Shown here piece by piece: positions 1-57,250 of a DNA stretch of 57,250 nucleotides. The position numbers were made by a program, and so were the translations under genes. Source of the DNA: Bifidobacterium breve. Lineage in GTDB: Bacteria > Acidobacteriota > Vicinamibacteria > Vicinamibacterales > CAVVIG01. Numbering within the stretch: position 1 is the stretch's first letter; each line of letters begins with the position of its first letter. The notes beneath the pieces are model-generated. The model was not told the DNA's origin, ran no database searches, and saw nothing but the letters and a program-made list of their open reading frames with translations. Location of the stretch: contig CALQBJ020000001.1 in the NCBI GenBank assembly GCA_943328785.2, forward strand, positions 1 to 57,250, given 5' to 3'.

Positions 1-279
1 ATTACTATCGGGTCGCTCTCTTGTCAACGCCATCCTGTGTTTCCTTGAAAGATTTCTTCGCGGAAGCAGTTTGGCTCAGGGCTGCTGCGTGTGACGCAGA
101 CTTTCGAGCGCTTGGATATCCCGCCTGAACTAACATGGCAGTTTTCTCCTCGGGACGAAGTTCGCTGCGGGCTTGCCAGCAAACTATCTGCTGCCCTGCA
201 GCAGCTGTCTCACGCCGAATGTTTAGAGAGTCTGACGTACAAAAACCGCGCCGTCAACCCCTCCGATCGAGATTTCTTT

Positions 280-1563
280 CTACCGAGCGGAAACTATTCT
301 CACGACGTGGTTCTGACGAGCCCCCTTACGGAGCACCATCACGCGGCCATCGATAGCTGAGGCCGTGGTAAACCGGGCCTGAAGGTCAGCAATTCGGCGG
401 TTGTTCACATACACGCCGCCGGCCTGGACCATCCGCCGCGCCTCACTCTTCGACGGCACAACGTGCGCGGCGAGGAGCAACTCGACGATAGCGAGCCCCT
501 CCCCGGCGAACTGCGCCTCCGGCATCTCCGTCGACGGCACATCTGCGAAGACCGCCAGCACGTCATCTGCCGACAGCTGCGTGATGTCTTCCCCGAACAA
601 CAGCTGTGACGCATGCTCTGCCCGTGCCACCTGCTCGGCTCCGTGCACCAGCGCGGTGACCTCGCGGGCCAGCACTCGCTGCGCCTCGCGCCGCTCGGGA
701 TTCGCCGCCACAGAGGCCGACAGCTCGGCTATGCGATCGCTCTCAAGGAAGGTGAACGAGCGAAGGTAGCGGAGGACATCCCGATCGTCAGTATTCAGCC
801 AGAACTGGAAGAAGGCGAACGGGGACGTACGCCGCGGATCGAGCCACACCGCGCCCTTCTCGGTCTTGCCGAACTTCACGCCAGAGGCAGTGGTCACCAG
901 CGGCATCACCAGCCCATGACTCTTCTTTGCCCGAAGCTTGCGAATCAGATCAATTCCCGCGGTGATGTTGCCCCACTGGTCGCTGCCGCCGAGCTGCACG
1001 GTGCAGCCGTAGCGATCGAAGAGCTGCAGGAAGTCGTATGCCTGGAGCAGCAGGTAGCTGAACTCAGTGAAGGAGATGCCTTCCTCGCTCTCGAGACGCC
1101 TGTTCACCGACTCCTTCTGGAGCATGTAATTCACGGTGAAATGCTTTCCGGCATCCCGCAGGAACGTGAGGAGGTCGACCGTGCCGAGCCAGTCTGCGTT
1201 GTTGACGATCCGCGCCGCATTCCCGGGTCGCTCGAAGTCGAGAAAGCGCTCGAGCTGCGTGCGAATGGCCGACACATTGGCGTCGATCTGCGCAGCCGAC
1301 AGCAGGTTGCGCTCCTGGGACTTCCCGCTCGGGTCTCCGATCATCCCGGTGCCGCCACCGATAATCGCGATCGGCGTGTGGCCGAAGCGCTGCAACCGGG
1401 CGAGGCCCATCAACGGCAGCAGGTGGCCCACATGCAGGCTATCCGCGGTGGGATCGAAGCCGGCATACGCCGTAATCGATTGCGATCCGAGCAGTTCGGA
1501 CAGCCCCTCGGTTACATCGTAGACAAGCTCACGCCAAGTCAGTTCTTCGAAGAGATTCGCCAT
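280..1563 (-). CDS. tyrS: Tyrosine--tRNA ligase
   Basis: ORF 280..1596. Class-I HIGH motif 'HVGHLLPL', 'GFDPTADSLH', KMSKS-type 'KFGKT' and an S4-like C-terminus. Start set at MANLFEEL (1563), which gives the usual ~38 aa before GFDPTA and removes the overlap with the divergent gene. Confidence 0.93.
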   Translation of the reverse strand: MANLFEELTWRELVYDVTEGLSELLGSQSITAYAGFDPTADSLHVGHLLPLMGLARLQRFGHTPIAIIGGGTGMIGDPSGKSQERNLLSAAQIDANVSAIRTQLERFLDFERPGNAARIVNNADWLGTVDLLTFLRDAGKHFTVNYMLQKESVNRRLESEEGISFTEFSYLLLQAYDFLQLFDRYGCTVQLGGSDQWGNITAGIDLIRKLRAKKSHGLVMPLVTTASGVKFGKTEKGAVWLDPRRTSPFAFFQFWLNTDDRDVLRYLRSFTFLESDRIAELSASVAANPERREAQRVLAREVTALVHGAEQVARAEHASQLLFGEDITQLSADDVLAVFADVPSTEMPEAQFAGEGLAIVELLLAAHVVPSKSEARRMVQAGGVYVNNRRIADLQARFTTASAIDGRVMVLRKGARQNHVVRIVSAR

Positions 1564-1589
1564 GGTTTCGCGATTTACTATATCAACGA

Positions 1590-2417
1590 GTGGCAATCAC
1601 CAGACGAGACGCACTGAAGGGAATGCTCGCTGTCGGAGCTGGACTCGCCGCTGGCGCCACCGGTTACGGCTACCTCTACGAGCGTCATCACCTGACCGTA
1701 ATCGAGCAGGACATCCCCGTCGCCGGGCTGGCGCCCGCACTTTCAGGACTTCGCGTCGGACTGCTCACGGATGTCCACCGCAGCCGCTGGGTCTCCGACG
1801 AGGACGTCGTTTTTGCCGCACAGCAGCTCATGCTATCCAAACCGGATCTCATCGTGCTCGGAGGCGACTACGTCACCTGGGGTGACCCCGCCTACGTCGG
1901 CTCAGTGGCGGAGGCACTCGGAGTGCTCTCGGCACCGCACGGGGTCTTCGCCATCCTCGGCAACCACGACGACGAGCGGGAAACGACATCGGCGCTCACC
2001 GCGCAGCGGATCGTCGTCCTGCGCGACGCACGCACGACACTGGCGATTCGGGGCGAGTTGCTACAGCTCGCCGGACTGCGGTTCTGGACGCGCAAAGCTG
2101 CGGAGATCGCGTCGATCCTCGGCGGCACCACTGGAACCACCCTGCTGCTGGCGCATGACCCTCGCCGATTGACCGAAGCTGCCACGCTCCGCGTGCCGTT
2201 GGTGCTATCGGGGCATACCCACGGGGGCCAGGTCGTTCTGCCCGGCCTTGGCGCGGTGGCTGCCCGCAAGTTCCCCGTCGTGTCTGGACTCGCGAATCAG
2301 AACGGAACGTCCCTGTTTGTCAGCCGCGGGGTAGGAACGGTCTACGTGCCCGTGCGCATCAATTGCCCACCAGAGGTGGCCGTGCTGACGTTGAGGCCTG
2401 ACGGGATCGGCGCGTAA
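1590..2417 (+). CDS. Tat-exported metallophosphoesterase (calcineurin-like)
   Basis: Twin-arginine leader 'MAITRRDALKGMLAVGAGLAAG'. Phosphoesterase motifs 'GGDYV', 'GNHD' and 'GHTHGGQ'. Confidence 0.85.
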   Translation: MAITRRDALKGMLAVGAGLAAGATGYGYLYERHHLTVIEQDIPVAGLAPALSGLRVGLLTDVHRSRWVSDEDVVFAAQQLMLSKPDLIVLGGDYVTWGDPAYVGSVAEALGVLSAPHGVFAILGNHDDERETTSALTAQRIVVLRDARTTLAIRGELLQLAGLRFWTRKAAEIASILGGTTGTTLLLAHDPRRLTEAATLRVPLVLSGHTHGGQVVLPGLGAVAARKFPVVSGLANQNGTSLFVSRGVGTVYVPVRINCPPEVAVLTLRPDGIGA

Positions 2418-2435
2418 GCGCGACTGGCTCGCGTC

Positions 2436-3059
2436 TCAGGCGCTGGCTGCGGCGGCGTCAACGACGAAACGCCGTCCCACCAGCCGCCACTTCCCGTCGA
2501 GCACCCGCGCAATCGCACGCGGATAGAGACGGTGCTCTTCCACCAGAATCCGCGCGGACAGGCTCTCGACGGTGTCCGCGTCAAGGACGGGCACCGCCCC
2601 CTGCAGCACGATCGCGCCGCCGTCCAGTTCCGCATCAACGAGATGTACGGTGGCGCCGGCAACTCGAACGCCGTGCTCCAGCGCCTGCCTCTGCGCATCC
2701 AGCCCTGGAAACGCCGGCAGCAAGGACGGGTGGATATTCAGCACCCGGTTCGGAAAGGCCTCCAATAGCGGCTCGCCGATCAGTCGCATGAATCCGGCCA
2801 GACAGACCAGATCGACGCCGTGCGCCTGGAGGACCCCCACGACGGCGGCATCGTACAGTTCGCGGCTCGCGTAATCCTTCTGGAGTACGCAGACGGTCTC
2901 GAGTCGGGCCTCCCTGGCGCGCATCAGGCCCGCCGCTTCCTGGCGATTCGAGATCACCACCGCGATCTCGGCCTGGAGTTCGCCGCGCAGAATCGCGTCG
3001 ACGATCGACTGCAGGTTCGAGCCGCGGCCGGAAATGAGGACGCCGAGACGGTGGCTCAT
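2436..3059 (-). CDS. purN: Phosphoribosylglycinamide formyltransferase
   Basis: 'LGVLISGRGSNLQSI' and 'NIHPSLLPAFPG' motifs. Start taken at MSHRLG (3059), giving an ATGA overlap with the purM stop; the ORF extends to 3110. Confidence 0.9.
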   Translation of the reverse strand: MSHRLGVLISGRGSNLQSIVDAILRGELQAEIAVVISNRQEAAGLMRAREARLETVCVLQKDYASRELYDAAVVGVLQAHGVDLVCLAGFMRLIGEPLLEAFPNRVLNIHPSLLPAFPGLDAQRQALEHGVRVAGATVHLVDAELDGGAIVLQGAVPVLDADTVESLSARILVEEHRLYPRAIARVLDGKWRLVGRRFVVDAAAASA

Positions 3060-4084
3060 GGCAGGTAGCGGACGCCCGGCGCCCCCTGGACGACGCGCCC
3101 GACTTCGCACGCCCCCGTTTCGCCGGCCTGCTGCAACAACTCAAGCACGCGCGCGCACGAGCCGGCGTCGCACACCACGATCAGGCCAACGCCCATGTTG
3201 AAGGCGCGCAGCATCTCGTCGTCGGCAATGCCACCACGGTCGGCGATAAAGGTGAACAGCGGCGGAACCGGCCAGGCGCCGCGGCGGATCTCGGCTTCGC
3301 ACCCGTCGGGCAGGATGCGTGGGAGGTTCTCGGTGATGCCGCCACCGGTGATGTGGGCCATGCCCTTAACGAGACCGGCCTGAAGCAGCGGCCGGACCGG
3401 CGTCAGGTACGAGCGATGGGTCGCGAGCAGCACGTCGCCAACCGTGCCCTGCAGCTCGGGCACGTAAGTGTCCGCCTGAAACCCGCAGAGTTCGAACAAC
3501 ACCTTGCGGGCGAGCGAATAGCCGTTCGTGTGAAGGCCGGATGACGGCAGGCCGATCAGCGCATCGCCGGGACAGATGGTCTTCCCATCGATCAACCTCG
3601 CACGGTCCACGGCGCCGACGATGAAGCCGGCGATGTCGTACTCGCCGTCAGCATAGAACCCGGGCATCTCGGCGGTCTCCCCGCCAATCAGCGCACACCC
3701 GTTCTCCCGGCAGGCACGAGCCACACCGGTGACGATCTGCTCGGCCACGTCCGGCGACAGGCGACCGGTGGCCAGGTAGTCGAGGAAGAACAATGGCGTG
3801 GCGCCCTGCACGAGGATGTCGTTGATGCAGTGGTTCACCAGGTCGGCGCCAATGCTGTTGTGGCGGCCGGTCATGAACGCCACCTTCAACTTCGTGCCGA
3901 CGCCATCGGCGCTCGATACCAGGACGGGGTCCTGAAGGCCCGCCGCGCCGAGGCTGAACAGCCCGCCGAACGAGCCGATCTCCGAAAGCACGCCGGGCGT
4001 GTAGGTCCCACGGGCGAGTGACTTGATTCGCCTGACTGTCTCGTTGCCAGCGTCGATGTCGACGCCGGACTGCCGGTAATCCAT
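3056..4084 (-). CDS. purM: Phosphoribosylformylglycinamidine cyclo-ligase (AIR synthase)
   Basis: 'MDYRQSGVDIDAG', 'DGVGTK' and 'GGETAEMPG'; length typical of PurM. Confidence 0.93.
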   Translation of the reverse strand: MDYRQSGVDIDAGNETVRRIKSLARGTYTPGVLSEIGSFGGLFSLGAAGLQDPVLVSSADGVGTKLKVAFMTGRHNSIGADLVNHCINDILVQGATPLFFLDYLATGRLSPDVAEQIVTGVARACRENGCALIGGETAEMPGFYADGEYDIAGFIVGAVDRARLIDGKTICPGDALIGLPSSGLHTNGYSLARKVLFELCGFQADTYVPELQGTVGDVLLATHRSYLTPVRPLLQAGLVKGMAHITGGGITENLPRILPDGCEAEIRRGAWPVPPLFTFIADRGGIADDEMLRAFNMGVGLIVVCDAGSCARVLELLQQAGETGACEVGRVVQGAPGVRYLP

Positions 4085-5295
4085 CAGAAGTCCAGTTTTC
4101 CGATAAGAGTCTGCATTAATTGCCGGTCAGCGGACCCTGCCGGCGAGTCCCAATATGTCCGCCGTACCAGCGCGAAGAAGCGTTCCTTGTCCAGATCCTC
4201 TTCGAGCATGTCGAAGCCTTCCGCCATCAGCGCGATCCCGTCGACACGAGCCGGAGCGCCCTTCAGGAAGGCGAGCATCAGCGGCGTATTGCGCAGCGCA
4301 ATCGTCGCGAGCGCGAGGGACATCGGCGCACGTGCCGGGTCCCGCGACGGAATGCCGGCCTCGAACAGCGCCTGCACAGCCGACTCGCGCCCGCTGATGG
4401 CGAGCGCGCCCAGACCGGATGCGGCACCACGCAGCAGTTCCTGAAAGCCGATGTTCTGGTCAGCGAAACGCAGGGTCTGGACGAGAAAGCGCTCGTGCGA
4501 ACCGCAGTTGGTGCCCAGCAGGCAGATGCCGGCGGCGACGAACGGCTGCGCCGTTCGCGGCGCGCTCCGTTGCAGGCTGGCCAGCGTCTCGAGCGCCCGC
4601 CGGTCGCCAATCTTGCCGAGCGCCAGCGCGGCATCGTCCAGGAGCGGGCCGTCGAGGCCGGCGATGGCGTTGATCGCGTCGAAGGCGTAGCGCGCATGGT
4701 AATCGCCGAGCGCCTCGATGACCGCTCCTCGGAAGAAGTCCTCACCCCGGCCAGACTCGCGCGTCAACACCGGCTGGACACTCGGGTCTGAGCCGTGCGC
4801 AGCCAGCGTTCGCACGAGGGCCGGCCGGACGAACTCCGCCTGCTCCCGGTCAAGCGCCGACAGAAAGAGCGGCACGAGCGACGGATCCGGGTTGTGCTCG
4901 AAGTAGCTGTAGGCGACCGTGCGGAGCCGGTCGTTCGGACTGGACAGCGATTCGCGCATCGCGTCACGGGTCCGCGGGTCGTTGAAGCCGGTCAGCAGCA
5001 CGAGGCCGCGGAAGCGAACGTAGCCGTCCGCGTGTTGCGCGACAGCGTTCAGCAGGGCCGGCACCGCCTGAGCCGGCGTGGTTCGCCGAATCAGCTTCGA
5101 AGCCTCGGTACGCGTCGCGTAGTCGAGCGAGCCGAGCCTGTCGATGGCCTCCTGCAGCCGGGGGGCAGCCACCGCCTGGGGAGCGGCCGGCTCCTGCGCA
5201 GACACCGGCGAAGCGCCGATGGCGAACGCAAGACAGACGAGCGCCAACCTCACCCATCCGCCGACGGACATCAGGCGCCCTGCCACTGGACCCAT
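4084..5295 (-). CDS. Secreted HEAT/ARM-like repeat protein
   Basis: Signal-peptide-like N-terminus ending 'AIGASPVSAQEP'. The rest is repetitive Ala/Leu/Arg-rich helical units resembling HEAT/PBS-lyase repeats, with no catalytic motif seen. Start could be the internal Met at 5271. Confidence 0.6.
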   Translation of the reverse strand: MGPVAGRLMSVGGWVRLALVCLAFAIGASPVSAQEPAAPQAVAAPRLQEAIDRLGSLDYATRTEASKLIRRTTPAQAVPALLNAVAQHADGYVRFRGLVLLTGFNDPRTRDAMRESLSSPNDRLRTVAYSYFEHNPDPSLVPLFLSALDREQAEFVRPALVRTLAAHGSDPSVQPVLTRESGRGEDFFRGAVIEALGDYHARYAFDAINAIAGLDGPLLDDAALALGKIGDRRALETLASLQRSAPRTAQPFVAAGICLLGTNCGSHERFLVQTLRFADQNIGFQELLRGAASGLGALAISGRESAVQALFEAGIPSRDPARAPMSLALATIALRNTPLMLAFLKGAPARVDGIALMAEGFDMLEEDLDKERFFALVRRTYWDSPAGSADRQLMQTLIGKLDF

Positions 5296-5296
5296 G

Positions 5297-6724
5297 TCAA
5301 TTCGTGACGGTCGCCTTGTCCAGCTTCAGTGCCAGCTGGAGGTAGCTGTGCTCATCGCGCGGGAACGCGATGGGATACTGCCCCGTGTAGCAGGAGCTGC
5401 AGTAGTGGTCGCTGCCTTCGCCGACCGCATGCATCAACCCGTCGAGGCTGAGATAGGCGACGCTGTCGCAGTCGAGGTAGGTGCGGATCTCTTCGAGCGT
5501 GTGCGTCGCCGCCATCAGTTCCGAGCGCCGCGGCGTGTCGACGCCGTAGAAGCACGGAGAAATAGTGGGAGGACAACTGATGCGCACGTGGACTTCCTTC
5601 GCACCGGCGGCTCGCACCATGCGCACGATCTTCCGGCTCGTGGTCCCGCGCACGAGCGAGTCGTCGACGAGGATGACGCGCTGGCCAGCGAGAATACTGC
5701 GAACCGGATTGAGCTTCACCTTCACGGCGAAATGGCGGATGGACGACTGCGGCTGGATGAAGGTGCGCCCGACGTAGTGATTCCGGATAAGCCCCATGCG
5801 GAGCGGGATGTTGGCTTCGTCGGCGAAGCCCATCGCCGCGCAGACCCCCGAGTCCGGAACGGGCACGACGACGTCGGCATCGACGCGCTGCTCACGTGCC
5901 AGAACACGACCGAGGTTCGTCCGCACCTCGTTGACGCTCTTGCCGAAGACGTAGCTGTCGGGGCGCGAGAAATAGACGTGCTCGAAGACGCAGTGTGCGA
6001 GCGGCGCCGGGCCGAACGGCTTCAGCGACTTCACGCCGCCGGCGCTGATGATCAGTAGCTCGCCTGGCTCCACATCGCGCACGTAGGTCGCACCGATCAG
6101 ATCGAGGGCGCAGGTCTCCGAGCAGACGACAAAGGCCTCGCCCAGTCGACCGAGCGCCAGCGGCCGGAACCCGTGGGGATCGCGCACCGCGATCATCCGG
6201 TCGGAGGTCAGCATCAGGAACGAGAAGGCGCCCTGCAACTGCGTCACCGAATCGATGACAGCATCTTCGACGCTCTTCCCCTTGGAGCGGGCATAGAGAT
6301 GCAGGACGACCTCGGTATCGCTGCCCGACTGGAAGATCGAACCCTGGCTGACCAGGTCGTTACGCAGCGAGTCGGCGTTGGTGAGGTTGCCGTTGTGGCA
6401 GATGCTGAACTGCCCGTGCGCACAGTCGATGAGGAATGGCTGGGCATTCGCCAGCCGGCTTTCTCCCGCCGTCGAGTAGCGGACGTGTCCGATGGCCGCA
6501 TGCCCAGGCAACTGCGACAGCGTCTGGCCGTCGAAGATATCGGCGACGTAGCCCATCTGCTTCGTCACACGCACGACGCCGCCATCGGAGACCGCGATGC
6601 CGGCGCTTTCCTGACCGCGGTGCTGCAGCGCGTACAGACCGAGATAGGTCATGTTCGCGGACTCGCGGTGTCCGAAGATCCCGAAGACGCCGCACTCATC
6701 CTTGAACTTATCCAGCATTGACAC
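5297..6724 (-). CDS. purF: Amidophosphoribosyltransferase
   Basis: Ntn-amidotransferase 'ECGVFGIFG', PRTase loop 'VILVDDSLVRGTT', and Cys clusters 'CPPTISPCFYG' and 'CSSCYTG'. Confidence 0.93.
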   Translation of the reverse strand: MSMLDKFKDECGVFGIFGHRESANMTYLGLYALQHRGQESAGIAVSDGGVVRVTKQMGYVADIFDGQTLSQLPGHAAIGHVRYSTAGESRLANAQPFLIDCAHGQFSICHNGNLTNADSLRNDLVSQGSIFQSGSDTEVVLHLYARSKGKSVEDAVIDSVTQLQGAFSFLMLTSDRMIAVRDPHGFRPLALGRLGEAFVVCSETCALDLIGATYVRDVEPGELLIISAGGVKSLKPFGPAPLAHCVFEHVYFSRPDSYVFGKSVNEVRTNLGRVLAREQRVDADVVVPVPDSGVCAAMGFADEANIPLRMGLIRNHYVGRTFIQPQSSIRHFAVKVKLNPVRSILAGQRVILVDDSLVRGTTSRKIVRMVRAAGAKEVHVRISCPPTISPCFYGVDTPRRSELMAATHTLEEIRTYLDCDSVAYLSLDGLMHAVGEGSDHYCSSCYTGQYPIAFPRDEHSYLQLALKLDKATVTN

Positions 6725-6798
6725 CTTTTCCGACGAAGCTGCGATTCCTGGCGTTGACCGGACAGCCCGGCCAACGCATGCGCTGCCGAGCGTTCGAC

Positions 6799-8139
<1,341 letters not shown>

Positions 8140-8270
8140 GCGAAGGCCCTGCCGCGGAAGACACCCATGACATCGAGGGACAAACCAGCCAACGTCCTTC
8201 GGAACCCGCGATGGGCACCGGCCAGCCCGATCCTCCAGAACTCCCGATGTCGTGTGTGTGGAATAGGCCT

Positions 8271-9542
8271 CTATTGTAAATCGAGACGCTCGCGTGGAAC
8301 CTGCAAACCGTTCACATTCCCCAGCACCGTCGCCGAGAGCGCATCAGCTGCAAATAGGTCGGCGGCGACCCGCTGCACGTCCTCGGGCGTCACCTTCTCG
8401 ACCCCCTCGAGCGTCTCGTCCAGGCCGACCTGGCGCTCGAAGTAGATCTCCTGGCGGGCCACGTGCGACATCCGGCTGGCCGTATTCTCGAGGCTCAGCA
8501 TAAGACTGCCCTTCAGGTGGTCCTTGGCGCGCTGGAGCTCGGCCGCAGGAACAGGGGCACTCTTCACGGTCCGCAGTTCCTCGACCACCAAGTCGATGAC
8601 TTCACCGACAGCCTCGTTCGAACAGCCCGCGTAGACCGTGAACGAGCCGGCGTCCCGGTAGGCGCTCAGCCCGGAGAAAACCGCATAGGCCAGGCCGCGC
8701 TTCTCCCGCACGTTCTGGAACAACCGCGAACTCATCGAACCGCCGAGCAGCGTGTTGAGGACGTAGCTCGCGTAGCGGTCGGCGTGGTCCTGCGCGTAGC
8801 TGTTGGTCCCGAGGCAGACGTGGCTCTGCTCGAGTTCCTTATTGCGAATCAGCACCTTCGGGACGACCTGCGGAGCCTCCTCGTGCACTTTCGCCGTGAC
8901 CGGCTTGAGGTGCCCGAACCGCTCCTCGACCAGCTTCCGGACGTGGTCATGCTGGAGGTTGCCAACCGCCGAAATAATCAGATTCTGTGGCGTATAGGCG
9001 TCGCGGAAGTACGACCGCAGCGAATCGGCGGTGAACGACTCCACCGTCTCGCGAGTGCCGAGAATCGGCCGGCCGAGCGGGTGGCCTTCCCAGAACCCCT
9101 GCGTGAAGAGCTCGTGGACCAGATCGTCTGGCGTGTCTTCCACCATCTTGATCTCCTCGACGACCACCTTCTTCTCCCGCTCAATATCCTCGGGATTGAA
9201 GGCCGGGTTGAGGACGATGTCGGAGAGCACGTCGAGCGCCAGCGGCAGATGCTCGTCGAGCACCTTGATGTAGTAGCTGGCGTACTCCTTGGCGGTGAAG
9301 GCGTCGAGCTGGCCGCCAATCGAGTCGATCTGCTGGGCGATGTCCTCGGCGGAACGGGTCCCAGTCCCCTTGAACAGCATGTGCTCCACGAAGTGGGCAA
9401 TGCCGCCACGTTCGGCGGTCTCGTGCCTCGAACCGCGGGTCAGCCAGACACCAATGCTGATCGACCGAACCTGATTCATCGGCTCGGTCAGAATCCGGAG
9501 GCCGTTATCGAGTGCGTCGCGGACGATCGGTGAATTGGACAC
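8271..9542 (-). CDS. M16-family zinc peptidase (pitrilysin-like)
   Basis: Inverted zinc motif HxxEH ('HFVEHMLFKGT') and a two-lobed M16-length protein. Confidence 0.88.
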   Translation of the reverse strand: MSNSPIVRDALDNGLRILTEPMNQVRSISIGVWLTRGSRHETAERGGIAHFVEHMLFKGTGTRSAEDIAQQIDSIGGQLDAFTAKEYASYYIKVLDEHLPLALDVLSDIVLNPAFNPEDIEREKKVVVEEIKMVEDTPDDLVHELFTQGFWEGHPLGRPILGTRETVESFTADSLRSYFRDAYTPQNLIISAVGNLQHDHVRKLVEERFGHLKPVTAKVHEEAPQVVPKVLIRNKELEQSHVCLGTNSYAQDHADRYASYVLNTLLGGSMSSRLFQNVREKRGLAYAVFSGLSAYRDAGSFTVYAGCSNEAVGEVIDLVVEELRTVKSAPVPAAELQRAKDHLKGSLMLSLENTASRMSHVARQEIYFERQVGLDETLEGVEKVTPEDVQRVAADLFAADALSATVLGNVNGLQVPRERLDLQ

Positions 9543-9687
9543 GTGGATGACTCACTGCGGAACGGGTTGACGGCGCCAGGCGCGAACCGAAGAACGCACC
9601 GCAAAGCATTGACAACAAAGGAATTACTGTCTAGGACCAAAATATAACACGCCCCCGGCGCTTCGGGCAAGGGCAGCACCGCTACCG

Positions 9688-10833
9688 GTGACTGAACTGG
9701 ACAGCCGGAGTAAGATCACCGCAGTCTCGGAAGTAGTTCAGAACGTGGGAGATACCGTGTCCTCGCCCTCCAATCTAGCCGAACTCGATCTGGCCGACCT
9801 CGAGTCGGCCTTCGCCGCCCGCAGTGTCGAACGCTTCCGGGCCCGGCAAGTGTTTGCCTGGATCTACAAACGCGGGGTCACGGACATCGAGGCGATGACC
9901 GACCTCCCACGCGATCTGAGGGCGGCACTCCTCGCCGACTTCACGATTGCCACGCCGCAGGTCGCATCGCACGAGCGCTCGTCGGACGGGACCGAAAAGT
10001 TTCTCCTCAAGCTCGCCGACGGGAAGCACATCGAGTCGGTCTTCATTCCTGACACGCCGGCCATGACCTTCTGCATCTCCACCCAAGTGGGGTGCGCGAT
10101 GGCCTGCGCGTTCTGTCTCACGGGCAAGATGGGGCTGGTGCGCAACCTGACAGCGGGCGAGATTGCGGGGCAGGTGCGCGTGCTGGCCGGTGCCCTCGAG
10201 CTGCGCGACAAAGCCTTCAACATCGTGCTGATGGGCATGGGAGAGCCCCTGCACAACTACGACGCGGTGATGAAGGCGATGAGCATCCTGTGCGATACGC
10301 ACGGCTTCCACCTGCCGCCGCGCCGGGTCACGCTCTCCACGGTCGGCCTGCTGCCGGCGCTCGAGAAACTGGGACGTGAAGAGTTGATGCCGAATCTCGC
10401 CATCTCCCTGCACGCGCCGACCGATGCACAGCGCGGCGAACTCGTGCCGATCAACCGGAAATATGGCGTGGCCGACATCATTGCGGCCTGCAAGCAGTTC
10501 CCCGTCCGCAGACGCAGCCGCATCACGTTTGAGTACGTGATGCTTGCGGGCGTCAACGACTCCGCCGACGACGCCCGCAAGCTCGCCAGACTGCTGGCCG
10601 GCGTGAAAGCAAAGGTGAACCTCATTCCGCTGAACGCGGCGGCCGGCATCCCCTTCGAGCGGCCGGCGGACGACGTCGTGGACCGCTTTGCCAGGGTCCT
10701 GGCGGAGCAGGATGTCACGGTGTCGGTGCGGAAGAGCCGTGGACGGGACATCCGCGCGGCCTGTGGCCAGTTGATCGTGGAAGGGCCGGAGCACTCGCCC
10801 GCGCAGAAACTGGCCACGCTCGCGTTCGACTGA
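9688..10833 (+). CDS. rlmN: 23S rRNA/tRNA adenine-C2 methyltransferase (radical SAM)
   Basis: 'FRARQVFAWIY', radical-SAM 'CAMACAFC', 'GMGEPL', and the C-terminal catalytic Cys context 'DIRAACGQL'. The true start may be slightly downstream. Confidence 0.9.
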   Translation: MTELDSRSKITAVSEVVQNVGDTVSSPSNLAELDLADLESAFAARSVERFRARQVFAWIYKRGVTDIEAMTDLPRDLRAALLADFTIATPQVASHERSSDGTEKFLLKLADGKHIESVFIPDTPAMTFCISTQVGCAMACAFCLTGKMGLVRNLTAGEIAGQVRVLAGALELRDKAFNIVLMGMGEPLHNYDAVMKAMSILCDTHGFHLPPRRVTLSTVGLLPALEKLGREELMPNLAISLHAPTDAQRGELVPINRKYGVADIIAACKQFPVRRRSRITFEYVMLAGVNDSADDARKLARLLAGVKAKVNLIPLNAAAGIPFERPADDVVDRFARVLAEQDVTVSVRKSRGRDIRAACGQLIVEGPEHSPAQKLATLAFD

Positions 10834-10861
10834 CGCGGCCACCGGTCTGGCTCGTGCGGCG

Positions 10862-13126
10862 TTACGAGCAGTGGGCTGGCGCCCACTGCTCGATGACGGC
10901 ACGAAGCTGGGCCTGGGTGTACGGCTTCGTGAGCAGGTCGTCCATCCCCGCCTGCAGACAGTTCTCGAAGTCTCCTGGCAGCGCGCTGGCGGTCAGGGCT
11001 ATGACTGGCACACGGGTGCGGCCAGCCTCCCGGCGGCGGATTTCACGAGACGCATCCTCGCCTCCCATGACCGGCATCTGCAGGTCCATCAGCACGACGT
11101 CGAACGACTCTGCGTCCAGCACCTCGAGCGCCAGCAGCCCGTTGGCGGCGTTCTGTACTTTGCACCCGAGATTGCGAAGCATGGCCTTCGCCAGCATCGT
11201 GTTCACCGGGTTGTCTTCCACGAGCAGGATACGAAGCCCGAGCCCCTCCGCCTGACGTAACGGCATCAGCGCGGCCGGTGCAGCGGCTTCAGGCCCGATG
11301 GCCCCTTCGCCGGCTGCCCAGTCGAACGGCAACTCTACCCAGAACGTCGACCCCTTGCCCGGTTCGCTCTCGACACCACAGGTGCCCTGCATCTGCTCGG
11401 TCAGCTCCCTGGCAATGGCGAGCCCCAGACCGGTGCCACCGTACAGCCTCGTCGTCGAACTTTCCGTCTGCACGAAGGGCTCGAAGATGCGGTCGCGATT
11501 GGCGGCGGCGATGCCGATGCCGGTGTCCTGCACCTCGAAGCGGACGCGGCAGTGCGCGTCCGACTGCTCGACGACCAGGACGCGCACGGTAACGTGCCCC
11601 TGCGGGGTGAACTTGATGGCGTTGGCGACGATGTTGGCCAGCACCTGACGCAGGCGCACCACGTCGCCCCAGACGGCACGCCGTTCATCCGTGGGCAGTT
11701 CAGACGTGAGCAACAGGCCCTTGCTCTCGGCGCGTTCCTGTAGCGGCGCCAGCACATCGTGCACGGCCTCGTTGAACGTGAAGACGATGCGCTCGAGCTC
11801 GACCTTTCCGGCTTCGATCTTCGAGAAGTCGAGGATGTCGTTGATGAGGCTCAGCAGCGAGTTGGCCGACCGATGGATGGTCGTCGCGAACTGCCGCTGT
11901 GTCGAGGAGAGCGAGGTGCCGAGCAGCAGCTCGGTCATGCCCAGCACGCCGTTCATCGGCGTGCGGATTTCGTGACTGACCTTGGCCAGAAACTCGGTCT
12001 TGGCCCGGCTGGCGGCTTCTGCCAGCACACCGGTGCGTTCGAGCTCGGCCGCCTGGTGTCGCAGGCTGGACGTCATGTCATTCAGCGCCTCGGCCAGCAC
12101 GCCGAGTTCGTCGGTGCGATCGAGCGTGAACTCGCTCTCCAGGTCGCCAGCCCGAATGCGTTCCGCGGCGACCGTCAACTGCTCGACGGGCCTAGTGAAA
12201 CTGACCACCACGAACAGCAGCAGACCCACGATGATTCCGGTGAAGACGATGCGGCTTACCCACAACGCGACATACAGTTCATGCACATCGGCCAGCGCTT
12301 CCGCAGCCGGCGCCTCGGTCACGACGTGCCAGCCGGCCACAGGGATGGACGCCGTCGCGGTGAGCAGTTCATCGTCGGGCAGCTGCCGGATCTCGACGCG
12401 ACCCGCGCCCGTTTCGTCGGAGGGCTGCCAATAGGCAAGACGCTGACCTCGTGCGCTGGGGCGCGTGGACGCCACGACCTCGCCGCGACCATCGACGAGA
12501 TGCGCTTCGCCCCCGACCGAAGGCAGGCCGCGCGCCAGCGACTGCGCCACGGTCGCGCTCGAGACCGGAATCGCGCCGATGAGCACGCCAACTCGCTCCT
12601 GCTGCTGGTCGAACAGCGCCACCGCCACCAGCACCTCGTCCGCGCCCTGCGCGCGCTCGACGACGAACGCATGGTCGGCGTCGGGCTGGCGCGCGAGGGC
12701 CGTCTGCACGCGCGGCCACGCGGCATACGTGGCGTCGAGACGGCTGATGTCCGGCGGCTCGCTCCAGATGATCTGGCCGGTACCGTTCACCAGCACGACG
12801 CCGCCCGTGAACACGTCCGACTCGAAGAACAGGTAGTGAAGCGTGGTCCAGGCCGGAATCTGCCGCACCTTGCGCTCCTGTTCCTGCAACGGCAGTCCAT
12901 AGGCGAGGGCGGGCAAGGCGGCGACGGTCCGAAGACGGTCGAGGCCTCGCGTGAACAGCTGCTCGATGTCGGCCGCGGTATCGTCGACGCCGCGACGCCG
13001 GGCGTCGAATACACGGCTGCGCTCGGCGCCGAAGTACAACTGCCCGAGCGCTATCGAGGACGCCACGCCGGCGAGCATGATCAGCGCAACCACGATGTAC
13101 GCCTGGTGCTTCAGCCCAAGCTTCAT
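10862..13126 (-). CDS. Hybrid sensor histidine kinase / response regulator
   Basis: TM, periplasmic sensor and TM, then a HAMP-like linker, H-box 'SHEIRTPMNG', ATPase boxes 'QDTGIGI' and 'GGTGLGLAI', and a C-terminal receiver ('ILLVEDNPVN', 'DVVLMDLQMP'). ATGA overlap with the upstream cupredoxin gene. Confidence 0.88.
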   Translation of the reverse strand: MKLGLKHQAYIVVALIMLAGVASSIALGQLYFGAERSRVFDARRRGVDDTAADIEQLFTRGLDRLRTVAALPALAYGLPLQEQERKVRQIPAWTTLHYLFFESDVFTGGVVLVNGTGQIIWSEPPDISRLDATYAAWPRVQTALARQPDADHAFVVERAQGADEVLVAVALFDQQQERVGVLIGAIPVSSATVAQSLARGLPSVGGEAHLVDGRGEVVASTRPSARGQRLAYWQPSDETGAGRVEIRQLPDDELLTATASIPVAGWHVVTEAPAAEALADVHELYVALWVSRIVFTGIIVGLLLFVVVSFTRPVEQLTVAAERIRAGDLESEFTLDRTDELGVLAEALNDMTSSLRHQAAELERTGVLAEAASRAKTEFLAKVSHEIRTPMNGVLGMTELLLGTSLSSTQRQFATTIHRSANSLLSLINDILDFSKIEAGKVELERIVFTFNEAVHDVLAPLQERAESKGLLLTSELPTDERRAVWGDVVRLRQVLANIVANAIKFTPQGHVTVRVLVVEQSDAHCRVRFEVQDTGIGIAAANRDRIFEPFVQTESSTTRLYGGTGLGLAIARELTEQMQGTCGVESEPGKGSTFWVELPFDWAAGEGAIGPEAAAPAALMPLRQAEGLGLRILLVEDNPVNTMLAKAMLRNLGCKVQNAANGLLALEVLDAESFDVVLMDLQMPVMGGEDASREIRRREAGRTRVPVIALTASALPGDFENCLQAGMDDLLTKPYTQAQLRAVIEQWAPAHCS

Positions 13127-13743
13127 TTGCCCAACTCGAAATTCAGCGGCGCCGGCGGCCCGGCTGAAACCCTCACGGTGGCTCGAACGGACTTTGCGCG
13201 TTCATGCCACGCAATGACCTCGTACTGGCCCGGCGCCACGTCCGGAATCAGGAAGTGCCCGTCCTTGTCGCTCACGGCGAAGTAGGGCGTTTCCGTGACG
13301 ATGACGTATGCCGACATCTCCGCGTGCACGTTGCACAGGAGCGTGATGATGCCGGGGGTATCGAACGTCCGGTTGCGGCTCGATCCGAGCGGATACGACC
13401 CCAGATCGAAGTTGTCGGCCTTGGTCGGCGAGAACACGTTGTGCCGCACTTCGTCGCTGTTGGGGAAGGCGACGCGTGTGCCGGCGAGCACCGCAATCAC
13501 GTGTGGCTGGAACGCCAGGTTCCGCTGGTCCACATTGACGGCCGCTGCGGGCGGAGTGAACGTCTTCCCGGGAATCTTCGCGAGGTAGATCACCGCATCG
13601 CGATAGTCGCGAGCGCGGGCAATGGTAACGCGCCCCTCGATGCCGTCCGCGAACGCGAGGGCCGGGCACAACACCAGCGCCACTGCCGCGAAGGCACGTC
13701 GCGACCCGAACAGGGGAGACACGGTGGCAGCGGTCCAGTTCAT
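13123..13743 (-). CDS. Secreted cupredoxin-like protein with C-terminal Ig/CarboxypepD_reg-like domain
   Basis: Signal peptide. Candidate type-1 Cu ligands are 'HNVF' His plus 'CNVHAEM' (C-x2-H-x2-M spacing, as in amicyanin). C-terminal 'DKDGHFLIPDVAPGQYEVIAWHE' is a beta-sandwich-like motif. Confidence 0.7.
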   Translation of the reverse strand: MNWTAATVSPLFGSRRAFAAVALVLCPALAFADGIEGRVTIARARDYRDAVIYLAKIPGKTFTPPAAAVNVDQRNLAFQPHVIAVLAGTRVAFPNSDEVRHNVFSPTKADNFDLGSYPLGSSRNRTFDTPGIITLLCNVHAEMSAYVIVTETPYFAVSDKDGHFLIPDVAPGQYEVIAWHERAKSVRATVRVSAGPPAPLNFELGK

Positions 13744-13751
13744 CGTCGTGC

Positions 13752-15041
13752 CTAGAACAGGACTTCCAGCCGGACGACTCCGTCATTGGCGTTGACCCGG
13801 GCACCTGACGCCGAACGCGCGTCGCTGTAGAAGCGGCCTTCCGCCAGCACACGCACGTTCGCACGCACCAGCAGGCTCAGCGAGGGTACAAGCACCAGCA
13901 CGTTCTGCCGGTCGGAGAACGTCGTCTTCTCCATGCGCACCGTGGGCATCACCCAGGGCAGCAGCAGATAGTCGGCCTGGACCATCGACGCCCGCGCCGT
14001 GACCGTGCGCGACGCGCTGCCGAGCAGTTCATCGGTGCCACGGGCATGGGCGCCGAACACATTGAGCTTGCCGAACCAGACGTCGGCCTTGACGCCGGTC
14101 CGGGTGAAGCGATCTTCGATGACGCCGGTGATGGTGGGCTGTGCCCGGCCGGTGTACGAGAACGCCCCGAGCGCGAACGAGCGCTCCGTCATGGACGCGC
14201 CGGAGCCCGCGGACGAGTCACCGCGCGGTCCCACCACGCCGAGGCCGGAGACCTTGTACGACACCGCCCCGTAGTAGTCCTTGAAGTTGTTGTTCTCGGC
14301 CCGTCCGGCCGTCCCCTGGACGACACCGACGGCATACTCGAGTCCCCCGTGGTCATGCGGGCCGGTCACGCCTCCCCACGCTTCGATGCCGGCATCCCTG
14401 TCCCGTAGCCCGAACGCGCCGGTGACCGGCCGGAAGTCCGAGACGTTGAGCGCCAGCGAGCCCGCCTTCTTGAAGGTGTTCGAGAACGGTTCCGCGCGGG
14501 TCTCGATCCGGCCGACCTTCAACATAAGCGGATTGCGCCCAGGCCTGTCTGGCGACAACCGGAACTGCACGTAGGCCCGGTCGATGGACACGGTGCCGGC
14601 CGCCCCGGAAATGAAGATGTTGCCGAAGAACGAAATGCCCGCGCCCTCCGAGCCGGCGAAGTAGACGTTCACCCCGCTGGGGAAGTTGAAGTTGAGCTTC
14701 ACGGCGTTCGCGGGTTGCAGACCGGCTTCCGACGAGACACGCATCGCAATCGGCGGGAGACCGGGAATCGACCCCGGCCACACGGCCTTCGGCCACAACT
14801 GCTTCCATGCTGGTGCGCCGAGTGCCGTGTCGGGCGTCGTGACGAGCTTCTCTTCACCGAGCGGAATGCGGTAGCCGTTGTTGCGGAAGGCGATGCCGAA
14901 CGCGTTCAGCTTCGGTTCCACCACGTGGCAGGTCGTGCACGCCGTCTGGTAACGGCGCGCAAAGACGGGAATGGCCAGACTCGGAGCTGCCAGCCCGAGC
15001 ACGAACCCGATAGCGAGGCAGGCGCGAAGCGTGTTCTTCAT
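13752..15041 (-). CDS. Outer-membrane beta-barrel protein with N-terminal CxxCH motif
   Basis: Start taken at MKNTLRACLAIGFVLGLAAPSLA (signal peptide); the ORF extends to 15161. 'FARRYQTACTTCHVVEPKLNAFG' contains CTTCH. The remainder is Gly/aromatic-rich alternating strands ending 'VVRLEVLF'. Confidence 0.65.
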   Translation of the reverse strand: MKNTLRACLAIGFVLGLAAPSLAIPVFARRYQTACTTCHVVEPKLNAFGIAFRNNGYRIPLGEEKLVTTPDTALGAPAWKQLWPKAVWPGSIPGLPPIAMRVSSEAGLQPANAVKLNFNFPSGVNVYFAGSEGAGISFFGNIFISGAAGTVSIDRAYVQFRLSPDRPGRNPLMLKVGRIETRAEPFSNTFKKAGSLALNVSDFRPVTGAFGLRDRDAGIEAWGGVTGPHDHGGLEYAVGVVQGTAGRAENNNFKDYYGAVSYKVSGLGVVGPRGDSSAGSGASMTERSFALGAFSYTGRAQPTITGVIEDRFTRTGVKADVWFGKLNVFGAHARGTDELLGSASRTVTARASMVQADYLLLPWVMPTVRMEKTTFSDRQNVLVLVPSLSLLVRANVRVLAEGRFYSDARSASGARVNANDGVVRLEVLF

Positions 15042-15141
15042 CAGATAGTCGTCCCGAATCCCTAATCGGCAGACGGACGACGACCTGTGATGCACACCGG
15101 CCCGGCACGTGCACGGGAGGGAAAGCCAAGGCGGGGGAACG

Positions 15142-16464
15142 TCAATCGATGACGGTACCACAGACGGTGGGGGAGGTCTCGGTCAACTGAACGCGCACCC
15201 ACTCATTCCGGTGATGGCCTGGTGGGATGCGGACCTTCAGGTAGTTGCCGGTGACGGCCAGCGTGCCGTCTTCGAGCGTCAGCGCCCGGTGCACTGTGCC
15301 ACGCTGCGACTCGAGGAATCGCCGCGTCAGGCGCGCGCCGATTTCGCGCAACTGGCGTCCCCGCTCTTTCACCACGATGCCAGCGGGCCGATCCGCCATC
15401 CTGGACGCGGCCGTTCCGGGCCTGTCGGAGTAGGGGAAGACGTGCAGGTGGGTCAGCGGCGACGCCTCGAGGTACCGCACCAGTTGCTCGAAGTCGTCGT
15501 CGGATTCGCCTGGAAAGCCGACGATCAGATCGGAGCCGATGGATGCCTCGGGGATGTCGCGCCGGATCCTCTCAACCAGACGTCCGTAGTACGCCACGTC
15601 GTACGGCCGCCGCATGGCCGCCAGCATGCGCGGGCTGGCGTGCTGGAGCGGCAGATGGAAGTGCGGCGCAAAGCAGTTCGAGTCGCGCACCAGCTCGACG
15701 ACGCGATCGGAGCAGTCCATCGGCTCGAGAGAACTGAGTCGGAAGAGGACGCGGGGCGATTCGCCCCCGCGCGCGTTGCCATAGGCGTGGCGCAGGGCGG
15801 TCAGCAGATCTGGCAAGGTGGCCGGCGACTGCAGGTCGCGTCCGTACGACCCCAGATGGACACCGGTCAGGGCCACTTCCCTGAAGCCGGCCGCGACGAT
15901 GCGCGACACCTCGGCGAGCACCTGCTCGATTGGCACGCTGCGCGGGGCGCCTCGCGTCTCGGGAATGATGCAGTAAGTGCAGGGTTCGGCGCAGCCGGTC
16001 TGCACCCGCAGCGTGAACGCCGTCCGTCCCGCCACGCCTGGCTCGACCGTGGCGCCGCAGCCACCGTCACCATCGCCGAACCGTTCAGCGGTGGTGAGGG
16101 CGCCGAACCGGGCGTCCTCGCTGGCCAGAGCGCGGACGAACGACAGCACCTGCGGTTTGTTGTCGTTGCAGACGACACGCGCCACATTCGGCAGCGCCGC
16201 AACCTCGGCGGGCTCGCGAGTGGCGTAGCACCCGGTGACCACGATACGTGCAGCGGGATTGAGGCGGGCGATCCGGCGTATGGTCTGGCGTCCGCCCTGG
16301 TCCGCAGTCGCCGTCACCGAGCAGGTGTTGACCACGACGACATCCGCCGCCTCCGCAGGAGCCGGCTCCGCACCGGCCGCCAGGAACTGTTCCTCGAACC
16401 CGAGTGAGTCGGACTGATTGACGCGGCAGCCGAAGGTGACGACGGCGTACTTCACCGGGGGCAT
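15142..16464 (-). CDS. mtaB: MiaB/MtaB-family tRNA methylthiotransferase (MtaB-like)
   Basis: UPF0004 N-domain 'VVTFGCRVNQSDS', radical-SAM 'CAEPCTYC' and a TRAM-like C-terminus. Confidence 0.82.
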   Translation of the reverse strand: MPPVKYAVVTFGCRVNQSDSLGFEEQFLAAGAEPAPAEAADVVVVNTCSVTATADQGGRQTIRRIARLNPAARIVVTGCYATREPAEVAALPNVARVVCNDNKPQVLSFVRALASEDARFGALTTAERFGDGDGGCGATVEPGVAGRTAFTLRVQTGCAEPCTYCIIPETRGAPRSVPIEQVLAEVSRIVAAGFREVALTGVHLGSYGRDLQSPATLPDLLTALRHAYGNARGGESPRVLFRLSSLEPMDCSDRVVELVRDSNCFAPHFHLPLQHASPRMLAAMRRPYDVAYYGRLVERIRRDIPEASIGSDLIVGFPGESDDDFEQLVRYLEASPLTHLHVFPYSDRPGTAASRMADRPAGIVVKERGRQLREIGARLTRRFLESQRGTVHRALTLEDGTLAVTGNYLKVRIPPGHHRNEWVRVQLTETSPTVCGTVID

Positions 16465-16485
16465 TCGTGAATCAGTCAGGCGCCG

Positions 16486-17763
16486 TCAGGCCTGCGCCTG
16501 ACGCGCCTTGCGTCCGATGTCCGTGCGGTACTGGATGCCGTCGAAGCTGATGGCGCGGACACCGGCATAGGCCCCGGCAATCGCCTCGGCGAAGCCGGCG
16601 CCTCTGGCCACCACGGTCAGCACACGGCCCCCTGCTGTGACGATGGCACCGTCGCTGGCGGCCGTTCCAGCGTGGCGAACCATCGCGCCCAGCCGCTCGG
16701 CGTCGGCGATACCGGCAATCACCTGGCCGGACTCCGACGAATCGGGATAGCCGCGAGACGCGAGGACCACGCCGACGATCGACTCGGTCGTCATCGCGCA
16801 CGACGCCTGCGTCAGTCGCCCTTCCGCGGCGGCGACGAACAGCGGCGTCAGCGGTTCCGCGATACGCGGCAGGATAACCTGCGCCTCGGGATCGCCCAGC
16901 CGGACGTTGAACTCAATGACTTTCGGCCCCGCGGAGGTCAGCATCAGCCCGACGTAGAGGAAGCCCTTGAAGGGGTGCCCCTCCGCCGCCATACCGGCCA
17001 CAACCGGCTCGACGATCTCGCGCATCACACGTGCGTGCAGCAGGGCGTCAACCAACGGGCTCGGGGCAAAGGCGCCCATCCCGCCGGTATTCGGGCCAAG
17101 GTCGTTGTCGAAGATGCGCTTGTGGTCCTGGGCGGTGCCGATGGGCAGCGCCCGCTCGCCATCGCACAGCACGAAGAACGACACCTCGGGTCCGGTGAGG
17201 CACTCCTCTATTACCAGCCGTTCGCCGGCGCGCCCGAAGCGGCCGCCGGTCATCGCCGCTGCAATCGCCTCTTCCGCCTCGGCCAGCGTCTGGGCAATGA
17301 CGACGCCCTTGCCGGCAGCCAGCCCATCCGCCTTGAGCACGACCGGGAACCCGAACGAGCCGCCTCGCACCACGGCGAGGGCATCACCAGCCGACTCAGC
17401 CGTGTGAAATCTGGCGGTGGGAACGCGGTGCCGCTCCATGAAGGCCTTCGCGAAGGCCTTGCTGGTTTCGAGGCGAGCCGCGGCGGCGGTGGGGCCGAGC
17501 AAGACACGACCATCGGCGGCGAAGCGATCGGCAACGCCGACACTGAGCGGCAATTCCGGACCGACGACCGTGAGATCGATCTTCTCCCGGGCTACCAGCT
17601 CTGCCATACTGTCAGGATTCGCGAGGTCAACCGGGTAGACGGGTGCGATTTGGGCAATGCCAGGATTTCCAGGTGCACAGATGACCGTGACGCCGGGATC
17701 GGATGCGAGACGCGCGACGAGTGCGTGCTCGCGCCCACCACTGCCAAGTACGAGAACTCTCAT
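16486..17763 (-). CDS. purD: Phosphoribosylamine--glycine ligase
   Basis: 'MRVLVLGSGGREHAL', ATP-grasp core and 'GPNTGGMG'. Confidence 0.93.
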   Translation of the reverse strand: MRVLVLGSGGREHALVARLASDPGVTVICAPGNPGIAQIAPVYPVDLANPDSMAELVAREKIDLTVVGPELPLSVGVADRFAADGRVLLGPTAAAARLETSKAFAKAFMERHRVPTARFHTAESAGDALAVVRGGSFGFPVVLKADGLAAGKGVVIAQTLAEAEEAIAAAMTGGRFGRAGERLVIEECLTGPEVSFFVLCDGERALPIGTAQDHKRIFDNDLGPNTGGMGAFAPSPLVDALLHARVMREIVEPVVAGMAAEGHPFKGFLYVGLMLTSAGPKVIEFNVRLGDPEAQVILPRIAEPLTPLFVAAAEGRLTQASCAMTTESIVGVVLASRGYPDSSESGQVIAGIADAERLGAMVRHAGTAASDGAIVTAGGRVLTVVARGAGFAEAIAGAYAGVRAISFDGIQYRTDIGRKARQAQA

Positions 17764-17829
17764 TTTTTCAGCGATTTGCGCCGGGCGGCTCCGCGGTACT
17801 TCGACGGAACGCCCGAGGGGAGTATTTCG

Positions 17830-17858
17830 TTGACGCGGTCAGGGTTTGGCCCTAGAAT
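17830..17858 (+). promoter_or_regulatory. Sigma-70-type promoter candidate for rpsU (TTGACG - 17 bp - TAGAAT)
   Basis: Hexamers read directly at 17830-17835 and 17853-17858 with a 17-bp spacer, ~95 nt upstream of the rpsU start. Confidence 0.5.
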
Positions 17859-17951
17859 CCGCCGTTACCGTGATAGCCTAGCATATTTGGTTGTAGCGGC
17901 TATTCATCGTAATAACCGTGATTTGAGCCACCCGAAAGAGGGGTGATTTTC

Positions 17952-18149
17952 GTGGCAGAAGTAAAGATTCAGGAAGGCGAGTCTATCGAGAGCGCTCTTC
18001 GACGCTTCAAGCGGAAGGTGCAGCAGGAAGATATCATCAAGGATATCAAGAAGCACTCCTTCTACCTGAAACCGGGCGACAAGCGTCGCGCCAAGCAGGC
18101 ACTGGCCCGCAAGCGTAATCGGAAGAAGATCCGCCGAGAATCGGAGTAG
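17952..18149 (+). CDS. rpsU: 30S ribosomal protein S21
   Basis: 'AEVKIQEGESIESALRRFKRKV...KKHSFYLKPGDKRR'. GTG start at 17952 preceded by 'GAAAGAGGGG'; the ORF track starts at 17943. Confidence 0.9.
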   Translation: MAEVKIQEGESIESALRRFKRKVQQEDIIKDIKKHSFYLKPGDKRRAKQALARKRNRKKIRRESE

Positions 18150-18173
18150 ACCGACCCAGGCGAGGTGGGACCG

Positions 18174-18482
18174 ATGGAGTTCCAGGACAGGACCCTGACG
18201 TGCGTGGACTGTGGCGCGGATTTCGTCTGGACGGCAGGAGAACAACAGTTCTTCGCCGACAAGAACTTCCAGAACGAACCGAAGCGCTGCAAGTCCTGCA
18301 AGACGAATAGGGCAAACCGCCCGGCCGGCGCTGTCATGGCGCGGGAGCGGGTGGAAACGGTCACCAACTGTTCGGCGTGTGGCAGGGAAACCACCGTGCC
18401 ATTCCGTCCGACGCAGGGTCGACCGGTGTTCTGCAAGGATTGCTTTCAGTCCCGCAAGTTTGCGGGTGCCGGCAGCATCTGA
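18174..18482 (+). CDS. Zinc-ribbon protein (paired CxxC...CxxC modules)
   Basis: Two modules, 'CVDCG...(17)...CKSCK' and 'CSACG...(17)...CKDCF'. ATG at 18174 with 'GAGGTGGG' upstream; the ORF track starts at 18165. Confidence 0.7.
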   Translation: MEFQDRTLTCVDCGADFVWTAGEQQFFADKNFQNEPKRCKSCKTNRANRPAGAVMARERVETVTNCSACGRETTVPFRPTQGRPVFCKDCFQSRKFAGAGSI

Positions 18483-18599
18483 ATTTCGCCGGTTCCTCCT
18501 CGTTGTTAGAGATAAGACGTACCCCTAGGCGCCGGCCAGCGGGCTGTGGCGCGCAGGGTGTGTTAAGCTCACGAGCACGCACACATCTGGAGCGTTTTC

Positions 18600-18950
18600 A
18601 TGCAGATCGAAGAACGAACGGTTGGCGACGTCCTGATCCTCGATGTGAAGGGTCGCATCACCCTCGGTGAAGGGGATGAGATCCTCAAGGACAAGGTGAA
18701 CAGCCTTCTCAACCAGGGGCTGAAGAAGATCGTCCTCAACCTTGCCGAAGTGCCGTACATCGACAGCGCAGGCCTCGGCGAGATTGTGCGGACCTACACC
18801 ACCGTGAGCCGCCAGGGCGGCAGCCTCAAGCTGCTGAGCCTGACCAAGCGGATCACGGACCTACTCGCGATCACAAAGCTGCTGACCGTGTTCGAGACCT
18901 ACGAGTCGGAGAACGAAGCGGTCCAGAGCTTCTCGTCGGCGAAGGTCTAG
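18600..18950 (+). CDS. STAS-domain anti-sigma-factor antagonist
   Basis: SpoIIAA-like length and 'LNLAEVPYIDSAGLGEIV' with the conserved Ser. Confidence 0.85.
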   Translation: MQIEERTVGDVLILDVKGRITLGEGDEILKDKVNSLLNQGLKKIVLNLAEVPYIDSAGLGEIVRTYTTVSRQGGSLKLLSLTKRITDLLAITKLLTVFETYESENEAVQSFSSAKV

Positions 18951-18967
18951 TTCGCCTCCCGCGCTAG

Positions 18968-19930
18968 ATGGCGCGCAGCACCCTTTCGAGCATGACGGTT
19001 CCCGATGTTCCGGCCGACCCCCGGTCTGGGATATCTGGCGTCCGATCTCCGGCGCTCAGCCTGATCCTTTCCCTTCGGCCAGGCCAGTGGACCAAGAATC
19101 TGCTGGTCTTCGCGCCGTTGCTCTTTGCCGTCAAGCTGTTCGACTTCCAGTCCGTCGCACGCGCGACCGGCGGCTTCGCCGTGTTCTGCGCGCTCTCGAG
19201 CGTCGTGTATCTCATCAACGACGTGATGGACCGAGAGGGCGATCGGCAGCACCCTCAGAAGCGGCTGCGACCGATTGCGGCGGGCGACCTCTCCGTGAGC
19301 GCGGCCCTGCTGACCGCTGCCCTGCTCGCAACCACGGCGCTTGCCGGCGCGGCGCTGATGGGCTGGCGCTTTGCCGCCGTGGCCGCCTCGTACGTCGCGC
19401 TCCAGACGCTCTACTCGGTCGCCCTGAAACACATCGTCATCATCGACGCCCTGACGCTGTCGATCGGCTTCGTGCTGCGCGCGATTGCCGGCGCGGTGGT
19501 CATCGACGTCGTGATCAGCCACTGGCTGTTCGTCTGTACTATCCTGCTTGCGCTGTTCATTGCTCTGGCCAAGCGGCGGCATGAACTGGTGCTGCTCGCG
19601 GACGGAGCCGCGAGCCATCGTCCGATTCTCGACGAGTATTCCGCCTATCTTCTCGATCAGATGATCGCCGTCGTCACGGCGTCGACGCTGATTGCATACA
19701 TCTTCTACACGATTAGCCCGGAGACCGAGCAGAAGTTCGGCACGTCGTGGCTGGGCCTTACGATTCCATTTCCGCTCTATGGAATCTTCCGCTACCTGTA
19801 TCTCGTGCATCGGCGCGAGGGTGGCGGCAGCCCGTCAGACCTGTTGCTGAACGACCGTCCACTGCTTGCCTGCGTGACCTTGTGGGTCATCGCGGTGGTG
19901 CTGATCGTCTACCACCCGTTTGTACCCTGA
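18968..19930 (+). CDS. UbiA-family prenyl-phosphate phosphoribosyltransferase-like (DPPR synthase-like)
   Basis: 'RPGQWTKNLLVFAPLLF' and Asp-rich 'NDVMDREGDRQHPQKRLRPIAAG', with multiple hydrophobic segments throughout. Confidence 0.78.
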   Translation: MARSTLSSMTVPDVPADPRSGISGVRSPALSLILSLRPGQWTKNLLVFAPLLFAVKLFDFQSVARATGGFAVFCALSSVVYLINDVMDREGDRQHPQKRLRPIAAGDLSVSAALLTAALLATTALAGAALMGWRFAAVAASYVALQTLYSVALKHIVIIDALTLSIGFVLRAIAGAVVIDVVISHWLFVCTILLALFIALAKRRHELVLLADGAASHRPILDEYSAYLLDQMIAVVTASTLIAYIFYTISPETEQKFGTSWLGLTIPFPLYGIFRYLYLVHRREGGGSPSDLLLNDRPLLACVTLWVIAVVLIVYHPFVP

Positions 19931-19932
19931 CC

Positions 19933-21096
19933 ATGCCTGATTTCAACGTGCGTTCCGATGCGGTCAACGTCGAGCAGATCATGGAGCAGATCCGCTCCCG
20001 CATCCGCGAGAAGCGCGGGGCGGATTACACCGAGGCCCAGATCCAGGAACTGGCGAGCGTCAAGCTCGAGAAGTTCCTCGACCCGCGCGGTGTGCGCTCC
20101 GATCTGCTCGAACAGTTCCGCCGTACCCAGCCGCCCTATGCGCCGCCGGAACTCCCCAACTTCGCCTTCGAAGACCAGACCCTCTTCGAGTCGACCCGCG
20201 GGCCGCTGCGCTTCATGCGCAAGCTGCTGCTGCCGATCCTGAAGCTGTTCTTCAATCCGAATCCGCTCATCCAGGCGCTCAACATTCAGTCAACGCTGAA
20301 TGCGAGCGCGGCCGAGCGCGAAGCGAAACGCGATGCGGCTCGCTACGCCTTCGACCAGCTGCACTACGAGGTGATGCACAACCTCGTGCTCGAGACCACG
20401 CGGCTCGGCATCGACGTGAAGAACGTGAAGATGCGGCTCGAATCGCTGGCCAGCCGGCTCGAGTTCAACGAGCGGCGTGCCCGTGCGCTCGAGAGCGTTG
20501 TGGTCTACAAGCCGGCCGACGAAGGCAAGCCTGAGGGCCGGCGTGAGGAGACGCGTCGCGAGGACGGTCGTCGCGAAGACACGCGCCGCGAGGAGAACCG
20601 ACGCGACGAGCCACGACGCGACGATAGTCGCCGACAGGAACGGCAGGAACGCCGCGCCGCCGAACAGCAGTCACGGCCGGCACCCCCTCCGGCCGCGCCG
20701 GCCATCGCGCCAGCGCCCGCCGTGCTCGTGGTCGCCGCCGTCCCTGACGTGACGGCCGCAGACGCTGCGGACGGGACACCGTCACAGGTGGGTGCACCCA
20801 CCGACGGCCCCGGACAGCGGAGCCGACGCCGGCGACGCCGCCGCGGCCGTCGTGGCAGCGGCTCTGCCGCAGCCCTGATGGCTGGCGGACAGCCGTCCGA
20901 TGCAACCGCCGATGGCGACGGCGGCTCCGACGACGAGGGCGAGATGGACGAGTCGACGCCAGATCAGCTCGCTGCCGCCGCAGGGAGCGACGCGGCAGCG
21001 GAGCCGGCGGCGCCACCCGCGCCGGTCGCGGCACCGCGCGAACCGTCCGAGCCGGAGCAGCCGCAGGCCGACCCAGCGGCGACACCAGAACCGTGA
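19933..21096 (+). CDS. Hypothetical protein: conserved-looking helical N-half plus highly charged, low-complexity C-half
   Basis: Start at MPDFNVRSD (19933), 3 nt after the UbiA stop; the ORF track extends it to 19747. The C-half has (x-R-R-E/D-E/D)x8, an R-run 'RSRRRRRRRGRRG', and then an Ala/Pro/Asp/Glu-rich tail. Confidence 0.6.
   Translation: MPDFNVRSDAVNVEQIMEQIRSRIREKRGADYTEAQIQELASVKLEKFLDPRGVRSDLLEQFRRTQPPYAPPELPNFAFEDQTLFESTRGPLRFMRKLLLPILKLFFNPNPLIQALNIQSTLNASAAEREAKRDAARYAFDQLHYEVMHNLVLETTRLGIDVKNVKMRLESLASRLEFNERRARALESVVVYKPADEGKPEGRREETRREDGRREDTRREENRRDEPRRDDSRRQERQERRAAEQQSRPAPPPAAPAIAPAPAVLVVAAVPDVTAADAADGTPSQVGAPTDGPGQRSRRRRRRRGRRGSGSAAALMAGGQPSDATADGDGGSDDEGEMDESTPDQLAAAAGSDAAAEPAAPPAPVAAPREPSEPEQPQADPAATPEP
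20536..20655 (+). repeat. Eight degenerate 15-bp tandem repeats inside a CDS
   Basis: In-frame units read directly: GRREE TRRED GRRED TRREE NRRDE PRRDD SRRQE RQERR. Confidence 0.85.
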
Positions 21097-22553
21097 AGGT
21101 CGCGGTCGTCGTCCAGCGGTACGGGCAGGCCATCAACGGCGGCGCCGAACTGCACGCGCGGTACATTGCCGAGCACCTGGCGCGCCACGCCCAGGTGGAG
21201 GTATGGACCACCTGTGCCACCGACTACGTCACCTGGCGCAATGAGCTGAAGTCTGGCGAAGAGCGCGTGAACAACGTGCCGGTGCGCCGCTTCCCGGTGA
21301 AGCACGAGCGCGATCCGCTCACCTTCGGGCGGCTCTCCGAGAAGGTCTTCCACCGGACGCATTCGGTGGCGGACGAACTCGACTGGCTCGAGGCCGAAGG
21401 GCCGACCAGCCCTGGGCTCGTCTCGCACATCACGAAGCATGCAGGTGAGTTCGACTTCTGCATCTTCTTCAGCTATCGCTACTACCACGCCTTCCATGGG
21501 GCGCGCGCCGCGGGCACGAAGGCGATCCTCGTGCCGACGGCGGAACGCGATCCAGCGGCGGGGTTGTCGATCTTCGCGCCGATCTTCCGCGGTGTTCGGG
21601 CGCTCATGTACAACTCGCCGGAAGAGCGCGCCATGATCCAGGGCATCGCCGGCAACGCGCACGTGCCCTCGGTTGTCGTCGGCGTCGGCTCCGAGATTCC
21701 CGCGAATCCGCAACCGCAGCGCTTCCGCCAGAAGCACAACATTCGGGGCCCCTTCGCCGTCTACGTCGGGCGCATCGACGAGAACAAGGGCTGCCGCGAA
21801 CTCTTCAGCCACTTCAACGCCTACCTGCGCGACCGCGTCGGGAAGTTGACGCTGGTGCTGATCGGCACCTCGATCCTCGACATCCCGGTGCATCCGCGCA
21901 TCCGCCATCTCGGCTTCCTCGACGATGCGGACAAGTTCGACGCGATTGCGGCGTCGGAGTTGCTCATCATGCCGTCGTTCTTCGAGAGCCTGTCGATGGT
22001 GGCGCTCGAGGCGTGGGCACTGGGCAAGCCGGTGCTGGCCAACGCGAAGTGCGACGTGCTGAAAGGACAGTGCATCCGCAGTAACGCCGGGCTCTACTAC
22101 GAGAGCGCCACGGAGTTCGCCGAGACGCTGCGCGCGATCGAATTCAACAAGTGGATTGCCGGCACGCTCGGCAAGAACGGCCGCCAGTACTACCGCGATA
22201 ACTACGACTGGCCGGTGGTCGAGCGCAAGTATCTCGACATGCTGCAGCGCCTGTCGTACGGGACAGCGCCGGACGGCTTCGAGCCGCTGCCTGGATGGAT
22301 GGACCGGCGCAAGGCCACCTGTCCGCCCGCGGCCGAGGTCGTCGCCGCCGCACCGGGCGGTCCCTCGTCTGCGCCCGAGATGACGGTGCCGCGACCGATG
22401 GGTCCGGTGTCGCCGCCTCTCCCGACGCGGCCACAGGCCGCCACCGAACGTAGCCGTCCGGTGGCGCCACCGCGCTCAACACAGCCGTCCGCAGGCCGCA
22501 GGCCGCAGGGCCGGAGTCGGCGGTCTGGCCAGGGCGCCGGCGCGGGACGATGA
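21093..22553 (+). CDS. GT4-family glycosyltransferase (type A) with Pro/Arg-rich C-terminal tail
   Basis: EX7E motif 'ESLSMVALE'. N-terminus 'MKVAVVVQRYGQAINGGAELH' is paralogous to ORF 24831. 4-nt overlaps with both neighbours. Confidence 0.8.
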   Translation: MKVAVVVQRYGQAINGGAELHARYIAEHLARHAQVEVWTTCATDYVTWRNELKSGEERVNNVPVRRFPVKHERDPLTFGRLSEKVFHRTHSVADELDWLEAEGPTSPGLVSHITKHAGEFDFCIFFSYRYYHAFHGARAAGTKAILVPTAERDPAAGLSIFAPIFRGVRALMYNSPEERAMIQGIAGNAHVPSVVVGVGSEIPANPQPQRFRQKHNIRGPFAVYVGRIDENKGCRELFSHFNAYLRDRVGKLTLVLIGTSILDIPVHPRIRHLGFLDDADKFDAIAASELLIMPSFFESLSMVALEAWALGKPVLANAKCDVLKGQCIRSNAGLYYESATEFAETLRAIEFNKWIAGTLGKNGRQYYRDNYDWPVVERKYLDMLQRLSYGTAPDGFEPLPGWMDRRKATCPPAAEVVAAAPGGPSSAPEMTVPRPMGPVSPPLPTRPQAATERSRPVAPPRSTQPSAGRRPQGRSRRSGQGAGAGR

Positions 22554-23755
22554 GTACCCATCGTCCCGCCGTTCACCAGGTGCTCGCCACACTCGGCTAC
22601 GGCGACGCCATCGGGCACGAAGTGCTCGGCATCCAGCGCGTGCTCCGAGCAGCCGGGTACGAGTCGGACATCTTCGTGGAGACCGCCGACCCGAGGCTCG
22701 AGTCGCTGACGCGCGACTATCGCGAACTCGTCGACGCGAGCCATCCCGACAACCTGCTGCTGCACCACTTCTCAATCGGCTCGAAGGCATCGCGCACCGC
22801 GTACGCCCTACCCGATCGGATGGCGATCATCTACCACAACATCACGCCGCCCGAGTACTTCGCCGCCGTGCACCGCACGCTGGCGCGCCAGTGCTTCAGG
22901 GGCCGGCGTGAGATCCACGCCTACGTCGATCGCTGCGACATGGCGCTCGGCGACTCGGAGTTCAACCGGCAGGACCTGGTGTCGCTCGGCTTCCCGCGCA
23001 CCGGGGTGCTGCCTGTTGTCCCGGACCTGGCGCACCTCGACAACCCGGCCGACTGGCTGGTGCCGCAGCAGTTCGACGACGAGTGGACGAACGTCCTGTT
23101 CGTCGGCCGCGTCATCGCGAACAAGAAGATCGAGGACGTGATCCGCTGCTTCCACGCGTATCACACCAAGTTCAACCCGCGCAGCCGGCTGATCATCGCC
23201 GGCGTCTTCAGCGTGTTCGAACGCTACTTCGCCGCCCTCACGCACCTCGTGGACGAGCTCGGCCTGCAGCACGTCCACTTCGCCGGGCACGTGTCGGATG
23301 ACGAGCTGATCGCCTACTACGAGCTCGCCGACCTGTTCCTCTGCTGCAGCGAGCACGAGGGGTTCTGCGTGCCGCTCATCGAGGCGTTCTACAAGCAGAT
23401 TCCGGTGCTCGCGTACGCGGCGACCGCGGTGCCAGCAACGATGGACGGCGCCGGTATCCTGTTCGACACCAAGGAGCCGGCCTACGTTGCGGCACTGATG
23501 GACGGCATCCTCTCGAACGCCGAGCTGCAGGATGCGATCGTCGAGGAACAGCTGCACGCGGTTGCGCGGCTGCAGGCCAAGGACTTCGACCGGACGCTCC
23601 TCGGGTTCATCGAGCAGATTCTCGCGGCGCCCCGCAGCGGGGTGCCGCACGTCTCGTTCGACTTCTGGCAGCAGTTCGACATGCTGGAACAGCTCGAGGA
23701 AGTGCGCCGCTACCGTCCGTCCGCCTACTTCGAGTTGCCGGAGCAGCCGGCGTGA
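22550..23755 (+). CDS. GT4-family glycosyltransferase (type B)
   Basis: EX7E 'EGFCVPLIE' and 'FVGRVIANKKIEDVI'; paralogous to ORF 23752. Confidence 0.8.
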   Translation: MSTHRPAVHQVLATLGYGDAIGHEVLGIQRVLRAAGYESDIFVETADPRLESLTRDYRELVDASHPDNLLLHHFSIGSKASRTAYALPDRMAIIYHNITPPEYFAAVHRTLARQCFRGRREIHAYVDRCDMALGDSEFNRQDLVSLGFPRTGVLPVVPDLAHLDNPADWLVPQQFDDEWTNVLFVGRVIANKKIEDVIRCFHAYHTKFNPRSRLIIAGVFSVFERYFAALTHLVDELGLQHVHFAGHVSDDELIAYYELADLFLCCSEHEGFCVPLIEAFYKQIPVLAYAATAVPATMDGAGILFDTKEPAYVAALMDGILSNAELQDAIVEEQLHAVARLQAKDFDRTLLGFIEQILAAPRSGVPHVSFDFWQQFDMLEQLEEVRRYRPSAYFELPEQPA

Positions 23756-24834
23756 TCGTCAACCAGTGGGTGCCCGCGGCCCACAAGGGCGATGCGATCG
23801 GCGACAGCGCGCGAAAGATGCGCGCGATGCTCCGCGCGCTCGGGCACGAGTCCGAGATCTACGCGCTGACGATCGACGACGTGCTGCAGGGCGACGTCCT
23901 GCCGTTCTCCGATCCGGCGGCCCACCGCGGCGACTTGACGATCTTCCACTACGCGCTGCCGTCGCCAATGACCGAGGCGTTCGCTCGGCTGCCGCGTGGC
24001 CGCGTGATGCAGTACCACAACGTCACGCCCGCACATTACTTCGCGCCCTATTCGCCGACCCTCTTCCGCCTGGCGTCGCTGGCGCGCGCCGAACTCCAAA
24101 CGCTGGTCGGCCAGGTGGACCTCGCCATGGGCGTCTCGGAGTTCAACCGCGCCGAGCTCGAAGCCATGGGCTTCTCGCCCACCGGCGTGCTGCCGCTGGC
24201 CATCGACTTCTCGCGCGTCACGCAGAAGGTGCGGCGGCCGGCCCTCGAGAAGATCCTGTCGAACGATGACATGATCAACTTCCTGTTCGTCGGCCGCATC
24301 GCCCCGAACAAGAAGATCGAAGACCATCTCAAACTGGCCGAGCACTACAAGCGCTACGTCGACTCGTACTACCGCTTCATCTTCGTCGGCAAGTACGACG
24401 CCGTGCCGCAGTACTACGCGGCAATTCGGACGATGATGGCGCAGTACCGGCTGTTGAACGAACGCTTCGTCTTCACCGGCCCGGTGCCGGACGAGGATCT
24501 GGCGGTCTACTACCGCCACTCGGCCGTGTACATCTCCCTCAGCGAACACGAGGGGTTCTGCGCGCCGCTGCTCGAGGCAATGGCCGCCGACGTGCCGGTG
24601 CTCGCGTACTCCGCCGCGGCCGTCCCTGAGACGCTCGGCGGAGCCGGGGTGCAGTTCGCACCCAAGGACATGGAATATGCCGCGGAACTCCTCGGCATCC
24701 TGACATTCGACGATGAGCTGCGAGCGAAGGTGATCGCCGGTCAACGGCGGCGCCTCGCGGACTTCAGTGACGCCAGGCTCGAGGGCGCACTGTCCAGGCT
24801 CGTCGCCTATTCTGGTGGCCATTACCCGTCATGA
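23752..24834 (+). CDS. GT4-family glycosyltransferase (type B')
   Basis: EX7E 'EGFCAPLLE' and 'FVGRIAPNKKIEDHL'; 4-nt overlaps with both neighbours. Confidence 0.8.
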   Translation: MIVNQWVPAAHKGDAIGDSARKMRAMLRALGHESEIYALTIDDVLQGDVLPFSDPAAHRGDLTIFHYALPSPMTEAFARLPRGRVMQYHNVTPAHYFAPYSPTLFRLASLARAELQTLVGQVDLAMGVSEFNRAELEAMGFSPTGVLPLAIDFSRVTQKVRRPALEKILSNDDMINFLFVGRIAPNKKIEDHLKLAEHYKRYVDSYYRFIFVGKYDAVPQYYAAIRTMMAQYRLLNERFVFTGPVPDEDLAVYYRHSAVYISLSEHEGFCAPLLEAMAADVPVLAYSAAAVPETLGGAGVQFAPKDMEYAAELLGILTFDDELRAKVIAGQRRRLADFSDARLEGALSRLVAYSGGHYPS

Positions 24835-26144
24835 AGCTAGCCTTCGTCATCCAGCGCTACGGCGCCGAAGTTCTCGGCGGCTCCGAGCAATTATGCCGTC
24901 TCGTTGCCGAGCGGCTCGCCGGCCAGCACGAGGTCGAGGTGCTGACCACATGCGCCCGCGACTACGTCACTTGGAAGAACGAGTATCCGGAGGGGACCGA
25001 CCGGGTGAAGGGCGTCACGATCCGCCGCTTCGCCAATTCGCGCACGCGCGACATCGAGTCGTTCAACACCTACTCGGACTGGATCTTCAACAACCCGCAC
25101 ACGCGGGCCGACGAGATGGAGTGGCTCAAGCAGCAGGGCCCCTGGTGCCCGCCGCTCATCGAGTACCTGCGGCGCAACCATCAGCAGTACGACGTCCTGA
25201 TCTTCTTCACCTACCTGTACGCCACCACCGTGCAGGGGCTCGAAGTGAACCCCGGCCGCAGCATCGTCGTGCCGACGGCCCACGATGAGCCGGCCATCTA
25301 CCTCGAGATTTTCAAGGACGTCTTCACCACGCCTGGCGCCCTCTGCTATCTCACCGACAGCGAGCGCCGGTTCGTGCACCAGCAGTTCCCCGATCGGCCA
25401 CTGCTCGAGGAACTCACCGGCGTCGGCATCGACATCCCGCAGCAGCAGCCCTATCCTCGCGTGCCGGATCGGCCCGAGGACGAGTCGGCCGCGCCTGCCG
25501 AGGGTGACGCCGCCGAGGCCGACGGTAGCAGCGACGAGACGGCTGAGGAAGAGACTAGCGCGCAGGAGTTCCCGTCGCACATCCTGTCGCGCGGTTCGGT
25601 GTTCCGCCGGCGGCATCGGCTGCACGGGCCGTTCGCGCTCTACGGCGGCCGCATCGATCCAGGCAAGGGCTGCGAGGAACTGCTGAACTACTTCACCAGC
25701 TATGTCGGTGAAGGCGGCGAAGGGACGCTGGCGCTGATGGGTGCGAAGCTGATGTCGCTGCCAGAAGATCCGGCGGTCCGCTTTGCCGGCATGCTGAGCG
25801 ACATCGAACGGGTGCAGGCGCTCGAGGCCGCCACGGTCGTGGTGTGCCCGTCCCCCTACGAGAGCCTGTCGCTGCTCGCACTCGAGGCGCTGGCGGTCGG
25901 TACGCCGATCCTCGTCAACGCCCGCAGCGAGGTACTCGTGGAGCACTGCGTCCGCAGCAACGGCGGCTTGTACTACGCCGACAAGGACGAGTTCATCGAG
26001 TGCATGACGCTGCTGTTCTCCGACGCCCGACTGCGGGCCGCGCTCGGACGCAACGGCCGCGACTACGTGCGGAAGAACTACCGGTGGGACGTGGTGCTGG
26101 CCAAGTACGAGCGCCTCTTCGCCAGGGTGCGAAACGCCCGCTGA
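24831..26144 (+). CDS. GT4-family glycosyltransferase (type A') with acidic insert
   Basis: EX7E 'ESLSLLALE' and N-terminus 'MKLAFVIQRYGAEVLGGSEQL'. Insert 'PDRPEDESAAPAEGDAAEADGSSDETAEEETSAQE' is absent from paralog A. Confidence 0.8.
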   Translation: MKLAFVIQRYGAEVLGGSEQLCRLVAERLAGQHEVEVLTTCARDYVTWKNEYPEGTDRVKGVTIRRFANSRTRDIESFNTYSDWIFNNPHTRADEMEWLKQQGPWCPPLIEYLRRNHQQYDVLIFFTYLYATTVQGLEVNPGRSIVVPTAHDEPAIYLEIFKDVFTTPGALCYLTDSERRFVHQQFPDRPLLEELTGVGIDIPQQQPYPRVPDRPEDESAAPAEGDAAEADGSSDETAEEETSAQEFPSHILSRGSVFRRRHRLHGPFALYGGRIDPGKGCEELLNYFTSYVGEGGEGTLALMGAKLMSLPEDPAVRFAGMLSDIERVQALEAATVVVCPSPYESLSLLALEALAVGTPILVNARSEVLVEHCVRSNGGLYYADKDEFIECMTLLFSDARLRAALGRNGRDYVRKNYRWDVVLAKYERLFARVRNAR

Positions 26145-26147
26145 CCG

Positions 26148-27590
26148 CTAGGTGCCGCCGTCCGAGTCCGGGGTGGGGTCGGCCGGCCCCGCCTGGCGCT
26201 TGCGCCTCGGGCGGATGTCGTACCGCTTGATCATCTCGTGCAGTGTCGTCGGCTTGATGTGCAGTAGTTCCGCTGCCCGCTTTTGGACGCCGCCTGACGC
26301 TTCGAGGGTCGACTCGATGAGCCGCTTCTCGAAGTCGGTGATGACGTCCTTGAACGAGATGCCCTCGGGCGGCACCACGAACTGCGGCATGTGGAAGCTC
26401 GGTGGCCGGCGGACGTGATCCGGAATCAGCTCGACGCCGATGCGCGGACCTGACGTCAGCACCACCGCCCGCTCGACCACGTTCTCAAGTTCCCGCACGT
26501 TGCCTGGCCAGTCGTACTCCGTGAGCAGGTCGAGGGCGTCCGGCGCCACCTCGAGATCCGCCTTGCGGTTCTCGTCGCCGTACTTGTGCAGGAAGTGCTG
26601 GACGAGCAGCGGAATGTCGTCCTTGCGGGCGCGCAGCGGCGGCAACGTGATCGTCACCACGTGCAGCCGGTAGAAGAGATCCTCGCGGAAGCGCCCGTCT
26701 TCCATCGTCTGCCGCAGGTCGGTGTTGGTCGCGGCAATCACCCGCACGTCGGCGCTCACCGACTCGACGTCGCCCAGTCGCGTGAACTCGCGGTCCTGGA
26801 TGATGCGCAGCAGCTTTGCCTGCGTGTCGAGCGGCACACTCGCGATCTCGTCGAAGAACAGCGTCCCCCGATCGGCCAGGTCGAAGAGCCCCTTCTTCGG
26901 GTAGACCGCACCGGCAAACGCATCGCGCACATGGCCGAACAGCGTCGACTCGAGCAGTTCGGGCGAGACACTGCCGGAGTTCACGGCCACGAACGGTTGT
27001 TCGGAGCGCGATGAGTTCGAGTGGATGGCACGAGCGACCAGTTCCTTGCCGGTGCCGCTCTCGCCCTGGATGAGGATGCTCGACCGGCTCGGTGCGGCCT
27101 GGATGATCAGGTCGAACACCTGCCGCATCTTCGGGCTGCGCCCGATGATGTTGCCGAACTTGTGGTACCGCTCCTGGATGTTCTGACGCAGGTTGCGGTT
27201 CTCGTGCACCAACCGCCGGCGCTCCATCGCGTTCCGGATGACGACGAGCACCTCTTCGTTCTTGAACGGCTTGGTGATGTAGTCGAACGCCCCGCTCTTC
27301 ATCGCCGAGATCGCGCTTTCCACAGAGGCATAGGCGGTGATGATGATCACGGCGAGGTCTTCATCAAAGCGGCGCAGTTCGTCGAGCGTCTCGATGCCGT
27401 TGATGCCGGGCATCATGATGTCGACCACGGCGGCATCGAACGGCAGCGCCCGCGCCAGTTCCAGCCCTTCTTCGCCCGACGAAGCGAGCTTCACGTCGTA
27501 ACCCTCGCGCGTCAGGAGGGTCTCGAGGATCTCGCGCATGATCTCCTCATCGTCGACGACGAGGATCGTGCCTTTGCGGATGGTAGCCAT
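26148..27590 (-). CDS. Sigma-54-dependent response regulator (NtrC family)
   Basis: Start at MATIRKGTILVVDDEE (27590). Receiver domain, AAA+ 'GESGTGKE', 'ESTLFGH' and a C-terminal Fis-type HTH 'AAELLHIKPTTLHEMIKRY'. Confidence 0.9.
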   Translation of the reverse strand: MATIRKGTILVVDDEEIMREILETLLTREGYDVKLASSGEEGLELARALPFDAAVVDIMMPGINGIETLDELRRFDEDLAVIIITAYASVESAISAMKSGAFDYITKPFKNEEVLVVIRNAMERRRLVHENRNLRQNIQERYHKFGNIIGRSPKMRQVFDLIIQAAPSRSSILIQGESGTGKELVARAIHSNSSRSEQPFVAVNSGSVSPELLESTLFGHVRDAFAGAVYPKKGLFDLADRGTLFFDEIASVPLDTQAKLLRIIQDREFTRLGDVESVSADVRVIAATNTDLRQTMEDGRFREDLFYRLHVVTITLPPLRARKDDIPLLVQHFLHKYGDENRKADLEVAPDALDLLTEYDWPGNVRELENVVERAVVLTSGPRIGVELIPDHVRRPPSFHMPQFVVPPEGISFKDVITDFEKRLIESTLEASGGVQKRAAELLHIKPTTLHEMIKRYDIRPRRKRQAGPADPTPDSDGGT

Positions 27591-27604
27591 GGGGCGGTTG
27601 ACGA

Positions 27605-30568
27605 CTACTGCCTCGCGCTGCTCCGAAGCGCGGGCTGGACAGCGACAGGCAACGACATGGTGAAGCGCGTCCCCTGGCCGACGGTGCTGTCGCACCGGAT
27701 GCTGCCGTCGTGCTCGCGCACGATGCCGTACGAAATGGACAGGCCGAGCCCGGTGCCGCGGCCGATCGCCTTGGTCGTGAAGAACGGGTCGTAGATGCGC
27801 GCCAGTTGTTCGGGCGGAATGCCGCTGCCGGTGTCCGCAATTTCCACGATGACGCCCGAGCCGTCGGTGCGGGACGACACGGTCAGCCAGCCGCCGCGCG
27901 GCATGGCATCGCGGGCATTGAGGAACAGGTTGAGGAACACCTGCTGCAACTGGTGCTCGATGCCGAGCACGAGCAGCGGTTCCTGCGCCAGCTCACGACG
28001 GACCTTGATGCGCCCCACCTCGAACTGGTGCTCGACCAAGGAGTAGACATCGTTGATGACCGCGTTCAGGTCGACCGGAGCGCGCTCACCGCCCGGCGTG
28101 CCCGGGCGCGACAACGTCAGCAGGCCGTTCACGATCTTCGCGGCGCGGAACGTCTGGCGTTCGATCTTCTCGAGGATCTGGGTGCGCGGGTCGGCCGGGT
28201 CGGCGTTCTCGAGCAGCATCTGCGTGTAGCTGGAGATGCCGGTGAGCGGGGTGTTCACCTCGTGGGCCACGCCCGCGGCGAGCAGGCCGATCGACGCCAT
28301 CTTCTCGGAAATCTGCAGTTGCTCCTCGAGGCGGACCCGGTCGGTGACATTCTCGAGCAGCAGGATGGTGCCGTCCATCGTGTCGCCGCCGCCATGCGTC
28401 TGCAGCGGCACGACTGTCGCGTTCACCAGCAGGCGGGGGGCGACGAGTTCATCCTCGTCGTCTGACGCGCGCGTCTGCAGCGGCACCTTGAACAGCGTGG
28501 CGCCGAGCGGGTTCTCGTCGCGCGCTGCGCGCAACGCCCCGACGAAGCGCTCGTCGAACACATCAGATAGCTGCGTGCCGATGGCGTCGGCCCTGGTGAC
28601 GCCGTAGAACGACTCCAGGGCGTGGTTCCAGCGGACGATGCGCTCGTCCTCGTCGAAGACGACCAGGCCATCATCGAGCGATTCGAGGATGTTCTCGTTG
28701 AACTCGCGCATGCGGCCGAGTTCCTGCGCTTTGAGCTGCAGTTGGCGGTACAGGCGGCCGTTCTCGATGGCCGTCGCCACCTGCCCGGCAACGGCCGTGA
28801 GCAGCGCCAGGTCCTCGCTGTTGAACGGTTCGTCCGACTCCTTGCGTCCGAGCGCGAGCACGGCGATGGCCGCCCCTTCAAATACGCAGGGCACGAAGTA
28901 GTAGATGCCGTGGTCGCGCCAGAACTCAACCTCTTCGGCGTCGAATCGTGCGGCGGAGATCGGATCGTCGAGGGCGATCGTGTGATTGGTGTCGAGGCGT
29001 ACGACGAACGACGACGACCGTGTCAGGCGCGGCACCGACTGCTGGAAGCCGAAGTCGCCGATCGAGTGGAAGTCGCCAAGGCGCTCGTCGGCCAGCATCA
29101 GCGACATCTGGTCGACGACCAGCGTTTCGACGACGCGTGTGACGAGGCGCTGGCTGAGGCGAACGACATCGAGGTCGGTGTTGAGGTCGCGTGCGAAGCC
29201 GACCAGCGCGCGGCGGTAGTCGTAGCGGTCGCGGTAGAACACACGGTCGAGGGCGTTCTGCACCGCGTCCTTCACCGGCTGCGCCAGCAGCACGACCACC
29301 ATCGTCGCCAGCGCGGCCACCACCCAGTTGTGCGGGTCGGTGTCGTCCGAGAAGATGAAGCCAACCGTCTTGCGCATCGCCAGATAGAGCAGGCCGCTGG
29401 CGCCGAGGAACGCGGTATACGCGAGTCCGCGCTTGATGATGACCTCGACGTCGCGCAGCCGGTAGCGGACGATGGCGGAGGCGAACGCGAGCGGTACCAG
29501 CCCGAGCGGTACAGCGGTGAGTTGCAGGGCGAGCGGCGGGTTCGCGCCGAACGCCCACGGCAGCGCGTAGAACAGCGCGTAGGGGCCGACGCCCAGCACC
29601 GAGCCCCAGGCAATCCAGCGCAACTGACGACGGCCCGTCAGCGAGGTGATCTCGCCGAACCCCTTCGCCAGCACCACGATCGCGGCGACCGCGCAGACCA
29701 GCAGGTAGACCGGCTCGAAGCGGTCCAGCACGTCGAGCGTGCGCGACAGTATCTCGCCATTCGACGTCCCACGCGCGACGGCAATGATGCGGCTGGCGCC
29801 GAGGATCAGGGCCGGCGCATACATCGCCACCAGCAGCGCGTAGGGGCGCGACGGCACGCTGCGGCGGCGCGGACGTTCCGGAAAGACGAGCGTGAAGTGC
29901 AGTAGCAGCGGCGGCAGCAGCGCCATCGCCACGGCGTCACCCCAGTAGAACGTCCAGTCGAGCCGATCGAAGGGACCGTTGAACGAGAAGGTGAACGCGC
30001 CGAAGAAGGCGACACAGAGCCAGAAGAAGTGGAGCGTGGCCTGGTCGCGCGGGCGGCGCAGGCGGACCGACGCGCCGACGATCAGCGTGAAGAGACCAAC
30101 GGCGGCGAGAACGAAGTACATCGACGCGGGCCGCGCGGATTCCGCCAGCGACACCTCGAACGCCTCGCGGCTGCCGATGCGCAGGATGGTGTAGGAGAGG
30201 GTCGTGCCGGCGATGCCGCTGTGCTGATACTCGAGGACCTCGGCGGGCGTCTCGACCGCCACACCGTTCACGGCCAGCAGCACATCGCCAGAGTGCACGC
30301 CAGAGACGGCAGCGGGCGAGTCGGGCGCCACCTCCACGGCGGTCACCCCCTGGGCGCGCGCGGCCCAGAGCACGCCGTCTTCCACTTCGTGCCACTTCGC
30401 GCGCATCGCCACGTTCGCGATCCCCAGCGCGACCAGCACCGCCACCACCGCCACGATGAACACGGGACGGGCCCACGTGCGCCACTGCGACGCGTGTGTC
30501 TCCTGACGGAACGCACCAGCCGAGCGCGGTGGCTCGGAATTGGGCATCAGGGTGGACAGATGGGGCAT
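27605..30568 (-). CDS. Sensor histidine kinase: PDZ + multi-TM + GAF + PAS + HisKA/HATPase
   Basis: PDZ-like '[24 protein letters not shown]', about 7 hydrophobic segments, GAF ('[32 protein letters not shown]'), PAS ('[23 protein letters not shown]'), H-box '[11 protein letters not shown]', and 'DTGSGI' and 'GTGLGLSI'. Confidence 0.88.
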
Positions 30569-30720
30569 CGGATGTAATCAGCAGTGGGTGGCGTCAGCGC
30601 CGGACACCAGGCGCGACACACCAACTGATGGTCACATCGTATGGCTGACGCGGGTGGAGAGACGCCTGTTTTCCGTCTGAAATTACTAGGAAAGCCGACG
30701 TTCTCCAATTGCTTGGTTCT

Positions 30721-30742
30721 GGTCTCCGGTATACCGGAGACC
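30721..30742 (-). terminator. Perfect hairpin/palindrome GGTCTCCGG-TATA-CCGGAGACC downstream of the OMP gene (no U-tract)
   Basis: Read directly: 9-bp stem, 19 nt after the stop at 30762. Confidence 0.3.
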
Positions 30743-30761
30743 ATGACTCCCGCCGCCGCGG

Positions 30762-32681
30762 CTAGAAGTGCAGGGTGACGCCGCCCACCACGCGCTTGGG
30801 CGGGCGAACGACGTAGAGCTCGTCGAAGAGCGACTGGTCGCAGGAGGCGTCGCGGAAGAAATTGCGGACCGCCAGCAGCATTTCCCAGCGGGCGTTGCTG
30901 AAGTTCATGAACGGCAGCGACTGCCGAACCTGCACATCGAAGCGGCCGTCCACGCCGGACCGTCCCTCGGGCCGGACACCGGCATCGGCGAAGCCGTTGC
31001 TGAGGCGGTAGAGCACCATCACCCGCGTCGCCGTTTCCGGCACCTGGGCATCGATACGGCCGGTGACGTCCTGCACAGTCGAGCGTCCGGTGCGCGCCGC
31101 AACCGGCGCCAGCAGCATCAGGTAGTGGTCGCCGGCCTGGAGGATCGCGGCCCTCGCCACCGAGTACTCCACCGAACCGTGGACGCGGCTGGCGATGACG
31201 GTACGGAACTCGGCGCTGAAGCCGCCAGCGCCGATGTCACCGGTGTTTCCGACCAGATAGTGCCCAACCTTGGCCGTCGGCTGCCCCGGCACCTCGGCGC
31301 CGAAGACCGTAACGAGTTGGTCGTTCACGTGCTGACGGAACGCGCGAACCGCCAGCGTCGAGGGACCGAAGTCGTGCTCGAGTCCCGCAGTGGCAGACAG
31401 CGACTGTTCGGCCTTGAATCCTGTGTGCGCCGCGATCGACGAGAAGGTGCGCTGCGGCGGCAGCCAGATGCCGGCGTCTGACGGGGCCAGGAATTCCTCG
31501 GCGCCAGGCGCCACGCCCCGCCGCGACACCGACCCGATAATGCGGGTCCGGGCACCGGGCGACAACGTGAGTTCGACCCGCGGGCTGATGAGCGTCGGCC
31601 GGTCGAGGTAATCGTAGCGGCCGTACTCGCCGCCGAAGGACAGTGTCGCCTCTGGGGTGATCCTGAAGCTGTCGTAGGCGGACACCGTGCCGACGTTGCG
31701 CGTGCCGTCCGTCATATCGCGCAGCGCGAGCGGATTGCCGCCGTCGTAGCGCTGCGTGCTGTAGCTGATGCCCAGGTCGTACCGATGACGGGCAGGCGCA
31801 CGCATGGAATAGGAGCCGGCCACCACCCACGACGAGATGTCGGCCTGGGTGAACGCACCGGCCACGGCCCAGTCGGCGTGCGCGCCGGCGGGCGCGCTGA
31901 GACGGACGTTCGCCACGTTGCGCGACGAGGAATCGGTCGAGAACAATTGCTGCGGCGTGTCGAACGAGCCGGCAGTCAGCAGGTTCAGCTGGCCGGAGAT
32001 CGGGGCGTCGGCGAACAAGCCGACGAAGCGCCCTGGCGAGCCGGCAATCTGGCCGACGAACGAGGTGGGCACGGACGGCTCGTCGGCGTCGACGAGCATC
32101 TGCTCCGGCAACGTGGCGTCCTTCAGCACGCCGCGCCGGCCGTGCCGAATACGCCACGGGGTTTCGGAGGAGTCGTCGTTGCCGGTGGCCCCCTCGACCT
32201 CGGCCGCCTGCGACGTGGTGGTGGCTTCGGTCGCGGTCAGCGCGGACAGGCCGACCCCTGCGCCGAGGACGGGGGCCACGCCTTCACGCCGCAGCCCGAT
32301 CGCCGACACGGCGCTGGCACTCGGCCGCACCTGCACCATCTGCGCACGTGGCGCCATGTAGCCGGCGAGGTGGGCACGCACGAGGTAGGGCCCGGGCGCG
32401 AGCCCGCCGAACTGGAACTGGCCGGAGGAGTCGGAGACGGCGATGGTGGTGACGGCGCCAAGCGCCGACACCACCACGTTGGGGACAGGAAGGCCACGTT
32501 CGTCACGCACCACGCCGGCAATGGAGCCTGGCGCGGCGGACGAGGCCGTGTGTACGACAGGAGACAGGGACGCCCGCGCCGCACTCTGTTGGGCAGCGGC
32601 GAACACTGGAGTTCCCACAACCAAGAGGCCGCCGACTGCCGCCGAGGCTAGAACGCGGGTTGCTCCTGCCATATCGTTCAA
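30762..32681 (-). CDS. CarboxypepD_reg-domain outer-membrane beta-barrel protein
   Basis: Signal peptide, then 'GSIAGVVRDERGLPVPNVVVSALG...SGQFQFGGLAPGPYLVRAHLAGY', then a long beta-rich region ending 'GGVTLHF'. No TonB plug motifs recognised. Confidence 0.7.
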   Translation of the reverse strand: MNDMAGATRVLASAAVGGLLVVGTPVFAAAQQSAARASLSPVVHTASSAAPGSIAGVVRDERGLPVPNVVVSALGAVTTIAVSDSSGQFQFGGLAPGPYLVRAHLAGYMAPRAQMVQVRPSASAVSAIGLRREGVAPVLGAGVGLSALTATEATTTSQAAEVEGATGNDDSSETPWRIRHGRRGVLKDATLPEQMLVDADEPSVPTSFVGQIAGSPGRFVGLFADAPISGQLNLLTAGSFDTPQQLFSTDSSSRNVANVRLSAPAGAHADWAVAGAFTQADISSWVVAGSYSMRAPARHRYDLGISYSTQRYDGGNPLALRDMTDGTRNVGTVSAYDSFRITPEATLSFGGEYGRYDYLDRPTLISPRVELTLSPGARTRIIGSVSRRGVAPGAEEFLAPSDAGIWLPPQRTFSSIAAHTGFKAEQSLSATAGLEHDFGPSTLAVRAFRQHVNDQLVTVFGAEVPGQPTAKVGHYLVGNTGDIGAGGFSAEFRTVIASRVHGSVEYSVARAAILQAGDHYLMLLAPVAARTGRSTVQDVTGRIDAQVPETATRVMVLYRLSNGFADAGVRPEGRSGVDGRFDVQVRQSLPFMNFSNARWEMLLAVRNFFRDASCDQSLFDELYVVRPPKRVVGGVTLHF

Positions 32682-32712
32682 ACCGCGGGGAACCGGCCCC
32701 GCTGAACTGCGT

Positions 32713-33636
32713 TTACGAGCCGACGACGAACTTGATGGACTCGGTCAGGGTCTTGCTCGAACCCTTGTCGATCAGCGTGATCTCGAGGCGGTAGGTGCCT
32801 GGCTCGAAGTCGGTCAGCGGCACGCGGTCCGGAATGCCCTGGCGCGCCGGGTCGATCTCGGCGACTGCCCACTTCTTGAAGGGCTCGGCCACGCCGTCCT
32901 TGTACGCGGCGTATTCGACGGTGACACGGCCGGTCGCGTTGAAGACCATCCCGTTGATGCGCAGCGGTTCGGTCTTGGACAGCGTCGGGTTCGCCAGCGG
33001 CAGGCTTTCTTCGTCGGGCGTGCCGTACGGATGCTCCATGATGTCGGCCAGCGGCGCATCGTACTTGCGCGCACGGAAGAGATACAGGCCAGAGACCATC
33101 AATTCGCCGCCGCTCAGTGCCGGGACATCGATGGTCTGCTTCAGCACCGAGATCGGCGCCTTGCTCGGCTTGCCTTCGACCAGTTCGTGGGCGCCGATGA
33201 AGACATCGACCTTGCCAGCAGGAGCGAGGATGAGGCGACCGATGAACGGGGCGCCCGCGTCCAGCGTCACGGTGCTGAAGTTCTCGAACACCGGAACCAC
33301 TTTCTTGTCCTTCGGGTCGGCACCTGCCGGAAGCACGCGCCAGATCATGAAGACCTTGCCAGACGGCACCTTCGACGGATCGAGGGCGAGGCCGAAGGCG
33401 ACGATGTTCTTGTCGGCCTGCGCCTGCAGACCGTCGTGACGAATCCAGGAGAGACCCAGTTCGTTGACAACCGGCTTGCCCTGGAAGGCGTTGCCGAGCG
33501 CGGTGGTGACAGCTTTGGCTTCCCGCTCTTCATCCTTGGTAAGCGGGCGGCCCTGCGCAGCGACGTTCGAAGCGGTCGACACGAGGAGAAGAAATGCTGC
33601 GGAAGCGAGGGCGAGGCCGGGGCGCCGAATCACCAT
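32713..33636 (-). CDS. Secreted hypothetical protein
   Basis: Start taken at MVIRRPGLALASAAFLLLVSTASNVAAQ (33636). The upstream part of ORF 32713..34272 is antisense to the cyclase gene. No recognisable motif. Confidence 0.6.
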   Translation of the reverse strand: MVIRRPGLALASAAFLLLVSTASNVAAQGRPLTKDEEREAKAVTTALGNAFQGKPVVNELGLSWIRHDGLQAQADKNIVAFGLALDPSKVPSGKVFMIWRVLPAGADPKDKKVVPVFENFSTVTLDAGAPFIGRLILAPAGKVDVFIGAHELVEGKPSKAPISVLKQTIDVPALSGGELMVSGLYLFRARKYDAPLADIMEHPYGTPDEESLPLANPTLSKTEPLRINGMVFNATGRVTVEYAAYKDGVAEPFKKWAVAEIDPARQGIPDRVPLTDFEPGTYRLEITLIDKGSSKTLTESIKFVVGS

Positions 33637-33680
33637 AAACGGTCTACTCCAGAAAGAAGTCGATAAGACGAAAACAGCCA

Positions 33681-33710
33681 ATAATAGGCGGCTCCCCGAA
33701 CCCAAGTCAA
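33681..33710 (-). promoter_or_regulatory. Sigma-70-type promoter candidate (TTGACT - 18 bp - TATTAT) for the 33636<-26148 gene string
   Basis: Hexamers read on the minus strand at 33710-33705 and 33686-33681, ~45 nt upstream of the start codon, with a GGAG Shine-Dalgarno in between. Confidence 0.45.
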
Positions 33711-33789
33711 ACGATTGTCCTGACAGGATTTCGCCAGAAAGGGCGGCGCTTTCGCTTATGCTATTTAGGCAATCCCCCCCGATTTCACA

Positions 33790-34416
33790 ATGAAGCTCAT
33801 CGACGTCACCGTCCCCATCGACTCGAACCTGGCAACCTACCCGGGGAACACGCCGTTCAGCCTCGAAGGTGTCAAGCGCCTTGCCAGGGGCGACAGTTCG
33901 AACGTATCCACCCTGCACCTGAGCGCCCACGCGGGCACCCACGTCGACGCCCCCCGCCACTTCTTCGATGACGGCGGCGGCGTAGAGAGCCTGGCGCTCG
34001 AACTGCTCTGCGGGCGGACCCGCGTGGTCGAACTGACCACCCGGAAGACGGTGACGGCCGAGGACCTGGCCGGCTTCGACCTGCGCGAAGACGTGCGGTT
34101 GCTGCTGAAGACCGCCAATTCCCGCCTCTGGGGTACGCCGGACTTCCATCAGGACTTCATCGGCGTCTCCGAAGGCGCCGCCAGGTTCCTGGTCGACCGG
34201 GGCGTGAAAGTGCTGGGGGTCGACTATCTGTCCGTGGAACCGTACAAGACGCCAGGCGCACCCGCACATCACGTCCTGCTCGGCGCCGGCACCATCGTCA
34301 TCGAAGGGTTGAACCTTCGGGATGTGGAACCGGGCGCCTACGAGATGTACTGTCTGCCACTCGCCCTGGTCGGAGCCGACGGCGCACCGGCTCGCGTCAT
34401 TCTCCGAAGGACCTGA
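33790..34416 (+). CDS. Cyclase-family protein / kynurenine formamidase-like
   Basis: HxGTHxDxPxH motif 'HAGTHVDAPRHF'; ~210 aa. Confidence 0.8.
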   Translation: MKLIDVTVPIDSNLATYPGNTPFSLEGVKRLARGDSSNVSTLHLSAHAGTHVDAPRHFFDDGGGVESLALELLCGRTRVVELTTRKTVTAEDLAGFDLREDVRLLLKTANSRLWGTPDFHQDFIGVSEGAARFLVDRGVKVLGVDYLSVEPYKTPGAPAHHVLLGAGTIVIEGLNLRDVEPGAYEMYCLPLALVGADGAPARVILRRT

Positions 34417-34421
34417 GCCTC

Positions 34422-37036
<2,615 letters not shown>

Positions 37037-37077
37037 CGCGTCACTCACCACGGAGGACACGGAGGCTCGCGGAGCCA

Positions 37078-37102
37078 GCCGAGGGTACTCGGTGCCCTCG
37101 GC
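37078..37102 (+). terminator. Hairpin GCCGAGGG-(9)-CCCTCGGC between eno and gpmA (terminator/attenuator-like, no clear U-tract)
   Basis: Inverted repeat read directly, nested in a larger GGAGGAC/GTCCTCC pairing. Confidence 0.3.
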
Positions 37103-37131
37103 GTCCTCCGCGGTGAAAGGTATTTCCGATA

Positions 37132-37878
37132 ATGTACAAGCTCGTATTGCTGCGTCACGGCGAAAGCACGTGGAACAAGGAGAACCGCTTCACCGGCTGG
37201 ACCGATGTCGACCTGTCGGACAAGGGCCGCGAGGAAGCCGCCGAAGCCGGCCGTCTGCTGAAGGCCGAGGGCTTCGTATTCGATCAGGCCTACGTGTCCA
37301 TGCTGAAGCGCGCCATCCGCACGCTGTGGATCGCGCTCGACCAGCTCGATCAGATGTGGATCCCGATCGACAAGAACTGGCGCCTCAATGAACGGCACTA
37401 CGGCGCGCTGCAGGGACTGAACAAGGCGGAAACGGCCGCCAGGCACGGCGACGCGCAGGTGCTGGTGTGGCGCCGCAGCTACGACATCCCGCCGCCGCCG
37501 CTCGCCCTCGACGACGAGCGCCATCCGGCGAAGGACCCGCGCTACGCCGGCCTCGGCACCGCGGACCTGCCGCTGGCCGAGTCGCTGAAGGATACGGTCG
37601 CCCGCTTTCTTCCCTACTGGCACGGGACGATCGCGCCGGCCATCACAAGCGGCACGCGCGTCGTCATCGCGGCACACGGCAACAGCCTGCGAGCGCTGGT
37701 GAAGCACCTCGATAACGTCTCGGAATCGGAAATCGTCGAGCTCAACATCCCGACCGGTATTCCGCTCGTCTACGAACTGGACGCCGACCTGAAGCCGATC
37801 CGTCACTACTACCTCGGCGACGCGGCGGCGGCCGCGGCCGCGGCGGAACGCGTCAAGCAACAGGCGGCTTCCCGCTGA
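37132..37878 (+). CDS. gpmA: 2,3-bisphosphoglycerate-dependent phosphoglycerate mutase
   Basis: '[18 protein letters not shown]' and 'ERHYGALQG'. Confidence 0.95.
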
Positions 37879-37884
37879 ATCGTT

Positions 37885-37908
37885 CGCGCGGACGCGCACG
37901 TCCGCGCG
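37885..37908 (+). terminator. Perfect GC-rich hairpin CGCGCGGACG-CGCA-CGTCCGCGCG after gpmA (no U-tract)
   Basis: 10-bp stem and 4-nt loop read directly. It sits between gpmA and the channel gene. Confidence 0.35.
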
Positions 37909-37939
37909 GCGCAGCCTTCCCTCGAGGACCCGCTGCTCG

Positions 37940-39664
37940 ATGAGGTCATACATTGTCTATGTGCTGGGGATCGTTGCGCTCGTCATTCTGACGAGCGCAA
38001 CCGGTTTCTACGCGGCCGAAATCGGCACCAACCAGAACCTCGACAGCTACGGCGACGCCCTCTGGTGGGCGATCGTCACTGTCACCACCGTCGGCTACGG
38101 CGACATCTTCCCTGTCACCGTTGCCGGCCGCCTGGTGGGCGCCTTGCTGATGTTCGCCGGCATCGGTGCGCTTGGCGTGTTCACCGCCTCCATCGCCGCC
38201 TACCTCATCAAGTTCGATCGCCTCGACGCCCTCCGGGTCAGGGGCATGCACGGCCACGTGGTGATCTGCGGCCTCGGCTCGACCGGTGCGCTGCTGGCCC
38301 AGGCGTTCCAGCGCGACGGCTACACGGTGCTGGCCATCGAGAAAGCCGAGGACAACTCACGCATCGGCGCAGCCCGCGAGGCGGGTGCCGTGGTGCTGAT
38401 AGGGGATGCCGCGCGGACCGAGGTATTGCGCCGGGCGCGGGTCGACCGTGCCGCGCACATCGTGATCGTCACCGGCGCCGATGCGACCAACGTGGAGATT
38501 GCCGCCGCCGCGCGAGCCCTGGTGCTCGACTCGACGGCCAGCGTGTCGTGCTCGGCGCAGATCGAAGACCCGGAACTCTGGTACGCCCTGCGTAGTTGGG
38601 ACGTCGGCACGCAGGACCGCGTACGGCTCGCGTTCTTCAATGTGGCCGAACTCGGCGCCCGCGCCCTGCTCGCCCGCTACTCCCCGTTCGCGGGAGGGAC
38701 CGACGCGCCCCGCACTCCGCCTCGCGTCCTCATCGTCGGTTCCGGTGCGCTCGCACAGCACCTGATCGGGCACATGGTGCGGCAGTGGCAGGACGTGGAC
38801 GGCGATGCCAAGCCGCCGTTGCCGATCGCCCTCGTCGATGCCGACGTCGACCGCGTTAGGGAGGATCTGTATCACCGGAACCCCGAACTGCGCACGCTCG
38901 CCGCGATCTCGGCGCATGCGATGGACCTGCGGTCGACGACCTTCCAGCGCGGTGCGTTCCTGTTCGACGATGCGGGCCACTGCGCGGTGACCCACGCTTA
39001 CGTCTGCGTCGACGAGGAAGGGCTGGCAATCTCCACCGCGCTGCTGCTGCTGAATCACCTGCGGCAGTACGGTGTGCACGTGATGGTGCGGACGAACCGC
39101 GCAGCGGGACTGGCAGCCCTACTGCGCGCCGTCGGCAATGAGGGGGCACGAGGGGCGTCGCACCTGCACGTCTTCAGCCTGCTCGAGCAGGCCTGCAGCC
39201 CGGAGTTCGTACTGCGCGGCACCAACGAGGTGCTGGCGCGAGCGCTGCACCAGGACTATCTGGCACAGGCGTCCAGAAGCCAGAGCCCATCGGCCGTTCC
39301 GTGGGATGAGTTGGCGCTCGATCTCAAGGAATCGAATCGACGGCAGGCGGACCACATCGCGACGAAGCTCGAAGTGGTGCACTGCCACATCGTGCCGCTC
39401 ACCGCGCTCGAAGGCGATGCGTTCACCTTTGCTCCGGCCGAGGTGGAGCAACTGGCCGAGATGGAGCACGAGCGCTGGGTGGCCGAACGCCGAGCGCAGG
39501 GCTGGAAGCGCGGACCTCGCGACCCGGCACTGAAGACCAATCCCAGCCTTGTTTCATGGGCCGACCTCGATGAATCGGCTCGCGACATCAACAGGAGTTC
39601 CGTGCGCCGACTGCCGTTCTTCCTGAATCGCGCGGGCTTCACCGCACACCGTTACAAAGCATGA
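37940..39664 (+). CDS. 2-TM K+ channel fused to two RCK/TrkA-N domains and a C-terminal RyR domain
   Basis: Selectivity filter 'TVGYGD' (38087-38104) between two hydrophobic helices. Rossmann motifs 'VVICGLGSTG' and 'VLIVGSGALA'. RyR-like 'LAEMEHERWVAERRAQGWKRGPRDPALKTNPSLVSWADLDESARDINRSSVRRLPFFL'. Confidence 0.85.
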   Translation: MRSYIVYVLGIVALVILTSATGFYAAEIGTNQNLDSYGDALWWAIVTVTTVGYGDIFPVTVAGRLVGALLMFAGIGALGVFTASIAAYLIKFDRLDALRVRGMHGHVVICGLGSTGALLAQAFQRDGYTVLAIEKAEDNSRIGAAREAGAVVLIGDAARTEVLRRARVDRAAHIVIVTGADATNVEIAAAARALVLDSTASVSCSAQIEDPELWYALRSWDVGTQDRVRLAFFNVAELGARALLARYSPFAGGTDAPRTPPRVLIVGSGALAQHLIGHMVRQWQDVDGDAKPPLPIALVDADVDRVREDLYHRNPELRTLAAISAHAMDLRSTTFQRGAFLFDDAGHCAVTHAYVCVDEEGLAISTALLLLNHLRQYGVHVMVRTNRAAGLAALLRAVGNEGARGASHLHVFSLLEQACSPEFVLRGTNEVLARALHQDYLAQASRSQSPSAVPWDELALDLKESNRRQADHIATKLEVVHCHIVPLTALEGDAFTFAPAEVEQLAEMEHERWVAERRAQGWKRGPRDPALKTNPSLVSWADLDESARDINRSSVRRLPFFLNRAGFTAHRYKA

Positions 39665-41559
39665 ACAGCGAACATTCGTCGTCGCCACACACCGCGCACG
39701 GCCACCGGCGTCCCAAGCGAGTCCGGCACCCAGGCACCGGCCAGATGCCTGGGCCGCTACCGCTGATCGTCGGCGTCACCGGCCATCGTGATCTGCGCCC
39801 CGAGGACACGCACGCGCTCGAAGGACTGGTGCGACGCCTCATCGAAGACGTGAAGCACGCGCATCCGCACACGCCGCTGCTGCTGCTGTCGCCACTCGCG
39901 GAAGGCAGCGACCGCCTGGTCGCGCGCGTCGCCCTCGAACTCGGTGTCCGCCTCGTGGTGCCACTGCCATTGCCGCTCGACCTTTACGAGCAGGACTTCG
40001 CCAGCGAGGCGTCGCTGGCCGAGTTCCGCCGCCTGCTCGGCCGCGCGGAAAGTTCGTACGTGCTGCCGCTGATGCGCGGCAACACCGACCAGGGAATCAG
40101 GCAGTACGGCGATCAGCGGAACCGTCAGTACGCCCAGGTCGGTGCGCTCATCGCCCGGCAGAGCCAGGTGTTCCTCGCCCTCTGGGACGGCGCGAGCGAT
40201 GCGGGCCACGACAAGGTGGGCGGCACGGCGGAAGTGGTCCGGTTCAGGCTCGAGGGCGTGCCCCCGAGCTACGAGCCGACGTCGGCCAGCCCGCTCAGCT
40301 ATTCCAGCAGCGGACGGGTGTATCACCTCGTGACGCCGCGCATCGGCCAGCCGGTGCCGCCGAAGGCGCTGGCGTCGGAGCTGCTCCTGCCCACCCGTCA
40401 GACCGCGGCGTCGTTCGATGAACGCGAGGGGTGGATGGACCGGTTCAACGAGGACGCGCTGCACTTCGACGCGCAGTTGGCACCGGCTCGCGTCACCAGC
40501 ACGTCGTACCTGCTGAACGTCAAGGAGCACGAGGTCGATGCGGCGGCGCGCTCGCTGCCCGCCTCGGCGCAGATGACCATGGAGCGCTACGCCGTCGCGG
40601 ACACCCTGGCGCTGCACTTCGCCACCTACACCAGGGCGGCGTCGCGGAAGCTGTTCCTGTGGGTGTTCGTGTCGGCGCTGTTCTTCAACCTGTTCCACTC
40701 GCTGCCGCACCCGCATATCTCAGAACATCCTTCGCTCGGTGAACGGCTGATCGCGGTTCCATGGCTCCTCCTGCTCTTCCTCGCCTCGTCCATCGTCGCC
40801 AGCTACTGGATCCATCGCGAGGCGACCGAGCAGGACTACCAGAACAAGCACCAGGATTACCGGGCGCTGGCCGAGGCGCTGCGCATCCAGTTCTTCTGGC
40901 AGGTGGCCGGCGTGCAGGGCGACGTCGCGGATCACTACCTGCGCAAGCAGCGCGGGGCGCTGGAGTGGATTCGCAACGCGCTCCGGGCCTGGGATACCGA
41001 GTCGTCGGCCAACGAGGCGCACGAAGCGGTGGAGGGCCTCCTGCCAGAGCGGCTGGACTACGTCGCCCGGAACTGGGTCTTCGAGCAGCGCAACTACTTC
41101 GCGTCGAAGGCGCGCCGTGAGCAGGCGACGCTCGAGGACGAAGAGAAGAAGATCGAGTGGCTGGTGCGGATCAGCGTGGCGATGGCGATGCTGCTCGCCG
41201 TGGTGCTGACGGTGCCACTCCTCGTGCCCATTCACGCACTCGAAGCGGTGAAGCACTGGGTCGAGGAACCGCTGACGCACGGGATCATCATGGTCGTTAT
41301 CGTGACCCTGGCGGTCGTCGCCGGCCTGCGTCACGGCTACAACCAGCAGATGGCCCACTCAGAGCATGCGAAACAGTTCGGGCGCATGAGCGAGCTGTTC
41401 GACGCGGCGCAGACGCACCTGTCGGCGCAACTGGACGCCGGGAAGCTCGAGGATGGGGCGGCGCTGCTACGCGAACTGGGTCAGGAAGCGCTGGAGGAGA
41501 ACGGCGACTGGGTACTGCTGCACCGCGAGCGTCCGCTCGAAGTGCCGCACTCGGGATGA
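39661..41559 (+). CDS. SLOG/LOG-like Rossmannoid N-domain fused to a 4-TM (SLATT-like) membrane region
   Basis: ATGA overlap with the channel stop. 'LIVGVTGHRD', 'SPLAEGSDRLVA' and 'LWDG...KVGGTAEVV' (compare LOG PGGxGTxxE). Four hydrophobic helices (LFLWVFVSALFF, LIAVPWLLLLFLASSIV, WLVRISVAMAMLLAVVLTV, GIIMVVIVTLAVVAGL). The domain call is inference. Confidence 0.6.
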   Translation: MNSEHSSSPHTAHGHRRPKRVRHPGTGQMPGPLPLIVGVTGHRDLRPEDTHALEGLVRRLIEDVKHAHPHTPLLLLSPLAEGSDRLVARVALELGVRLVVPLPLPLDLYEQDFASEASLAEFRRLLGRAESSYVLPLMRGNTDQGIRQYGDQRNRQYAQVGALIARQSQVFLALWDGASDAGHDKVGGTAEVVRFRLEGVPPSYEPTSASPLSYSSSGRVYHLVTPRIGQPVPPKALASELLLPTRQTAASFDEREGWMDRFNEDALHFDAQLAPARVTSTSYLLNVKEHEVDAAARSLPASAQMTMERYAVADTLALHFATYTRAASRKLFLWVFVSALFFNLFHSLPHPHISEHPSLGERLIAVPWLLLLFLASSIVASYWIHREATEQDYQNKHQDYRALAEALRIQFFWQVAGVQGDVADHYLRKQRGALEWIRNALRAWDTESSANEAHEAVEGLLPERLDYVARNWVFEQRNYFASKARREQATLEDEEKKIEWLVRISVAMAMLLAVVLTVPLLVPIHALEAVKHWVEEPLTHGIIMVVIVTLAVVAGLRHGYNQQMAHSEHAKQFGRMSELFDAAQTHLSAQLDAGKLEDGAALLRELGQEALEENGDWVLLHRERPLEVPHSG

Positions 41560-41592
41560 GCGGCGCGGGCGACGGCGCCCAGACTGGCGGCG

Positions 41593-42987
41593 CTAGGCCA
41601 ACGGGGTCTGCGCCGCGGCCAGCCACGCCGCCGTCACTTCCGACGCCGTGGCAAACCGGCTGTTCGCGTCGGCCAGGATGCAGCGCATGATCATCGCCGC
41701 CGCCTCGGTCCCGAGGTCGGGACGCTCCGTCGCCACGTCCGGCGGCTTGGTCATGAGCATGCGGCCAAGCAGTTGCGGGAACGACTCCGCCGGGTAGGGC
41801 GGCCGTCCCGTGGCCATGTAGTACATCAGTGCACCGATCGTGAAGACGTCGGCACGCTGGTCGGCCGGATTCCCCATCAGCAGTTCCGGCGCAACGTACG
41901 ACAACTCGTGCGGCGCCGCCTGCCCCCGCAAGGTCGCCTCGTTCATTGTCGACAGCAGATCCTGCATGCCTCCGATGCCGGCGCTCGAGATGGCGAGGTG
42001 CTCTTTCTTGCCCGGCTCCCGCACCACACGAATGATTTCCGGATGCAGCCCCGAGATGAAGCCGCCGTGCACGTGCACCGCCTCGGTCGCCTCGCTCAGT
42101 TCGCGCACGAACTGCGTCAGCTTCGGGATGGCGAGGCCGCCGTCCAGGCGAACGAGTTCGCCGAGGCTCACGCCTGCCAGCAGGTCCGTCACCACGTACA
42201 TCATGTCCGTCGTCTCGCCGAAATCGCGGACGTGGATGATGTTCGGGTGCATCACCTGCAGGGCGCGCGCCTCACGCAGGAACCTGGCACGAATGGCCTC
42301 CTTGTTGTCCTTGTCGGTCGGCCGGTAGACGCGCACCGCGACCGGACTGCCGAGCATTCGGTGTTCGCCGGCATAGACGACGCTGCCGAAGCGACCGATC
42401 GCGACCACCTTCGTGAGGTCGTAGTTGCCCACCACCAGCGGCGATTCCTTGGACGGTTCGAGCGAGGCCGGCGGAGGCGGCGGCGCGGCGGCCGCGGCTG
42501 GCGAGGGAGCGAGGGGCGCTGGCGCGTCGACGCCGTCTGGGATCAGGTCGCCCTCGATGCCCGGCCGCTTCAGGTGCGCGTTGACGCCCTGGACGAGACG
42601 CTCGAGGTGCTGGTCGATCGGCTGGAGCGTCGCGTCGAACCAGTGCTGCGAGCTGATGAAGTACTCCATCGTCCGGGTCGGCATCACGTTCTCGATGCGG
42701 ACGGGCATGAGCGACAGCCCCTTGTGGACGGCGCGCTCGACCTCGCGCTGCACCTGGACCGACTTGTTGGAGGCTTCGCTGAAGACCAGCAGCATGACGC
42801 GCGAGCCTTCGATGGCGTCGATGATCGACTCGGCCCACGGCACGCCAGGCACGATGTCGCGGGGGGCGATCCAGCACGGAATGCCGCGCTGCTCGAGACC
42901 CGCGCAGATCGCGTTCGAGACAACCGCGTCTTTCGACGCATAACTGATGAAGACCACGTGCGCCATGACGAAAGCGCTGTCGATCAT
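41593..42987 (-). CDS. TIR domain - pseudokinase fusion protein
   Basis: TIR: 'VVFISYASKD...PCWIAPRDIVPG..WAESIIDAIEGSRVMLLVFSEASNKSVQVQREVE'. Kinase-like fold with degenerate motifs: 'VAVRVY' (K to R), 'ISGLHPEII' in place of HRDLKPEN, 'ISSAG' in place of DFG, with 'YVAPE' retained. Confidence 0.8.
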   Translation of the reverse strand: MIDSAFVMAHVVFISYASKDAVVSNAICAGLEQRGIPCWIAPRDIVPGVPWAESIIDAIEGSRVMLLVFSEASNKSVQVQREVERAVHKGLSLMPVRIENVMPTRTMEYFISSQHWFDATLQPIDQHLERLVQGVNAHLKRPGIEGDLIPDGVDAPAPLAPSPAAAAAPPPPPASLEPSKESPLVVGNYDLTKVVAIGRFGSVVYAGEHRMLGSPVAVRVYRPTDKDNKEAIRARFLREARALQVMHPNIIHVRDFGETTDMMYVVTDLLAGVSLGELVRLDGGLAIPKLTQFVRELSEATEAVHVHGGFISGLHPEIIRVVREPGKKEHLAISSAGIGGMQDLLSTMNEATLRGQAAPHELSYVAPELLMGNPADQRADVFTIGALMYYMATGRPPYPAESFPQLLGRMLMTKPPDVATERPDLGTEAAAMIMRCILADANSRFATASEVTAAWLAAAQTPLA

Positions 42988-42994
42988 AGCGCAT

Positions 42995-43035
42995 CGAAAA
43001 CAAAAAAAGGCCGCCGGGGTAAACCCGGCGGCCTT
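42995..43035 (-). terminator. Rho-independent terminator of the glgX/AGE transcript
   Basis: Minus strand reads AAGGCCGCCGGG-TTTAC-CCCGGCGGCCTT followed by TTTTTGTTTTC. 12-bp stem, 31 nt after the stop at 43066. Confidence 0.7.
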
Positions 43036-43065
43036 CTCTCGGTCCTGCGTGCTGCGGGACGGCTG

Positions 43066-45291
43066 TTAGTCGACGAAAGTGAGACTTTCGCCGAATTCGG
43101 TCGCGTTCAGGGCGTCCTTGACCGCCTGGTTCGCTCCGATTACCTGAACGTCCTCATCGGTTCGCAGCTTCTGCTTGCCGAAGATGAGGGCGCGAATCGC
43201 ACCCGGGGTCAGCGTCTTCAGTTCCTTGACGCGGATGATGAGCGTCTCGGGCTGGGCGGCGATGACCTCCTGAAGCTTGGCCTGCAGCGCCTGAACCGCC
43301 ATGTGGTCGGCGTCGCCCGCCAGGGTCAGCGTCGCGACCCCCTTGTCCACTGTGGCGTGTGCGCTGAAGTGTGACAGCCCCTCGGTCGGCGCGATACGCA
43401 CGACGATCTTCACCTGGTCATCAGCCTGCGGGATGGTGACCGTGAGGTTCGCGGCGTCGAAGTCGCTGTATTCCTTGCCGTCGACCGTGACCGACTCGAT
43501 CTTGATGCTGCCCTTCGGCAGCATGTCCGGCGCGACGCGCAGGATGTTGCCCTTGAACGCGCCCGGCTTCGGCTTGAAGTGCAGATCGAGCGGCTGCTTG
43601 GTGATGAGCAGGTTCGTGTAGACCGCCGCGAGGTAGCACAGCTCGAACGAGTGGTAGCCGCTCATCGAGTGGCTGCCCTTGTTGCGTTCGGTGCCGAGCA
43701 GGAACGGCATGCCGTTGGCGAGGACGTTGAAGTAGACGGCCCCCGAATCGTGGTCGAGGAAGAACGCGCTGTAGAACGCCGACGACTCACGCGCCTGCTT
43801 CAGGTACTCCGGCTTCTTCAGCGAACCGTGGAGGATCAGGTACGCCAGGATGCCCTGTTCCTGCTGCCACCACGCCTTGCGGTCGTGGAAGGCGAAGCGG
43901 TGGATCGACTGCCCTTCCGGCAGGGCGCGTTCCACCACGTCGTACCAGCCGCCACGCTGCGGGTCGCCGCCGTGCTTCGGCATGAGGCCGGCGATCTTCT
44001 CGGCGAGCGCCACGTAGCTGTCGTCCTGCTTCGCATTCACCATGCGCATCAGGTTCCAGGCGATCTTGAGGTTGTGTCCGACGACCCCGCGGTTCTGTTG
44101 CCAGCCCCACGTCCGGTCGGCGCTCCAATCCTCGTGGAACTTCTCCTGGACGAACGCGCTGTTCTCGTAGTCCGGGAAGCGCGTGGCGATGGTGGTCGCC
44201 GTGTCGATGAGCATCTCGAGGTGCTCGGGTTCGTTCGTCGCCAGCGCCAGGTTGATCAGGTACGCCGGGGCGTGGTCACCGACCGAATTCCAGTTCTTCT
44301 TCCCGCGGTTGCGACCGAGCGACTCGGCCTTCGGGTCGAAGGTGACCGGGTCAATGTGCGAGAAGTAGCCGCCACCCTCGTAGTCGCGGTAGTAGCGGTT
44401 GAACATGTTCAGGGTGCGGTCGATGTCCTTGCGGATCTTCGGGTCGCCCGTGATGCGGTAGGTCTGCGTCGGGCCGGCCAGCGCGTAGATCTGTTCATAC
44501 GCCGGGATCGCATCCCAGTCGTCACCGAACTCCGACGAGAGCAGCTTGCGCTCGCGGACGGGGGCGCTGGAGGAGCGGCGCATGCCGGGCACGTCGGCCA
44601 TGTCCGAGTTCAGGATCTTCTTGCCCTTCGCCTCGGCGAAGTCGATGGCGTGGTACCAGTAGCAGGTGTCCTCGACCGTGTCGACCGAGCAGAAGTGTTC
44701 GCGCAGGTAGTCGCTGCCCTTTTCGGCCGATTCGAGGAAGCGCTCGTCACCGGTGAGGAGGTAGGCCGAGGCGAAGCCGAAGATCAGGCGCGAGATCGTG
44801 TCGGTCTCCTGGCGGGTCGAATCGATCTTGCGGCCGTACAGGTCGAGCGACGTGCGGTAGTTGCGGTAGTCGACCGGGCCGTCGCCGAACTGGGCGCGGA
44901 AGTAGAAATTGCCCAGTTCCTGAATCTGGCGCACCCAATAGTCGGGCCGTTCGAACACGAACTCCGTCGGGCCGCGGCCGACGAACACGAGGTGCTCCGC
45001 CTCGAGCGCCATCGGCACGTCCGGGTAGAACACGCCGTAGGAGTACAGAAAGCGGCCGACCTGCAGCATGTCGCGCATCTGCCCGGTGCAGTCGATGTAC
45101 GACTCGCCGAGATTGCGCGCCAACTCGCCGTAGCATGAGCCCGAGAAGCGAATCTGGAATTCCCGGCCATCCGACGTGGCGACGCGGAATCCGTTACGGT
45201 CGGCGTCGACGCCGGTGACGTATCCGGCCACGGTGTCCGAGAATGCGAAGCCTAGTCCTGTCGTATTCGAAACCGAGTTCTTGACGTCCAT
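43066..45291 (-). CDS. AGE-superfamily (alpha/alpha)6 epimerase/isomerase-like enzyme with C-terminal STAS domain
   Basis: 'GHNLKIAWNL' and 'WWQQEQGILAYL' are AGE-like. The last ~110 aa ('ATLTLAGDADHMAVQALQAKL...LIIRVKELKTLTPGAIRALIF...VQVIGANQAVKDAL') are STAS-like. Confidence 0.72.
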   Translation of the reverse strand: MDVKNSVSNTTGLGFAFSDTVAGYVTGVDADRNGFRVATSDGREFQIRFSGSCYGELARNLGESYIDCTGQMRDMLQVGRFLYSYGVFYPDVPMALEAEHLVFVGRGPTEFVFERPDYWVRQIQELGNFYFRAQFGDGPVDYRNYRTSLDLYGRKIDSTRQETDTISRLIFGFASAYLLTGDERFLESAEKGSDYLREHFCSVDTVEDTCYWYHAIDFAEAKGKKILNSDMADVPGMRRSSSAPVRERKLLSSEFGDDWDAIPAYEQIYALAGPTQTYRITGDPKIRKDIDRTLNMFNRYYRDYEGGGYFSHIDPVTFDPKAESLGRNRGKKNWNSVGDHAPAYLINLALATNEPEHLEMLIDTATTIATRFPDYENSAFVQEKFHEDWSADRTWGWQQNRGVVGHNLKIAWNLMRMVNAKQDDSYVALAEKIAGLMPKHGGDPQRGGWYDVVERALPEGQSIHRFAFHDRKAWWQQEQGILAYLILHGSLKKPEYLKQARESSAFYSAFFLDHDSGAVYFNVLANGMPFLLGTERNKGSHSMSGYHSFELCYLAAVYTNLLITKQPLDLHFKPKPGAFKGNILRVAPDMLPKGSIKIESVTVDGKEYSDFDAANLTVTIPQADDQVKIVVRIAPTEGLSHFSAHATVDKGVATLTLAGDADHMAVQALQAKLQEVIAAQPETLIIRVKELKTLTPGAIRALIFGKQKLRTDEDVQVIGANQAVKDALNATEFGESLTFVD

Positions 45292-45330
45292 CTATCGGTG
45301 CTCCTCTTTATGTGGGTAGAAATTCATGCG

Positions 45331-47483
<2,153 letters not shown>

Positions 47484-47484
<1 letters not shown>

Positions 47485-47555
47485 CACTCGGGGTCTCCTA
47501 CTGTCACAGGCCTTCCAGATTCGCAGTTCTGCACGTGAAGCGTGCGTTGCGTCAT
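47484..47555 (-). CDS. Candidate 23-codon upstream ORF (MTQRTLHVQNCESGRPVTVGDPE) coupled to glgX
   Basis: ATG at 47555 with AAGGAGG 6 nt upstream. The stop TGA overlaps the glgX ATG (TGATG). Seen only by reading the sequence; there is no homology evidence. Confidence 0.3.
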
Positions 47556-47591
47556 CCAACGCCTCCTTGTGCGGAATCCCGAAGACTTTTT

Positions 47592-47600
47592 CTTATAACA
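47592..47600 (-). promoter_or_regulatory. Extended -10 element candidate (TGTTATAAG) upstream of the glgX leader
   Basis: Read on the minus strand ~37 nt upstream of the uORF ATG. No good -35 element. Confidence 0.3.
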
Positions 47601-47657
47601 CGAACCGATGACGTTGCTGTGCGACCATGAGACCAGGTGCGCGCGGTGGTCGCGTGC

Positions 47658-48527
47658 TCATCGCCCCGCGAACAGCGTCGCGGATTCAGCCGCGAACGCC
47701 GCGAAGGTCCGGGCCGGGCGGCCCGTGACCCGCACGAGGTCGTCGGTGACCGTGGTTCCGTAGCCCTGTGCGTACACCACGCTCATCAGCGTGACGAGAT
47801 CGTCGACAAACCACGCAGGCATCCCGCTCGCCAGCATGCTCTGTCGCGCGGAATCCGGTGGGACATCGACAAACGTCACACCCTTGCCAGTCGCTTCCCC
47901 GATCAGCCGTGCGGCGTCGTCGTACGAGAGGGCTTCGGGACCCGTAATGACGTACCGCTTGCCTTCGTGCCCGGGCGTCATCAGCGTCACGACCGCAGCA
48001 TCGGCAATGTCGCGAATATCCACATGGCTCACGCGGCCGTGTCCAACCGGAGCGTAGATGGCCCCCTGGGTCGCGATCGTCTGGGCGAACCCAATGAAAT
48101 TCTGCATGAATGAATTTGGTTGCAGAACGGTCCAGTCGATGCCCGAGGCCTCGAGGGCTTCCTCGGCCTGATGATGGAGCCTCGCCGTGAGCACCGGAGC
48201 GTCCGCCGTCGCGCCCAGAACCGACGACTTGACGATGTGCCGGACGCCGGCCGCCTTGGCTGCGGTGATCGCGGCGATCTGCACCTCCGCCAATCGGAGA
48301 TCGGGCGACGTCACGATGTACATCTTCTCTACGCCGTGCATCGCGGCGGCGAGATTGGCCGCGTCGTCGAGATCGCCTGTGACGACCTCCACGCCAGCCG
48401 CTGCGAGGTCGGTGGCCTTGGATGGGTTCCGGACGAGAGCGCGCACCGGCGCTCCAGCGGCGCGGGCGCCAAGAGCGATCAATCGACCGGTGTTGCCCGT
48501 CGCGCCAATCACGAGAATCATAAGCAA
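47658..48527 (-). CDS. NmrA-like NAD(P)-binding protein
   Basis: 'ILVIGATGNTGRLI' Rossmann motif; NmrA/atypical-SDR length. Confidence 0.8.
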   Translation of the reverse strand: MLMILVIGATGNTGRLIALGARAAGAPVRALVRNPSKATDLAAAGVEVVTGDLDDAANLAAAMHGVEKMYIVTSPDLRLAEVQIAAITAAKAAGVRHIVKSSVLGATADAPVLTARLHHQAEEALEASGIDWTVLQPNSFMQNFIGFAQTIATQGAIYAPVGHGRVSHVDIRDIADAAVVTLMTPGHEGKRYVITGPEALSYDDAARLIGEATGKGVTFVDVPPDSARQSMLASGMPAWFVDDLVTLMSVVYAQGYGTTVTDDLVRVTGRPARTFAAFAAESATLFAGR

Positions 48528-48539
48528 GACTCGTTAAAT

Positions 48540-49139
48540 CTAGGCATCCGCCTCGCCCCCGCACATCTCGACGAGCGCCCGGAAGACCGCAGGCTGCTGT
48601 GCCCCGTTGAAATGCTGGGCGCCACGGACCACCACGACCTTCGCGCCGAGTTTTTCCTGCCACGCCCGCGTGTTTGCCGCCGTGTCTTCCACAAACGGGT
48701 CATCGTCCGAGATCACCGACACGCAGGTGCCCATCACGGCTCGAACGCGCTCGAGATCGAGAGGCGTCTCGATCCAGGGAACCAGGGCATCCCAGGGCCG
48801 ATCGACCCACCACCAGCCGGCGACACAGAGCACGCCGCCGAGCCTCGCGCCAGCCGACAGCGTCTGCAGGTAGTGCAAGGCGGCCAGGCACCCTACGCTG
48901 TGGCCGACCAGAACAGTGCGCGCGAGCGTCTCACTATCGGATCCGACAATCGGCGCGAGCGTCTCCACCCACTCCTCGATGACCGGTTCAGCGGGGCGAG
49001 GCATGGCGGGCACGATCACCTCGTCGAACAACTGGGGCGCGTGCGACCGCAACTGCCGTTCGAGCCACGGGTACCAATCGCTCCGCGGCGAACCGGACAT
49101 GCGGGGAACCAGAATGAGGCGCCTGGCCTGGACGTCCAT
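48540..49139 (-). CDS. YdeN/RBBP9-type alpha/beta serine hydrolase
   Basis: 'LILVPRMSGSPRSDWYPWL' and nucleophile elbow 'VGHSVGC'; ~200 aa. Confidence 0.72.
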   Translation of the reverse strand: MDVQARRLILVPRMSGSPRSDWYPWLERQLRSHAPQLFDEVIVPAMPRPAEPVIEEWVETLAPIVGSDSETLARTVLVGHSVGCLAALHYLQTLSAGARLGGVLCVAGWWWVDRPWDALVPWIETPLDLERVRAVMGTCVSVISDDDPFVEDTAANTRAWQEKLGAKVVVVRGAQHFNGAQQPAVFRALVEMCGGEADA

Positions 49140-49141
49140 GG

Positions 49142-50374
49142 TCAGGCGGTGGCCGCCTTCGCGGCGTTCGCGGGATTTGCGGAAACGCGCGGTAGTTCAC
49201 CACGCTTGTCGAGCCAGTCGCGGCCCGACCTGAGCAGGATCGGCACGACCAGGTTGGCGAAGAAAATCATCGTGATCAGCGCCGTGTAGAAATCGCGGGC
49301 AATGATGCCCCTGTCCAGCGCCACGCCAGCCACGATGATGTCGATGCTTCCCCGCGCGTTCATGCCCACGCCGGTCACCGCCGCTTCGCGCCACGACTTT
49401 CCGCCAACCAAAGACGACAGCAATCCGCCGAGGAACTTGCCTAAGAGCGCCACCACCACCACAGTGCCCACCAGGAGCGGGTTTCGCAACACGGCGAACG
49501 ACACGTTGAAGCCGGCGCTTACATAGAAAATCGGGGCCAAGAATCCGAGCGATACGTCGCGCACCGCCGACAGCACGTTCGCGAAGGTGCCCTTCTCGAA
49601 CATGTCCTCGCGGAGGAACAGGCCCGCGAGGAACGACCCGAGGATGAAGCTCAGCCCGAAGCTCTCGGCCAGGAACGCGATCCCGACGGCGAACAGCACG
49701 GCGATCGTCAACTCGTCAGTAGAACCCGGATGCCGCGCGACCTTGCCGTGGAGACGGCCGAGCAAGGGGAACACGTACACACCCAGCAGGACGACCAGGA
49801 CGAGAAACGCGATGGCCTTTCCCAGCACCAGCGCGATGCCGGCGGCCTTGACGCCACCGGAGTCGACGATCCCGAGGATGGCGGAGAAGGTGACGAGCAC
49901 GACGATGATGGAAAGGAGCGCGATCGCCATCAGCGTCTGACCGAGCTTCGTGTCGAGCAGGTTCAGGTCCGTCACGAACCGCGACATCGTGACCAGGGCC
50001 GTTGTCCCCATCACGGTGCCCACCAGCAGTCCGGCGTTGGTATTGCCGCCGAGCAACATCGTGGCAGCGAAGTAGCCGAGCACAAACGGCACAAGGAATC
50101 CGCCAACCGTCGGCAGGATCGCTCCCCCCGCGGACCTCAGCAGATCCTTCGGGTCCACGCGGGTGCCGATGAACAGCACCATCATCAGGATGCCCATCCG
50201 TCCAAGCAACGTGATGGCAGCGTCGCCATGAACCAGGCCAAGCAGCGGTGGGCCGAAGATGATGCCGGCCAGCAGCTCTCCGATCACGTGCGGGTAGCCC
50301 AGCTTCATCACCAGAGCTCCTGAAAACCACGACACGAGGACGATCAGAAACAGGTTAAGCCAGTTGATTTCCAT
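49142..50374 (-). CDS. Cation:proton antiporter (CPA2-like Na+/H+ or K+/H+ exchanger)
   Basis: About 11-12 hydrophobic segments and 'PHVIGELLAGIIFGP', typical of Na_H_Exchanger-family proteins. Confidence 0.85.
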   Translation of the reverse strand: MEINWLNLFLIVLVSWFSGALVMKLGYPHVIGELLAGIIFGPPLLGLVHGDAAITLLGRMGILMMVLFIGTRVDPKDLLRSAGGAILPTVGGFLVPFVLGYFAATMLLGGNTNAGLLVGTVMGTTALVTMSRFVTDLNLLDTKLGQTLMAIALLSIIVVLVTFSAILGIVDSGGVKAAGIALVLGKAIAFLVLVVLLGVYVFPLLGRLHGKVARHPGSTDELTIAVLFAVGIAFLAESFGLSFILGSFLAGLFLREDMFEKGTFANVLSAVRDVSLGFLAPIFYVSAGFNVSFAVLRNPLLVGTVVVVALLGKFLGGLLSSLVGGKSWREAAVTGVGMNARGSIDIIVAGVALDRGIIARDFYTALITMIFFANLVVPILLRSGRDWLDKRGELPRVSANPANAAKAATA

Positions 50375-50555
50375 CAGAATGCTCTCTCGACGGCTCGCGC
50401 ACGAGCCCAGAAAACGAAAGGTAAAATGTGACAGCCGTGTGAGCCGCAGAGCACCGAACGCACTCGCGAAGGCCCGACTGCCACGTCAGGCGATTCAGGC
50501 TGCGTGCCATGCGGCGGGCCGAAACCGCCCAATGGACCAAACCGACAAGAGGCGG

Positions 50556-50954
50556 TCAGGCAAATGCCGCAGCGGCGGCGGCGGTGTCGTTATAGGTCCG
50601 CACACTGGCCAACTGCCCGTCATGCACCGCCCACACGTGGACCCACTCGTTGTGAAAAGTGCGTCCCGTGGACTTCACCCGCGATTCATCGAAGCCCAGG
50701 ACCACCACACTGTCTCCCTGGGCGATGAACTCTCGAATTTCGAACGCAGTCACGTCGACGGCGTCGCTCAATGTCTTCAGGAACTCGGATACGCCGCCGT
50801 GGCCCCGCCAGACACCACCGAACGGGACCCCCGCGGAATAGCGGGAGTCCCACTCGAAGGCGGTCGACATTGCCGCCAGCATCCCCGCCATATCGCCCCG
50901 ACTGAACGACTGATAGGCGTACTGAACGAGCTCGAGCGGAGATGAAGCGCTCAC
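50556..50954 (-). CDS. NTF2/SnoaL-like family protein
   Basis: GTG start at 50954 (VSASSPLELVQYAYQSFSRGD), 5 nt after the upstream stop. ~130 aa cone-fold pattern 'VHVWAVHDGQLASVRTY'. Confidence 0.7.
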   Translation of the reverse strand: MSASSPLELVQYAYQSFSRGDMAGMLAAMSTAFEWDSRYSAGVPFGGVWRGHGGVSEFLKTLSDAVDVTAFEIREFIAQGDSVVVLGFDESRVKSTGRTFHNEWVHVWAVHDGQLASVRTYNDTAAAAAAFA

Positions 50955-50959
50955 TGGCG

Positions 50960-51394
50960 TCAGTTGCCAGCCGGGACCGGCGCGATGCCCAGTTGCTGGA
51001 GCAGGCGCAGCATGTCGAGGTTCGACCAGCGAGCGGCAATTCTGCCGTCCTTCATCTGAACGATGGTCGTGCCGGTGAACTCCACCTTCTTCCCGGTCGG
51101 CGGCAGGCCGCCCATGAAGGGGCCGGTGTGAGTGCCGCTGAGAGTCCACCGGTGAACAACCTTGTCCGCCGTGAAGATTTCGTCATCGATCGTGAGATGG
51201 ATGTCCGGAAACGCCGTGCGGAACGAGCTGATGATCTGCCTGAAGCTGTCCGACCCCTGCTCCGGTTGGCCGTGGAGCGTCGAGTAATCCATGCTGTCTG
51301 ACGTCAAGAGCTCATCAAGCACGGAGAAATCACCGCGGTTCCATGCAGAGTCAAAAAAGCGTCTAGCTGTTGCGTTGTTCTCTTGTGGTGTCAT
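50960..51394 (-). CDS. SnoaL-type ester cyclase
   Basis: 'NNATARRFFDSAWNRGDFSVLDELL', 'SGTHTGPFMGGLPPTGKKVEF' and 'DGRIAARWSNLDMLRLLQQLG'. Confidence 0.8.
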   Translation of the reverse strand: MTPQENNATARRFFDSAWNRGDFSVLDELLTSDSMDYSTLHGQPEQGSDSFRQIISSFRTAFPDIHLTIDDEIFTADKVVHRWTLSGTHTGPFMGGLPPTGKKVEFTGTTIVQMKDGRIAARWSNLDMLRLLQQLGIAPVPAGN

Positions 51395-51428
51395 AACTGT
51401 TCCCGCTCATACCTGCGCTGGCGTTCGG

Positions 51429-52286
51429 TCAGGGCTTGCTGATGGCCTGGACCAGACCGACGTCGTCCCAGCACGCCCAGGCGTGGGTGACCTTGTTGTC
51501 CTTCACGTGATAGATCACGATGCCCTTCCACATCACTTTCCGGCCGGTGGGAGCAATGCCCGCGAACTCGCCCGTGTGCGTCCCCGGCGCCTCGAAACGA
51601 GCCACGACCTTATCGTCATTGCCGAACAGATCGGCGATACGCAACTCAAGGTCGGGGAACGCCAGCTTGAGCATGTCCATCTGCTTGTGGAGCCCCTCGG
51701 GGCCGGCAATTGCGTCGGGCATCGCGGAGCGGTCGATCGAAAATCCTGGCGCAACCAGCTCGCTGGCGATCGCGAAGTTCCCCTTCATCAACAGCTCTTC
51801 GATGTAGCGGCGGACGTGGGCGATGTTGGCCTGAACGAGCTTGTACTCCGTGCCTTCGCCGGCCGGTGCAACACCCCCGCACTGGCGCACCAGGCTGAGC
51901 GCTTCGTTCTGGACGCGGGCAGCCGCAATCTTGCCGTCGACGAAACGGAAGTGGGTGATGCCGTCGATGGCGACATCCTTGTTGCTCGCGGTGATGCCGG
52001 CCCACGTGCCGACGTGCTTGGCGTGCATCGACCAAGGGGCAGCAACCATGTCGCCTTCTGCGACAGTGCCTTCACGATCGGGGACGTACGTCAGGTTCTG
52101 AAACGCCGTGCGATTCCTGACCACGAGCTGGTTGAAGGCCTCGGGCCCTTCGACTTTGTACGGCGGAACGCCCAGAAGGAAGACAAAGTCGGGAGCCAGA
52201 ATTTCATTCGAAAGGGCCAGGTTGCCCTGGCTCCAGATATCTTCCAGAAAACGCCAGACGTTCAGTTTGTTCTGTTCAATCGACAT
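51429..52286 (-). CDS. Tandem (two-module) SnoaL-type ester cyclase
   Basis: Start at MSIEQNKLNVWRFLEDIW (52286). The second module starts near 'ANIAHVRRYIEELLMKGNF' and contains 'GTHTGEFAGIAPTGRKV'. Confidence 0.75.
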   Translation of the reverse strand: MSIEQNKLNVWRFLEDIWSQGNLALSNEILAPDFVFLLGVPPYKVEGPEAFNQLVVRNRTAFQNLTYVPDREGTVAEGDMVAAPWSMHAKHVGTWAGITASNKDVAIDGITHFRFVDGKIAAARVQNEALSLVRQCGGVAPAGEGTEYKLVQANIAHVRRYIEELLMKGNFAIASELVAPGFSIDRSAMPDAIAGPEGLHKQMDMLKLAFPDLELRIADLFGNDDKVVARFEAPGTHTGEFAGIAPTGRKVMWKGIVIYHVKDNKVTHAWACWDDVGLVQAISKP

Positions 52287-52337
52287 ATCGAGCTCTCCTT
52301 GCGCACGGCCACCCGGCGTTCTTGCGGGATCGGTGCA

Positions 52338-52359
52338 GTTGTCTATCCGTTGTCTATCC
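52338..52359. repeat. Perfect 2 x 11-bp tandem direct repeat GTTGTCTATCC
   Basis: Read directly, 52-73 nt upstream of the tandem ester-cyclase start (minus strand: GGATAGACAAC x2). Confidence 0.9.
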
Positions 52360-52570
52360 GTGAATCTTCGACGCATCGCAGAACTGCGCTGCGTCGTCTC
52401 GAGGGTGCACGCCGCCCCTTCCCACCTTCGTCTCGCGAAGTCCGACGAACGCGGATTGTATCGCGCTTCCCGACCGCCCCCTTGTCAATTCAAAGCAACG
52501 AAACACGAGGCTCGCGTCGTCACCGCCGGATCAGCCGCGCCCGTCATGGGCGCGAGCGCCGAGCACAGCC

Positions 52571-53746
52571 TCAGAAACCGACCTGCGCCTGAAACGTGAG
52601 GACCCGCACGGTTGGAGTCGACTTCTGTTCGAGCTGGTTGTATTCGAGTGTGACCTTCATGTCGTGCCCGCGAACGAAGTAGTTCGCGCCGACCGCCGGC
52701 GCCGTCGTGCCTGCATCGCCAGCACCATCAACCCTCTCGAGTCGGCCGTAGAGCTGGAGTCGGCCCTTGCCCGTCGCCGGCGGAAGGAGATAGCCGGCCT
52801 GCGCGTAACCGATATGCGCATCGTCGCCGGGGTGGAGGCCAGCCGACGGCATCGGCTGGGTGAGACCGTTGACGCCGGTGAACGATCCTTCAACCGTCAA
52901 CGCCCCACGTCCGATGGGATGATCGAAGAACGCATCCGTCGTCCAGCTCCGGGAGTCGAACGGCTTCACGCCAGATGGGGCGAGCCCTCCTTCGCGGTCA
53001 ACGGCAACGGCAACGGCGAGCACCTTCTTGGTGCCCAGGTAGGTGCCTCGATTGAACCAGGTGGTCTCGGAATCGAGAAAGCTGAGCGCGAGCCGACCGA
53101 CCAGACGAAGCGAGTCGGAGGGATCGGCGGCACCTTTGACTCCGTGCATCACGCCAAAGCGATACTGCAGGTGCCCGGCGAGTGGCGTGCCCCAGAACAC
53201 GGCGCCGTCGTCGCGTCCGACCTTGCTGGCGTAGAACGACGTGCCCCTGGTGCCTCCCTGCGAGGACGGCATGTCGACGCCCAGCAGCATGAATGCCGAC
53301 TCCGTACCCAGTGCGCGCGTGAATGGGATGTACATGCGCCCCATCTGGACGCGAAACGCCGGGGTGGGTTCCCACGCGATCCAGAGGTCCCGGACGGCAA
53401 CGCCTGTGCCCAGCCCAAGGCTCGGATTGTCCAGCCCACCCTGACCAATGCGGTCGCCCGCAATATGGCCGAACAGACTGATTTTCTCCGGGAACGTGCC
53501 GGTTACGTAGACGTATCCGCGGCGGATGATGAAGTCTTTGGCGGTGCTTCCGTCGGGGGCCGTGCGCCCGACCGATTCGAACCAACCCTGAACGCGAGCG
53601 CCAAGCTTGAAGGTCGGAACCTCTTGGGCGGCAGATGCGGTGGTCAGGCCCACAAAAGCAATGACGAATCTAGCGATTTTTCCAGACACTAAGACCTTCC
53701 CCTTGGAGCGTTGCAGACGCGGGGTGATTATAGCGGGCCACGTCAC
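52571..53746 (-). CDS. Outer-membrane porin-like beta-barrel
   Basis: Signal-like 'KIARFVIAFVGLTTASAAQE' (the true start may be downstream of 53746), alternating beta pattern, and C-terminal 'LTFQAQVGF'. Confidence 0.62.
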   Translation of the reverse strand: MTWPAIITPRLQRSKGKVLVSGKIARFVIAFVGLTTASAAQEVPTFKLGARVQGWFESVGRTAPDGSTAKDFIIRRGYVYVTGTFPEKISLFGHIAGDRIGQGGLDNPSLGLGTGVAVRDLWIAWEPTPAFRVQMGRMYIPFTRALGTESAFMLLGVDMPSSQGGTRGTSFYASKVGRDDGAVFWGTPLAGHLQYRFGVMHGVKGAADPSDSLRLVGRLALSFLDSETTWFNRGTYLGTKKVLAVAVAVDREGGLAPSGVKPFDSRSWTTDAFFDHPIGRGALTVEGSFTGVNGLTQPMPSAGLHPGDDAHIGYAQAGYLLPPATGKGRLQLYGRLERVDGAGDAGTTAPAVGANYFVRGHDMKVTLEYNQLEQKSTPTVRVLTFQAQVGF

Positions 53747-53849
53747 GGCACCGAATTGGAACTTGAAACGCCGATCAGGCTACGCGCGTGCGCGGCGCGA
53801 GATTGGCGCAGATCGCGTTCGCCGCACACACACGCGTTCATGTGATGCC

Positions 53850-54146
53850 AATGTGCTTTGACAATATCTTGTTCAACGCCATAATTAGTCGGCGAGACGC
53901 AGAGGGTTGTGCTGTCTTGGACATCCACTATTCGATCGAGGACTCGCGGAGCTCGGCGGTCGAGCCGCCGTGCGCTGGTCGGCGATCGCAACCCACACCG
54001 GCGACCTATTCTGGACGCTGCCGACACAGAAAAAAGTCAACAGGCTTGGCATGACGATCTCCTGTGTGTCCAGCGGACAGGTCGTCGAGCTCTGGGACGT
54101 CTGGGATCGGGCCCGGTTGATGCAGCAGCTCGGTAGTTCCGCGTAA
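53850..54146 (+). pseudogene. Frameshifted, N-terminally truncated SnoaL-type ester cyclase remnant
   Basis: Frame 1 'FNAIIS..LDIHYSIED' matches 'FRQIISSFRTAFPDIHLTIDD' of ORF 50960. Frame 3 'VRWSAIATHTGDLFWTLPTQKKV...GQVVELWDVWDRARLMQQLG' matches 'VHRWTLSGTHTGPFMGGLPPTGKKV...GRIAARWSNLDMLRLLQQLG'. Confidence 0.6.
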
Positions 54147-54292
54147 AGCCATTTGCGCCTGACCGTGGGGTGCGGACCTGTCGGATGCGGCAGAAAGGAC
54201 CCACCCACCGGTCGGCGGTTTCGCCATCATCCAAGCGCGCTCGGCACTCAAGTAACGGAGACTTGGCACCAGAGGTAGAACGGGAGCCATTC

Positions 54293-54706
54293 ATGGGAAC
54301 GGTTGAGGAAAACAAGGCCGTCGTTCGGCGTTATTGGTTCGAGCTCTGGAACGAGAAGAGGGGCGAGATCATCGACGAGATTGCGGCCGACCCAGTAGTC
54401 ATGCACTTCCCGAAGGGGCAGGCTCACCAGCCCCCCACGCTGAAGAAGTGGTTCGCGACGGCGCTGATTGCATTTCCAGACGTGCACATGACGCTGCACG
54501 AGGAGATCGCTGAAGGCGACAAGGTCGTCAGCCGATGGTCGTACGTCGCGACCAACACCGGGGAGTTCCTGGGTCGGCCGGCAACCAACCAGCGTGTCAC
54601 GGATCTGGGCATCGACATATTTCGCCTCAAGGACGGAAAGATCGTCGAGATGTGGGTAGCGCAAGATAGCCTGGGGCTGCTGCACGAACTCGGCGTTCTC
54701 ACCTAG
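54293..54706 (+). CDS. SnoaL-type ester cyclase
   Basis: Start at MGTVEENKAVVRRYWFELWN. 'ATNTGEFLGRPATNQRV' and 'DGKIVEMWVAQDSLGLLHELG'. Confidence 0.8.
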   Translation: MGTVEENKAVVRRYWFELWNEKRGEIIDEIAADPVVMHFPKGQAHQPPTLKKWFATALIAFPDVHMTLHEEIAEGDKVVSRWSYVATNTGEFLGRPATNQRVTDLGIDIFRLKDGKIVEMWVAQDSLGLLHELGVLT

Positions 54707-54795
54707 GGCATCAGACACGGCGGACGTGAAGTGAAGGGATCGTTATGATGAGAAGTAAGCTTACTGAAGGACACTACGCCGGAAATCGATCGACG

Positions 54796-56037
54796 ATGAG
54801 TCCGAGATTCCGGCGCGTGTTGGCGGCGGTGATGGGAACCGTGTGGGTCCTGGTGGCTGCCGTAGCAGCGGCCCAGGATACGCCGCCCCCTGCCCCTAGT
54901 GCTGGCCCCACGGTCGCCGTCGAACCTGCGGCGGCCCAGATGGGCGCGATGCTCGGCGGGGCCGAGTTCATGCTCATCTCGGAGCGACCGTACGACGCGG
55001 AGAAACTGTTCAAGGCCGTTCTCGCGCAGGACAGCACGAATGCGCACGCCAAGGACGGTCTCCGCCGCGTGGCGCTCGGCAAGCGACCGATGTGGACCGT
55101 GCTCGGTCACGGGTACAACAACAACCTCGACGCTTCTCTGGTGACCTATGGTGGCGGCCCGGCCTTCTTCACGCCGCATGGGAAGGCGACATTCTGGGTG
55201 GGTGACGGCTTCTTCAAGAACAACATCAACGGCGACAACCCGAAGAATCCGCTGTCCTTTTTGGCCTCCGGACTGGGAACGTCCGACGACGCGGCGCTTC
55301 GCAAGCTCACCGTCAACGCAACCTTCGAGCCGAACTACAAACAGTTCGACGGTTACATCTATCTCAACCGCACCTTCTACCCGGAGGCGCCGGATCGCAC
55401 GCTGTGGAACCTGAAAGGGACCTGGCAACGCAAGCGCGGACGCGAGTATTACTCCGTGTTCGCCGGGCAGCACGACAGCTACCTCCAGACCGACCTCGTG
55501 CAGTACTTCGCCCCGGATTCGTACACGGCAGTGAAGAACAAGGTGCTGACCCGGGAAGTCGGCGCGGGCGGCCAGATCCCGTTCGGGAGGTTCGACTTCA
55601 TCCCGTCGTACTCCTACTTCGACTACACGGACGGCAACAGCCGCCGCGTCGGCCGTGCACAGTTGATGTACCGCGCGCTGCCCAAAGGCGGGAGTCAGAT
55701 GCCGATCCTCCGACTGGGTGCCACTTACGTATCGGACAGTGGCGACAAACCGTCCCTGCAGTACTACCTGCCCATTAGCTTCCAGTCGGTCTCCATCTCG
55801 GGCGACTACGTGATGGTCACCGGCAAGTACCGCTACGGCGTGTTTGGCAGCTGGCCCTTGACGGGGGATAGCGGCGAACAATTCGGTCGCTACTACCCAT
55901 CGCGCACGCTGTTCTCGTTCGTTAACTACAACGTCACGCCATCTCACGAATTCTGGGTGAAGTTTATCGGCGTGCATTCCGGGGGACTAAGCCCCAAGCT
56001 CTCCGATGTCGTCGTGGGCATGAACATGCGCTTCTAG
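54796..56037 (+). CDS. Outer-membrane beta-barrel protein with short helical N-region
   Basis: Start taken at MSPRFRRVLAAVMGTVWVLVAAVAAAQ (signal peptide). TPR-like 'AEKLFKAVLAQDSTNAHAKDGL', a Tyr/Gly-rich strand pattern and C-terminal 'VVGMNMRF'. Confidence 0.6.
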   Translation: MSPRFRRVLAAVMGTVWVLVAAVAAAQDTPPPAPSAGPTVAVEPAAAQMGAMLGGAEFMLISERPYDAEKLFKAVLAQDSTNAHAKDGLRRVALGKRPMWTVLGHGYNNNLDASLVTYGGGPAFFTPHGKATFWVGDGFFKNNINGDNPKNPLSFLASGLGTSDDAALRKLTVNATFEPNYKQFDGYIYLNRTFYPEAPDRTLWNLKGTWQRKRGREYYSVFAGQHDSYLQTDLVQYFAPDSYTAVKNKVLTREVGAGGQIPFGRFDFIPSYSYFDYTDGNSRRVGRAQLMYRALPKGGSQMPILRLGATYVSDSGDKPSLQYYLPISFQSVSISGDYVMVTGKYRYGVFGSWPLTGDSGEQFGRYYPSRTLFSFVNYNVTPSHEFWVKFIGVHSGGLSPKLSDVVVGMNMRF

Positions 56038-56076
56038 TGAACCGTACCGGGAGCGCCGGAGGGCGGATTGTGTGAG

Positions 56077-56981
56077 TCAGGCGACGGCGCCCTGCTCATA
56101 GTAATGCGCTTCGTGCTCGGCCGGCGGCACGAAGCCGATCGGGCCGAGCAGCCGCCGATGATTGAACCAGTCGACCCAACGGAGCGTGGCGAACTCCACG
56201 GCCTCGAGGCTGGTCCAGCGTTCGCGTTGACGAATCACTTCCGTCTTGTAGAGACCGATGACGAATTCGGCGAGGGCGTTGTCATACGAGTCGCCGCGGC
56301 TGCCCACCGCCTGATCGATGCCCGCATCGATCAGGCGCCCGGTGTGGCGCATGGACAGGTATTGCACGCCCCTGTCGCTGTCATGGATCAGGTCGCCCGT
56401 GTCGTCGTCGCACCGGTCATGAATCGCCTGGTCCAGCGCGTCGAGCACCAAATCGGTGCGCATCGCGTGTTCGCGCGCCAGCCGACGATCCGGCGCGCGA
56501 ACACGTCGATCACCAGCGCGGTGTAGACGAAGCCGTCCGTCGTGTGGACGTAGGTAAAGTCCGACACCCAGCGCTGATTCGGCCGCGTCGCCGTGAAGTT
56601 GCGCGTGACCAGATCGGGCGCCCGGCCGCTGTCGTCGCCGCGGCGCGTCGTGACCACGAAGCCGCCCCCACGGACCACCCCCGACAACCCCAAGTCCGTC
56701 ATCAGCCTGGCGACGGTGCAGCGCGCGGCGAGGATCGCTTCGCGGCGCAACTGGCGCCAGACCTTGTCGACGCCATACACCGCTTCCTGCTCGTGCCAGA
56801 CGCGGTGAATCTCGGGCCGTAGCGCGTCATCGCGCTGCGCCCGGACCGACCGGCGCGTTGGATCGGCCTGCTGCGCTTTGAGGCGCCAATACGTCGACGG
56901 GGCGATCGGTACGTGCGCACAGATCGACTCGACCCCATACGTCTCGCGCTGCGCATCGACGCACGCGACCATCACTTCCAT
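56077..56981 (-). pseudogene. IS3 transposase OrfB (rve/DDE) split by an extra frameshift
   Basis: ORF 56388..56981 ends '...FARRIVGWRANT' and then runs out of frame. ORF 56077..56463 continues 'MRTDLVLDALDQA...HDSDRGVQY...GDSYDNALAE'. An indel near 56465-56480 breaks the usual single OrfB frame. Confidence 0.8.
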
Positions 56982-57250
56982 CGGCGGTCGAGCTCCGCCT
57001 GGGCGAAGAACGCCGCGGCCTTCCGGAGGATGTCATTGGCGCGTTTCAACTCGCGATTCTCGCGCTCCAGCGCCGTGAGACGCTCCCGCTCGCTGGTCGT
57101 CAGGCCCGGGCGCTGGCCCTGATCCCGCTCGGCCTGGCGCACCCAGCGCCGCAGCACCTCCGTCGTACAGGCCAGCTTCTCGCCGATGGACCGAATCGCC
57201 GCCCACTGCGACGGGTACTCGTGGCTGTGCTCCTGCACCATCCGTACGGC
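56972..57250 (-). CDS. IS3 transposase OrfA (N-terminus outside window)
   Basis: '(AVR)MVQEHSHEY...[14 protein letters not shown]...[30 protein letters not shown]'. The reading frame stays open to the window end. Confidence 0.85.

Follow-up and report, generated by a model that had tools for sequence, protein, structure and literature searches.

A putative Thoeris-like TIR signalling module with a RyR-domain K+ channel in a soil Acidobacterium

Introduction

Three neighbouring genes of a soil Acidobacterium, here called A, B and C, encode a K+ channel with a RyR domain, a membrane protein with a SLOG-like domain and a TIR protein, which raises the question of whether they act together in nucleotide signalling. 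Both kinds of partner have been linked to such signals before, since SLOG domains of the YpsA clade were described as cADPR sensors (PMC9503650) and SLATT proteins as permeability effectors regulated by ADPr derivatives (PMC7159879). An earlier reading of the window (the whole stretch of 57,250 nucleotides that was analysed), which was based on the letters alone and is referred to as the sequence-only reading, had proposed an inserted cassette in which a TIR-generated nucleotide gates membrane or ion-flux effectors. From the domain architectures, the folds, the conservation of key residues and the gene linkage across phyla, we conclude that the locus probably encodes a TIR-based module for Thoeris-like nucleotide signalling, in which two membrane proteins are the effectors.

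Results

All three open reading frames were found at the expected coordinates (Table 1), and the Pfam matches as well as the AF2/Foldseek architectures agreed with the three-gene module that the sequence-only reading had described. The coupling of A and B was confirmed as well, as the stop codon of A and the start codon of B overlap in an ATGA (39661-39664).

Table 1 Features of the A-B-C locus and its borders (positions in the window).
Feature	Position	Strand	Description
Hairpin	37887..37910	+	Perfect 10-bp GC stem, CGCGCGGACG-CGCA-CGTCCGCGCG, between gpmA and gene A
Gene A	37940..39664	+	574 aa; 2 TM + pore, tandem RCK1-RCK2, C-terminal RyR Repeat12 (R12)-like domain
K+ selectivity filter TVGYGD	38081..38098	+	aa 48-53 of A
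RCK1/KTN Rossmann domain of A	38249..38635	+	Pfam TrkA_N; intact GLGSTG (GxGxxG) motif
RyR R12-like tandem repeat of A	39200..39652	+	Repeat 1 H437/Y440; repeat 2 H510/W513/R527
Gene B	39661..41559	+	632 aa; SLOG domain, then 4 TM helices (tandem SLATT-like)
YpsA/YAcAr-like SLOG domain of B	39748..40395	+	aa 30-245; alignment, Foldseek, family YAcAr matches
Membrane module of B	40528..41535	+	Two 2-TM units, long amphipathic helices, conserved C-terminal ENGDWVLLHRERPLEVP motif
Gene C	41593..42987	-	464 aa; TIR_2 (aa 12-131) + Pkinase (192-451), Pfam
Pseudokinase domain of C	41608..42435	-	Alignments to PknE and PknB
TIR domain of C	42568..42966	-	Glu82 (codon 42742-42744) at catalytic-Glu position
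Intrinsic terminator	42992..43041	-	-39.4 kcal/mol, z -7.1; stem 43041-43001, U-run to about 42992

A was assigned as a K+ channel with RCK and RyR domains. Pfam matches above the gathering cut-offs were obtained for Ion_trans_2 (aa 12-90), TrkA_N (107-199, E 3.9e-18) and RyR (502-567), the A profile matched RyR1/2/3 (E about 1e-27) and MthK (E 4e-24) in the PDB, and the AF2 model (pLDDT 84) had GsuK bound to NAD or ADP as its top Foldseek match (E 1.3e-12) and also matched human RyR3 848-1055 (E 2e-6). The filter and the RCK motifs are strictly conserved in A-like channels; in RCK1, Glu134 at the end of beta2 forms a dinucleotide-binding signature together with GxGxxG, and C110, G111, G113, G116 and E134 are invariant (alignment A2). 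In the RyR domain, H510, W513 and R527 are retained as counterparts of the ligand residues H129, W132 and K147 of the phage protein RyR Tad, and N534 and N551 occupy the positions of H154 and D171. Asn thus stands at two of the six positions that contact the ligand in RyR Tad, so that ligand binding by A is not assured.

For B, the SLOG-like N-domain and the four TM helices of the sequence-only reading were likewise recovered, although B as a single query had no Pfam, NCBIfam or PADLOC match. The AF2 model (pLDDT 88.5) comprises a Rossmannoid N-domain with YpsA (2nx2) as the top PDB match (Foldseek E 5.9e-5, prob 1.0), followed by DprA, ShosA and LOG; 16 of 28 family members have a weak YAcAr SLOG match, and the SLOG motifs GVTGHRD, LSPLAEGxDRL, WDG and GGT are invariant across the family (alignment A1). 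We therefore confidently assign the modelled N-domain to the SLOG fold. Hydropathy indicated helices at aa 331-349/363-381 (unit 1) and 504-522/538-556 (unit 2). DUF4231/SLATT matches were obtained for 23/28 members, with DUF4231/SLATT_3 on the first 2-TM unit and SLATT_1 on the second, and a paralog of B at another locus (L130) has a SLATT_1 match above the cut-off.

Genes B and C converge, their stop codons lying exactly 33 bp apart, and the true start of C, judging by homologs, is probably Met8 (42966). Compared with PknE and PknB, the VAIK Lys is replaced by Arg (VAVRV), the HRD Asp by Gly (ISG), the catalytic-loop Asn by Ile and the DFG Asp by Ser (SAG). These substitutions mark the kinase domain as a pseudokinase, as had been supposed, and it presumably serves as a sensor or regulatory domain. 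The TIR domain has kept its Glu, and the residue at this catalytic position is invariant in 52/52 TIR domains adjoining B homologs; TIR_2 exceeded the Pfam cut-off in the B partners tested. The TIR domains of the partners in other lineages are 50-58% identical, and their C-terminal domain is swapped for WD40, TPR, NB-ARC/STAND or unknown domains.

Is the locus a mobile defence cassette? The G+C content of the A-B-C block is the same as that of its flanks, and the order glgC-eno-gpmA-A-B-C-AGE-glgX is conserved even in relatives whose proteins are only about 60% identical. The idea of a recently inserted accessory cassette is therefore not supported: the locus is not an island, but syntenic and vertically inherited. 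It sits between carbon-metabolism genes, and no hallmarks of mobile elements were found at it. The proposed bracketing by two hairpins stood only on the left side, where the perfect GC hairpin follows gpmA (-22.9 kcal/mol, z -2.4); it lacks a U tract, which leaves a terminator function putative. The strong terminator on the right serves the minus-strand AGE-like gene (43066-45291) and lies immediately 5' of C and outside the module proper, so that it insulates C from AGE and does not close the block. Defence genes were not recognisable in the flanks, and PADLOC matches were almost absent among the 113 flank proteins taken from 13 loci with B and TIR. In addition, none of the 72,556 plasmids searched carried a B homolog. 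PADLOC, which was run for a known system, recognised neither A nor B, and A was not recognised by NCBIfam either.

This setting could suggest a housekeeping or stress circuit instead of immunity, in which the TIR, SLOG and R12 domains sense or adjust NAD metabolism and K+ homeostasis responds to NAD+ or ADPR, e.g. in starvation, osmotic or redox stress, with the glycogen and glycolysis neighbours linked through physiology. The stable position between gpmA and AGE/glgX across Vicinamibacterales, the flanks free of defence genes here and at the 13 other loci, and the absence of the family from plasmids are in line with such a circuit, as is the binding of NAD+ and ADP by GsuK-type RCK domains (according to PDB titles). 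However, a conserved TIR that is combined with highly variable domains of the sensor type (WD40, TPR, NB-ARC/STAND, pseudokinase) is what conflict systems show (PMC7159879), sequence divergence is faster in A, B and C than in the housekeeping genes around them, the phyletic distribution is patchy over more than 10 phyla, and cell killing is a known function of SLATT effectors. We consider a housekeeping or stress circuit of this kind, for which the sequence-only reading had also left room, quite improbable.

The linkage across genomes bears on the question of whether the genes belong together at all. A TIR gene was present in 42/80 loci of the B family, and in 35 of the 53 whose flanking sequence reached 5 kb or more on each side. 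These genes cluster within about 5 kb of the B homologs, at a density of 0.09-0.12 per kb inside 2 kb and at most 0.02 beyond 5 kb; at about a third of the B loci no TIR was found within 10 kb. B directly follows an A-like gene in L001-4, L006, L009, L036, L046 and L069, and a pore-less form of it in L072. These arrangements span at least four phyla (Acidobacteriota, Verrucomicrobiota, Armatimonadota/Abditibacteriota, an unclassified MAG and a deltaproteobacterium), and 8 or 9 of the 10 A-B loci also carry a TIR gene, whose placement varies between loci (downstream-convergent, upstream-divergent or co-directional). When centred on A, a TIR gene was found in 23/80 loci (0.13 per kb within 500 bp) and SLOG partners in 11/80, including a SLOG-SLATT_1 protein in L130; in L101, SLOG-only genes are translationally coupled to the channel, and in L164 the trio recurs, its SLOG-TM member being a distant paralog and its TIR member a TIR-DUF8082 protein. 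Small proteins that consist of RyR only (about 95-140 aa) are located beside B and TIR in L017, L020, L036, L047, L072 and L080. At some B loci, such small proteins replace the channel.

One objection to a module is that A is an ordinary K+ channel, B its accessory membrane subunit, and C an unrelated stand-alone TIR NADase or signalling pseudokinase that lies beside them by chance. C is indeed on the opposite strand, and its convergent orientation together with the terminator ahead of it, between C and AGE, means that co-regulation with A-B is not evident. Furthermore, L046 has kept A-B while an adjacent TIR gene was lost or never there, and most of the 80 A-like loci have neither a TIR nor a SLOG partner (L165, for instance, has none within 7 kb). 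Against this, TIR genes are enriched beside both the B and the A family in many phyla and in rearranged gene orders, and the trio recurs with divergent members (L036, L069, L072, L101, L164), which makes mere neighbourhood very unlikely. The co-occurrence anticipated by the sequence-only reading was thus found, while the defence-island context was not. Together with the assignment of the B N-domain to a nucleotide-binding type of fold, the co-occurrence supports the interpretation of a TIR signal acting on membrane effectors.

Discussion

Based on the architectures and conserved residues, we infer the following sequence of events. C would be the signal generator, with its dead kinase domain as the sensor or regulatory module; once activated, its TIR domain would use NAD+ to make a signal derived from ADP-ribose, which is probably a cADPR isomer. 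The cytoplasmic YpsA-like SLOG domain of B may receive this signal, upon which the tandem SLATT-type 4-TM module would alter membrane permeability. A would act in parallel as a GsuK-like RCK-gated K+ channel, whose R12 domain may bind the same class of ligand and gate K+ flux, and whose NAD-type RCK1 site could also report NAD+ depletion; the ATGA overlap might set a fixed A:B ratio. The predicted outcome is membrane depolarisation or ion loss leading to growth arrest or abortive infection, i.e. an anti-phage role, and in a milder regime a stress response.

For each link of this interpretation there is support in preprints from 2025-26. TIR and SLATT form type VII Thoeris (ThsB + ThsH), with canonical cADPR as the signal, and type X combines TIR with the ion-channel effector ThsK, its signal being given as unknown (Yirmiya et al., bioRxiv 10.64898/2025.12.03.692087). 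By its description, type VII resembles our locus in that a TIR gene adjoins a SLATT-type membrane protein, so that a TIR product is predicted to act on a membrane-breaching effector. ThsH is, however, annotated as SLATT only, whereas B begins with a YpsA-like SLOG sensor and its membrane part comprises two 2-TM units, the type VII ThsB is short whereas C is a long, sensor-fused TIR_2 protein, and the RyR-K+ channel as a third gene further distinguishes the locus. Type X, again by its description, resembles our locus in pairing a TIR with an ion channel that is presumed to be the effector; the type X TIRs cluster with type II (Macro-associated) ThsB, and our search for a type X example retrieved type II loci only.

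A close counterpart of B is an unvalidated Thoeris candidate, 'SLOG and 4TM' beside TIR, in Table S2 of the same preprint (10.64898/2025.12.03.692087), for which both systems assayed in E. coli are given as showing no defence. These candidates (Streptomyces sp. GKU 895, Ca. Nitrospira nitrosa) have SLOG, four TM helices and an adjoining TIR, a likeness in architecture only; their TIR domains fall into a sequence cluster other than that of C, and no channel or RyR partner is mentioned for them.

Phage RyR-R12 proteins connect the third gene to the same signals, because they bind or cleave 2'/3'cADPR and cADPR, 3'cADPR being bound at 43 nM and 2'cADPR and cADPR being bound as well or hydrolysed (10.64898/2026.05.28.727677; 10.64898/2026.06.04.730250). 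RyDEP (10.64898/2026.05.28.727677) and RyR Tad gp68 (10.64898/2026.06.04.730250) share PF02026 and the R12 fold with A, and both A and the small RyR proteins that adjoin B have kept the His-x-x-Trp and a basic residue with which the ligand is contacted. While the phage proteins are soluble and destroy or sequester the host signal, the RyR domain here is host-encoded, channel-fused or stand-alone, and genomically tied to TIR and SLOG-SLATT genes, which places it on the defence or signalling side and not on that of counter-defence.

The phage proteins also suggest that host RyR domains could be brakes: by sequestering or hydrolysing what the TIR makes, the R12 domain of A and the small RyR proteins of other loci would set an activation threshold or terminate the signal as ring nucleases do for cOA, and B would be the sole killing effector. 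Phage RyDEP acts on 2'/3'cADPR as a glycosidase, and other homologs are sponges with nanomolar affinity; in the stand-alone RyR proteins beside B the residues of RyDEP/RyR Tad are retained, His and Asp of the catalytic dyad among them (Asp in 11/12), and Asp is found at the dyad position in 57 of 94 channel-fused last repeats. In the A protein of the window, however, N551 replaces this Asp and N534 the second His, which argues against catalysis by its R12 domain. Moreover, a sponge fused to a full K+ pore and a double RCK ring is implausible unless ligand binding gates the channel, and the strict conservation of TVGYGD and the RCK motifs also speaks against a brake, so that we regard this alternative as unlikely.

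Returning to the effector role of A, its nearest structural relatives are GsuK, the multi-ligand-gated K+ channel of Geobacter sulfurreducens (PDB 4GX0-4GX5), which has the same pore and tandem RCK ring (TM 0.44-0.65), and MthK, with 24-28% identity over pore and RCK1. Neither has an RyR R12 domain or a known link to TIR or SLOG genes, whereas A has both. In animal ryanodine receptors (R12 and R34 repeats), a cation channel carries a peripheral R12 module as in A, and Asn is found at the RyDEP catalytic-Asp position in both A and RyR1 repeat 1. The pores are unrelated, a 2-TM K+ channel versus a 6-TM Ca2+ release channel, and only the R12 module is common to them. Animal RyRs have long been associated with cADPR.

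The sequence-only reading knew of no described system with these three architectures; taken in pairs they are less unprecedented, as 'SLOG and 4TM' next to TIR is already listed as an unvalidated candidate in the Thoeris preprint. A host RyR-domain K+ channel as an effector of a TIR signalling module, in contrast, appears to be undescribed, and the nucleotide-binding RyR domain that A would contribute to it is of the kind found in animal ryanodine receptors.

Architecture of the three genes

We consider it reasonably likely that A, B and C form a signalling module, of which we infer every functional step, in which a nucleotide signal made by the TIR domain of C acts on the two membrane proteins A and B. 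The three long open reading frames proposed in the sequence-only reading were confirmed and fill positions 37940-42987.

Coordinates of the features in the window and in fetched records carrying homologs.
Record	Feature	Position	Strand	Description
Window	Gene A	37940-39664	+	574 aa; Ion_trans_2 aa 12-90, TrkA_N aa 107-199, RyR aa 502-567 (Pfam, above gathering cut-offs)
Window	Gene B	39661-41559	+	632 aa; ATG within ATGA overlap with the stop codon of A
Window	Gene C	41593-42987	-	464 aa; convergent with B, 33 bp apart; TIR_2 and protein-kinase fold
Window	Strong terminator	42992-43041	-	Ends AGE-like gene; <30 nt upstream of the likely start of C
Window	AGE neighbour	43066-45291	-	741 aa, unusually long
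Window	ALIL pseudoknot (Rfam RF01497)	56898-57014	-	98.5 bits; programmed-frameshift element of IS3-family transposase
L026 (Ignavibacteriota)	K+-channel-like protein	11861-12739		~290 aa; 40 bp downstream of B homolog
L028 (Ignavibacteriota)	K+-channel-like protein	11804-12670		~290 aa; 40 bp downstream of B homolog
L046 (Acidobacteriota relative)	A-B abutting AGE	8268-14062		C absent
L072 (deltaproteobacterium)	A-like homolog	4915-7212		Without TVGYG pore; RCK and RyR kept
L101	Four-gene operon	1038-7531		One strand, 4-bp overlaps
L162	Neighbourhood of RyR and TrkA_N-RyR genes	5886-15872		372-aa RyR protein translationally coupled to pore-less TrkA_N-RyR protein
L172	gp68	12143-12694		RyR Tad phage protein

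The product of A consists, in this order, of a 2-TM K+ pore, RCK1, RCK2 and a tandem RyR-R12 domain. It has all the hallmarks of a GsuK/MthK-type channel, i.e. a TVGYG filter (TVGYGD in A), a 2-TM pore and RCK gating domains, and both those of an R12 domain, i.e. the R12 fold and a Pfam score above the gathering score (PF02026, 46.8 bits where 27.4 are required). A profile built from nine A orthologs matched the R12 and R34 repeats of animal RyR1-3 with an E-value of ~1e-27 and MthK with 4e-24. The closest structure to the AF2 model (pLDDT 84) was GsuK crystallised with NAD or ADP (E 1.3e-12), followed by TrkA rings and MthK, and its C-terminus matched residues 848-1055 of human RyR3 (Foldseek, E 2e-6). 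The GxGxxG...E dinucleotide signature of RCK1 is intact.

Since the B protein of the window alone gave no match in Pfam, NCBIfam or PADLOC, we used family-wide scanning and structure prediction. The candidates scored include more than 1,400 members of the family, which spans more than 10 phyla and at least 544 species genomes, with GVTGHRD, LSPLAEGxDRL, WDG and GGT as invariant motifs. The best PDB match of the AF2 model (pLDDT 88.5, pTM 0.87) was YpsA (2nx2, E 5.9e-5, prob 1.0, TM(target) 0.63), followed by DprA, ShosA and LOG; B thereby has a SLOG fold, a Rossmannoid resembling YpsA, DprA and LOG whose first loop is Gly-rich and which carries a GGT-type motif. YAcAr (PF10686) was matched weakly by 16 of 28 members, in all cases below 28.2 bits and not above the gathering score (best E 7e-5). 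The four hydrophobic helices of B make up two 2-TM units. DUF4231/SLATT was matched weakly by 23 of 28 relatives, with the homolog P0038 above the cut-off (26.3 vs 24.7); matches to SLATT_3 and SLATT_1 within the B family were sub-threshold, with none for the B of the window itself, and the paralog in locus L130 matched SLATT_1 above the cut-off (38.5 bits).

C matches TIR_2 with an E-value of 1.1e-22, and Glu82 sits at the position of the catalytic Glu of TIR NADases (conserved S..S..E), a residue that is invariant in all 52 of 52 TIRs linked to B. Relative to PknE/PknB, the kinase domain carries K->R in VAIK, D->G in HRD, N->I in the catalytic loop and D->S in DFG. As all four catalytic residues are replaced within a preserved kinase fold (Pkinase E 1.5e-20), we conclude that it is a pseudokinase. 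We also considered C as an active defence kinase resembling PD-T4-6, which we rejected because the catalytic residues are missing; the PADLOC kinase-defence matches (E 3.6e-40) span the kinase fold, aa 184-460, only. Homologs of C start with MAHxVFISY, from which we conclude that the true start is probably Met8 (42966). This start would leave fewer than 30 nt between the U-run of the AGE terminator and the start codon, so that expression of C would depend either on a promoter that overlaps the terminator or on read-through transcription.

Genomic setting

The sequence-only reading had described an inserted cassette bracketed by a GC hairpin after gpmA and a terminator at 42995-43035. The hairpin is real but lacks a U tract, and the terminator does not mark the end of the module, since it belongs to the AGE-like gene. 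The 33-bp spacer between B and C was tried as a bidirectional terminator and rejected, as it folds no better than shuffled sequences (z -1.2 and -0.9). An insertion is not borne out either: the G+C content of the module equals that of its flanks, the order glgC-eno-gpmA-A-B-C-AGE-glgX is common to loci L001-L003, and L004 keeps A-B-C-AGE-glgX. Identities within the module are lower than those of the flanks, both in L003 (70% for A, 76% for B and 82% for C vs 85-90%) and in L004 (~60% for all three vs ~74%). From the shared G+C content, the kept gene order and the lower conservation of A, B and C, we conclude by sequence comparison that the module is an old, vertically inherited and faster-evolving resident of this position rather than a recent insertion. 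A search for B homologs among 72,556 plasmids gave no match and thus no evidence of plasmid mobility.

AGE adjoins the module in every Vicinamibacterales relative, and the AGE terminator abuts the start of C. The AGE ortholog in locus L164 combines GlcNAc_2-epim with a weak C-terminal STAS match. In L046, A-B abuts AGE and the nearest TIR domain lies 8.8 kb off, so the generator gene either is not needed at this position or has moved elsewhere. The ALIL pseudoknot shows that the extreme right end of the window, ~14 kb away from the module, carries an IS element.

An enrichment in defence islands, which had been suggested as a check, was not seen. The window flanks are glgC, eno, gpmA, AGE and glgX, and PADLOC gave nearly no matches on 113 flank proteins from 13 loci with B and TIR, a weak negative as PADLOC 2023 covers these phyla poorly. 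Such surroundings would also suit a non-immune NAD/K+ stress circuit, in which a channel with an NAD- or ADP-binding relative such as GsuK would have its place; we regard this circuit as quite improbable.

Linkage of the three gene families

The sequence-only reading had asked whether the families co-occur elsewhere, and indeed they do. Homologs of B with 30-89% identity served as the centres of 80 genomic loci, which we scanned with tblastn, all-against-all clustering and iteratively built HMMs. TIR domains were found in 42 of the 80 loci, and in 35 of the 53 whose flanks both reach 5 kb or more. Within 2 kb of B, the density of TIR domains was 0.09-0.12 per kb, and beyond 5 kb it was at most 0.02 per kb, a fall with distance that serves as an internal control for the linkage. 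The nearest TIRs are 50-58% identical to that of C, with a B of only ~40-45% identity, and the C-terminal halves of B-linked TIR proteins vary between pseudokinase, TPR, WD40, NB-ARC/STAND, a TM segment and unknown domains.

Directly upstream of B, an A-like channel is found in five Acidobacteriota loci (L001-L004 and L046), in L069 and in one locus each from Verrucomicrobiia (L006), Abditibacterium (L009) and Armatimonadota (L036); a pore-less RCK-RyR form takes this place in L072. A TIR gene is also present in 8 or 9 of the 10 loci with an A-like gene upstream of B, positioned convergently downstream, divergently upstream, co-directionally upstream or directly downstream. In L017, L020, L036, L047, L072 and L080, an RyR-only protein of 95-140 aa (Pfam E ~1e-37) replaces the channel beside B and a TIR gene. 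In L072, the genes that follow the pore-less one encode a small RyR protein, a B homolog and a TIR-NPHP3/STAND-WD40 protein of 1834 aa; the RCK-RyR unit can therefore exist without a K+ pore. In the two Ignavibacteriota genomes (L026 and L028), neither RyR nor TIR was detected at the locus; the small K+-channel-like protein beside B hints that B may pair with channels more generally.

We also inspected 80 metagenomic loci centred on A-like genes. A TIR was present in 23 of them, at 0.13 per kb within 500 bp and often directly downstream of the channel, and a B-type SLOG in 11, including the SLOG-SLATT_1 protein of L130. A further version of the trio, once more beside AGE and glgX, occurs in L164, where the SLOG-TM member is a distant paralog (E 3e-12, 35% identity over the SLOG domain) and the TIR is part of a TIR-DUF8082 protein. 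The operon in L101 encodes a STAND-like protein of 901 aa with two RyR repeats at its end, a 195-aa SLOG-only protein, a 591-aa channel-RCK-RyR protein and a 355-aa TIR protein, and would be a good minimal system for experiments. Three further genes lie within 7 kb in L162, coding for ARPP-1, for which an action on ADPr riboses is predicted, for a ClpB-like AAA protein and for a giant TIR-WD40 protein. The coupling seen between A and B thus recurs for the SLOG-only protein and the channel in L101 and for the RyR and RCK-RyR proteins in L162, which suggests a fixed stoichiometry and perhaps a complex.

The families need not be linked. No partner is present in the DNA available for about one third of the B loci and for most A-like loci, L165 has none within 7 kb, and for the 32 B loci that lack both TIR and RyR we found no other conserved partner, only local synteny among close relatives. 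These loci would fit A, B and C being independent neighbours, which we nevertheless consider very improbable, as the pairing is conserved across unrelated genomes.

Ligand residues of the RyR domains

RyR-R12 proteins of phages act on cADPR isomers. RyDEP cleaves 2'/3'cADPR via an H75/D117 dyad, and other homologs are nanomolar sponges (10.64898/2026.05.28.727677). In a second preprint, RyR Tad gp68 binds 3'cADPR at 43 nM and 2'cADPR and cADPR below 1 µM, with H129/W132, K147/H154 and K170/D171 as ligand contacts (10.64898/2026.06.04.730250). Both preprints note the homology to the R12 domain of animal RyRs (10.64898/2026.05.28.727677; 10.64898/2026.06.04.730250).

We aligned gp68 with the repeats of A and the small RyR partners. 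In repeat 2 of A, H510, W513 and R527 correspond to H129, W132 and K147 of gp68, and N534, I550 and N551 stand at the positions of H154, K170 and D171, the last of which is also Asn in repeat 1 of RyR1. Repeat 1 of A has H437 and Y440. The first His is kept in 217 of 219 repeats, and at the last position the last repeats of channel-fused RyR proteins carry Asp in 57 vs Asn in 35 cases. The stand-alone small RyR proteins retain H, W, R/K and H, and Asp in 11 of 12. Judged by these residues, the R12 domain of the window's channel resembles a binder or sensor more than a glycosidase, and the small RyR proteins may act as sponges or hydrolases. The module also suggests that hosts may use small RyR proteins as built-in regulators of TIR signalling. 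That RyR domains in general, including that of A, are signal sinks or off-switches would agree with the phage proteins and with the residues of the small partners; N534 and N551 of A speak against catalysis there, and a sponge fused to a whole K+ pore would make little sense unless binding were coupled to gating, and we hold this alternative to be rather unlikely.

In a phage collection, 187 records carry RyR-domain proteins resembling the small host RyR partner (Salmonella, Pseudomonas, Arthrobacter, Aeromonas, Pectobacterium and others), and two human-gut phage contigs encode proteins 50-56% identical to an entire 95-aa host RyR protein.

Comparison with published systems

Thoeris combines a TIR with a catalytic Glu and an adjacent effector with a signal-binding and a membrane domain, and both have candidate counterparts here, in C and in B and A, respectively. 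Yirmiya et al. catalogued 29 putative Thoeris types, among which the validated type VII consists of a TIR and the SLATT effector ThsH with canonical cADPR as signal, and the validated type X of a TIR and an ion channel with an unknown signal; 'SLOG and 4TM' effectors were listed from Streptomyces and Nitrospira and gave no defence in E. coli (10.64898/2025.12.03.692087). The Aravind laboratory placed the YpsA-clade SLOG among cADPR sensors (PMC9503650), and SLATT was predicted to be a permeability effector regulated by ADPr derivatives that often adjoins TIR (PMC7159879). The parts and their pairwise logic (TIR-SLATT, TIR-SLOG, TIR-channel and RyR-cADPR) are already known or predicted.

In the literature searched, we found no RyR domain described together with SLOG, TIR or a potassium channel. 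No mention of potassium, TrkA or SLOG was found in the RyDEP preprint (10.64898/2026.05.28.727677), and the RyR/ryanodine passages in the gp68 preprint (10.64898/2026.06.04.730250) all concern the phage protein or animal RyRs. The available part of Table S1 of Yirmiya et al. contained neither a TIR of the C type (WIAPRD motif) nor an RyR annotation. For the TIR of the Nitrospira 'SLOG and 4TM' system the best protein match was 64% identical; the homolog P0123 (locus L161) is followed by a UDPGP gene and has no SLOG neighbour. A tblastn search with a type X TIR against plasmids gave 12 records, and the five inspected were all type II (TIR+Macro) or TIR alone. Within this literature, three findings appear to be new: a host K+ channel with an RyR-R12 domain (type X ThsK being compared by description only), the conserved operonic tie of such a channel to a SLOG-tandem-SLATT-like protein and sensor-fused TIRs ('4TM SLOG' effectors likewise being compared by description only), and small host RyR proteins in the same neighbourhoods.

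Proposed mechanism and implications

In our preferred reading, i.e. a TIR-made signal acting on two membrane proteins, the pseudokinase of C would sense a trigger and switch on its TIR, which would produce an ADPR-derived signal. The SLOG domain of B would bind this signal and its tandem SLATT-like module would permeabilise the membrane, and the R12 domain of A would bind the same signal and open or modulate the K+ pore, with RCK1 possibly reading NAD+/ADP in addition. As a consequence, the cell would depolarise and growth would stop.

More tentatively, the channel may be gated through its R12 domain by a cADPR-type nucleotide made by the TIR, in parallel to a putative SLOG-SLATT-like pore, which would constitute a bacterial axis from cADPR to an RyR-domain channel; we regard this as possible. 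Whether ryanodine receptors are a direct target of cADPR, and by what mechanism, has been debated for decades, and we know of no cellular channel shown to use an R12 domain as ligand sensor. The fusion of R12 to a simple GsuK-like K+ channel, tied to TIR and SLOG-SLATT-like genes, makes the question of cADPR and R12 testable. If the channel is gated in this way, it would provide a small, structurally tractable model for the action of cADPR-class ligands on R12, and the R12 module of animal RyRs would descend from a receptor for nucleotide immune signals. The dual-effector, three-gene configuration would join the Thoeris repertoire, which would thereby reach under-sampled soil phyla, i.e. Acidobacteriota, Verrucomicrobiota, Armatimonadota and Ignavibacteriota.

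Follow-up and report, generated by a model that had tools for sequence, protein, structure and literature searches.

A SLOG domain joined to four transmembrane helices, encoded beside a TIR gene and an RyR-domain K+ channel gene: a candidate sensor-effector of a Thoeris-like module

Introduction

Among Thoeris effectors, 3'cADPR is the ligand of the ThsA SLOG domain, and cADPR is the signal that acts on the SLATT effector ThsH (10.64898/2025.12.03.692087). The same preprint lists a putative Thoeris effector class labelled 'SLOG and 4TM' or '4TM SLOG' (Tables S1-S2, Fig. 1C), two systems of which were assayed in E. coli and gave no phage defence. Two further protein groups bear on such modules: proteins with the RyR domain (PF02026) bind or cleave 2'/3'cADPR (PMC13232231), and the GxD/E motif is the substrate-binding signature of the YpsA clade of SLOG domains (PMC6459960). 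Here we analyse a gene for a SLOG protein with four transmembrane (TM) helices, found in a window of 57,250 nucleotides (the whole stretch of DNA analysed), together with its upstream channel gene and its convergent TIR gene.

Results

The gene and the SLOG domain of its product are defined as follows.

39661..41559, + strand: target gene, 632-aa SLOG and four-TM inner-membrane protein (ORF, GC3, homologs, AF2 model)
39661..39664, + strand: ATGA start/stop overlap of the target gene with the upstream 574-aa channel gene (direct sequence reading)
39760..40395, + strand: cytoplasmic Rossmannoid SLOG domain of the YpsA/YspA clade, aa 34-245, predicted ligand sensor (model, Foldseek, sub-threshold YAcAr, motifs)

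The ORF, its ATGA overlap, the four hydrophobic helices and the motifs quoted in the preliminary description were all confirmed in the sequence. Codon-position GC of the gene (0.72/0.43/0.875) is like that of its neighbours, and an antisense ORF overlapping it was rejected as spurious, its codon-position GC being the mirror pattern. The start codon is supported by the N-terminal tail (M-N/S-S/T-E/Q-H...), which is kept in homologs at 70-75% identity, and the family, which exceeds 1400 members at E<=1e-3, is far beyond chance. The AlphaFold (AF2) model reached a pLDDT of 91.2 and a pTM of 0.88. The curated models of Pfam, NCBIfam and PADLOC, those for Thoeris/ThsA included, gave no match to the protein itself, and a PDB sequence-profile search found nothing. 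The overlap with the channel gene supports translational coupling of both genes, rather than the stoichiometric co-expression that had been read from it.

Strands and helices alternate in the model over aa 34-245. The best PDB match of this domain in Foldseek is B. subtilis YpsA (2nx2, E 9.7e-5, TM 0.63), followed by ShosA, DprA and TM1055, and in BFVD it matches small viral SLOG proteins (TM 0.79-0.81) as well as 'YspA cpYpsA-related SLOG' and DUF2493 proteins, which places it inside the SLOG/YpsA/DprA/LOG assemblage. Sub-threshold matches to Pfam YAcAr (PF10686) occur in 23 of 40 members and cover precisely the TGHR..EGxD stretch. The motifs fall where the preliminary description put them, VGVTGHRD after strand 1, LAEGSD after strand 2 and WDG...GGTAEVV between strand 5 and a helix; TGHR, G82-x-D84, WDG and GGT are invariant across the family, and across 107 homologs T40, G41, H42, R43, S77, G82, D84, W175, G177 and T189 vary little or not at all. 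The structural matches, the profile hits below threshold and the motifs converge independently on a SLOG assignment. Because GxD is invariant and the catalytic Glu of the LOG signature 'PGGxGTxxE' is not conserved in the family, the modelled domain is assigned to the YpsA clade and not to LOG proper; the SLOG part of the earlier SLOG/LOG-like proposal therefore stands and its LOG-like part does not. With YAcAr scores below the Pfam gathering threshold, it represents a separate family inside the YpsA/YspA clade.

The remainder of the protein comprises a linker, two membrane units and a conserved tail.

40396..40560, + strand: helical linker, aa 246-300 (three model helices; moderately conserved, F262, N263 and D265 almost invariant)
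40561..40956, + strand: TM unit 1, aa 301-432, SLATT/DUF4231-type (DUF4231/SLATT_3 profiles, hydropathy, model, conservation)
41044..41445, + strand: TM unit 2, aa 462-595, SLATT-like in topology only (hydropathy, model)
41446..41556, + strand: cytoplasmic C-terminal helix and tail, EENGDWVLLHRERPLEVPH, aa 596-632 (strong conservation)

Hydropathy delimits four hydrophobic segments (approximately aa 327-347, 362-385, 497-521 and 537-562), all of them long helices with pLDDT >90 in AlphaFold, and K+R counts, at 0.5 and 0.9, are low in both short loops compared with 1.6-4.4 in the flanks. These three lines of evidence bear out the segments as TM helices, and by the positive-inside rule the protein is N-in/C-in with a cytoplasmic SLOG domain. 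TM unit 1 consists of a pre-TM helix, TM1, a short His-rich outer loop, TM2 and a highly conserved (0.77) amphipathic helix, DYQNKxQDYRALAEALRIQFFW. It is matched by DUF4231 in 33 of 40 family members, in one of them (P0038) above the Pfam gathering score (26.3 bits vs 24.7), and by SLATT_3 in 9 of 40. TM unit 2 follows the order pre-TM helix (NWVFEQRNYFASKARREQ), TM3, short loop, TM4 and post-TM helix; SLATT_1 matches it weakly in only 3 of 40 members (best E 0.034), and profile-profile alignment of unit 2 with unit 1 (hhalign) scored no better than reversed-sequence controls. The SLATT idea is thereby upheld for the first TM pair, the second being SLATT-like in topology only, so that a 'double SLATT' lacks sequence support and is unproven. 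Conservation averages 0.77 in the C-terminal tail, whose invariant residues include W617, H621, R622, R624 and P629. The initial interpretation of the protein was, in sum, largely right.

Both neighbouring genes encode multidomain proteins.

37940..39664, + strand: upstream partner, 574-aa K+ channel-RCK-RyR protein (Pfam)
39227..39643, + strand: R12-like RyR repeats in tandem, aa ~430-568 of the channel, a module predicted to bind or hydrolyse cADPR-family ligands (phmmer)
41593..42987, - strand: convergent partner, 464-aa TIR-pseudokinase protein, predicted to make the signal and to act as sensor (Pfam)
42595..42963, - strand: TIR domain, aa 9-131, with Glu82 conserved at the catalytic position (alignment)
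41608..42435, - strand: kinase-like domain without catalytic residues (pseudokinase), aa 185-460 (motif replacement)
43001..43041, - strand: strong intrinsic terminator of the upstream minus-strand gene (18-bp stem with 11 GC pairs, then a T-run)

The channel protein is built from a pore (aa 12-90), an RCK/TrkA_N domain (aa 107-199), a middle region and a C-terminal RyR domain (Pfam Ion_trans_2 3.3e-17, TrkA_N 3.9e-18, RyR 3.6e-12). Each protein of this kind carries two RyR stretches, and phmmer relates those of the present channel to the R12 repeats of RyR1-3 (E ~1e-13). The convergent partner matches TIR_2 (1.1e-22) and Pkinase (1.5e-20) in Pfam. TIR_2 was found in 49 of 50 TIR proteins flanking family members, and F13, S15, Y16 and E82 are nearly invariant in these 50 proteins. 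In the pseudokinase VAVR stands for VAIK, ISGLHPEI for HRDxKxxN and SSAG for DFG, changes that persist as far as a homolog with 60% identity. Given the terminator at 43001..43041, the TIR-pseudokinase gene is the first of a separate transcription unit.

The context of the family was surveyed in 80 species-level loci from many phyla. The target-family gene has a TIR ORF no more than 500 bp away in 35 of them and no more than 4 kb away in 49 (39 of the 56 loci with full flanks), strongly bearing out the link to a TIR gene made in the preliminary description; 52 TIR ORFs fall within 4 kb versus one across the more distant 472 kb (binomial p ~3e-13). Architectures of these TIR partners vary (STAND, NB-ARC, TPR, WD40, pseudokinase), as do their position and orientation. 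RyR-domain genes occur within 4 kb in 18 loci; in 13 of these the gene is the same K+ channel-RCK-RyR fusion, directly upstream of the target-family gene on the same strand and 0-112 nt away in every case. No TIR or RyR gene is close by in 25 of the 80 loci, nor is there another kind of signal synthase in their place. Relatives of the target are patchily distributed, 179 among 185,579 species genomes in more than 10 phyla, and none was found on plasmid or viral contigs. The neighbours in the window are housekeeping genes (glgC, eno, gpmA, a GlcNAc-epimerase-like gene and glgX), with no defence island; the synteny between glycolysis and glycogen genes is kept at 60-97% identity, and one 60%-identical relative with the same synteny has no TIR gene. 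This context provides the strongest evidence.

Discussion

The reading we favour, and hold to be rather probable, is that the protein serves as the sensor-effector in an uncharacterised Thoeris-like module whose nucleotide signalling depends on a TIR protein. The TIR protein, multidomain in architecture (TIR-pseudokinase in the window, TIR-STAND, TIR-TPR or TIR-WD40 at other loci), would sense a trigger such as phage infection and convert NAD+ into a signal derived from ADPR, probably one of the cADPR isomers. Once bound in the SLOG pocket, this signal may make the protein change its conformation or oligomerise by way of the highly conserved amphipathic helices that follow the TM segments and of the C-terminal helix, upon which the TM hairpins would breach or depolarise the membrane and cause growth arrest or cell death. 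The tandem RyR module of the channel is predicted to bind the same signal and to gate K+ flux as a second effector or, alternatively, it might hydrolyse or buffer the signal and so set a threshold.

TIRs fused to STAND or TPR modules can also be NADase effectors instead of signal makers, which counts against this Thoeris-like reading. Also against it stand the housekeeping context, the lack of plasmid or viral relatives, the 25 of 80 loci without TIR or RyR, the TIR-less relative at 60% identity, the lack of PADLOC or NCBIfam Thoeris matches and the null result in E. coli of the preprint.

Some of these features would also suit a physiological, non-immune module. In it SLOG and RyR would respond to NAD/ADPR itself or to an NAD derivative made by the TIR protein, and would thereby control K+ flux, membrane potential or the osmotic/energy state of soil bacteria, the four-TM protein acting as a regulated channel or channel regulator and not as a suicide pore. 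The conserved synteny between glycolysis and glycogen genes, the missing plasmid and viral copies, the translational coupling to a bona fide RCK-regulated K+ channel and the absence of defence in the E. coli tests (10.64898/2025.12.03.692087) speak for such a role, and B. subtilis YpsA itself has one in cell physiology. Against it, the phyletic spread is patchy, the TIR partners are highly variable in architecture, as is typical of conflict systems, and also in position and orientation, and the nearest characterised analogues are all antiphage systems. We regard this reading as rather unlikely.

Less credible still is a reversal of roles, the TIR protein being the NAD+-depleting effector and the SLOG protein a membrane-anchored nucleotide-processing enzyme (N-glycosidase, signal generator or degrader) or a TIR regulator. 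Enzymes such as LOG do occur in SLOG clades, signal processing has been predicted by Aravind's group for some YpsA-like SLOGs (PMC9503650), an active site could be built from the invariant polar residues H42, R43, D44, E81, D84, D176 and R227, and some putative Thoeris TIRs may be effectors, as the preprint warns (10.64898/2025.12.03.692087). However, the LOG catalytic Glu is not conserved, the experimentally characterised SLOG of a conflict system (ThsA) is a ligand sensor, fusion to a SLATT-type hairpin is the classic sensor-effector layout, and the co-occurring RyR domains already are candidates for a degrading or buffering function. That an unrelated Rossmann-like membrane protein merely happens to adjoin TIR and RyR genes, as the empty curated-profile and PDB sequence-profile searches might suggest, is effectively refuted by the PDB and BFVD structure matches, with which sub-threshold profiles and motifs independently agree, by the distance-dependent TIR enrichment and by the presence in 18 of 80 loci of RyR domains, which are rare in bacteria.

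Among known systems, the 'SLOG and 4TM' class has the same architecture and an adjoining TIR gene. With an HMM built from the family-flanking TIRs its two listed TIRs scored 49.7 and 46.4 bits, the top of eight Thoeris TIR types tested, and the Ca. N. nitrosa TIR directly matches the TIR near one family member (L054); the comparison runs through the architecture label and TIR scores, and identity of the class with our family is not proven. The preprint gives a label only and describes neither a SLATT assignment nor an RyR/K+ channel partner, nor pseudokinase or STAND fusions, and the RyR-channel partner of the SLOG-4TM protein appears to be undescribed. Type I Thoeris (ThsA, SIR2-SLOG, with ThsB) likewise pairs a TIR enzyme with a SLOG effector sensing a TIR-made cADPR isomer; in the target, however, the effector module is a four-TM membrane region instead of SIR2, the SLOG domain is closer to YpsA/DprA (ThsA is absent from the top 50 PDB matches), and the TIR partners are large and multidomain whereas ThsB is small. 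With ThsH of type VII Thoeris and the SLATT effectors of CBASS and other systems the target shares the SLATT-type 2-TM hairpin as the membrane-disrupting output (predicted for the target) of a nucleotide signal, made in the ThsH case too by an adjoining TIR. ThsH has its ligand pockets between SLATT protomers and no SLOG domain (10.64898/2025.12.03.692087), whereas in the target a SLOG domain is the predicted dedicated sensor, and a second TM hairpin as well as long, conserved helices on the cytoplasmic side are present. YpsA (2nx2), the best structural match, and YAcAr/DUF2493 (YspA) have the GxD/E signature and YAcAr matches in common with the target but, unlike this membrane-bound protein, are small and soluble. 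The SLOG-gated channel TRPM2 resembles the locus in attaching an ADPR-family ligand domain to a cation channel, and TRPM matches to the target model were of low probability (PDB Foldseek). Finally, the tandem PF02026 module has the same fold as phage RyDEP and animal RyR Repeat12 (PMC13232231); in contrast to RyDEP it is host-encoded, fused to a K+ channel-RCK protein and placed in an operon with the SLOG-4TM protein.

Results

The SLOG-4TM gene, its partners and its family

The gene studied here encodes a 632-aa protein in which a SLOG domain precedes four transmembrane (TM) helices, and it lies among the following features of the window.

37940-39664, + strand: K+ channel pore, TrkA_N/RCK and tandem RyR (R12-like) fusion of 574 aa, ATGA-coupled to the SLOG-4TM gene
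39661-41559, + strand: SLOG-4TM gene, the target of this study
41593-42987, - strand: TIR_2 and protein-kinase-like protein of 464 aa, downstream of the target and convergent to it (Pfam TIR_2, E 1.1e-22)
43041-43001, - strand: strong terminator preceding the TIR gene

The target ORF comprises 632 codons, its ATG sharing bases with the TGA that ends the 574-codon ORF upstream (…GCATGAAC…); the N-terminal tail, common to homologs of 70-75% identity, supports the start codon as annotated and with it the ATGA overlap. Its codon-position GC (0.72/0.43/0.875) is the same as in neighbouring genes and, together with the existence of homologs, rules out a chance ORF. A 319-codon antisense ORF within the gene displays the mirror image of this pattern and is spurious. 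The family is large, with 1421 of the candidate proteins scored falling within E<=1e-3, nearly all of them labelled 'hypothetical', and neither a curated model nor experimental data exist for it so far. No usable match to the target was retrieved from Pfam, NCBIfam or PADLOC, the sole hit in direct profile scans, DUF3742 (E 0.21), being dismissed, and the family profile found nothing among PDB sequences but a spurious coiled-coil match. AlphaFold2 modelling on 107 homologs, from which P0059 was left out as a frameshifted or mis-assembled homolog departing from the family in several blocks of the alignment A1, gave a high-confidence model, with a mean pLDDT of 91.2 and a pTM of 0.88. The model runs from a strand/helix domain (aa 34-245) through a helical linker to two TM units and a final C-terminal helix, each unit consisting of two TM helices joined by a short loop, the first continuing from a long pre-TM helix and the second followed by a cytoplasmic helix.

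The SLOG domain

SLOG and SLATT were defined by Burroughs et al. 2015, according to papers citing that work. In Foldseek comparisons with the PDB the best match of the target model was B. subtilis YpsA (2nx2; E 9.7e-5, TM 0.63 on the target), followed by ShosA, several DprA structures and, weakly (E 0.18), the LOG-like TM1055. Among viral models (BFVD) small SLOG proteins came first, with TM 0.79-0.81, and further matches were annotated as 'YspA cpYpsA-related SLOG' or DUF2493. The modelled domain is a Rossmannoid three-layer alpha/beta fold with a parallel sheet, similar to YpsA, DprA and LOG, as in the SLOG superfamily.

In 107 homologs little or no variation is seen at T40, G41, H42, R43, S77, G82, D84, W175, G177 and T189; of these, T40, G41, H42, R43, G82 and D84 are invariant in 40-107 homologs. 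They include both motifs expected of the SLOG clade, the Gly/polar loop after strand 1 and, as G82-x-D84, the counterpart of the GxD/E motif, which is the substrate-binding signature of the YpsA clade (PMC6459960). We also scanned 40 diverse relatives singly, whereby three recurrent families emerged, mostly sub-threshold, each at a consistent location. The YAcAr family (PF10686, 'YspA, cpYpsA-related SLOG') matched 23 of these 40 at the TGHR…EGxD stretch, below the curated threshold in every case (20.2 bits at best among the scores inspected individually, gathering score 28.2), and did not match the target itself. The domain is a member of SLOG at the superfamily level only, as a distinct family.

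The preliminary description of this DNA had proposed a SLOG/LOG-like domain; fold and motifs bear out SLOG, but not the LOG flavour. Homologs keep G187, G188 and T189 but differ at the position of the LOG glutamate (GGTAEVV, GGTGDVV, GGTSRVV, GGTAQTV). Since the catalytic Glu of PGGxGTxxE is not conserved, we reject an assignment as LOG-type enzyme and place the domain with the YpsA clade rather than with LOG proper.

The membrane region

Hydropathy delineates four TM-like segments at about aa 327-347, 362-385, 497-521 and 537-562. The two short loops hold 0.5 and 0.9 Lys plus Arg residues, versus 1.6-4.4 in the flanking 15-residue stretches, so that the topology is N-in/C-in, with every soluble part of the protein in the cytoplasm. 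Outside the SLOG domain, the most conserved segments are the amphipathic helix after TM2 (DYQNKxQDYRALAEALRIQFFW) and the C-terminus (EENGDWVLLHRERPLEVPH).

DUF4231, which belongs to the SLATT superfamily (PMC9812332), matched the first TM pair (aa ~300-400) in 33 of the 40 relatives scanned, one of which, P0038, passed the gathering score of 24.7 with 26.3 bits. SLATT_3 matched the same stretch in nine of the 40; in the target protein itself SLATT-clan profiles stayed below the reporting threshold of the Pfam scan. Besides these profile matches, TM unit 1 shows the SLATT arrangement, in which a helical region in the cytoplasm comes after a pair of TM helices, and the associations of the membrane region are also those of SLATT, namely fusion to SLOG and, in 49 of 80 loci, a TIR gene within 4 kb. 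The second TM pair drew weak SLATT_1 matches in only 3 of the 40 relatives (best E 0.034). When unit 1 (aa 296-432) was aligned to unit 2 (aa 462-600) with hhalign, TM1 paired with TM3 and TM2 with TM4, at a score of 20.1 (probability 3.7%) as against 26-28 for reversed-profile controls and 10-17 for column shuffles. Because this alignment does not exceed its reversed-profile controls and the SLATT_1 matches are weak, sequence provides no evidence of a duplication, and unit 2, as modelled, is SLATT-like in topology only. One SLATT protein of BFVD matched the target model at probability 0.84, a match that could be to either unit. The 'double SLATT' hedged in the preliminary description is unproven as regards the second TM pair; apart from this and the LOG flavour its interpretation is supported, and the ORF and all the motifs that it quoted are present.

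Between TM1 and TM2, the outer loop is rich in His (window 40702-40743, aa 348-361: FHSLPHPHISEHP), with a conserved HSLPH motif, and in some homologs (P0055, P0071 and P0075) it carries an expansion of 60-90 residues in which His, Ala and Glu abound (A1 columns 401-500). This loop could be a metal-binding or pore-mouth feature.

Genomic context and the TIR partner

One genome per species was scanned, which gave 179 target relatives and 80 retrieved loci; iterated HMMs from the window partners were run on all ORFs of these loci, and the partner counts rest on the resulting matches. The loci come from Acidobacteriota, Verrucomicrobiota, Armatimonadota/Abditibacteria, Eremiobacterota and Planctomycetota, and further from Bacteroidota/Ignavibacteria, Firmicutes, Chloroflexota, Gemmatimonadota and Proteobacteria, the closest (88-89% identical) being from Vicinamibacterales/Acidobacteriota. 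A TIR ORF was found <=500 bp from the target relative in 35 of the 80, and the 49 loci with one at <=4 kb include 39 of the 56 with full flanks; altogether, 52 TIR ORFs fell within 4 kb versus one in 472 kb of farther flank (binomial p about 3e-13). For the 31 loci in which no TIR was detected, Pfam scans of 103 neighbours revealed no alternative signal synthase, the matches being RyR (7), the only recurrent neighbour domain there, and unrelated families. Neither a TIR nor a RyR partner was present in 25 of the 80 loci.

As in Thoeris, the target adjoins a TIR gene with a catalytic glutamate. This residue, E82 in the TIR protein of the window, is conserved to at least 90% in a set of 50 flanking TIR proteins, of which Pfam confirmed 49 as TIR_2 and which are multidomain, with AAA_16/NB-ARC/STAND, AAA_35, TPR, WD40 or kinase-like parts. 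The kinase domain of the window protein (41608-42435, -) has VAVR without the catalytic Lys, ISGLHPEI for the HRD/Asn loop and SSAG for DFG, and keeps the APE motif; the same replacements occur in a 60%-identical homolog and, given this conserved loss of all catalytic residues, the domain is a pseudokinase, presumably a sensor module. The terminator in front of the TIR-pseudokinase gene indicates that it starts its own transcription unit. In L005, the locus of the 60%-identical relative P0040, the channel-RyR and SLOG-4TM pair (5289-8830) occurs in the same synteny without the TIR-pseudokinase gene, so that the TIR partner has been gained or lost independently of the pair. In one lineage (L008) a gene for a TPR-S, MAP3K_TRAF_bd and class III nucleotide cyclase protein lies directly upstream of the homolog (4918-6876, +), with a 1002-aa kinase-TIR protein convergent downstream; the cyclase protein may serve as a second generator of signal.

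None of the known models for ThsA-family effectors in PADLOC and NCBIfam matched the target. A December 2025 preprint catalogues 29 putative Thoeris types and its tables hold an unvalidated class beside TIRs, '4TM SLOG' or 'SLOG and 4TM', with IMG 2862473379 and 2691454910 as listed effectors (10.64898/2025.12.03.692087). When the HMM of the flanking TIRs was run on eight Thoeris TIR types, the TIRs of this class scored highest (49.7 and 46.4 bits, the others 35 or less). Searches for the corresponding effectors gave, with the Ca. N. nitrosa TIR, matches at most 64% identical with an uninformative neighbour and, with the Streptomyces TIR, no match.

Upstream of the module the window carries glgC, eno and gpmA. 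Alongside it are a gene for a GlcNAc-2-epimerase-like protein of 741 aa that carries a STAS domain at its C-terminus (43066-45291, -) and the adjoining isoamylase gene glgX (45331-47559, -), both of which keep their synteny with the module in 60-97%-identical relatives. The module is therefore embedded in carbohydrate-metabolism genes; with these housekeeping neighbours, no location in a defence island or mobile element was seen in the window, and a search for relatives on plasmids or viral contigs found none.

The channel-RyR partner and other RyR genes

The RyR domain (PF02026) of the upstream channel scored 46.8 bits in Pfam, against a gathering score of 27.4, and comprises two repeats (aa 430-484 and 501-568); the channel C-terminus matched the R12 repeats of RyR1-3 at E about 1e-13. 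RyR-domain ORFs were detected within 4 kb of a target relative in 18 of the 80 loci, 13 of them with the same channel-RCK-tandem-RyR fusion, always directly upstream on the same strand at 0-112 nt, in 13 species of Acidobacteriota, Verrucomicrobiota, Abditibacteria and Armatimonadota. This recurrent RyR / K+ channel partner of the SLOG-4TM family appears to be undescribed so far. The remaining RyR loci mostly encode standalone RyR proteins of 94-132 aa, which adjoin family members at L039:9890-10183 (+) and also in L026, L031, L035, L041 and L083; the one from Pelotomaculum is a very strong match to animal RyR repeats, scoring 74.7 bits against the first R12 repeat in RyR3 and, for the engineered chimera 6uhi, 112-113 bits per repeat.

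Phage RyR-domain (PF02026) proteins resemble the R12 domain of animal RyRs and bind or hydrolyse 2'cADPR and 3'cADPR, the RyDEP-type cADPR glycosidase having the catalytic dyad H75/D117 (PMC13232231, May 2026 preprint). The likely RyDEP entry 35tm was among the channel RyR matches (E 0.014); tblastn on a phage collection, seeking RyDEP for comparison with the channel RyR domain, returned no match. In light of the RyDEP work, the host-encoded fusion is a candidate cADPR-isomer-gated channel.

In a Syntrophorhabdaceae MAG, an 845-aa RelA_SpoT, LSDAT_prok (TRPM-type SLOG) and RyR fusion adjoins a family member (L074:9876-12413, +), and the same locus holds a frameshifted ThsB-like TIR (7093-7593, +) close to the type X (ion-channel) TIR of the Thoeris preprint (E 3e-21).

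Discussion

A TIR protein combined with SLOG and a SLATT-type membrane effector is, as a kind of system, already known or predicted. In papers of the Aravind group, SLATT is predicted to be a membrane effector regulated by ADPR derivatives and the YpsA-clade SLOG a sensor of cADPR. Taking the fold, motifs, topology and gene associations of the target as observed, we infer a mechanism in which a multidomain TIR sensor would make an NAD-derived signal to be bound by the cytoplasmic SLOG pocket. Through the conserved amphipathic and C-terminal helices the change would be relayed, or the TM hairpins made to oligomerise, and the membrane would then be breached or depolarised. The same ligand would either gate the tandem RyR module of the coupled channel or be hydrolysed and buffered by it.

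A non-immune signalling role of the module is the chief rival to this immune reading; its housekeeping synteny and its absence from mobile elements speak for such a role, as does the lack of defence in E. coli reported for two 'SLOG and 4TM' examples, those of Streptomyces sp. GKU 895 and Ca. Nitrospira nitrosa (10.64898/2025.12.03.692087); such a role sits less well with the patchy phyletic spread of the family and with the variability of its TIR partners.

For the TIR-to-SLOG route proposed here, it is tempting to speculate, although we consider it on balance unlikely, on a two-receptor system of cADPR type, in which one TIR-made ligand opens a SLOG-gated SLATT pore and either gates, or is cleared by, the RyR repeats of the channel. 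If true, the bacterial channel-RyR fusion would represent, in prokaryotes, an antecedent of the way in which ligands control ion channels via the RyR Repeat12 domain, as well as a simple system to test RyR-type domains as direct sensors of cADPR-family molecules.

Bacteria, plants and animals share TIR-derived ADPR signals as an immune language, and the majority of the predicted effector types of Thoeris are uncharacterised. With the present family (>1400 proteins), a membrane effector gated by SLOG would be defined that is common in soil phyla with little study so far (Acidobacteriota, Eremiobacterota, Armatimonadota, Planctomycetota, Verrucomicrobiota). Its repeated coupling to host-encoded RyR domains, K+ channel-RyR fusions among them, would join the 2026 finding of cADPR-isomer binding and cleavage by RyR-fold proteins with actual ion-channel gating, a link that therefore bears on the long-debated relationship between cADPR and RyR. 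Among the Thoeris types, type I senses 3'cADPR through a SLOG domain, type VII employs the SLATT effector ThsH, activated by canonical cADPR, and type X an ion channel (10.64898/2025.12.03.692087). The family resembles the 'SLOG and 4TM' class of that catalogue in architecture and in TIR similarity and, on this basis only, is likely, if unproven, to be the same class. Finally, the TIR fusions to pseudokinase or STAND/NB-ARC/TPR domains in these loci are reminiscent of the NLR-TIR logic of eukaryotes.

Follow-up and report, generated by a model that had tools for sequence, protein, structure and literature searches.

A potassium channel with a tandem ryanodine-receptor Repeat12 domain, encoded with SLOG-SLATT and TIR-pseudokinase genes, as candidate effector of a Thoeris-like system

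The channel protein and its domains

The window, i.e. the whole stretch of 57,250 nucleotides that was analysed, harbours a cassette in which the gene for a 574-residue channel protein is directly followed by a gene for a SLOG-SLATT membrane protein, and in which a gene for a TIR-pseudokinase runs convergently to this pair (Table 1). The channel ORF starts with ATG, translates on the + strand exactly where a sequence-only reading had placed it, and has a GC3 of 0.83, similar to that of the adjacent genes. The stop codon of the channel gene (TGA) and the start codon of the partner gene (ATG) overlap in an ATGA at positions 39661-39664, and the two genes are a translationally coupled pair with the channel first. 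A promoter scan of positions 36900-43200 found none, and the terminator count around the cassette was not above that of shuffles.

Table 1. Genes and domains of the cassette (positions in the window; residues count within the respective protein)
Feature	Positions	Strand	Evidence
Channel gene (574 aa; 2-TM potassium pore, RCK1, RCK2, tandem RyR R12)	37940..39664	+	ORF, Pfam, AF2, fold matches
Pore module, residues 1-92	37940..38215	+	Ion_trans_2 E 3.3e-17; helices; hydropathy; fold matches
Filter TVGYGD, residues 50-55	38087-38104	+	Read from translation
RCK1 (KTN Rossmann domain), residues 104-250	38249..38689	+	TrkA_N E 3.9e-18; 1lss fold match
RCK2 (second Rossmann lobe), residues 260-425	38717..39214	+	AF2 beta-alpha-beta units; TrkA, KtrA, GsuK alignments
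R12 repeat 1, residues 426-490	39215..39409	+	AF2 helices 428-443 and 460-479, strand 482-486; hhalign to RyDEP covers second half
R12 repeat 2, residues 497-572	39428..39655	+	Pfam RyR; RyR1-3 R12 profile match; hhalign to RyDEP
SLOG + 4-TM SLATT-type membrane protein, 632 aa	39661..41559	+	Family HMM matches, AF2, fold matches, hydropathy
TIR fused to kinase-like domain	41593..42987	-	TIR_2 E 1.1e-22, Pkinase E 1.5e-20
TIR domain, residues 9-131	42595-42963	-	TIR_2

The sequence-only reading had proposed a KcsA-like pore, two RCK domains and an RyR domain in one polypeptide, and this architecture is borne out by Pfam, profile searches, the AF2 model (monomer; pLDDT 83.9, pTM 0.73) and fold matches. 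All three Pfam families named for checking, Ion_trans_2 (PF07885), TrkA_N (PF02254) and RyR (PF02026), match the channel, each exceeding its curated cut-off. Ion_trans_2 covers residues 12-90 (62.6 bits versus a cut-off of 22.5), and TM1, pore helix, the T-V-G-Y-G signature filter and TM2 are all present, the helices spanning residues 2-27 (TM1), 37-48 (pore helix) and 61-91 (TM2) in the model. TM segments are predicted by hydropathy at residues 5-23 and 65-83, i.e. the filter lies between two TM helices as had been noted. In VIA-align, KcsA, NaK and Kv pores align to the model with Z 11.6-13.0 over 81-99 residues (KcsA 4lbe: Z 11.9, 99 residues).

Tandem RCK/KTN Rossmann domains are present behind the pore, RCK1 being recognised by TrkA_N (residues 107-199) and both by fold matches. 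RCK1 carries the motif GLGSTG at residues 111-116 as well as E134, which ends beta-2, and RCK2 carries GSGALA at residues 267-272 as well as D300. Among 47 sequences G111 and G267 are invariant and D300 is conserved in at least 90%. The assignment of two such domains from these glycine motifs thus holds, although the second is visible by fold only, RCK2 having no match in Pfam. Foldseek matches the model to GsuK 4gx0 over about 520 columns (E 2.7e-12), VIA-align matches model residues 103-428 to KtrA (Z 21.5), GsuK (Z 21.1) and TrkA (Z 20.3), and the KTN domain with NAD+ (1lss) aligns across residues 105-249 (Z 16.6). As both RCK domains bear dinucleotide-binding signatures, the channel could, like GsuK, be gated at its RCK ring by NAD(H) or ADP, without R12. 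Judged from sequence and model, the protein is predicted to be a 2-TM, potassium-selective, tetramer-type channel of the GsuK kind that has acquired a C-terminal tandem R12 (residues 426-574) and that would conduct potassium.

The RyR consensus that had been recognised at the C-terminus is confirmed by Pfam (PF02026, residues 502-567, E 3.6e-12, 46.8 bits versus a cut-off of 27.4; 43.6 bits in a scan of the whole genome) and by a profile of the C-terminal half, which matches the RyR R12 crystal structures with E 9.6e-26 and 3nrt from B. thetaiotaomicron with E 2.3e-12. Repeat 2 matches R12 of RyR1-3 in profile searches with E 1e-19 to 1e-25. The segment in front of it, which had been described as a weaker RyR-like half-repeat, is indeed RyR-related but not a half: in the alignment with the Bt-hRyR R12 chimera 6uhs (VIA-align; Z 11.7, rmsd 3.4, 138/180 residues aligned) it corresponds to a complete repeat, the first of the two in a tandem R12, and the helix-helix-strand unit occurs twice in the model (428-486 and 499-571). 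Repeat 1 contains the motif LHQDY (residues 436-440) and the residues H437, Y440, S449 (an Asn in the majority of relatives) and N466-R467, repeat 2 the motif MEHERW (residues 508-513) and the residues H510, W513, R527, N534 and N551-R552, so that both repeats have a pocket His plus an aromatic residue (H437/Y440 and H510/W513). These pockets are well kept across 192 family domains, with His in 182, Tyr in 171 and Asn (N466) in 164 at the repeat 1 positions, and with His in 186 and Trp in 166 at those of repeat 2.

The function of bacterial RyR domains had been called essentially unknown, a statement that is outdated: phage R12 proteins are reported, in the available text of two preprints, to bind or cleave cADPRs (PMC13232231, PMC13251945), i.e. 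2'cADPR and 3'cADPR are bound at nanomolar affinity or cleaved (PMC13232231), and for RyR Tad a KD of 43 nM for 3'cADPR and values below 1 uM for 2'cADPR and cADPR are given (PMC13251945). The channel R12 is related to phage RyDEP (hhalign probability 92.4, E 5e-7), a relationship detectable by profile-profile comparison but missed when the R12 region was searched by tblastn in 50,697 phage records, with no match at E 1e-3. In the hhalign alignment H75, W78 and H100 of RyDEP correspond to H510, W513 and N534, and on its ungapped extension D117 corresponds to N551; in repeat 1 the residue is N466. The catalytic dyad of RyDEP, His plus Asp (H75, D117), is thus absent from the channel, Asn replacing Asp, and RyDEP-type cleavage is not expected of its R12. 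N551 is invariant across 15 sequences of the potassium-filter clade, to which the window belongs (see below); in the family 127/192 R12 domains have the Asp at the catalytic-acid position and keep the His. From the Asn in place of the catalytic Asp we infer that the channel R12 may sense the signal rather than degrade it. As three of the six residues important in phage R12 binders are altered (His to N534, Asp to N551, Lys to I550), the ligand may be other than 2'cADPR or 3'cADPR, e.g. ATP, ADP or ADPR, which are reported as ligands of the animal R12 domain; in the available text of PMC13251945 this domain is described as an ATP and drug site.

The neighbouring genes and their conservation

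The downstream gene had been called SLOG-like, which agrees with our results: among 42 members of the partner family YAcAr SLOG is found in 24, DUF4231 (SLATT clan) in 35 and SLATT_3 in 8, and the top fold match of the partner model (pLDDT 89.2) is YpsA 2nx2 (E 6.9e-5), followed by ShosA, DprA and LOG. The SLOG domain of the partner covers about residues 30-290, and hydropathy places its TM segments at residues 331-349, 363-381, 504-522 and 538-556. SLOG and SLATT are recognised from the scan of the 42-member family and the fold search only; the single partner sequence gave nothing in Pfam, NCBIfam and PADLOC. The catalytic Lys and the Asp residues of HRD and DFG are all missing from the kinase-like domain of the third protein (motifs read by eye). 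In its TIR domain E81 is conserved in 34/34 aligned neighbouring TIR domains, and we take this column to be the catalytic-Glu position. The TIR-pseudokinase is presumed to be sensor and signal synthase.

The channel has no match among the PADLOC and NCBIfam models, neither it nor the partner matches the curated Thoeris component models of these libraries, and the TIR-pseudokinase reaches ThcB4 with E 0.0041 only, both libraries being older than Thoeris types V-XI. Features of the Thoeris type are present, i.e. an adjoining TIR gene that keeps the catalytic-Glu position and effectors with SLOG and R12 domains.

In the 3.83-Mb genome (96.8% complete) there is a single PF02026 match and a single TIR_2 (PF13676) match, and the two lie about 3 kb apart, both within the cassette. 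Housekeeping genes flank the cassette, with eno and gpm on its upstream side and glycogen genes downstream, and no recognised defence or mobile-element genes were found near the cassette. The channel was found in 2/201 genomes of the order and in 0/3 congeners, all three of which keep glgC-eno-gpm at 84-91% identity, synteny breaking directly past gpm. This comparison does not show the cassette to be a clean insertion at a conserved locus, as the congeners lose all synteny after gpm and not the three genes alone. In one relative (L087) the module has 70-74% identity versus 83-89% for 6/7 flanking genes, the exception being a gene for a TonB-dependent receptor with 70%; in another (L090) it has 94-95% versus 93-99.6% for the flanks. 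By these comparisons the cassette is patchily distributed and faster-diverging than its flanks.

The genetic tie of the channel to SLOG-like and TIR genes that had been suggested is conserved over distant lineages. The potassium-filter clade comprises 14 loci, the window included, from Acidobacteriota-like, Abditibacteriaceae and Devosiaceae sources with 42-75% identity. A SLOG-SLATT gene lies directly downstream of the channel, 21-178 bases away, in 12/12 evaluable loci, the contigs of the other 2/14 stopping within 306 bases of the channel gene. A TIR gene is found in 9/10 evaluable loci; among the 5/14 loci without it, four contigs end too early and one (L002) has room, its 1.6 kb of upstream and 8 kb of downstream sequence being free of TIR genes. 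In this locus and in L001 a gene for a Tll0287-like + HAMP sensor adjoins the channel. Some loci of the clade additionally contain a small gene for a single R12 repeat that keeps all four RyDEP residues (e.g. L095, 6829-7227). The family at large has 2533 representatives, the majority with a degenerate filter.

In the whole RCK2+R12 family of 84 loci, 30 have TIR, 40 TIR or DUF4062-like and 23 SLOG matches, and among those with at least 8 kb of flank (n=31) the numbers are 17, 23 and 12, respectively; these counts are not independent, since the loci are partly redundant and related, and the weaker DUF4062-like matches (L098, L124) are uncertain, since the HMM spans 40 residues past the domain. 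Neighbouring genes at high-GC loci were called by six-frame HMM searches. A generic scan for the pattern TVGYGD yielded 80 loci, two of which were true relatives; the remaining 78, i.e. 1.02 Mb around potassium channels without R12, served as controls, and 0/78 match the TIR, DUF4062-like or SLOG HMMs. The survey of neighbourhoods that had been proposed sets 12/12 (SLOG-SLATT) and 9/10 (TIR) against 0/78. Of the two outcomes that had been named as refuting the sequence-only reading, a C-terminus missed by the RyR profile and an architecture without conserved neighbours, neither is observed. The parts also occur in other combinations: TIR followed by SLOG-SLATT without the channel in G067, G114 and G188, and TIR beside an R12 channel-like protein without SLOG-SLATT in G036/L083, L098, L099 and L124. 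Relatives of the channel are annotated by their sources as 'voltage-gated potassium channel Kch' or 'NAD-binding protein'. Members of the wider family are adjoined by STAND/NACHT-WD40, caspase, TPR, NUDIX and RelA_SpoT genes, which are typical of conflict or cell-death systems of complex bacteria.

Proposed mechanism and alternative readings

With its R12 tail, and with a TIR enzyme and another membrane effector encoded in the same conserved cassette, the channel is probably of an immune type, and an alarm molecule derived from NAD would open it. There is, in our estimate, an even chance that the cassette is a Thoeris-like two-effector system in which a TIR-made nucleotide gates the potassium channel through R12, where we infer the ligand, the direction of gating and the role in defence. 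The dead-kinase domain would act as sensor and trigger the TIR protein, which would convert NAD+ to an ADP-ribose-derived signal of the cADPR family. This signal would occupy the two His/aromatic pockets of R12, hanging below the RCK ring, and the potassium pore would open; the same or a second signal may bind to the SLOG domain of the partner and render its SLATT membrane module active. Potassium and membrane potential would be lost and the infected cell arrested or killed. In its stronger form this reading, to which we give somewhat less than even odds, holds that R12 of a host potassium channel would itself be the receptor of a cADPR-family signal made by TIR, i.e. that bacteria may possess an axis from nucleotide via RyR domain to channel opening, with a sensor homologous to that of animal RyRs and with two membrane effectors, and that this axis would operate in a family with thousands of members, others of which have a degenerate, possibly non-selective pore.

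The role of R12 could be reversed, i.e. it could be a brake that sequesters or degrades the TIR signal and thereby sets a threshold or resets the system, or its ligand could close the channel, SLOG-SLATT being the sole killer. The R12 proteins of known biochemistry are, in the available text of the two preprints, sponges or a glycosidase only (PMC13232231, PMC13251945), the RyDEP-type Asp and His are kept in two thirds of the family R12 domains, TIR and SLOG-SLATT exist as a stand-alone pair, and the small R12 gene with all four RyDEP residues accompanies some channels of the clade. Nevertheless, we regard a brake as unlikely, as the clade of the window has Asn instead of Asp in both repeats (N466 being the family majority and N551 clade-invariant), as it is difficult to see why a mere sponge should be tethered to an intact, conserved potassium pore with two RCK domains, and as R12 channel-like proteins occur with TIR yet without SLOG-SLATT. 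About as improbable is a channel that would sense the depletion of NAD+ by a TIR NADase, its RCK sites being gated by NAD+, NADH or ADP and R12 being an accessory sensor of ATP or ADP. The top fold matches, GsuK with NAD and ADP and KTN domains with NAD+ or NADH, would fit this, as would GxGxxG plus E134 in RCK1, GxGxxA plus D300 in RCK2, and the ATP and drug site reported for animal R12 in the available text of PMC13251945. However, it leaves unexplained why R12 is the shared part of the whole TIR-linked family and why its His/Trp pocket is near-invariant, and ordinary RCK channels have TIR or SLOG neighbours at 0/78 loci.

The same wiring might also serve a purpose other than defence against phages, a TIR-made nucleotide controlling potassium flux and the state of the membrane during stress, dormancy, development or kin conflict. 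The locus is chromosomal, amid metabolic genes, and stably inherited in one lineage (L084, L087, L090), and both the neighbours found in the wider family and the Tll0287-like + HAMP gene abutting the channel in two loci are compatible with such a use, which we rate as a slightly poorer candidate still, given the patchy distribution and a module that diverges faster than its flanks; moreover, the experimentally tested systems of TIR with SLATT or ion channel described in the available text of the cited papers are all anti-phage. Finally, annotations such as Kch and the housekeeping flanks would suit an ordinary housekeeping potassium channel whose TIR and SLOG-SLATT neighbours are coincidental. 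This is strongly disfavoured and has, in our view, hardly any chance of being correct, since the channel was found in just 2/201 genomes of the order, SLOG-SLATT adjoins it in all evaluable loci across phyla, the sole TIR and the sole RyR match of the genome share one cassette, and the control loci have no such neighbours.

A gating role of R12 as preferred here would touch on old questions of animal calcium signalling, i.e. the function of Repeat12 and a possible direct action of cADPR on ryanodine receptors. In their available text the 2026 preprints treat R12 as a viral counter-defence tool only (PMC13232231, PMC13251945); the channel and its large family put the R12 pocket on the host side, fused to a potassium channel that is small and tractable, and wired genetically to a TIR synthase. 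A bacterial channel of 574 residues whose presumed ligand comes from an adjoining gene offers a direct route to testing R12-mediated gating. If the proposed mechanism is true, the repertoire of Thoeris effectors is extended by a channel selective for potassium and by a new type of sensor domain, a single TIR serves two distinct membrane effectors, and the phage R12 sponges are explained as mimics of a host receptor.

Relation to known systems

GsuK from Geobacter sulfurreducens (4gx0, 4gx1, 4gx2, 4gx5), a multi-ligand-gated potassium channel and the top Foldseek match, combines a 2-TM pore and two tandem RCK domains in one chain, as does the channel, and 354 residues are aligned in VIA-align. 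In its entries the RCK domains contain NAD and ADP. Unlike the channel, GsuK has no R12 domain and no known linkage to TIR or SLOG-SLATT, and the identity of the two proteins is only 12-17%.

Among the Thoeris systems, type VII (TIR and SLATT) and type X (TIR and ion channel) protect against phages according to the available text of Yirmiya et al. (bioRxiv 10.64898/2025.12.03.692087). Type X, from Bacillus sp. BH32, pairs the TIR protein ThsB with an 'ion channel' effector, ThsK, and its signal is described there as none of the known TIR products. The main text of this preprint gives no domain architecture of ThsK and no 'RyR', its single 'ryanodine' referring to animal channels, and the architecture was likewise not obtained from the available text of a 2026 review (PMC13434031). 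The two systems are likened here by description, type X having two genes, whereas the cassette also has a gene for SLOG-SLATT, and its TIR is fused to a pseudokinase. Type VII couples TIR to the SLATT effector ThsH with canonical cADPR as signal, and the partner also has a SLATT-clan module; types I and III have SLOG-sensing effectors, and the partner likewise has a SLOG sensor. Unlike types VII, I and III, the system in the window has an added potassium-channel effector with a different sensor, R12.

No paper on a host R12 effector was found. The phage proteins RyDEP (DyoEdafos gp78) and RyR Tad (Pectobacterium phage CB1 gp68) have the R12 fold and pocket in common with the channel, including a basic residue, R527 in the channel, R93 in RyDEP and K147 in RyR Tad (by the spacing of residues named in the papers). 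However, they are small soluble homodimers for counter-defence, whereas the channel is a host protein whose single chain ends in two repeats, with N534 and N551 in place of RyDEP H100 and the catalytic D117. In animal RyRs a tandem-repeat R12 sits on a tetrameric cation channel, as is predicted for the channel of the window, and the 'N-P' and 'N-R' residues of repeat 2 match RyR3 repeat 2 in a profile alignment. Animal RyRs, however, have a six-TM Ca2+ release pore and about 5000 residues, the 2-TM potassium pore of the 574-residue channel is unrelated, and R12 of the channel, unlike that of animal RyRs, is C-terminal, behind the RCK ring. The 'putative ryanodine receptor' of B. thetaiotaomicron (3nrt, 6uag) is a bacterial R12 repeat like those of the channel, but it is soluble, consists of one repeat in about 100 aa and has no channel fusion; it keeps the His and the Asp, as does the small R12 gene in L095.

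Domain architecture of the channel protein

The channel ORF is located where the sequence-only reading had placed it, starts with ATG, encodes 574 amino acids and has a GC3 of 0.83, similar to the adjacent genes. All three Pfam domains of the protein score above the curated cut-offs, and two TM segments flank the filter (see table). In a Foldseek search the AF2 model, based on an alignment with 47 homologues (mean pLDDT 83.9, pTM 0.73), matches GsuK best (E 2.7e-12, ~520 columns), followed by TrkA, MthK and Slo. Each chain of GsuK, a potassium channel, has two RCK domains, i.e. tandem Rossmann gating domains, as does the window channel. In VIA-align residues 103-428 resemble KtrA (Z 21.5), GsuK (Z 21.1) and TrkA (Z 20.3), residues 1-99 resemble KcsA-type pores (Z ~12), and the chimera 6uhs of the RyR Repeat12 (R12) domain aligns with the model over 138 residues (Z 11.7). 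The profile of the C-terminal 375 residues matches crystal structures of RyR1-3 Repeat12 (E 1e-19 to 1e-25) as well as 3nrt of B. thetaiotaomicron (E 2.3e-12). Pfam domains, fold matches and profile matches thus identify the protein as a GsuK-like channel in which pore, RCK1 and RCK2 are followed by a tandem R12 domain at the C-terminus. The pore, two RCK domains and RyR domain read earlier from the sequence are supported on all these grounds; the "weaker half-repeat" described before the RyR domain is indeed RyR-like, but it is repeat 1 of the tandem R12 rather than a half.

Features of the window, of the channel protein and of related loci
Feature	Position	Strand	Details
Glycosyltransferase group 1 gene run	21093-26144	+	two weakly match "GT4-conflict"
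PDZ-GAF-PAS histidine kinase with sigma-54 response regulator	26148-30568	-	adjoins glycosyltransferase run
Cassette upstream flank			glgC, eno, His_Phos_1 (gpm-like) gene
Inverted repeat	37886-37907		perfect, GC-rich; 9-bp arms, 4-base loop, no T tail; within the 61-bp gap from gpm-like gene to channel start
Channel ORF	37940-39664	+	
Ion_trans_2	residues 12-90		Pfam E 3.3e-17
TVGYGD filter	residues 50-55		
TM segments	residues 5-23, 65-83		
TrkA_N	residues 107-199		Pfam E 3.9e-18
RyR	residues 502-567		Pfam E 3.6e-12
ATGA	39661-39664		channel TGA overlaps partner ATG
SLOG-SLATT partner gene	39661-41559	+	632 aa
TIR_2 + kinase-like gene	41593-42987	-	converges on channel/partner pair
Terminator	43041-43001	-	strong hairpin plus T; between 741-aa gene and TIR gene
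Epimerase-like/STAS gene	43066-45291	-	741 aa; GlcNAc-2-epimerase-like fold + STAS domain
Cassette downstream flank			epimerase-like/STAS gene, isoamylase gene
Small R12 gene, locus L095	6829-7227	+	132 aa, single repeat; Pfam RyR E 1.2e-35
Tll0287-like + HAMP sensor gene, L001	7111-7983		overlaps channel gene by 4 bases
Tll0287-like + HAMP sensor gene, L002	678-1568		abuts channel start
RelA_SpoT-R12 gene, L101	3627-6857		1076 aa

The partner protein alone has no match in any library (Pfam, NCBIfam, PADLOC). Among 42 members of its family DUF4231 (SLATT clan) is found in 35, YAcAr SLOG in 24 and SLATT_3 in eight. In its model (pLDDT 89.2) the N-terminal domain has a fold closest to YpsA (E 6.9e-5), then ShosA, DprA and LOG, and four TM segments lie C-terminal to it. 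The SLOG matches in the relatives and the YpsA-type fold agree with the SLOG-like protein named in the earlier description. The kinase motifs of the TIR protein, read by eye, are degenerate. Genome-wide (3.83 Mb, 96.8% complete), PF02026 and PF13676 match just once each, both times in the cassette, i.e. the channel, partner and TIR genes.

Conservation and divergence of the gene neighbourhood

The full channel architecture is common to ~55 protein clusters. We gathered 83 related loci (two from genomes, one from genome G036 and 80 from metagenomes) and ran local HMMs on all six frames of each. Channels with a TVGYGD-type filter form a clade of 14 loci including the window, with at least six lineages below 80% identity, one Abditibacteriaceae MAG among them. 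In 12 of these the SLOG-SLATT gene starts 21-178 bases past the channel, and the other two contigs end there. The TIR gene is found in nine; four of the remaining contigs end too early, and only L002 has room for the gene and lacks it. In the wider family of RCK2+R12 proteins TIR is present in 30 of 84 loci, TIR or a DUF4062-like gene in 40 and SLOG in 23, and where the flank reaches 8 kb or more (31 loci) in 17, 23 and 12, respectively. None of 78 ordinary potassium-channel loci (1.02 Mb) matches the same TIR, DUF4062-like or SLOG HMMs. The linkage of the RyR channel to TIR and SLOG genes noted beforehand is conserved. Pfam finds TIR, DUF4062-NACHT-WD40, TPR, caspase, NUDIX, RelA_SpoT and extra stand-alone R12 genes among 104 neighbour proteins. 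Three genomes of the order have TIR followed by SLOG-SLATT but no channel, and among the related loci TIR also occurs beside R12 channel-like proteins without SLOG-SLATT.

An RCK2+R12 profile retrieves 2533 representatives (E <= 1e-30) from 1.84 billion proteins. Among the best 150 of these, 119 have at least 540 residues and only three of the 119 carry a T[VI]GYGD filter; most other long ones have hydrophobic TM-like N-terminal segments, often two, without canonical filter. By this filter count, the window protein is therefore a member of a small branch, presumably potassium-selective, within a large family that has no name.

Within the order the channel is present in two and the partner protein in six of 201 sampled genomes. 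The channel was not found in any of the three congeners, which retain cyclase-glgC-eno-gpm at 79-91% identity; their 14 kb past gpm contain none of the genes that follow there in the window. Metagenome relatives retain the whole arrangement, with the three module genes diverging faster than the flanks: compared with the window, L087 shows 70-74% identity in the module vs 83-89% in six of seven flanking genes, the exception being a TonB-dependent receptor gene (70%), and L090 shows 94-95% vs 93-99.6%. L084 is nearly identical to the window, with 98-99.6% identity in the flanks and the other module genes but only 94% in the channel; here the differences cluster in RCK2 (residues ~250-425, 88% identity), which points to local diversification or recombination. 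The epimerase-like/STAS protein was not found in the three congeners; its gene keeps synteny with the cassette in L085, L087 and L090 (85-99% identity) and may belong to the variable region. The glycosyltransferase run and adjoining kinase region are unconnected to the cassette.

The R12 pocket and the possible role of the cassette

According to Lopez Rivera et al. (PMC13232231), the phage protein RyDEP is a glycosidase of R12 fold that acts on 2'cADPR and on 3'cADPR, its key residues being H75, W78, H100 and D117, and six of eight homologues tested bind the signals. For phage RyR Tad a second preprint (PMC13251945) gives a KD of 43 nM for 3'cADPR and values below 1 uM for 2'cADPR and cADPR. 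RyDEP (DyoEdafos gene 78) aligns with the C-terminal channel profile in hhalign (probability 92.4, E 5e-7), H75, W78 and H100 corresponding to H510, W513 and N534 of repeat 2 and, in an ungapped extension, D117 to N551; the repeat 1 equivalents are H437, Y440, S449 and N466. In 192 family R12 domains the His is found in 186 and the Trp in 166. At the catalytic-acid position 127 domains have Asp and 43 have Asn, which is also the residue of the potassium clade. As His and Trp are retained along with this Asn, the channel R12 is expected to bind a signal rather than cleave it.

Among validated Thoeris systems, the preprint of Yirmiya et al. (bioRxiv 10.64898/2025.12.03.692087) describes type VII (TIR + SLATT, signal cADPR) and type X (TIR + an "ion channel" effector, ThsK, unknown signal). 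Compared by this text only, which neither mentions a RyR domain nor gives the ThsK architecture, type X resembles the window system in its channel effector. Our literature search found no paper on a host-encoded R12 effector, which we thus consider not in print.

Taken together, the observation made from the sequence is confirmed and its interpretation supported. The cassette is best explained as Thoeris-like with two effectors, the R12 channel and SLOG-SLATT: the TIR protein would make an NAD-derived nucleotide that would act on R12 to gate the potassium channel of GsuK type. We give this full chain an even chance, and are more confident that the cassette belongs to a TIR-linked conflict module. 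Alternatively, R12 might buffer the signal or act as a brake on it, or NAD(H) or ADP might gate the channel through its RCK domains, which it shares with GsuK. The cassette might also signal for some purpose other than defence against phages.

Some related loci carry further genes. Directly upstream of the potassium-filter channel in L095 lies a small R12 gene whose product, like the B. thetaiotaomicron type, retains each of the four RyDEP residues (His, Trp, His, Asp) and may be a host-encoded signal buffer or off-switch; L092 has a similar match upstream, and the window has no small stand-alone R12 gene. L001 and L002, which are the most distant loci of the potassium clade, have a Tll0287-like + HAMP sensor gene bordering the channel start; such a gene is missing from the window. 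P0071, a cluster of 18 sequences (517 aa) with TTVGYGD pore, non-TrkA_N middle region and tandem R12, keeps His and Asp at the H100 and D117 positions of RyDEP and may be another channel-R12 lineage. In the degenerate-filter loci L096, L107, L117 and L143 DUF4062-NACHT (STAND), WD40 and small NUDIX genes recurrently adjoin the R12 channel-like gene, with an additional RelA_SpoT-TPR gene nearby in L096. In L101 an N-terminal RelA_SpoT nucleotidyltransferase region is fused to a C-terminal R12, adjoining an R12 channel-like and a NUDIX gene, which suggests that R12 also pairs with signal makers besides TIR.

Follow-up and report, generated by a model that had tools for sequence, protein, structure and literature searches.

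A probable TIR NADase joined to a pseudokinase, encoded beside SLOG and RyR membrane proteins in a possible Thoeris-like module of an acidobacterium

Introduction

Several Thoeris systems bear on the locus reported here. In type VII, the TIR protein ThsB is paired with the SLATT effector ThsH and the signal is canonical cADPR, and in type X a TIR protein is paired with the ion-channel effector ThsK, both types having been validated experimentally; in type I, the SLOG domain of the SIR2–SLOG protein ThsA binds 3'cADPR (10.64898/2025.12.03.692087). On the viral side, phage proteins carrying an RyR domain (PF02026) bind or cleave 2'/3'cADPR (PMC13232231). Such systems are being catalogued fast, though how Thoeris TIRs sense their triggers is mostly obscure, and a conserved pseudokinase joined to a TIR domain offers a defined and tractable sensor domain.

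Here we describe, in a window of 57,250 nucleotides (the whole stretch of DNA that was analysed), a gene predicted to encode a probable NAD-cleaving TIR enzyme and a catalytically dead protein-kinase domain in one polypeptide. It adjoins genes for a SLOG-domain protein with four transmembrane (TM) helices and for a K+ channel ending in an RyR domain. Judged by its domains and gene order, the locus would be a new variant beside the known Thoeris TIR alarm systems.

Results

A TIR domain with a putative catalytic glutamate

The open reading frame at 41593..42987 on the minus strand encodes 464 aa and is a genuine, conserved acidobacterial gene, which we call TIR–PK. Its features are as follows.

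41593..42966, minus strand: TIR–PK coding region as read from its conserved start codon (Met8 of the 464-aa frame, which itself reaches 42987)
42595..42954, minus strand: TIR_2 domain, aa 12-131 (Pfam E 1.1e-22)
42742..42744, minus strand: codon of Glu82, aligned with the catalytic Glu of TIR NADases (motif N74-x-S76-x-Q78-x-x-R81-E82)
42454..42558, minus strand: Pro/Ala-rich disordered linker, aa 144-178 (pLDDT <50; gapped and variable columns among orthologs)
41608..42435, minus strand: pseudokinase domain, aa 185-460 (Pfam Pkinase E 1.5e-20 over aa 192-451)
42331..42333, minus strand: Arg219, in place of the VAIK Lys (PknE/PknB alignment)
42034..42057, minus strand: ISGLHPEI (I311 to I318), in place of HRDxKxxN (PknE/PknB alignment)
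41977..41988, minus strand: SSAG (S334-S335-A336-G337), in place of DFG (PknE/PknB alignment)

The N-terminal TIR_2-type domain proposed by an earlier, sequence-only reading was borne out by the match to PF13676 (81.3 bits, cutoff 28) and by the AF2 model, in which strands and helices of the TIR part alternate in a beta-alpha pattern at a pLDDT of ~90. The same reading had placed a Glu at the catalytic position of TIR NADases, with the preceding Trp replaced by Gln, and alignment to the oyster TIR-STING structure 6wt6 agreed, setting Glu82 on the Glu of 'SEWSKFE' and Gln78 on its Trp. Glu82 is kept in all 82 members of the TIR subfamily described below and Gln78 in 78 of them. The Gln is a hallmark of the subfamily, and the conservation of Glu82 and of the motif around it is typical of an active site. 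The protein therefore carries, at the aligned position, the Glu that marks NAD+-cleaving TIRs (S-x-W-x-x-x-E) and is a putative enzyme. The Pro/Ala linker that had been noted between the two domains is likewise present, poorly ordered in the model and of differing length among orthologs. No confident interface between TIR and pseudokinase was predicted in the full-length AF2 model (pTM 0.56), whose Foldseek list was dominated by kinase matches.

A kinase fold stripped of its catalytic residues

The C-terminal part has a Hanks-type kinase fold, matching Pkinase at 74.2 bits (cutoff 31.7) and PknE (2h34) at E 5e-24 in a phmmer search, and its model resembles PknB/Stk1 structures (Foldseek E 1e-15). 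Residue-by-residue alignment to PknE and PknB set Gly313 at the HRD Asp, Ile318 at the catalytic-loop Asn and Ser334 at the DFG Asp. Together with Arg219 for the VAIK Lys, these are the replacements that had been read from the sequence, and they do not vary across ~48 ortholog clusters at identities down to 40%. The alphaC Glu239 and YVAPE, already listed as retained, are indeed kept, as is the alphaF helix. The kinase alignment gave no sign of a Lys, Asp or DFG at shifted positions; 'VRDFGE' (aa 255-257), considered as a displaced DFG, was discarded as an N-lobe motif that PknE carries in addition to its genuine DFG. The G-loop, in contrast, had been called degraded and turned out to be largely intact: the first Gly alone is lost (Ala196), the ortholog alignments show little or no variation at Gly198 and Gly201, and many orthologs have GxGRFGS. 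As judged from these alignments, every catalytic residue is gone and the domain is a true pseudokinase. Membership of the defence kinases PD-T4-6, MAD6 or PglW was also considered and rejected, the catalytic residues being absent and the NCBIfam scores far under their cutoffs; PADLOC matches to defence kinases (E 4e-40) reflect generic similarity of the kinase fold.

The same module, with the same degenerate motifs, follows an intact kinase in a paralogous family of tandem kinase–pseudokinases (Kin–PK), likely from the same phylum, to whose C-terminal domain the TIR-linked pseudokinase is ~50% identical. It thus appears to be a portable module, placed behind either a TIR domain or an intact kinase. 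One Kin–PK paralog (P0060) lies among housekeeping genes, a context that is uninformative. That the pseudokinase senses a ligand or partner and controls the TIR enzyme had been suggested before. The architecture behind this suggestion stands, and control would fit the invariance of the degenerate 'active-site' residues, the reuse of the module behind an active kinase and a separate fusion of pseudokinase and TIR (see below).

A downstream start codon and a probable promoter

Most orthologs begin with 'MAHDVF', which corresponds to ATG 42966 and indicates that this codon is the true start. ATG 42987, previously taken for a start abutting a terminator, instead belongs to a promoter-like box.

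42981..42995, minus strand: conserved upstream block GATGCGCTATGATCG, with diverging flanks in the alignment; probable promoter element
42983..42988, minus strand: -10-like hexamer TATGAT within this block, including ATG 42987
43001..43041, minus strand: terminator-like hairpin and T-run ending the AGE–STAS gene (43066..45291); 18 pairs, 11 of them GC

The terminator with its U-tract was recovered by computation (-38.8 kcal/mol, z = -6.6), and hairpins with different stems occupy the same place in the orthologous loci L003, L004, L089 and L090. The window shares the upstream block with L001, L003, L004 (as TAAGAT), L089 and L090; in L003 the box is not in frame with the gene, and in L004 it lacks the ATG. 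TATGAT occurs three times in the window, and a sigma-70 scan found no full -35/-10 promoter. Because the conserved -10-like box lies in the interval that separates the terminator from the start codon, and is retained in L001, which has a divergent upstream gene and no terminator, TIR–PK probably has its own promoter, with a leader of ~1-9 nt and transcription predicted to begin ~7 nt past TATGAT (42983). Expression by read-through from the AGE–STAS gene was rejected on the same grounds.

So short a leader would explain the missing Shine-Dalgarno (SD) sequence, which, as stated previously, is not visible at either candidate start (GGAG, GAGG and AGGA are absent upstream of both ATG 42987 and ATG 42966). 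Since the orthologs likewise have no SD and two of them start with GTG or TTG, weak translation signals are plausible. The earlier proposal of very low or read-through-dependent expression finds no support, given the conserved box.

Two neighbouring membrane proteins with candidate receiver domains

Two genes on the opposite strand converge on TIR–PK.

39661..41559, plus strand: 632-aa protein with a SLOG (YpsA-like) domain and four TM helices (SLOG-4TM), convergent to TIR–PK (AF2, Foldseek, ortholog Pfam)
37940..39664, plus strand: K+ channel with TrkA_N/RCK and a C-terminal RyR domain (Pfam; TVGYGD filter)

The 632-aa protein of the window has no Pfam match at E ≤0.01, and sequence and profile searches of the PDB returned nothing significant, the SLOG domain being seen by fold search only. 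In the AF2 model (pLDDT 87.8, pTM 0.85) the N-terminal domain, at aa ~30-245, is predicted to adopt the SLOG fold, with YpsA (2nx2) as the best Foldseek match (E 6.5e-5, prob 1.0, TM 0.62) and with ShosA, DprA, LOG and TRPM2/8 as further matches. The four TM helices appear to form two DUF4231/SLATT-like 2TM units, a label that is drawn from the orthologs and the model. DUF4231 is matched in four of six orthologs (best E 1e-5) and falls just under its cutoff in one distant relative (24.0 against 24.7 bits), whereas a YAcAr SLOG match in two of the six is weak (E 0.028) and supportive only.

The channel is assigned directly by Pfam, through Ion_trans_2 (3e-17), TrkA_N (4e-18) and RyR (4e-12; PF02026, 46.8 bits, cutoff 27.4), and its RyR part, at aa ~490-574, matches Repeat12 chains of RyR1-3 at E ~1e-14. 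The end of the channel gene overlaps the start of the SLOG-4TM gene (ATGA), which makes co-transcription of the pair probable; TIR–PK, convergent to this operon, is transcribed separately. Given their domains, we propose the SLOG-4TM protein and the RyR K+ channel as candidate receivers and effectors of a TIR-made signal.

Recurrent linkage of TIR genes with SLOG-TM and RyR genes

At all loci of the TIR–PK clade with at least 54% identity (the window, L001-L005, L089, L090 and L095-L107), the next gene downstream of TIR–PK is the convergent SLOG-4TM gene, with that for the RyR K+ channel beyond it, within one syntenic block of GlgX, AGE/STAS, TIR–PK, SLOG-TM and channel genes. Because this block is vertically inherited in a core-genome setting, adjacency within the family counts as a single evolutionary event. 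That setting shows no GC anomaly, tRNA, mobile genes or defence genes and is atypical of defence islands. A horizontally acquired island was accordingly discarded, there being no GC shift and no tRNA, and so was an operon or functional tie to the AGE–STAS and GlgX genes, which would be synteny alone and is interrupted by three inserted genes in L001. In the ~43% TIR–PK clade, SLOG-TM and RyR neighbours are absent, and the gene follows a set of TIR/DUF4062, nSTAND1 and 376-aa genes or, once, apparently stands alone.

Linkage was also examined beyond this family. A contig profile scan with the full-length alignment selected TIR-only patterns and so yielded, instead of orthologs, a broad TIR subfamily, which served for the co-occurrence test. 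It is strongly conserved and comprises at least 597 loci in GTDB species representatives, and its C-terminal regions vary (TPR, Sel1, SH3, DUF4189, TM, kinase), as would be expected of a single output domain placed on many sensors. At 25 of 80 GTDB loci anchored on this subfamily, an ORF with a SLOG-TM and/or RyR domain directly adjoins the TIR gene; the linked loci span more than 10 phyla and include one archaeon, and the genes are often on the same strand and within 120 bp. None of 67 control Kin–PK loci has a SLOG-TM or RyR neighbour (Fisher p = 4e-8 against 25/80), or any TIR linkage. At other TIR loci the RyR domain stands by itself or is joined to a TPR-S–cyclase. Conversely, all three distant SLOG-4TM loci have an adjoining TIR gene of different architecture: an 837-aa TIR_2/ThsB_TIR protein, a TIR–DUF8082 protein and an inverted pseudokinase–TIR, the last being a second, independent fusion of pseudokinase and TIR. 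The genomic coupling that characterises Thoeris-type systems thus appears to hold here, with candidate SLOG and RyR receivers adjoining the TIR gene and the association recurring across phyla.

Discussion

With moderate confidence, we favour the reading that TIR–PK is the signal-producing part of a three-gene, Thoeris-like nucleotide-signalling module. In such a module the pseudokinase, unable to transfer phosphate, would serve as a regulatory or sensor domain, whose state might be changed by binding of a ligand or partner, by phosphorylation or by dimerisation through surfaces of the kinase fold. The altered pseudokinase would let the N-terminal TIR domains self-associate, and the TIR active site, with Glu82, would make from NAD+ a signal derived from ADP-ribose, for example a cADPR isomer or a molecule related to it. 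This signal could be read by the SLOG domain of the 632-aa four-TM protein and also by the RyR domain in which the TrkA/RCK K+ channel ends. Ions would then flow and the membrane would depolarise, with growth arrest, abortive infection or a stress response as the outcome; as to biological role, we lean slightly towards immunity or stress.

The sequence-only reading had cast the TIR protein as a toxic effector. Its enzyme architecture is supported, but the self-contained view overlooked the adjoining SLOG-4TM and RyR channel genes, whose presence shifts the likeliest role of the TIR domain from NAD+ depletion to signal production. An abortive-infection or toxin enzyme, in which the pseudokinase senses, the TIR depletes NAD+ and the neighbouring operon is unrelated, seems to us unlikely. 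NAD+-depleting TIR effectors do occur in several systems, and stand-alone TIRs may act in this way according to the Thoeris survey (10.64898/2025.12.03.692087). The neighbourless ~43% clade, the weak translation signals of all orthologs, as a toxic protein would have, and the separate transcription of TIR–PK would suit such an enzyme as well. However, SLOG-TM and RyR genes recur beside unrelated TIR architectures across phyla, including in same-strand operons, the inverted pseudokinase–TIR fusion also has a SLOG-4TM neighbour, and for both SLOG and RyR domains the binding of ADPR-type signals is established or has been demonstrated.

We regard as quite improbable a non-enzymatic adaptor, whose TIR domain would mediate protein–protein contacts and whose pseudokinase would be a scaffold or docking partner in Hanks-kinase signalling, for instance with Kin–PK, the gene order being mere synteny. 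PknB-like kinases are regulated through N-lobe dimerisation, and this, the resemblance of the pseudokinase to the Kin–PK C-terminal domain, the Gln in place of the Trp of the S-x-W motif and the housekeeping context of the locus would all be compatible with an adaptor. Against it stand the unvarying Glu82 and surrounding motif throughout the TIR subfamily, the linkage of that subfamily to nucleotide-receiver domains and the Kin–PK loci themselves, which show no such linkage. Finally, a kinase fold that is not dead and performs AMPylation or another nucleotidyl transfer (SelO- or SidJ-type), using or modifying the TIR product, is scarcely credible: Gly198 and Gly201, Arg219, Glu239 and a rigid 'xSGLxPE' loop suggest a maintained pocket and catalytic 'pseudokinases' have precedents in the literature, but the HRD Asp, catalytic-loop Asn and DFG Asp have become Gly, Ile/Met and Ser, with no compensating invariant acidic residue nearby in the alignments.

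Within the favoured signalling module, a more speculative version can be entertained tentatively. The vertically inherited locus might form a path from TIR through a cADPR-type nucleotide to an RyR-gated channel, with a SLOG-gated membrane protein in parallel and the pseudokinase as switch, that acts as a physiological messenger for K+ flux or membrane potential. It is possible, if doubtful, that this second-messenger role would take the place of anti-phage suicide or exist besides it. Were this physiological version true, host-encoded RyR domains would gain a receiver function, and the path would be the prokaryotic equivalent, and perhaps the precursor, of the cADPR–ryanodine-receptor axis of animals, itself a matter of long debate.

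The module as such, if confirmed, would add Acidobacteriota to the range of Thoeris-like signalling, together with core-genome settings that may not be immune ones, and would provide a simple bacterial test system for RyR-type gating of ion channels by cADPR-like molecules. The finding of a K+ channel with a host-encoded RyR domain follows the report on phage RyR domains and cADPR isomers by weeks to months (PMC13232231, 2026-05-29). The TIR-linked pseudokinase also allows direct comparison with the paralogs linked to kinases, and it has a parallel in plant and animal immunity, where pseudokinases are employed too.

Comparison with known systems

Our comparison with Thoeris types VII and X was made at the level of described architecture. 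As in type VII, a TIR gene adjoins the gene of a membrane protein, here SLATT/DUF4231-like by its orthologs and model, that would breach or gate the membrane once it binds a TIR-made nucleotide. Here, however, an N-terminal YpsA-like SLOG domain precedes the two 2TM units in a membrane protein of 632 aa, and a pseudokinase is attached to the TIR. The genes converge instead of forming a two-gene operon, and they lie in a core-genome setting. Type X shares the linkage of a TIR gene to an ion-channel gene, but the channel at this locus combines the TVGYGD filter of a K+ channel with TrkA/RCK and an RyR domain at its C terminus, and a second effector-like protein is encoded beside it. The terms 'RyR', 'PF02026' and 'kinase' are absent from the text and searched supplements of the Thoeris survey, and those supplements contain no ion-channel Pfam identifiers and no Pkinase (10.64898/2025.12.03.692087). 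With type I ThsA the locus would share a SLOG domain that receives a TIR-made cADPR isomer, as proposed here, although the output is a four-TM unit instead of a SIR2 NADase and the SLOG domain is nearest to YpsA by fold. The phage RyR-domain proteins (RyDEPs) belong to the same Pfam family, PF02026, and show that prokaryotic-type RyR domains recognise 2'/3'cADPR; they are small viral glycosidases or sponges that end signalling (PMC13232231), whereas here a host RyR domain is fused to a K+ channel.

Outside Thoeris, tandem kinase–pseudokinases (plant TKPs such as WTK3/Sr62, JAK JH2–JH1 and Kin–PK) resemble the proposed TIR–PK arrangement, in which a dead kinase fold would regulate, or sense on behalf of, an enzyme of the same chain. 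The output here would be a TIR instead of a kinase, the tie to the plant proteins and JAK is an analogy with no claim of homology, and nothing at this locus marks the pseudokinase as a decoy for pathogen effectors. In SARM1 (ARM–SAM–TIR), a TIR NADase is restrained by a non-catalytic regulatory domain of the same protein. TIR–PK has a different regulatory fold and no SAM oligomerisation module, and its relation to SARM1 is conceptual only: in both, the TIR domain would share its chain with a non-catalytic regulator.

A TIR domain fused to a conserved pseudokinase

The gene under study, TIR–PK, combines a TIR domain, a linker and a kinase fold:

41593..42987, minus strand: TIR–PK ORF as called in the window, 464 codons
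aa 12-131: TIR_2 domain (Pfam E 1.1e-22, 81 bits against a cutoff of 28)
aa 144-178: disordered Pro/Ala linker (pLDDT <50 in the AlphaFold2 model)
aa 192-451: protein-kinase domain (Pfam E 1.5e-20, 74 bits against a cutoff of 31.7)

Strands and helices alternate in the N-domain of the AlphaFold2 model (input of 31 orthologs; mean pLDDT 80.6), and the best PDB matches of its bilobal C-terminal domain are PknB, Stk1, PknA and PknE (Foldseek E ~1e-15). A protein search returned ~48 clusters of full-length orthologs, one labelled Vicinamibacterales.

The closest solved sequence relative of the TIR domain is the oyster TIR-STING fusion (6wt6); on alignment, the Glu of its 'SEWSKFE' pairs with Glu82 and the Trp with Gln78. 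This, together with the Pfam match, bears out the sequence-only reading, which had proposed a TIR_2 domain with Glu at the catalytic position and Trp replaced by Gln. The TIR subfamily is very widespread and highly conserved, with at least 597 loci at 45-60% identity over aa 8-140 in a scan of GTDB species representatives. Glu82 is found in 82/82 aligned members and Gln78 in 78 of the 82 (signature N74-x-S76-x-Q78-[IV]-x-R-E82), which marks the W→Q change as a subfamily hallmark. C-terminally, these proteins vary (TPR, Sel1, SH3_3, DUF4189, BioY or other TM segments, FGE-sulfatase), and one member also carries a kinase:

L011:9983-11650: TIR-subfamily protein with a kinase domain and Cys-rich C-terminus, from an Actinomycetota MAG

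Judging from its VAVK, HGDLKPGN and DFL Asp, all still present, TIR–kinase fusions with apparently active kinases exist too.

The catalytic positions of TIR–PK were placed by HMMER alignment to PknE (2h34, E 5e-24) and PknB:

VAIK Lys: Arg219
H-R-D-x-K-x-x-N: I311-S-G-L-H-P-E-I318
D-F-G: S334-S-A(-G337)

Kept in the same alignments are the alphaC Glu239, the APE motif (YVAPE) and the alphaF helix. Arg219, Gly313, Leu314, Pro316, Ser334, Gly337, Glu239 and APE are invariant across 25-31 orthologs of 95% to 42% identity, and the substitutions at catalytic positions are not decay. The alignments and this invariance uphold the pseudokinase assignment, with VAIK Lys, HRD and DFG all replaced. The sole DFG tripeptide, at aa 255-257 ('VRDFGE'), was rejected as a shifted catalytic DFG: it is an N-lobe motif that PknE has besides its real DFG, and thus TIR–PK hides no catalytic residues at shifted positions, a possibility the sequence-only reading had raised. 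The Gly-rich loop, described there as degraded, is better kept than that, since many orthologs have GxGRFGS and the window protein loses only the first Gly (to Ala); Gly198 and Gly201 show no variation among the 25 aligned orthologs and ≥90% conservation when 31 are aligned. Except for this loop and the start codon, the earlier observations were essentially correct.

Origin of the pseudokinase

After the TIR–PK orthologs, the protein search returned a large family of ~570-aa 'Ser/Thr kinases' with ~50% identity to the pseudokinase part only, which alignment identifies as tandem proteins:

P0050-P0120 and P0241-P0245, loci L108-L174: ~570-aa tandem kinase–pseudokinase family (Kin–PK)

Their N-terminal kinase is intact (GGGMGEVY, VAVK, HRDLKPQN, DFG, APE), and their C-terminal pseudokinase has the degenerate motifs of TIR–PK (GRFGS, VAIR, xSGLxPxII, IS[ST]AG, YVAPE). 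In a profile search of 1.84 billion representatives, this pseudokinase type occurred only behind a TIR domain (2 representatives) or an active kinase (about 6), lower-scoring matches being ordinary kinases; the pseudokinase is thus a portable module that partners an enzymatic domain on its N-terminal side. With an intact kinase joined to a pseudokinase, the bacterial Kin–PK tandems recall JAKs and the tandem kinase proteins of plants. One Kin–PK gene context examined (L094) is housekeeping.

Start codon and upstream element

Upstream of TIR–PK lie the following genes:

43066..45291, minus strand: AGE–STAS, N-acylglucosamine-2-epimerase-like domain with C-terminal STAS, 741 aa
45331..47559, minus strand: GlgX-type debranching enzyme, adjoining AGE–STAS
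L001:7590-9665, minus strand: three genes inserted between AGE–STAS and TIR–PK in a 90%-identical relative (an OMP beta-barrel protein, a 266-aa protein and a 174-aa protein with a weak APCDDC match)

All close relatives conserve the AGE–STAS and GlgX-type pair in this upstream position. A strong hairpin with a T-run (43041..43001; 18 pairs, -38.8 kcal/mol, z = -6.6) is terminator-like and ends the AGE–STAS gene, consistent with the terminator reported from sequence alone. The start codon abutting it, ATG 42987, is most likely not the one TIR–PK uses, because most orthologs begin with MAHDVF, equivalent to ATG 42966, and because 42987 falls within GATGCGCTATGATCG, a block whose DNA sequence has been conserved across six orthologous loci while the intergenic sequence around it diverges. 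The TA[T/A]GAT hexamer of this block lies 8-16 nt 5' of the conserved start, out of frame in L003 and without an ATG in L004 (TAAGAT); TATGAT occurs only three times in the 57-kb window. We read the block as a putative -10-like promoter element giving a leader of roughly 1-9 nt, which would explain the missing Shine-Dalgarno (SD) sequence. A sigma-70 scan returned no full promoter, and the conservation does not extend to a -35 element.

An SD core is present in 37/62 gene calls of related loci. None of the four TIR–PK orthologs checked has one, in agreement with the absence noted earlier in the window; two of them start with GTG or TTG. Low translation, part of the expression proposed there, is plausible, but dependence on read-through is not: L001 is a natural experiment in which the gene retains its upstream box despite the three inserted genes, a divergent upstream neighbour and no terminator.

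Neighbouring genes encode candidate receivers

Downstream, two overlapping genes converge on TIR–PK:

37940..39664, plus strand: RyR channel, K+ channel (TVGYGD) with TrkA_N/RCK and C-terminal RyR domain (Pfam)
39661..41559, plus strand: SLOG-4TM, 632-aa ORF, convergent to TIR–PK with a 33-nt gap

The channel's stop overlaps the SLOG-4TM start, and its RyR domain (Pfam 4e-12) matches Repeat12 of RyR1-3 at E ~1e-14. The window SLOG-4TM protein has no Pfam match of its own; its orthologs, scanned singly, gave DUF4231 in 4/6 (best E 1e-5) and the YAcAr SLOG family in 2/6 (E 0.028). In its AF2 model (pLDDT 87.8, pTM 0.85), an alpha/beta domain (aa 35-245) leads into a long helical region that includes four hydrophobic helices. 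Among PDB structures, Foldseek ranks B. subtilis YpsA first (E 6.5e-5, probability 1.0, target TM 0.62), followed by ShosA, DprA, LOG proteins and TRPM2/TRPM8, all of the SLOG superfamily. The 3' ends of TIR–PK and SLOG-4TM nearly abut, with the 33-nt gap in the window (41559..41593), a 7-nt gap in L004 (11422/11430) and a 4-nt overlap in L090 (11374-11377); no terminator was detected between them at these three loci, so convergent transcription could lead to mutual interference.

Three JGI metagenome contigs carry an identical or near-identical locus, Ga0138284_1212605 and Ga0114974_10000390 (both 100% identical over the pseudokinase part) and Ga0114966_10000144 (97%), and probably represent the window's own or a closely related population.

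Linkage follows the TIR domain

All loci of the ≥54%-identity clade have TIR–PK and SLOG-4TM as a convergent pair, followed by the RyR channel where the contig extends far enough. These loci also share wider synteny (GlgX, AGE–STAS, DJ-1, glyoxalase), and their adjacencies therefore count as one event. The SLOG-4TM family extends far beyond these loci, with 1417 matches that include Verrucomicrobiae, Korobacteraceae and Blastocatellia, and at 3/3 distant loci examined a TIR gene of a different kind is adjacent: an 837-aa TIR_2/ThsB_TIR protein, a TIR_2–DUF8082 protein and a 1002-aa inverted pseudokinase–TIR fusion.

L092:9891-12899, minus strand: 1002-aa inverted fusion, adjoining L092:8001-9770 and L092:5918-7876

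This last protein opens with a kinase-like domain without HRD and DFG, continues with TIR_2 and ends in a TM helix. Facing its gene in convergent orientation is a SLOG-4TM homolog (45% identity), which in turn follows a TPR-S–guanylate-cyclase gene. The 1002-aa protein is a second, independent pseudokinase and TIR fusion in the same kind of neighbourhood.

When GTDB loci were anchored on the TIR subfamily alone, 25 of 80, from more than ten phyla plus one Methanobacteriota MAG, had a directly adjacent SLOG-TM homolog and/or RyR-domain ORF, among them:

L009, L013, L045: SLOG-TM directly downstream of TIR, same strand
L010:2671-3015, L014:2606-2908, L076:11051-11335: stand-alone RyR proteins of 94-114 aa directly after TIR (Pfam E 1e-34 to 1e-37)
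L012:7613-9901, L019, L025, L026:7424-9745, L035: RyR–TPR-S–guanylate-cyclase proteins of 762-773 aa directly upstream of TIR
L063, L067, L072: K+ channel–TrkA–RyR proteins

No such neighbour was found at the 67 Kin–PK loci (Fisher p = 4e-8; p = 6e-4 for long loci only). The linkage therefore tracks TIR, not the pseudokinase. RyR proteins directly beside TIR genes suggest that cellular RyR domains, and not just those of phages, generally receive TIR signals or switch them off.

TIR–PK of the ~43%-identity clade has other surroundings:

L006:4210-11419, L088:4159-11458: TIR_2+DUF4062 (505 aa), nSTAND1 NTPase with TPRs (979 aa), a 376-aa protein without Pfam match, and TIR–PK as fourth gene, all on the same strand

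DUF4062 has recently been described as a TIR-like NADase. The gene set suggests a conflict system of the STAND type that has two or three TIR-like domains. One member of this clade stands alone; TIR–PK can evidently work in other contexts as well.

Proposed mechanism

Building on the domain identities, residue losses and retentions, conservation and gene linkage observed here, we somewhat favour TIR–PK as the sensor and signal-synthase gene of a Thoeris-like variant. The pseudokinase would keep the TIR domain inactive until ligand or partner binding, phosphorylation or dimerisation; the TIR domains would then associate, and Glu82-dependent chemistry on NAD+ could yield an ADPR-derived signal that the four-TM protein would bind through its SLOG domain, the K+ channel through its RyR domain, or both, with ion flux and depolarisation as the outcome. 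The main rival, in which TIR–PK would be a self-contained effector that depletes NAD+, seems to us rather unlikely. The earlier interpretation, a sensing pseudokinase controlling a TIR enzyme whose expression is very low or dependent on read-through, is thus supported in part, its read-through component having failed. The window locus shows no GC shift, tRNA or mobile genes and is core-genome and vertically inherited, so that a Thoeris-like variant could serve either phage defence or a physiological role.

Relation to known systems

Eleven Thoeris types have been validated in a Sorek-lab survey (bioRxiv 10.64898/2025.12.03.692087), which makes no mention of kinases and whose supplements, as far as examined, contain neither RyR nor Pkinase; our literature search found no paper connecting host RyR-domain channels or pseudokinases with TIR systems. 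According to the same survey, type I signals through 3'cADPR bound by a SLOG domain, type VII pairs TIR with a SLATT effector and canonical cADPR, and type X pairs TIR with an ion channel, its signal being unknown. A nucleotide-responsive, pore-forming role has long been predicted for SLATT. In phages, proteins with an RyR domain (PF02026) bind or hydrolyse 2'/3'cADPR, and a possible link to animal RyR channels has been pointed out (PMC13232231, May 2026 preprint). Compared with these systems, the new elements of the putative variant would be a pseudokinase-gated TIR, with SLOG-4TM and the RyR-K+ channel as candidate receivers.
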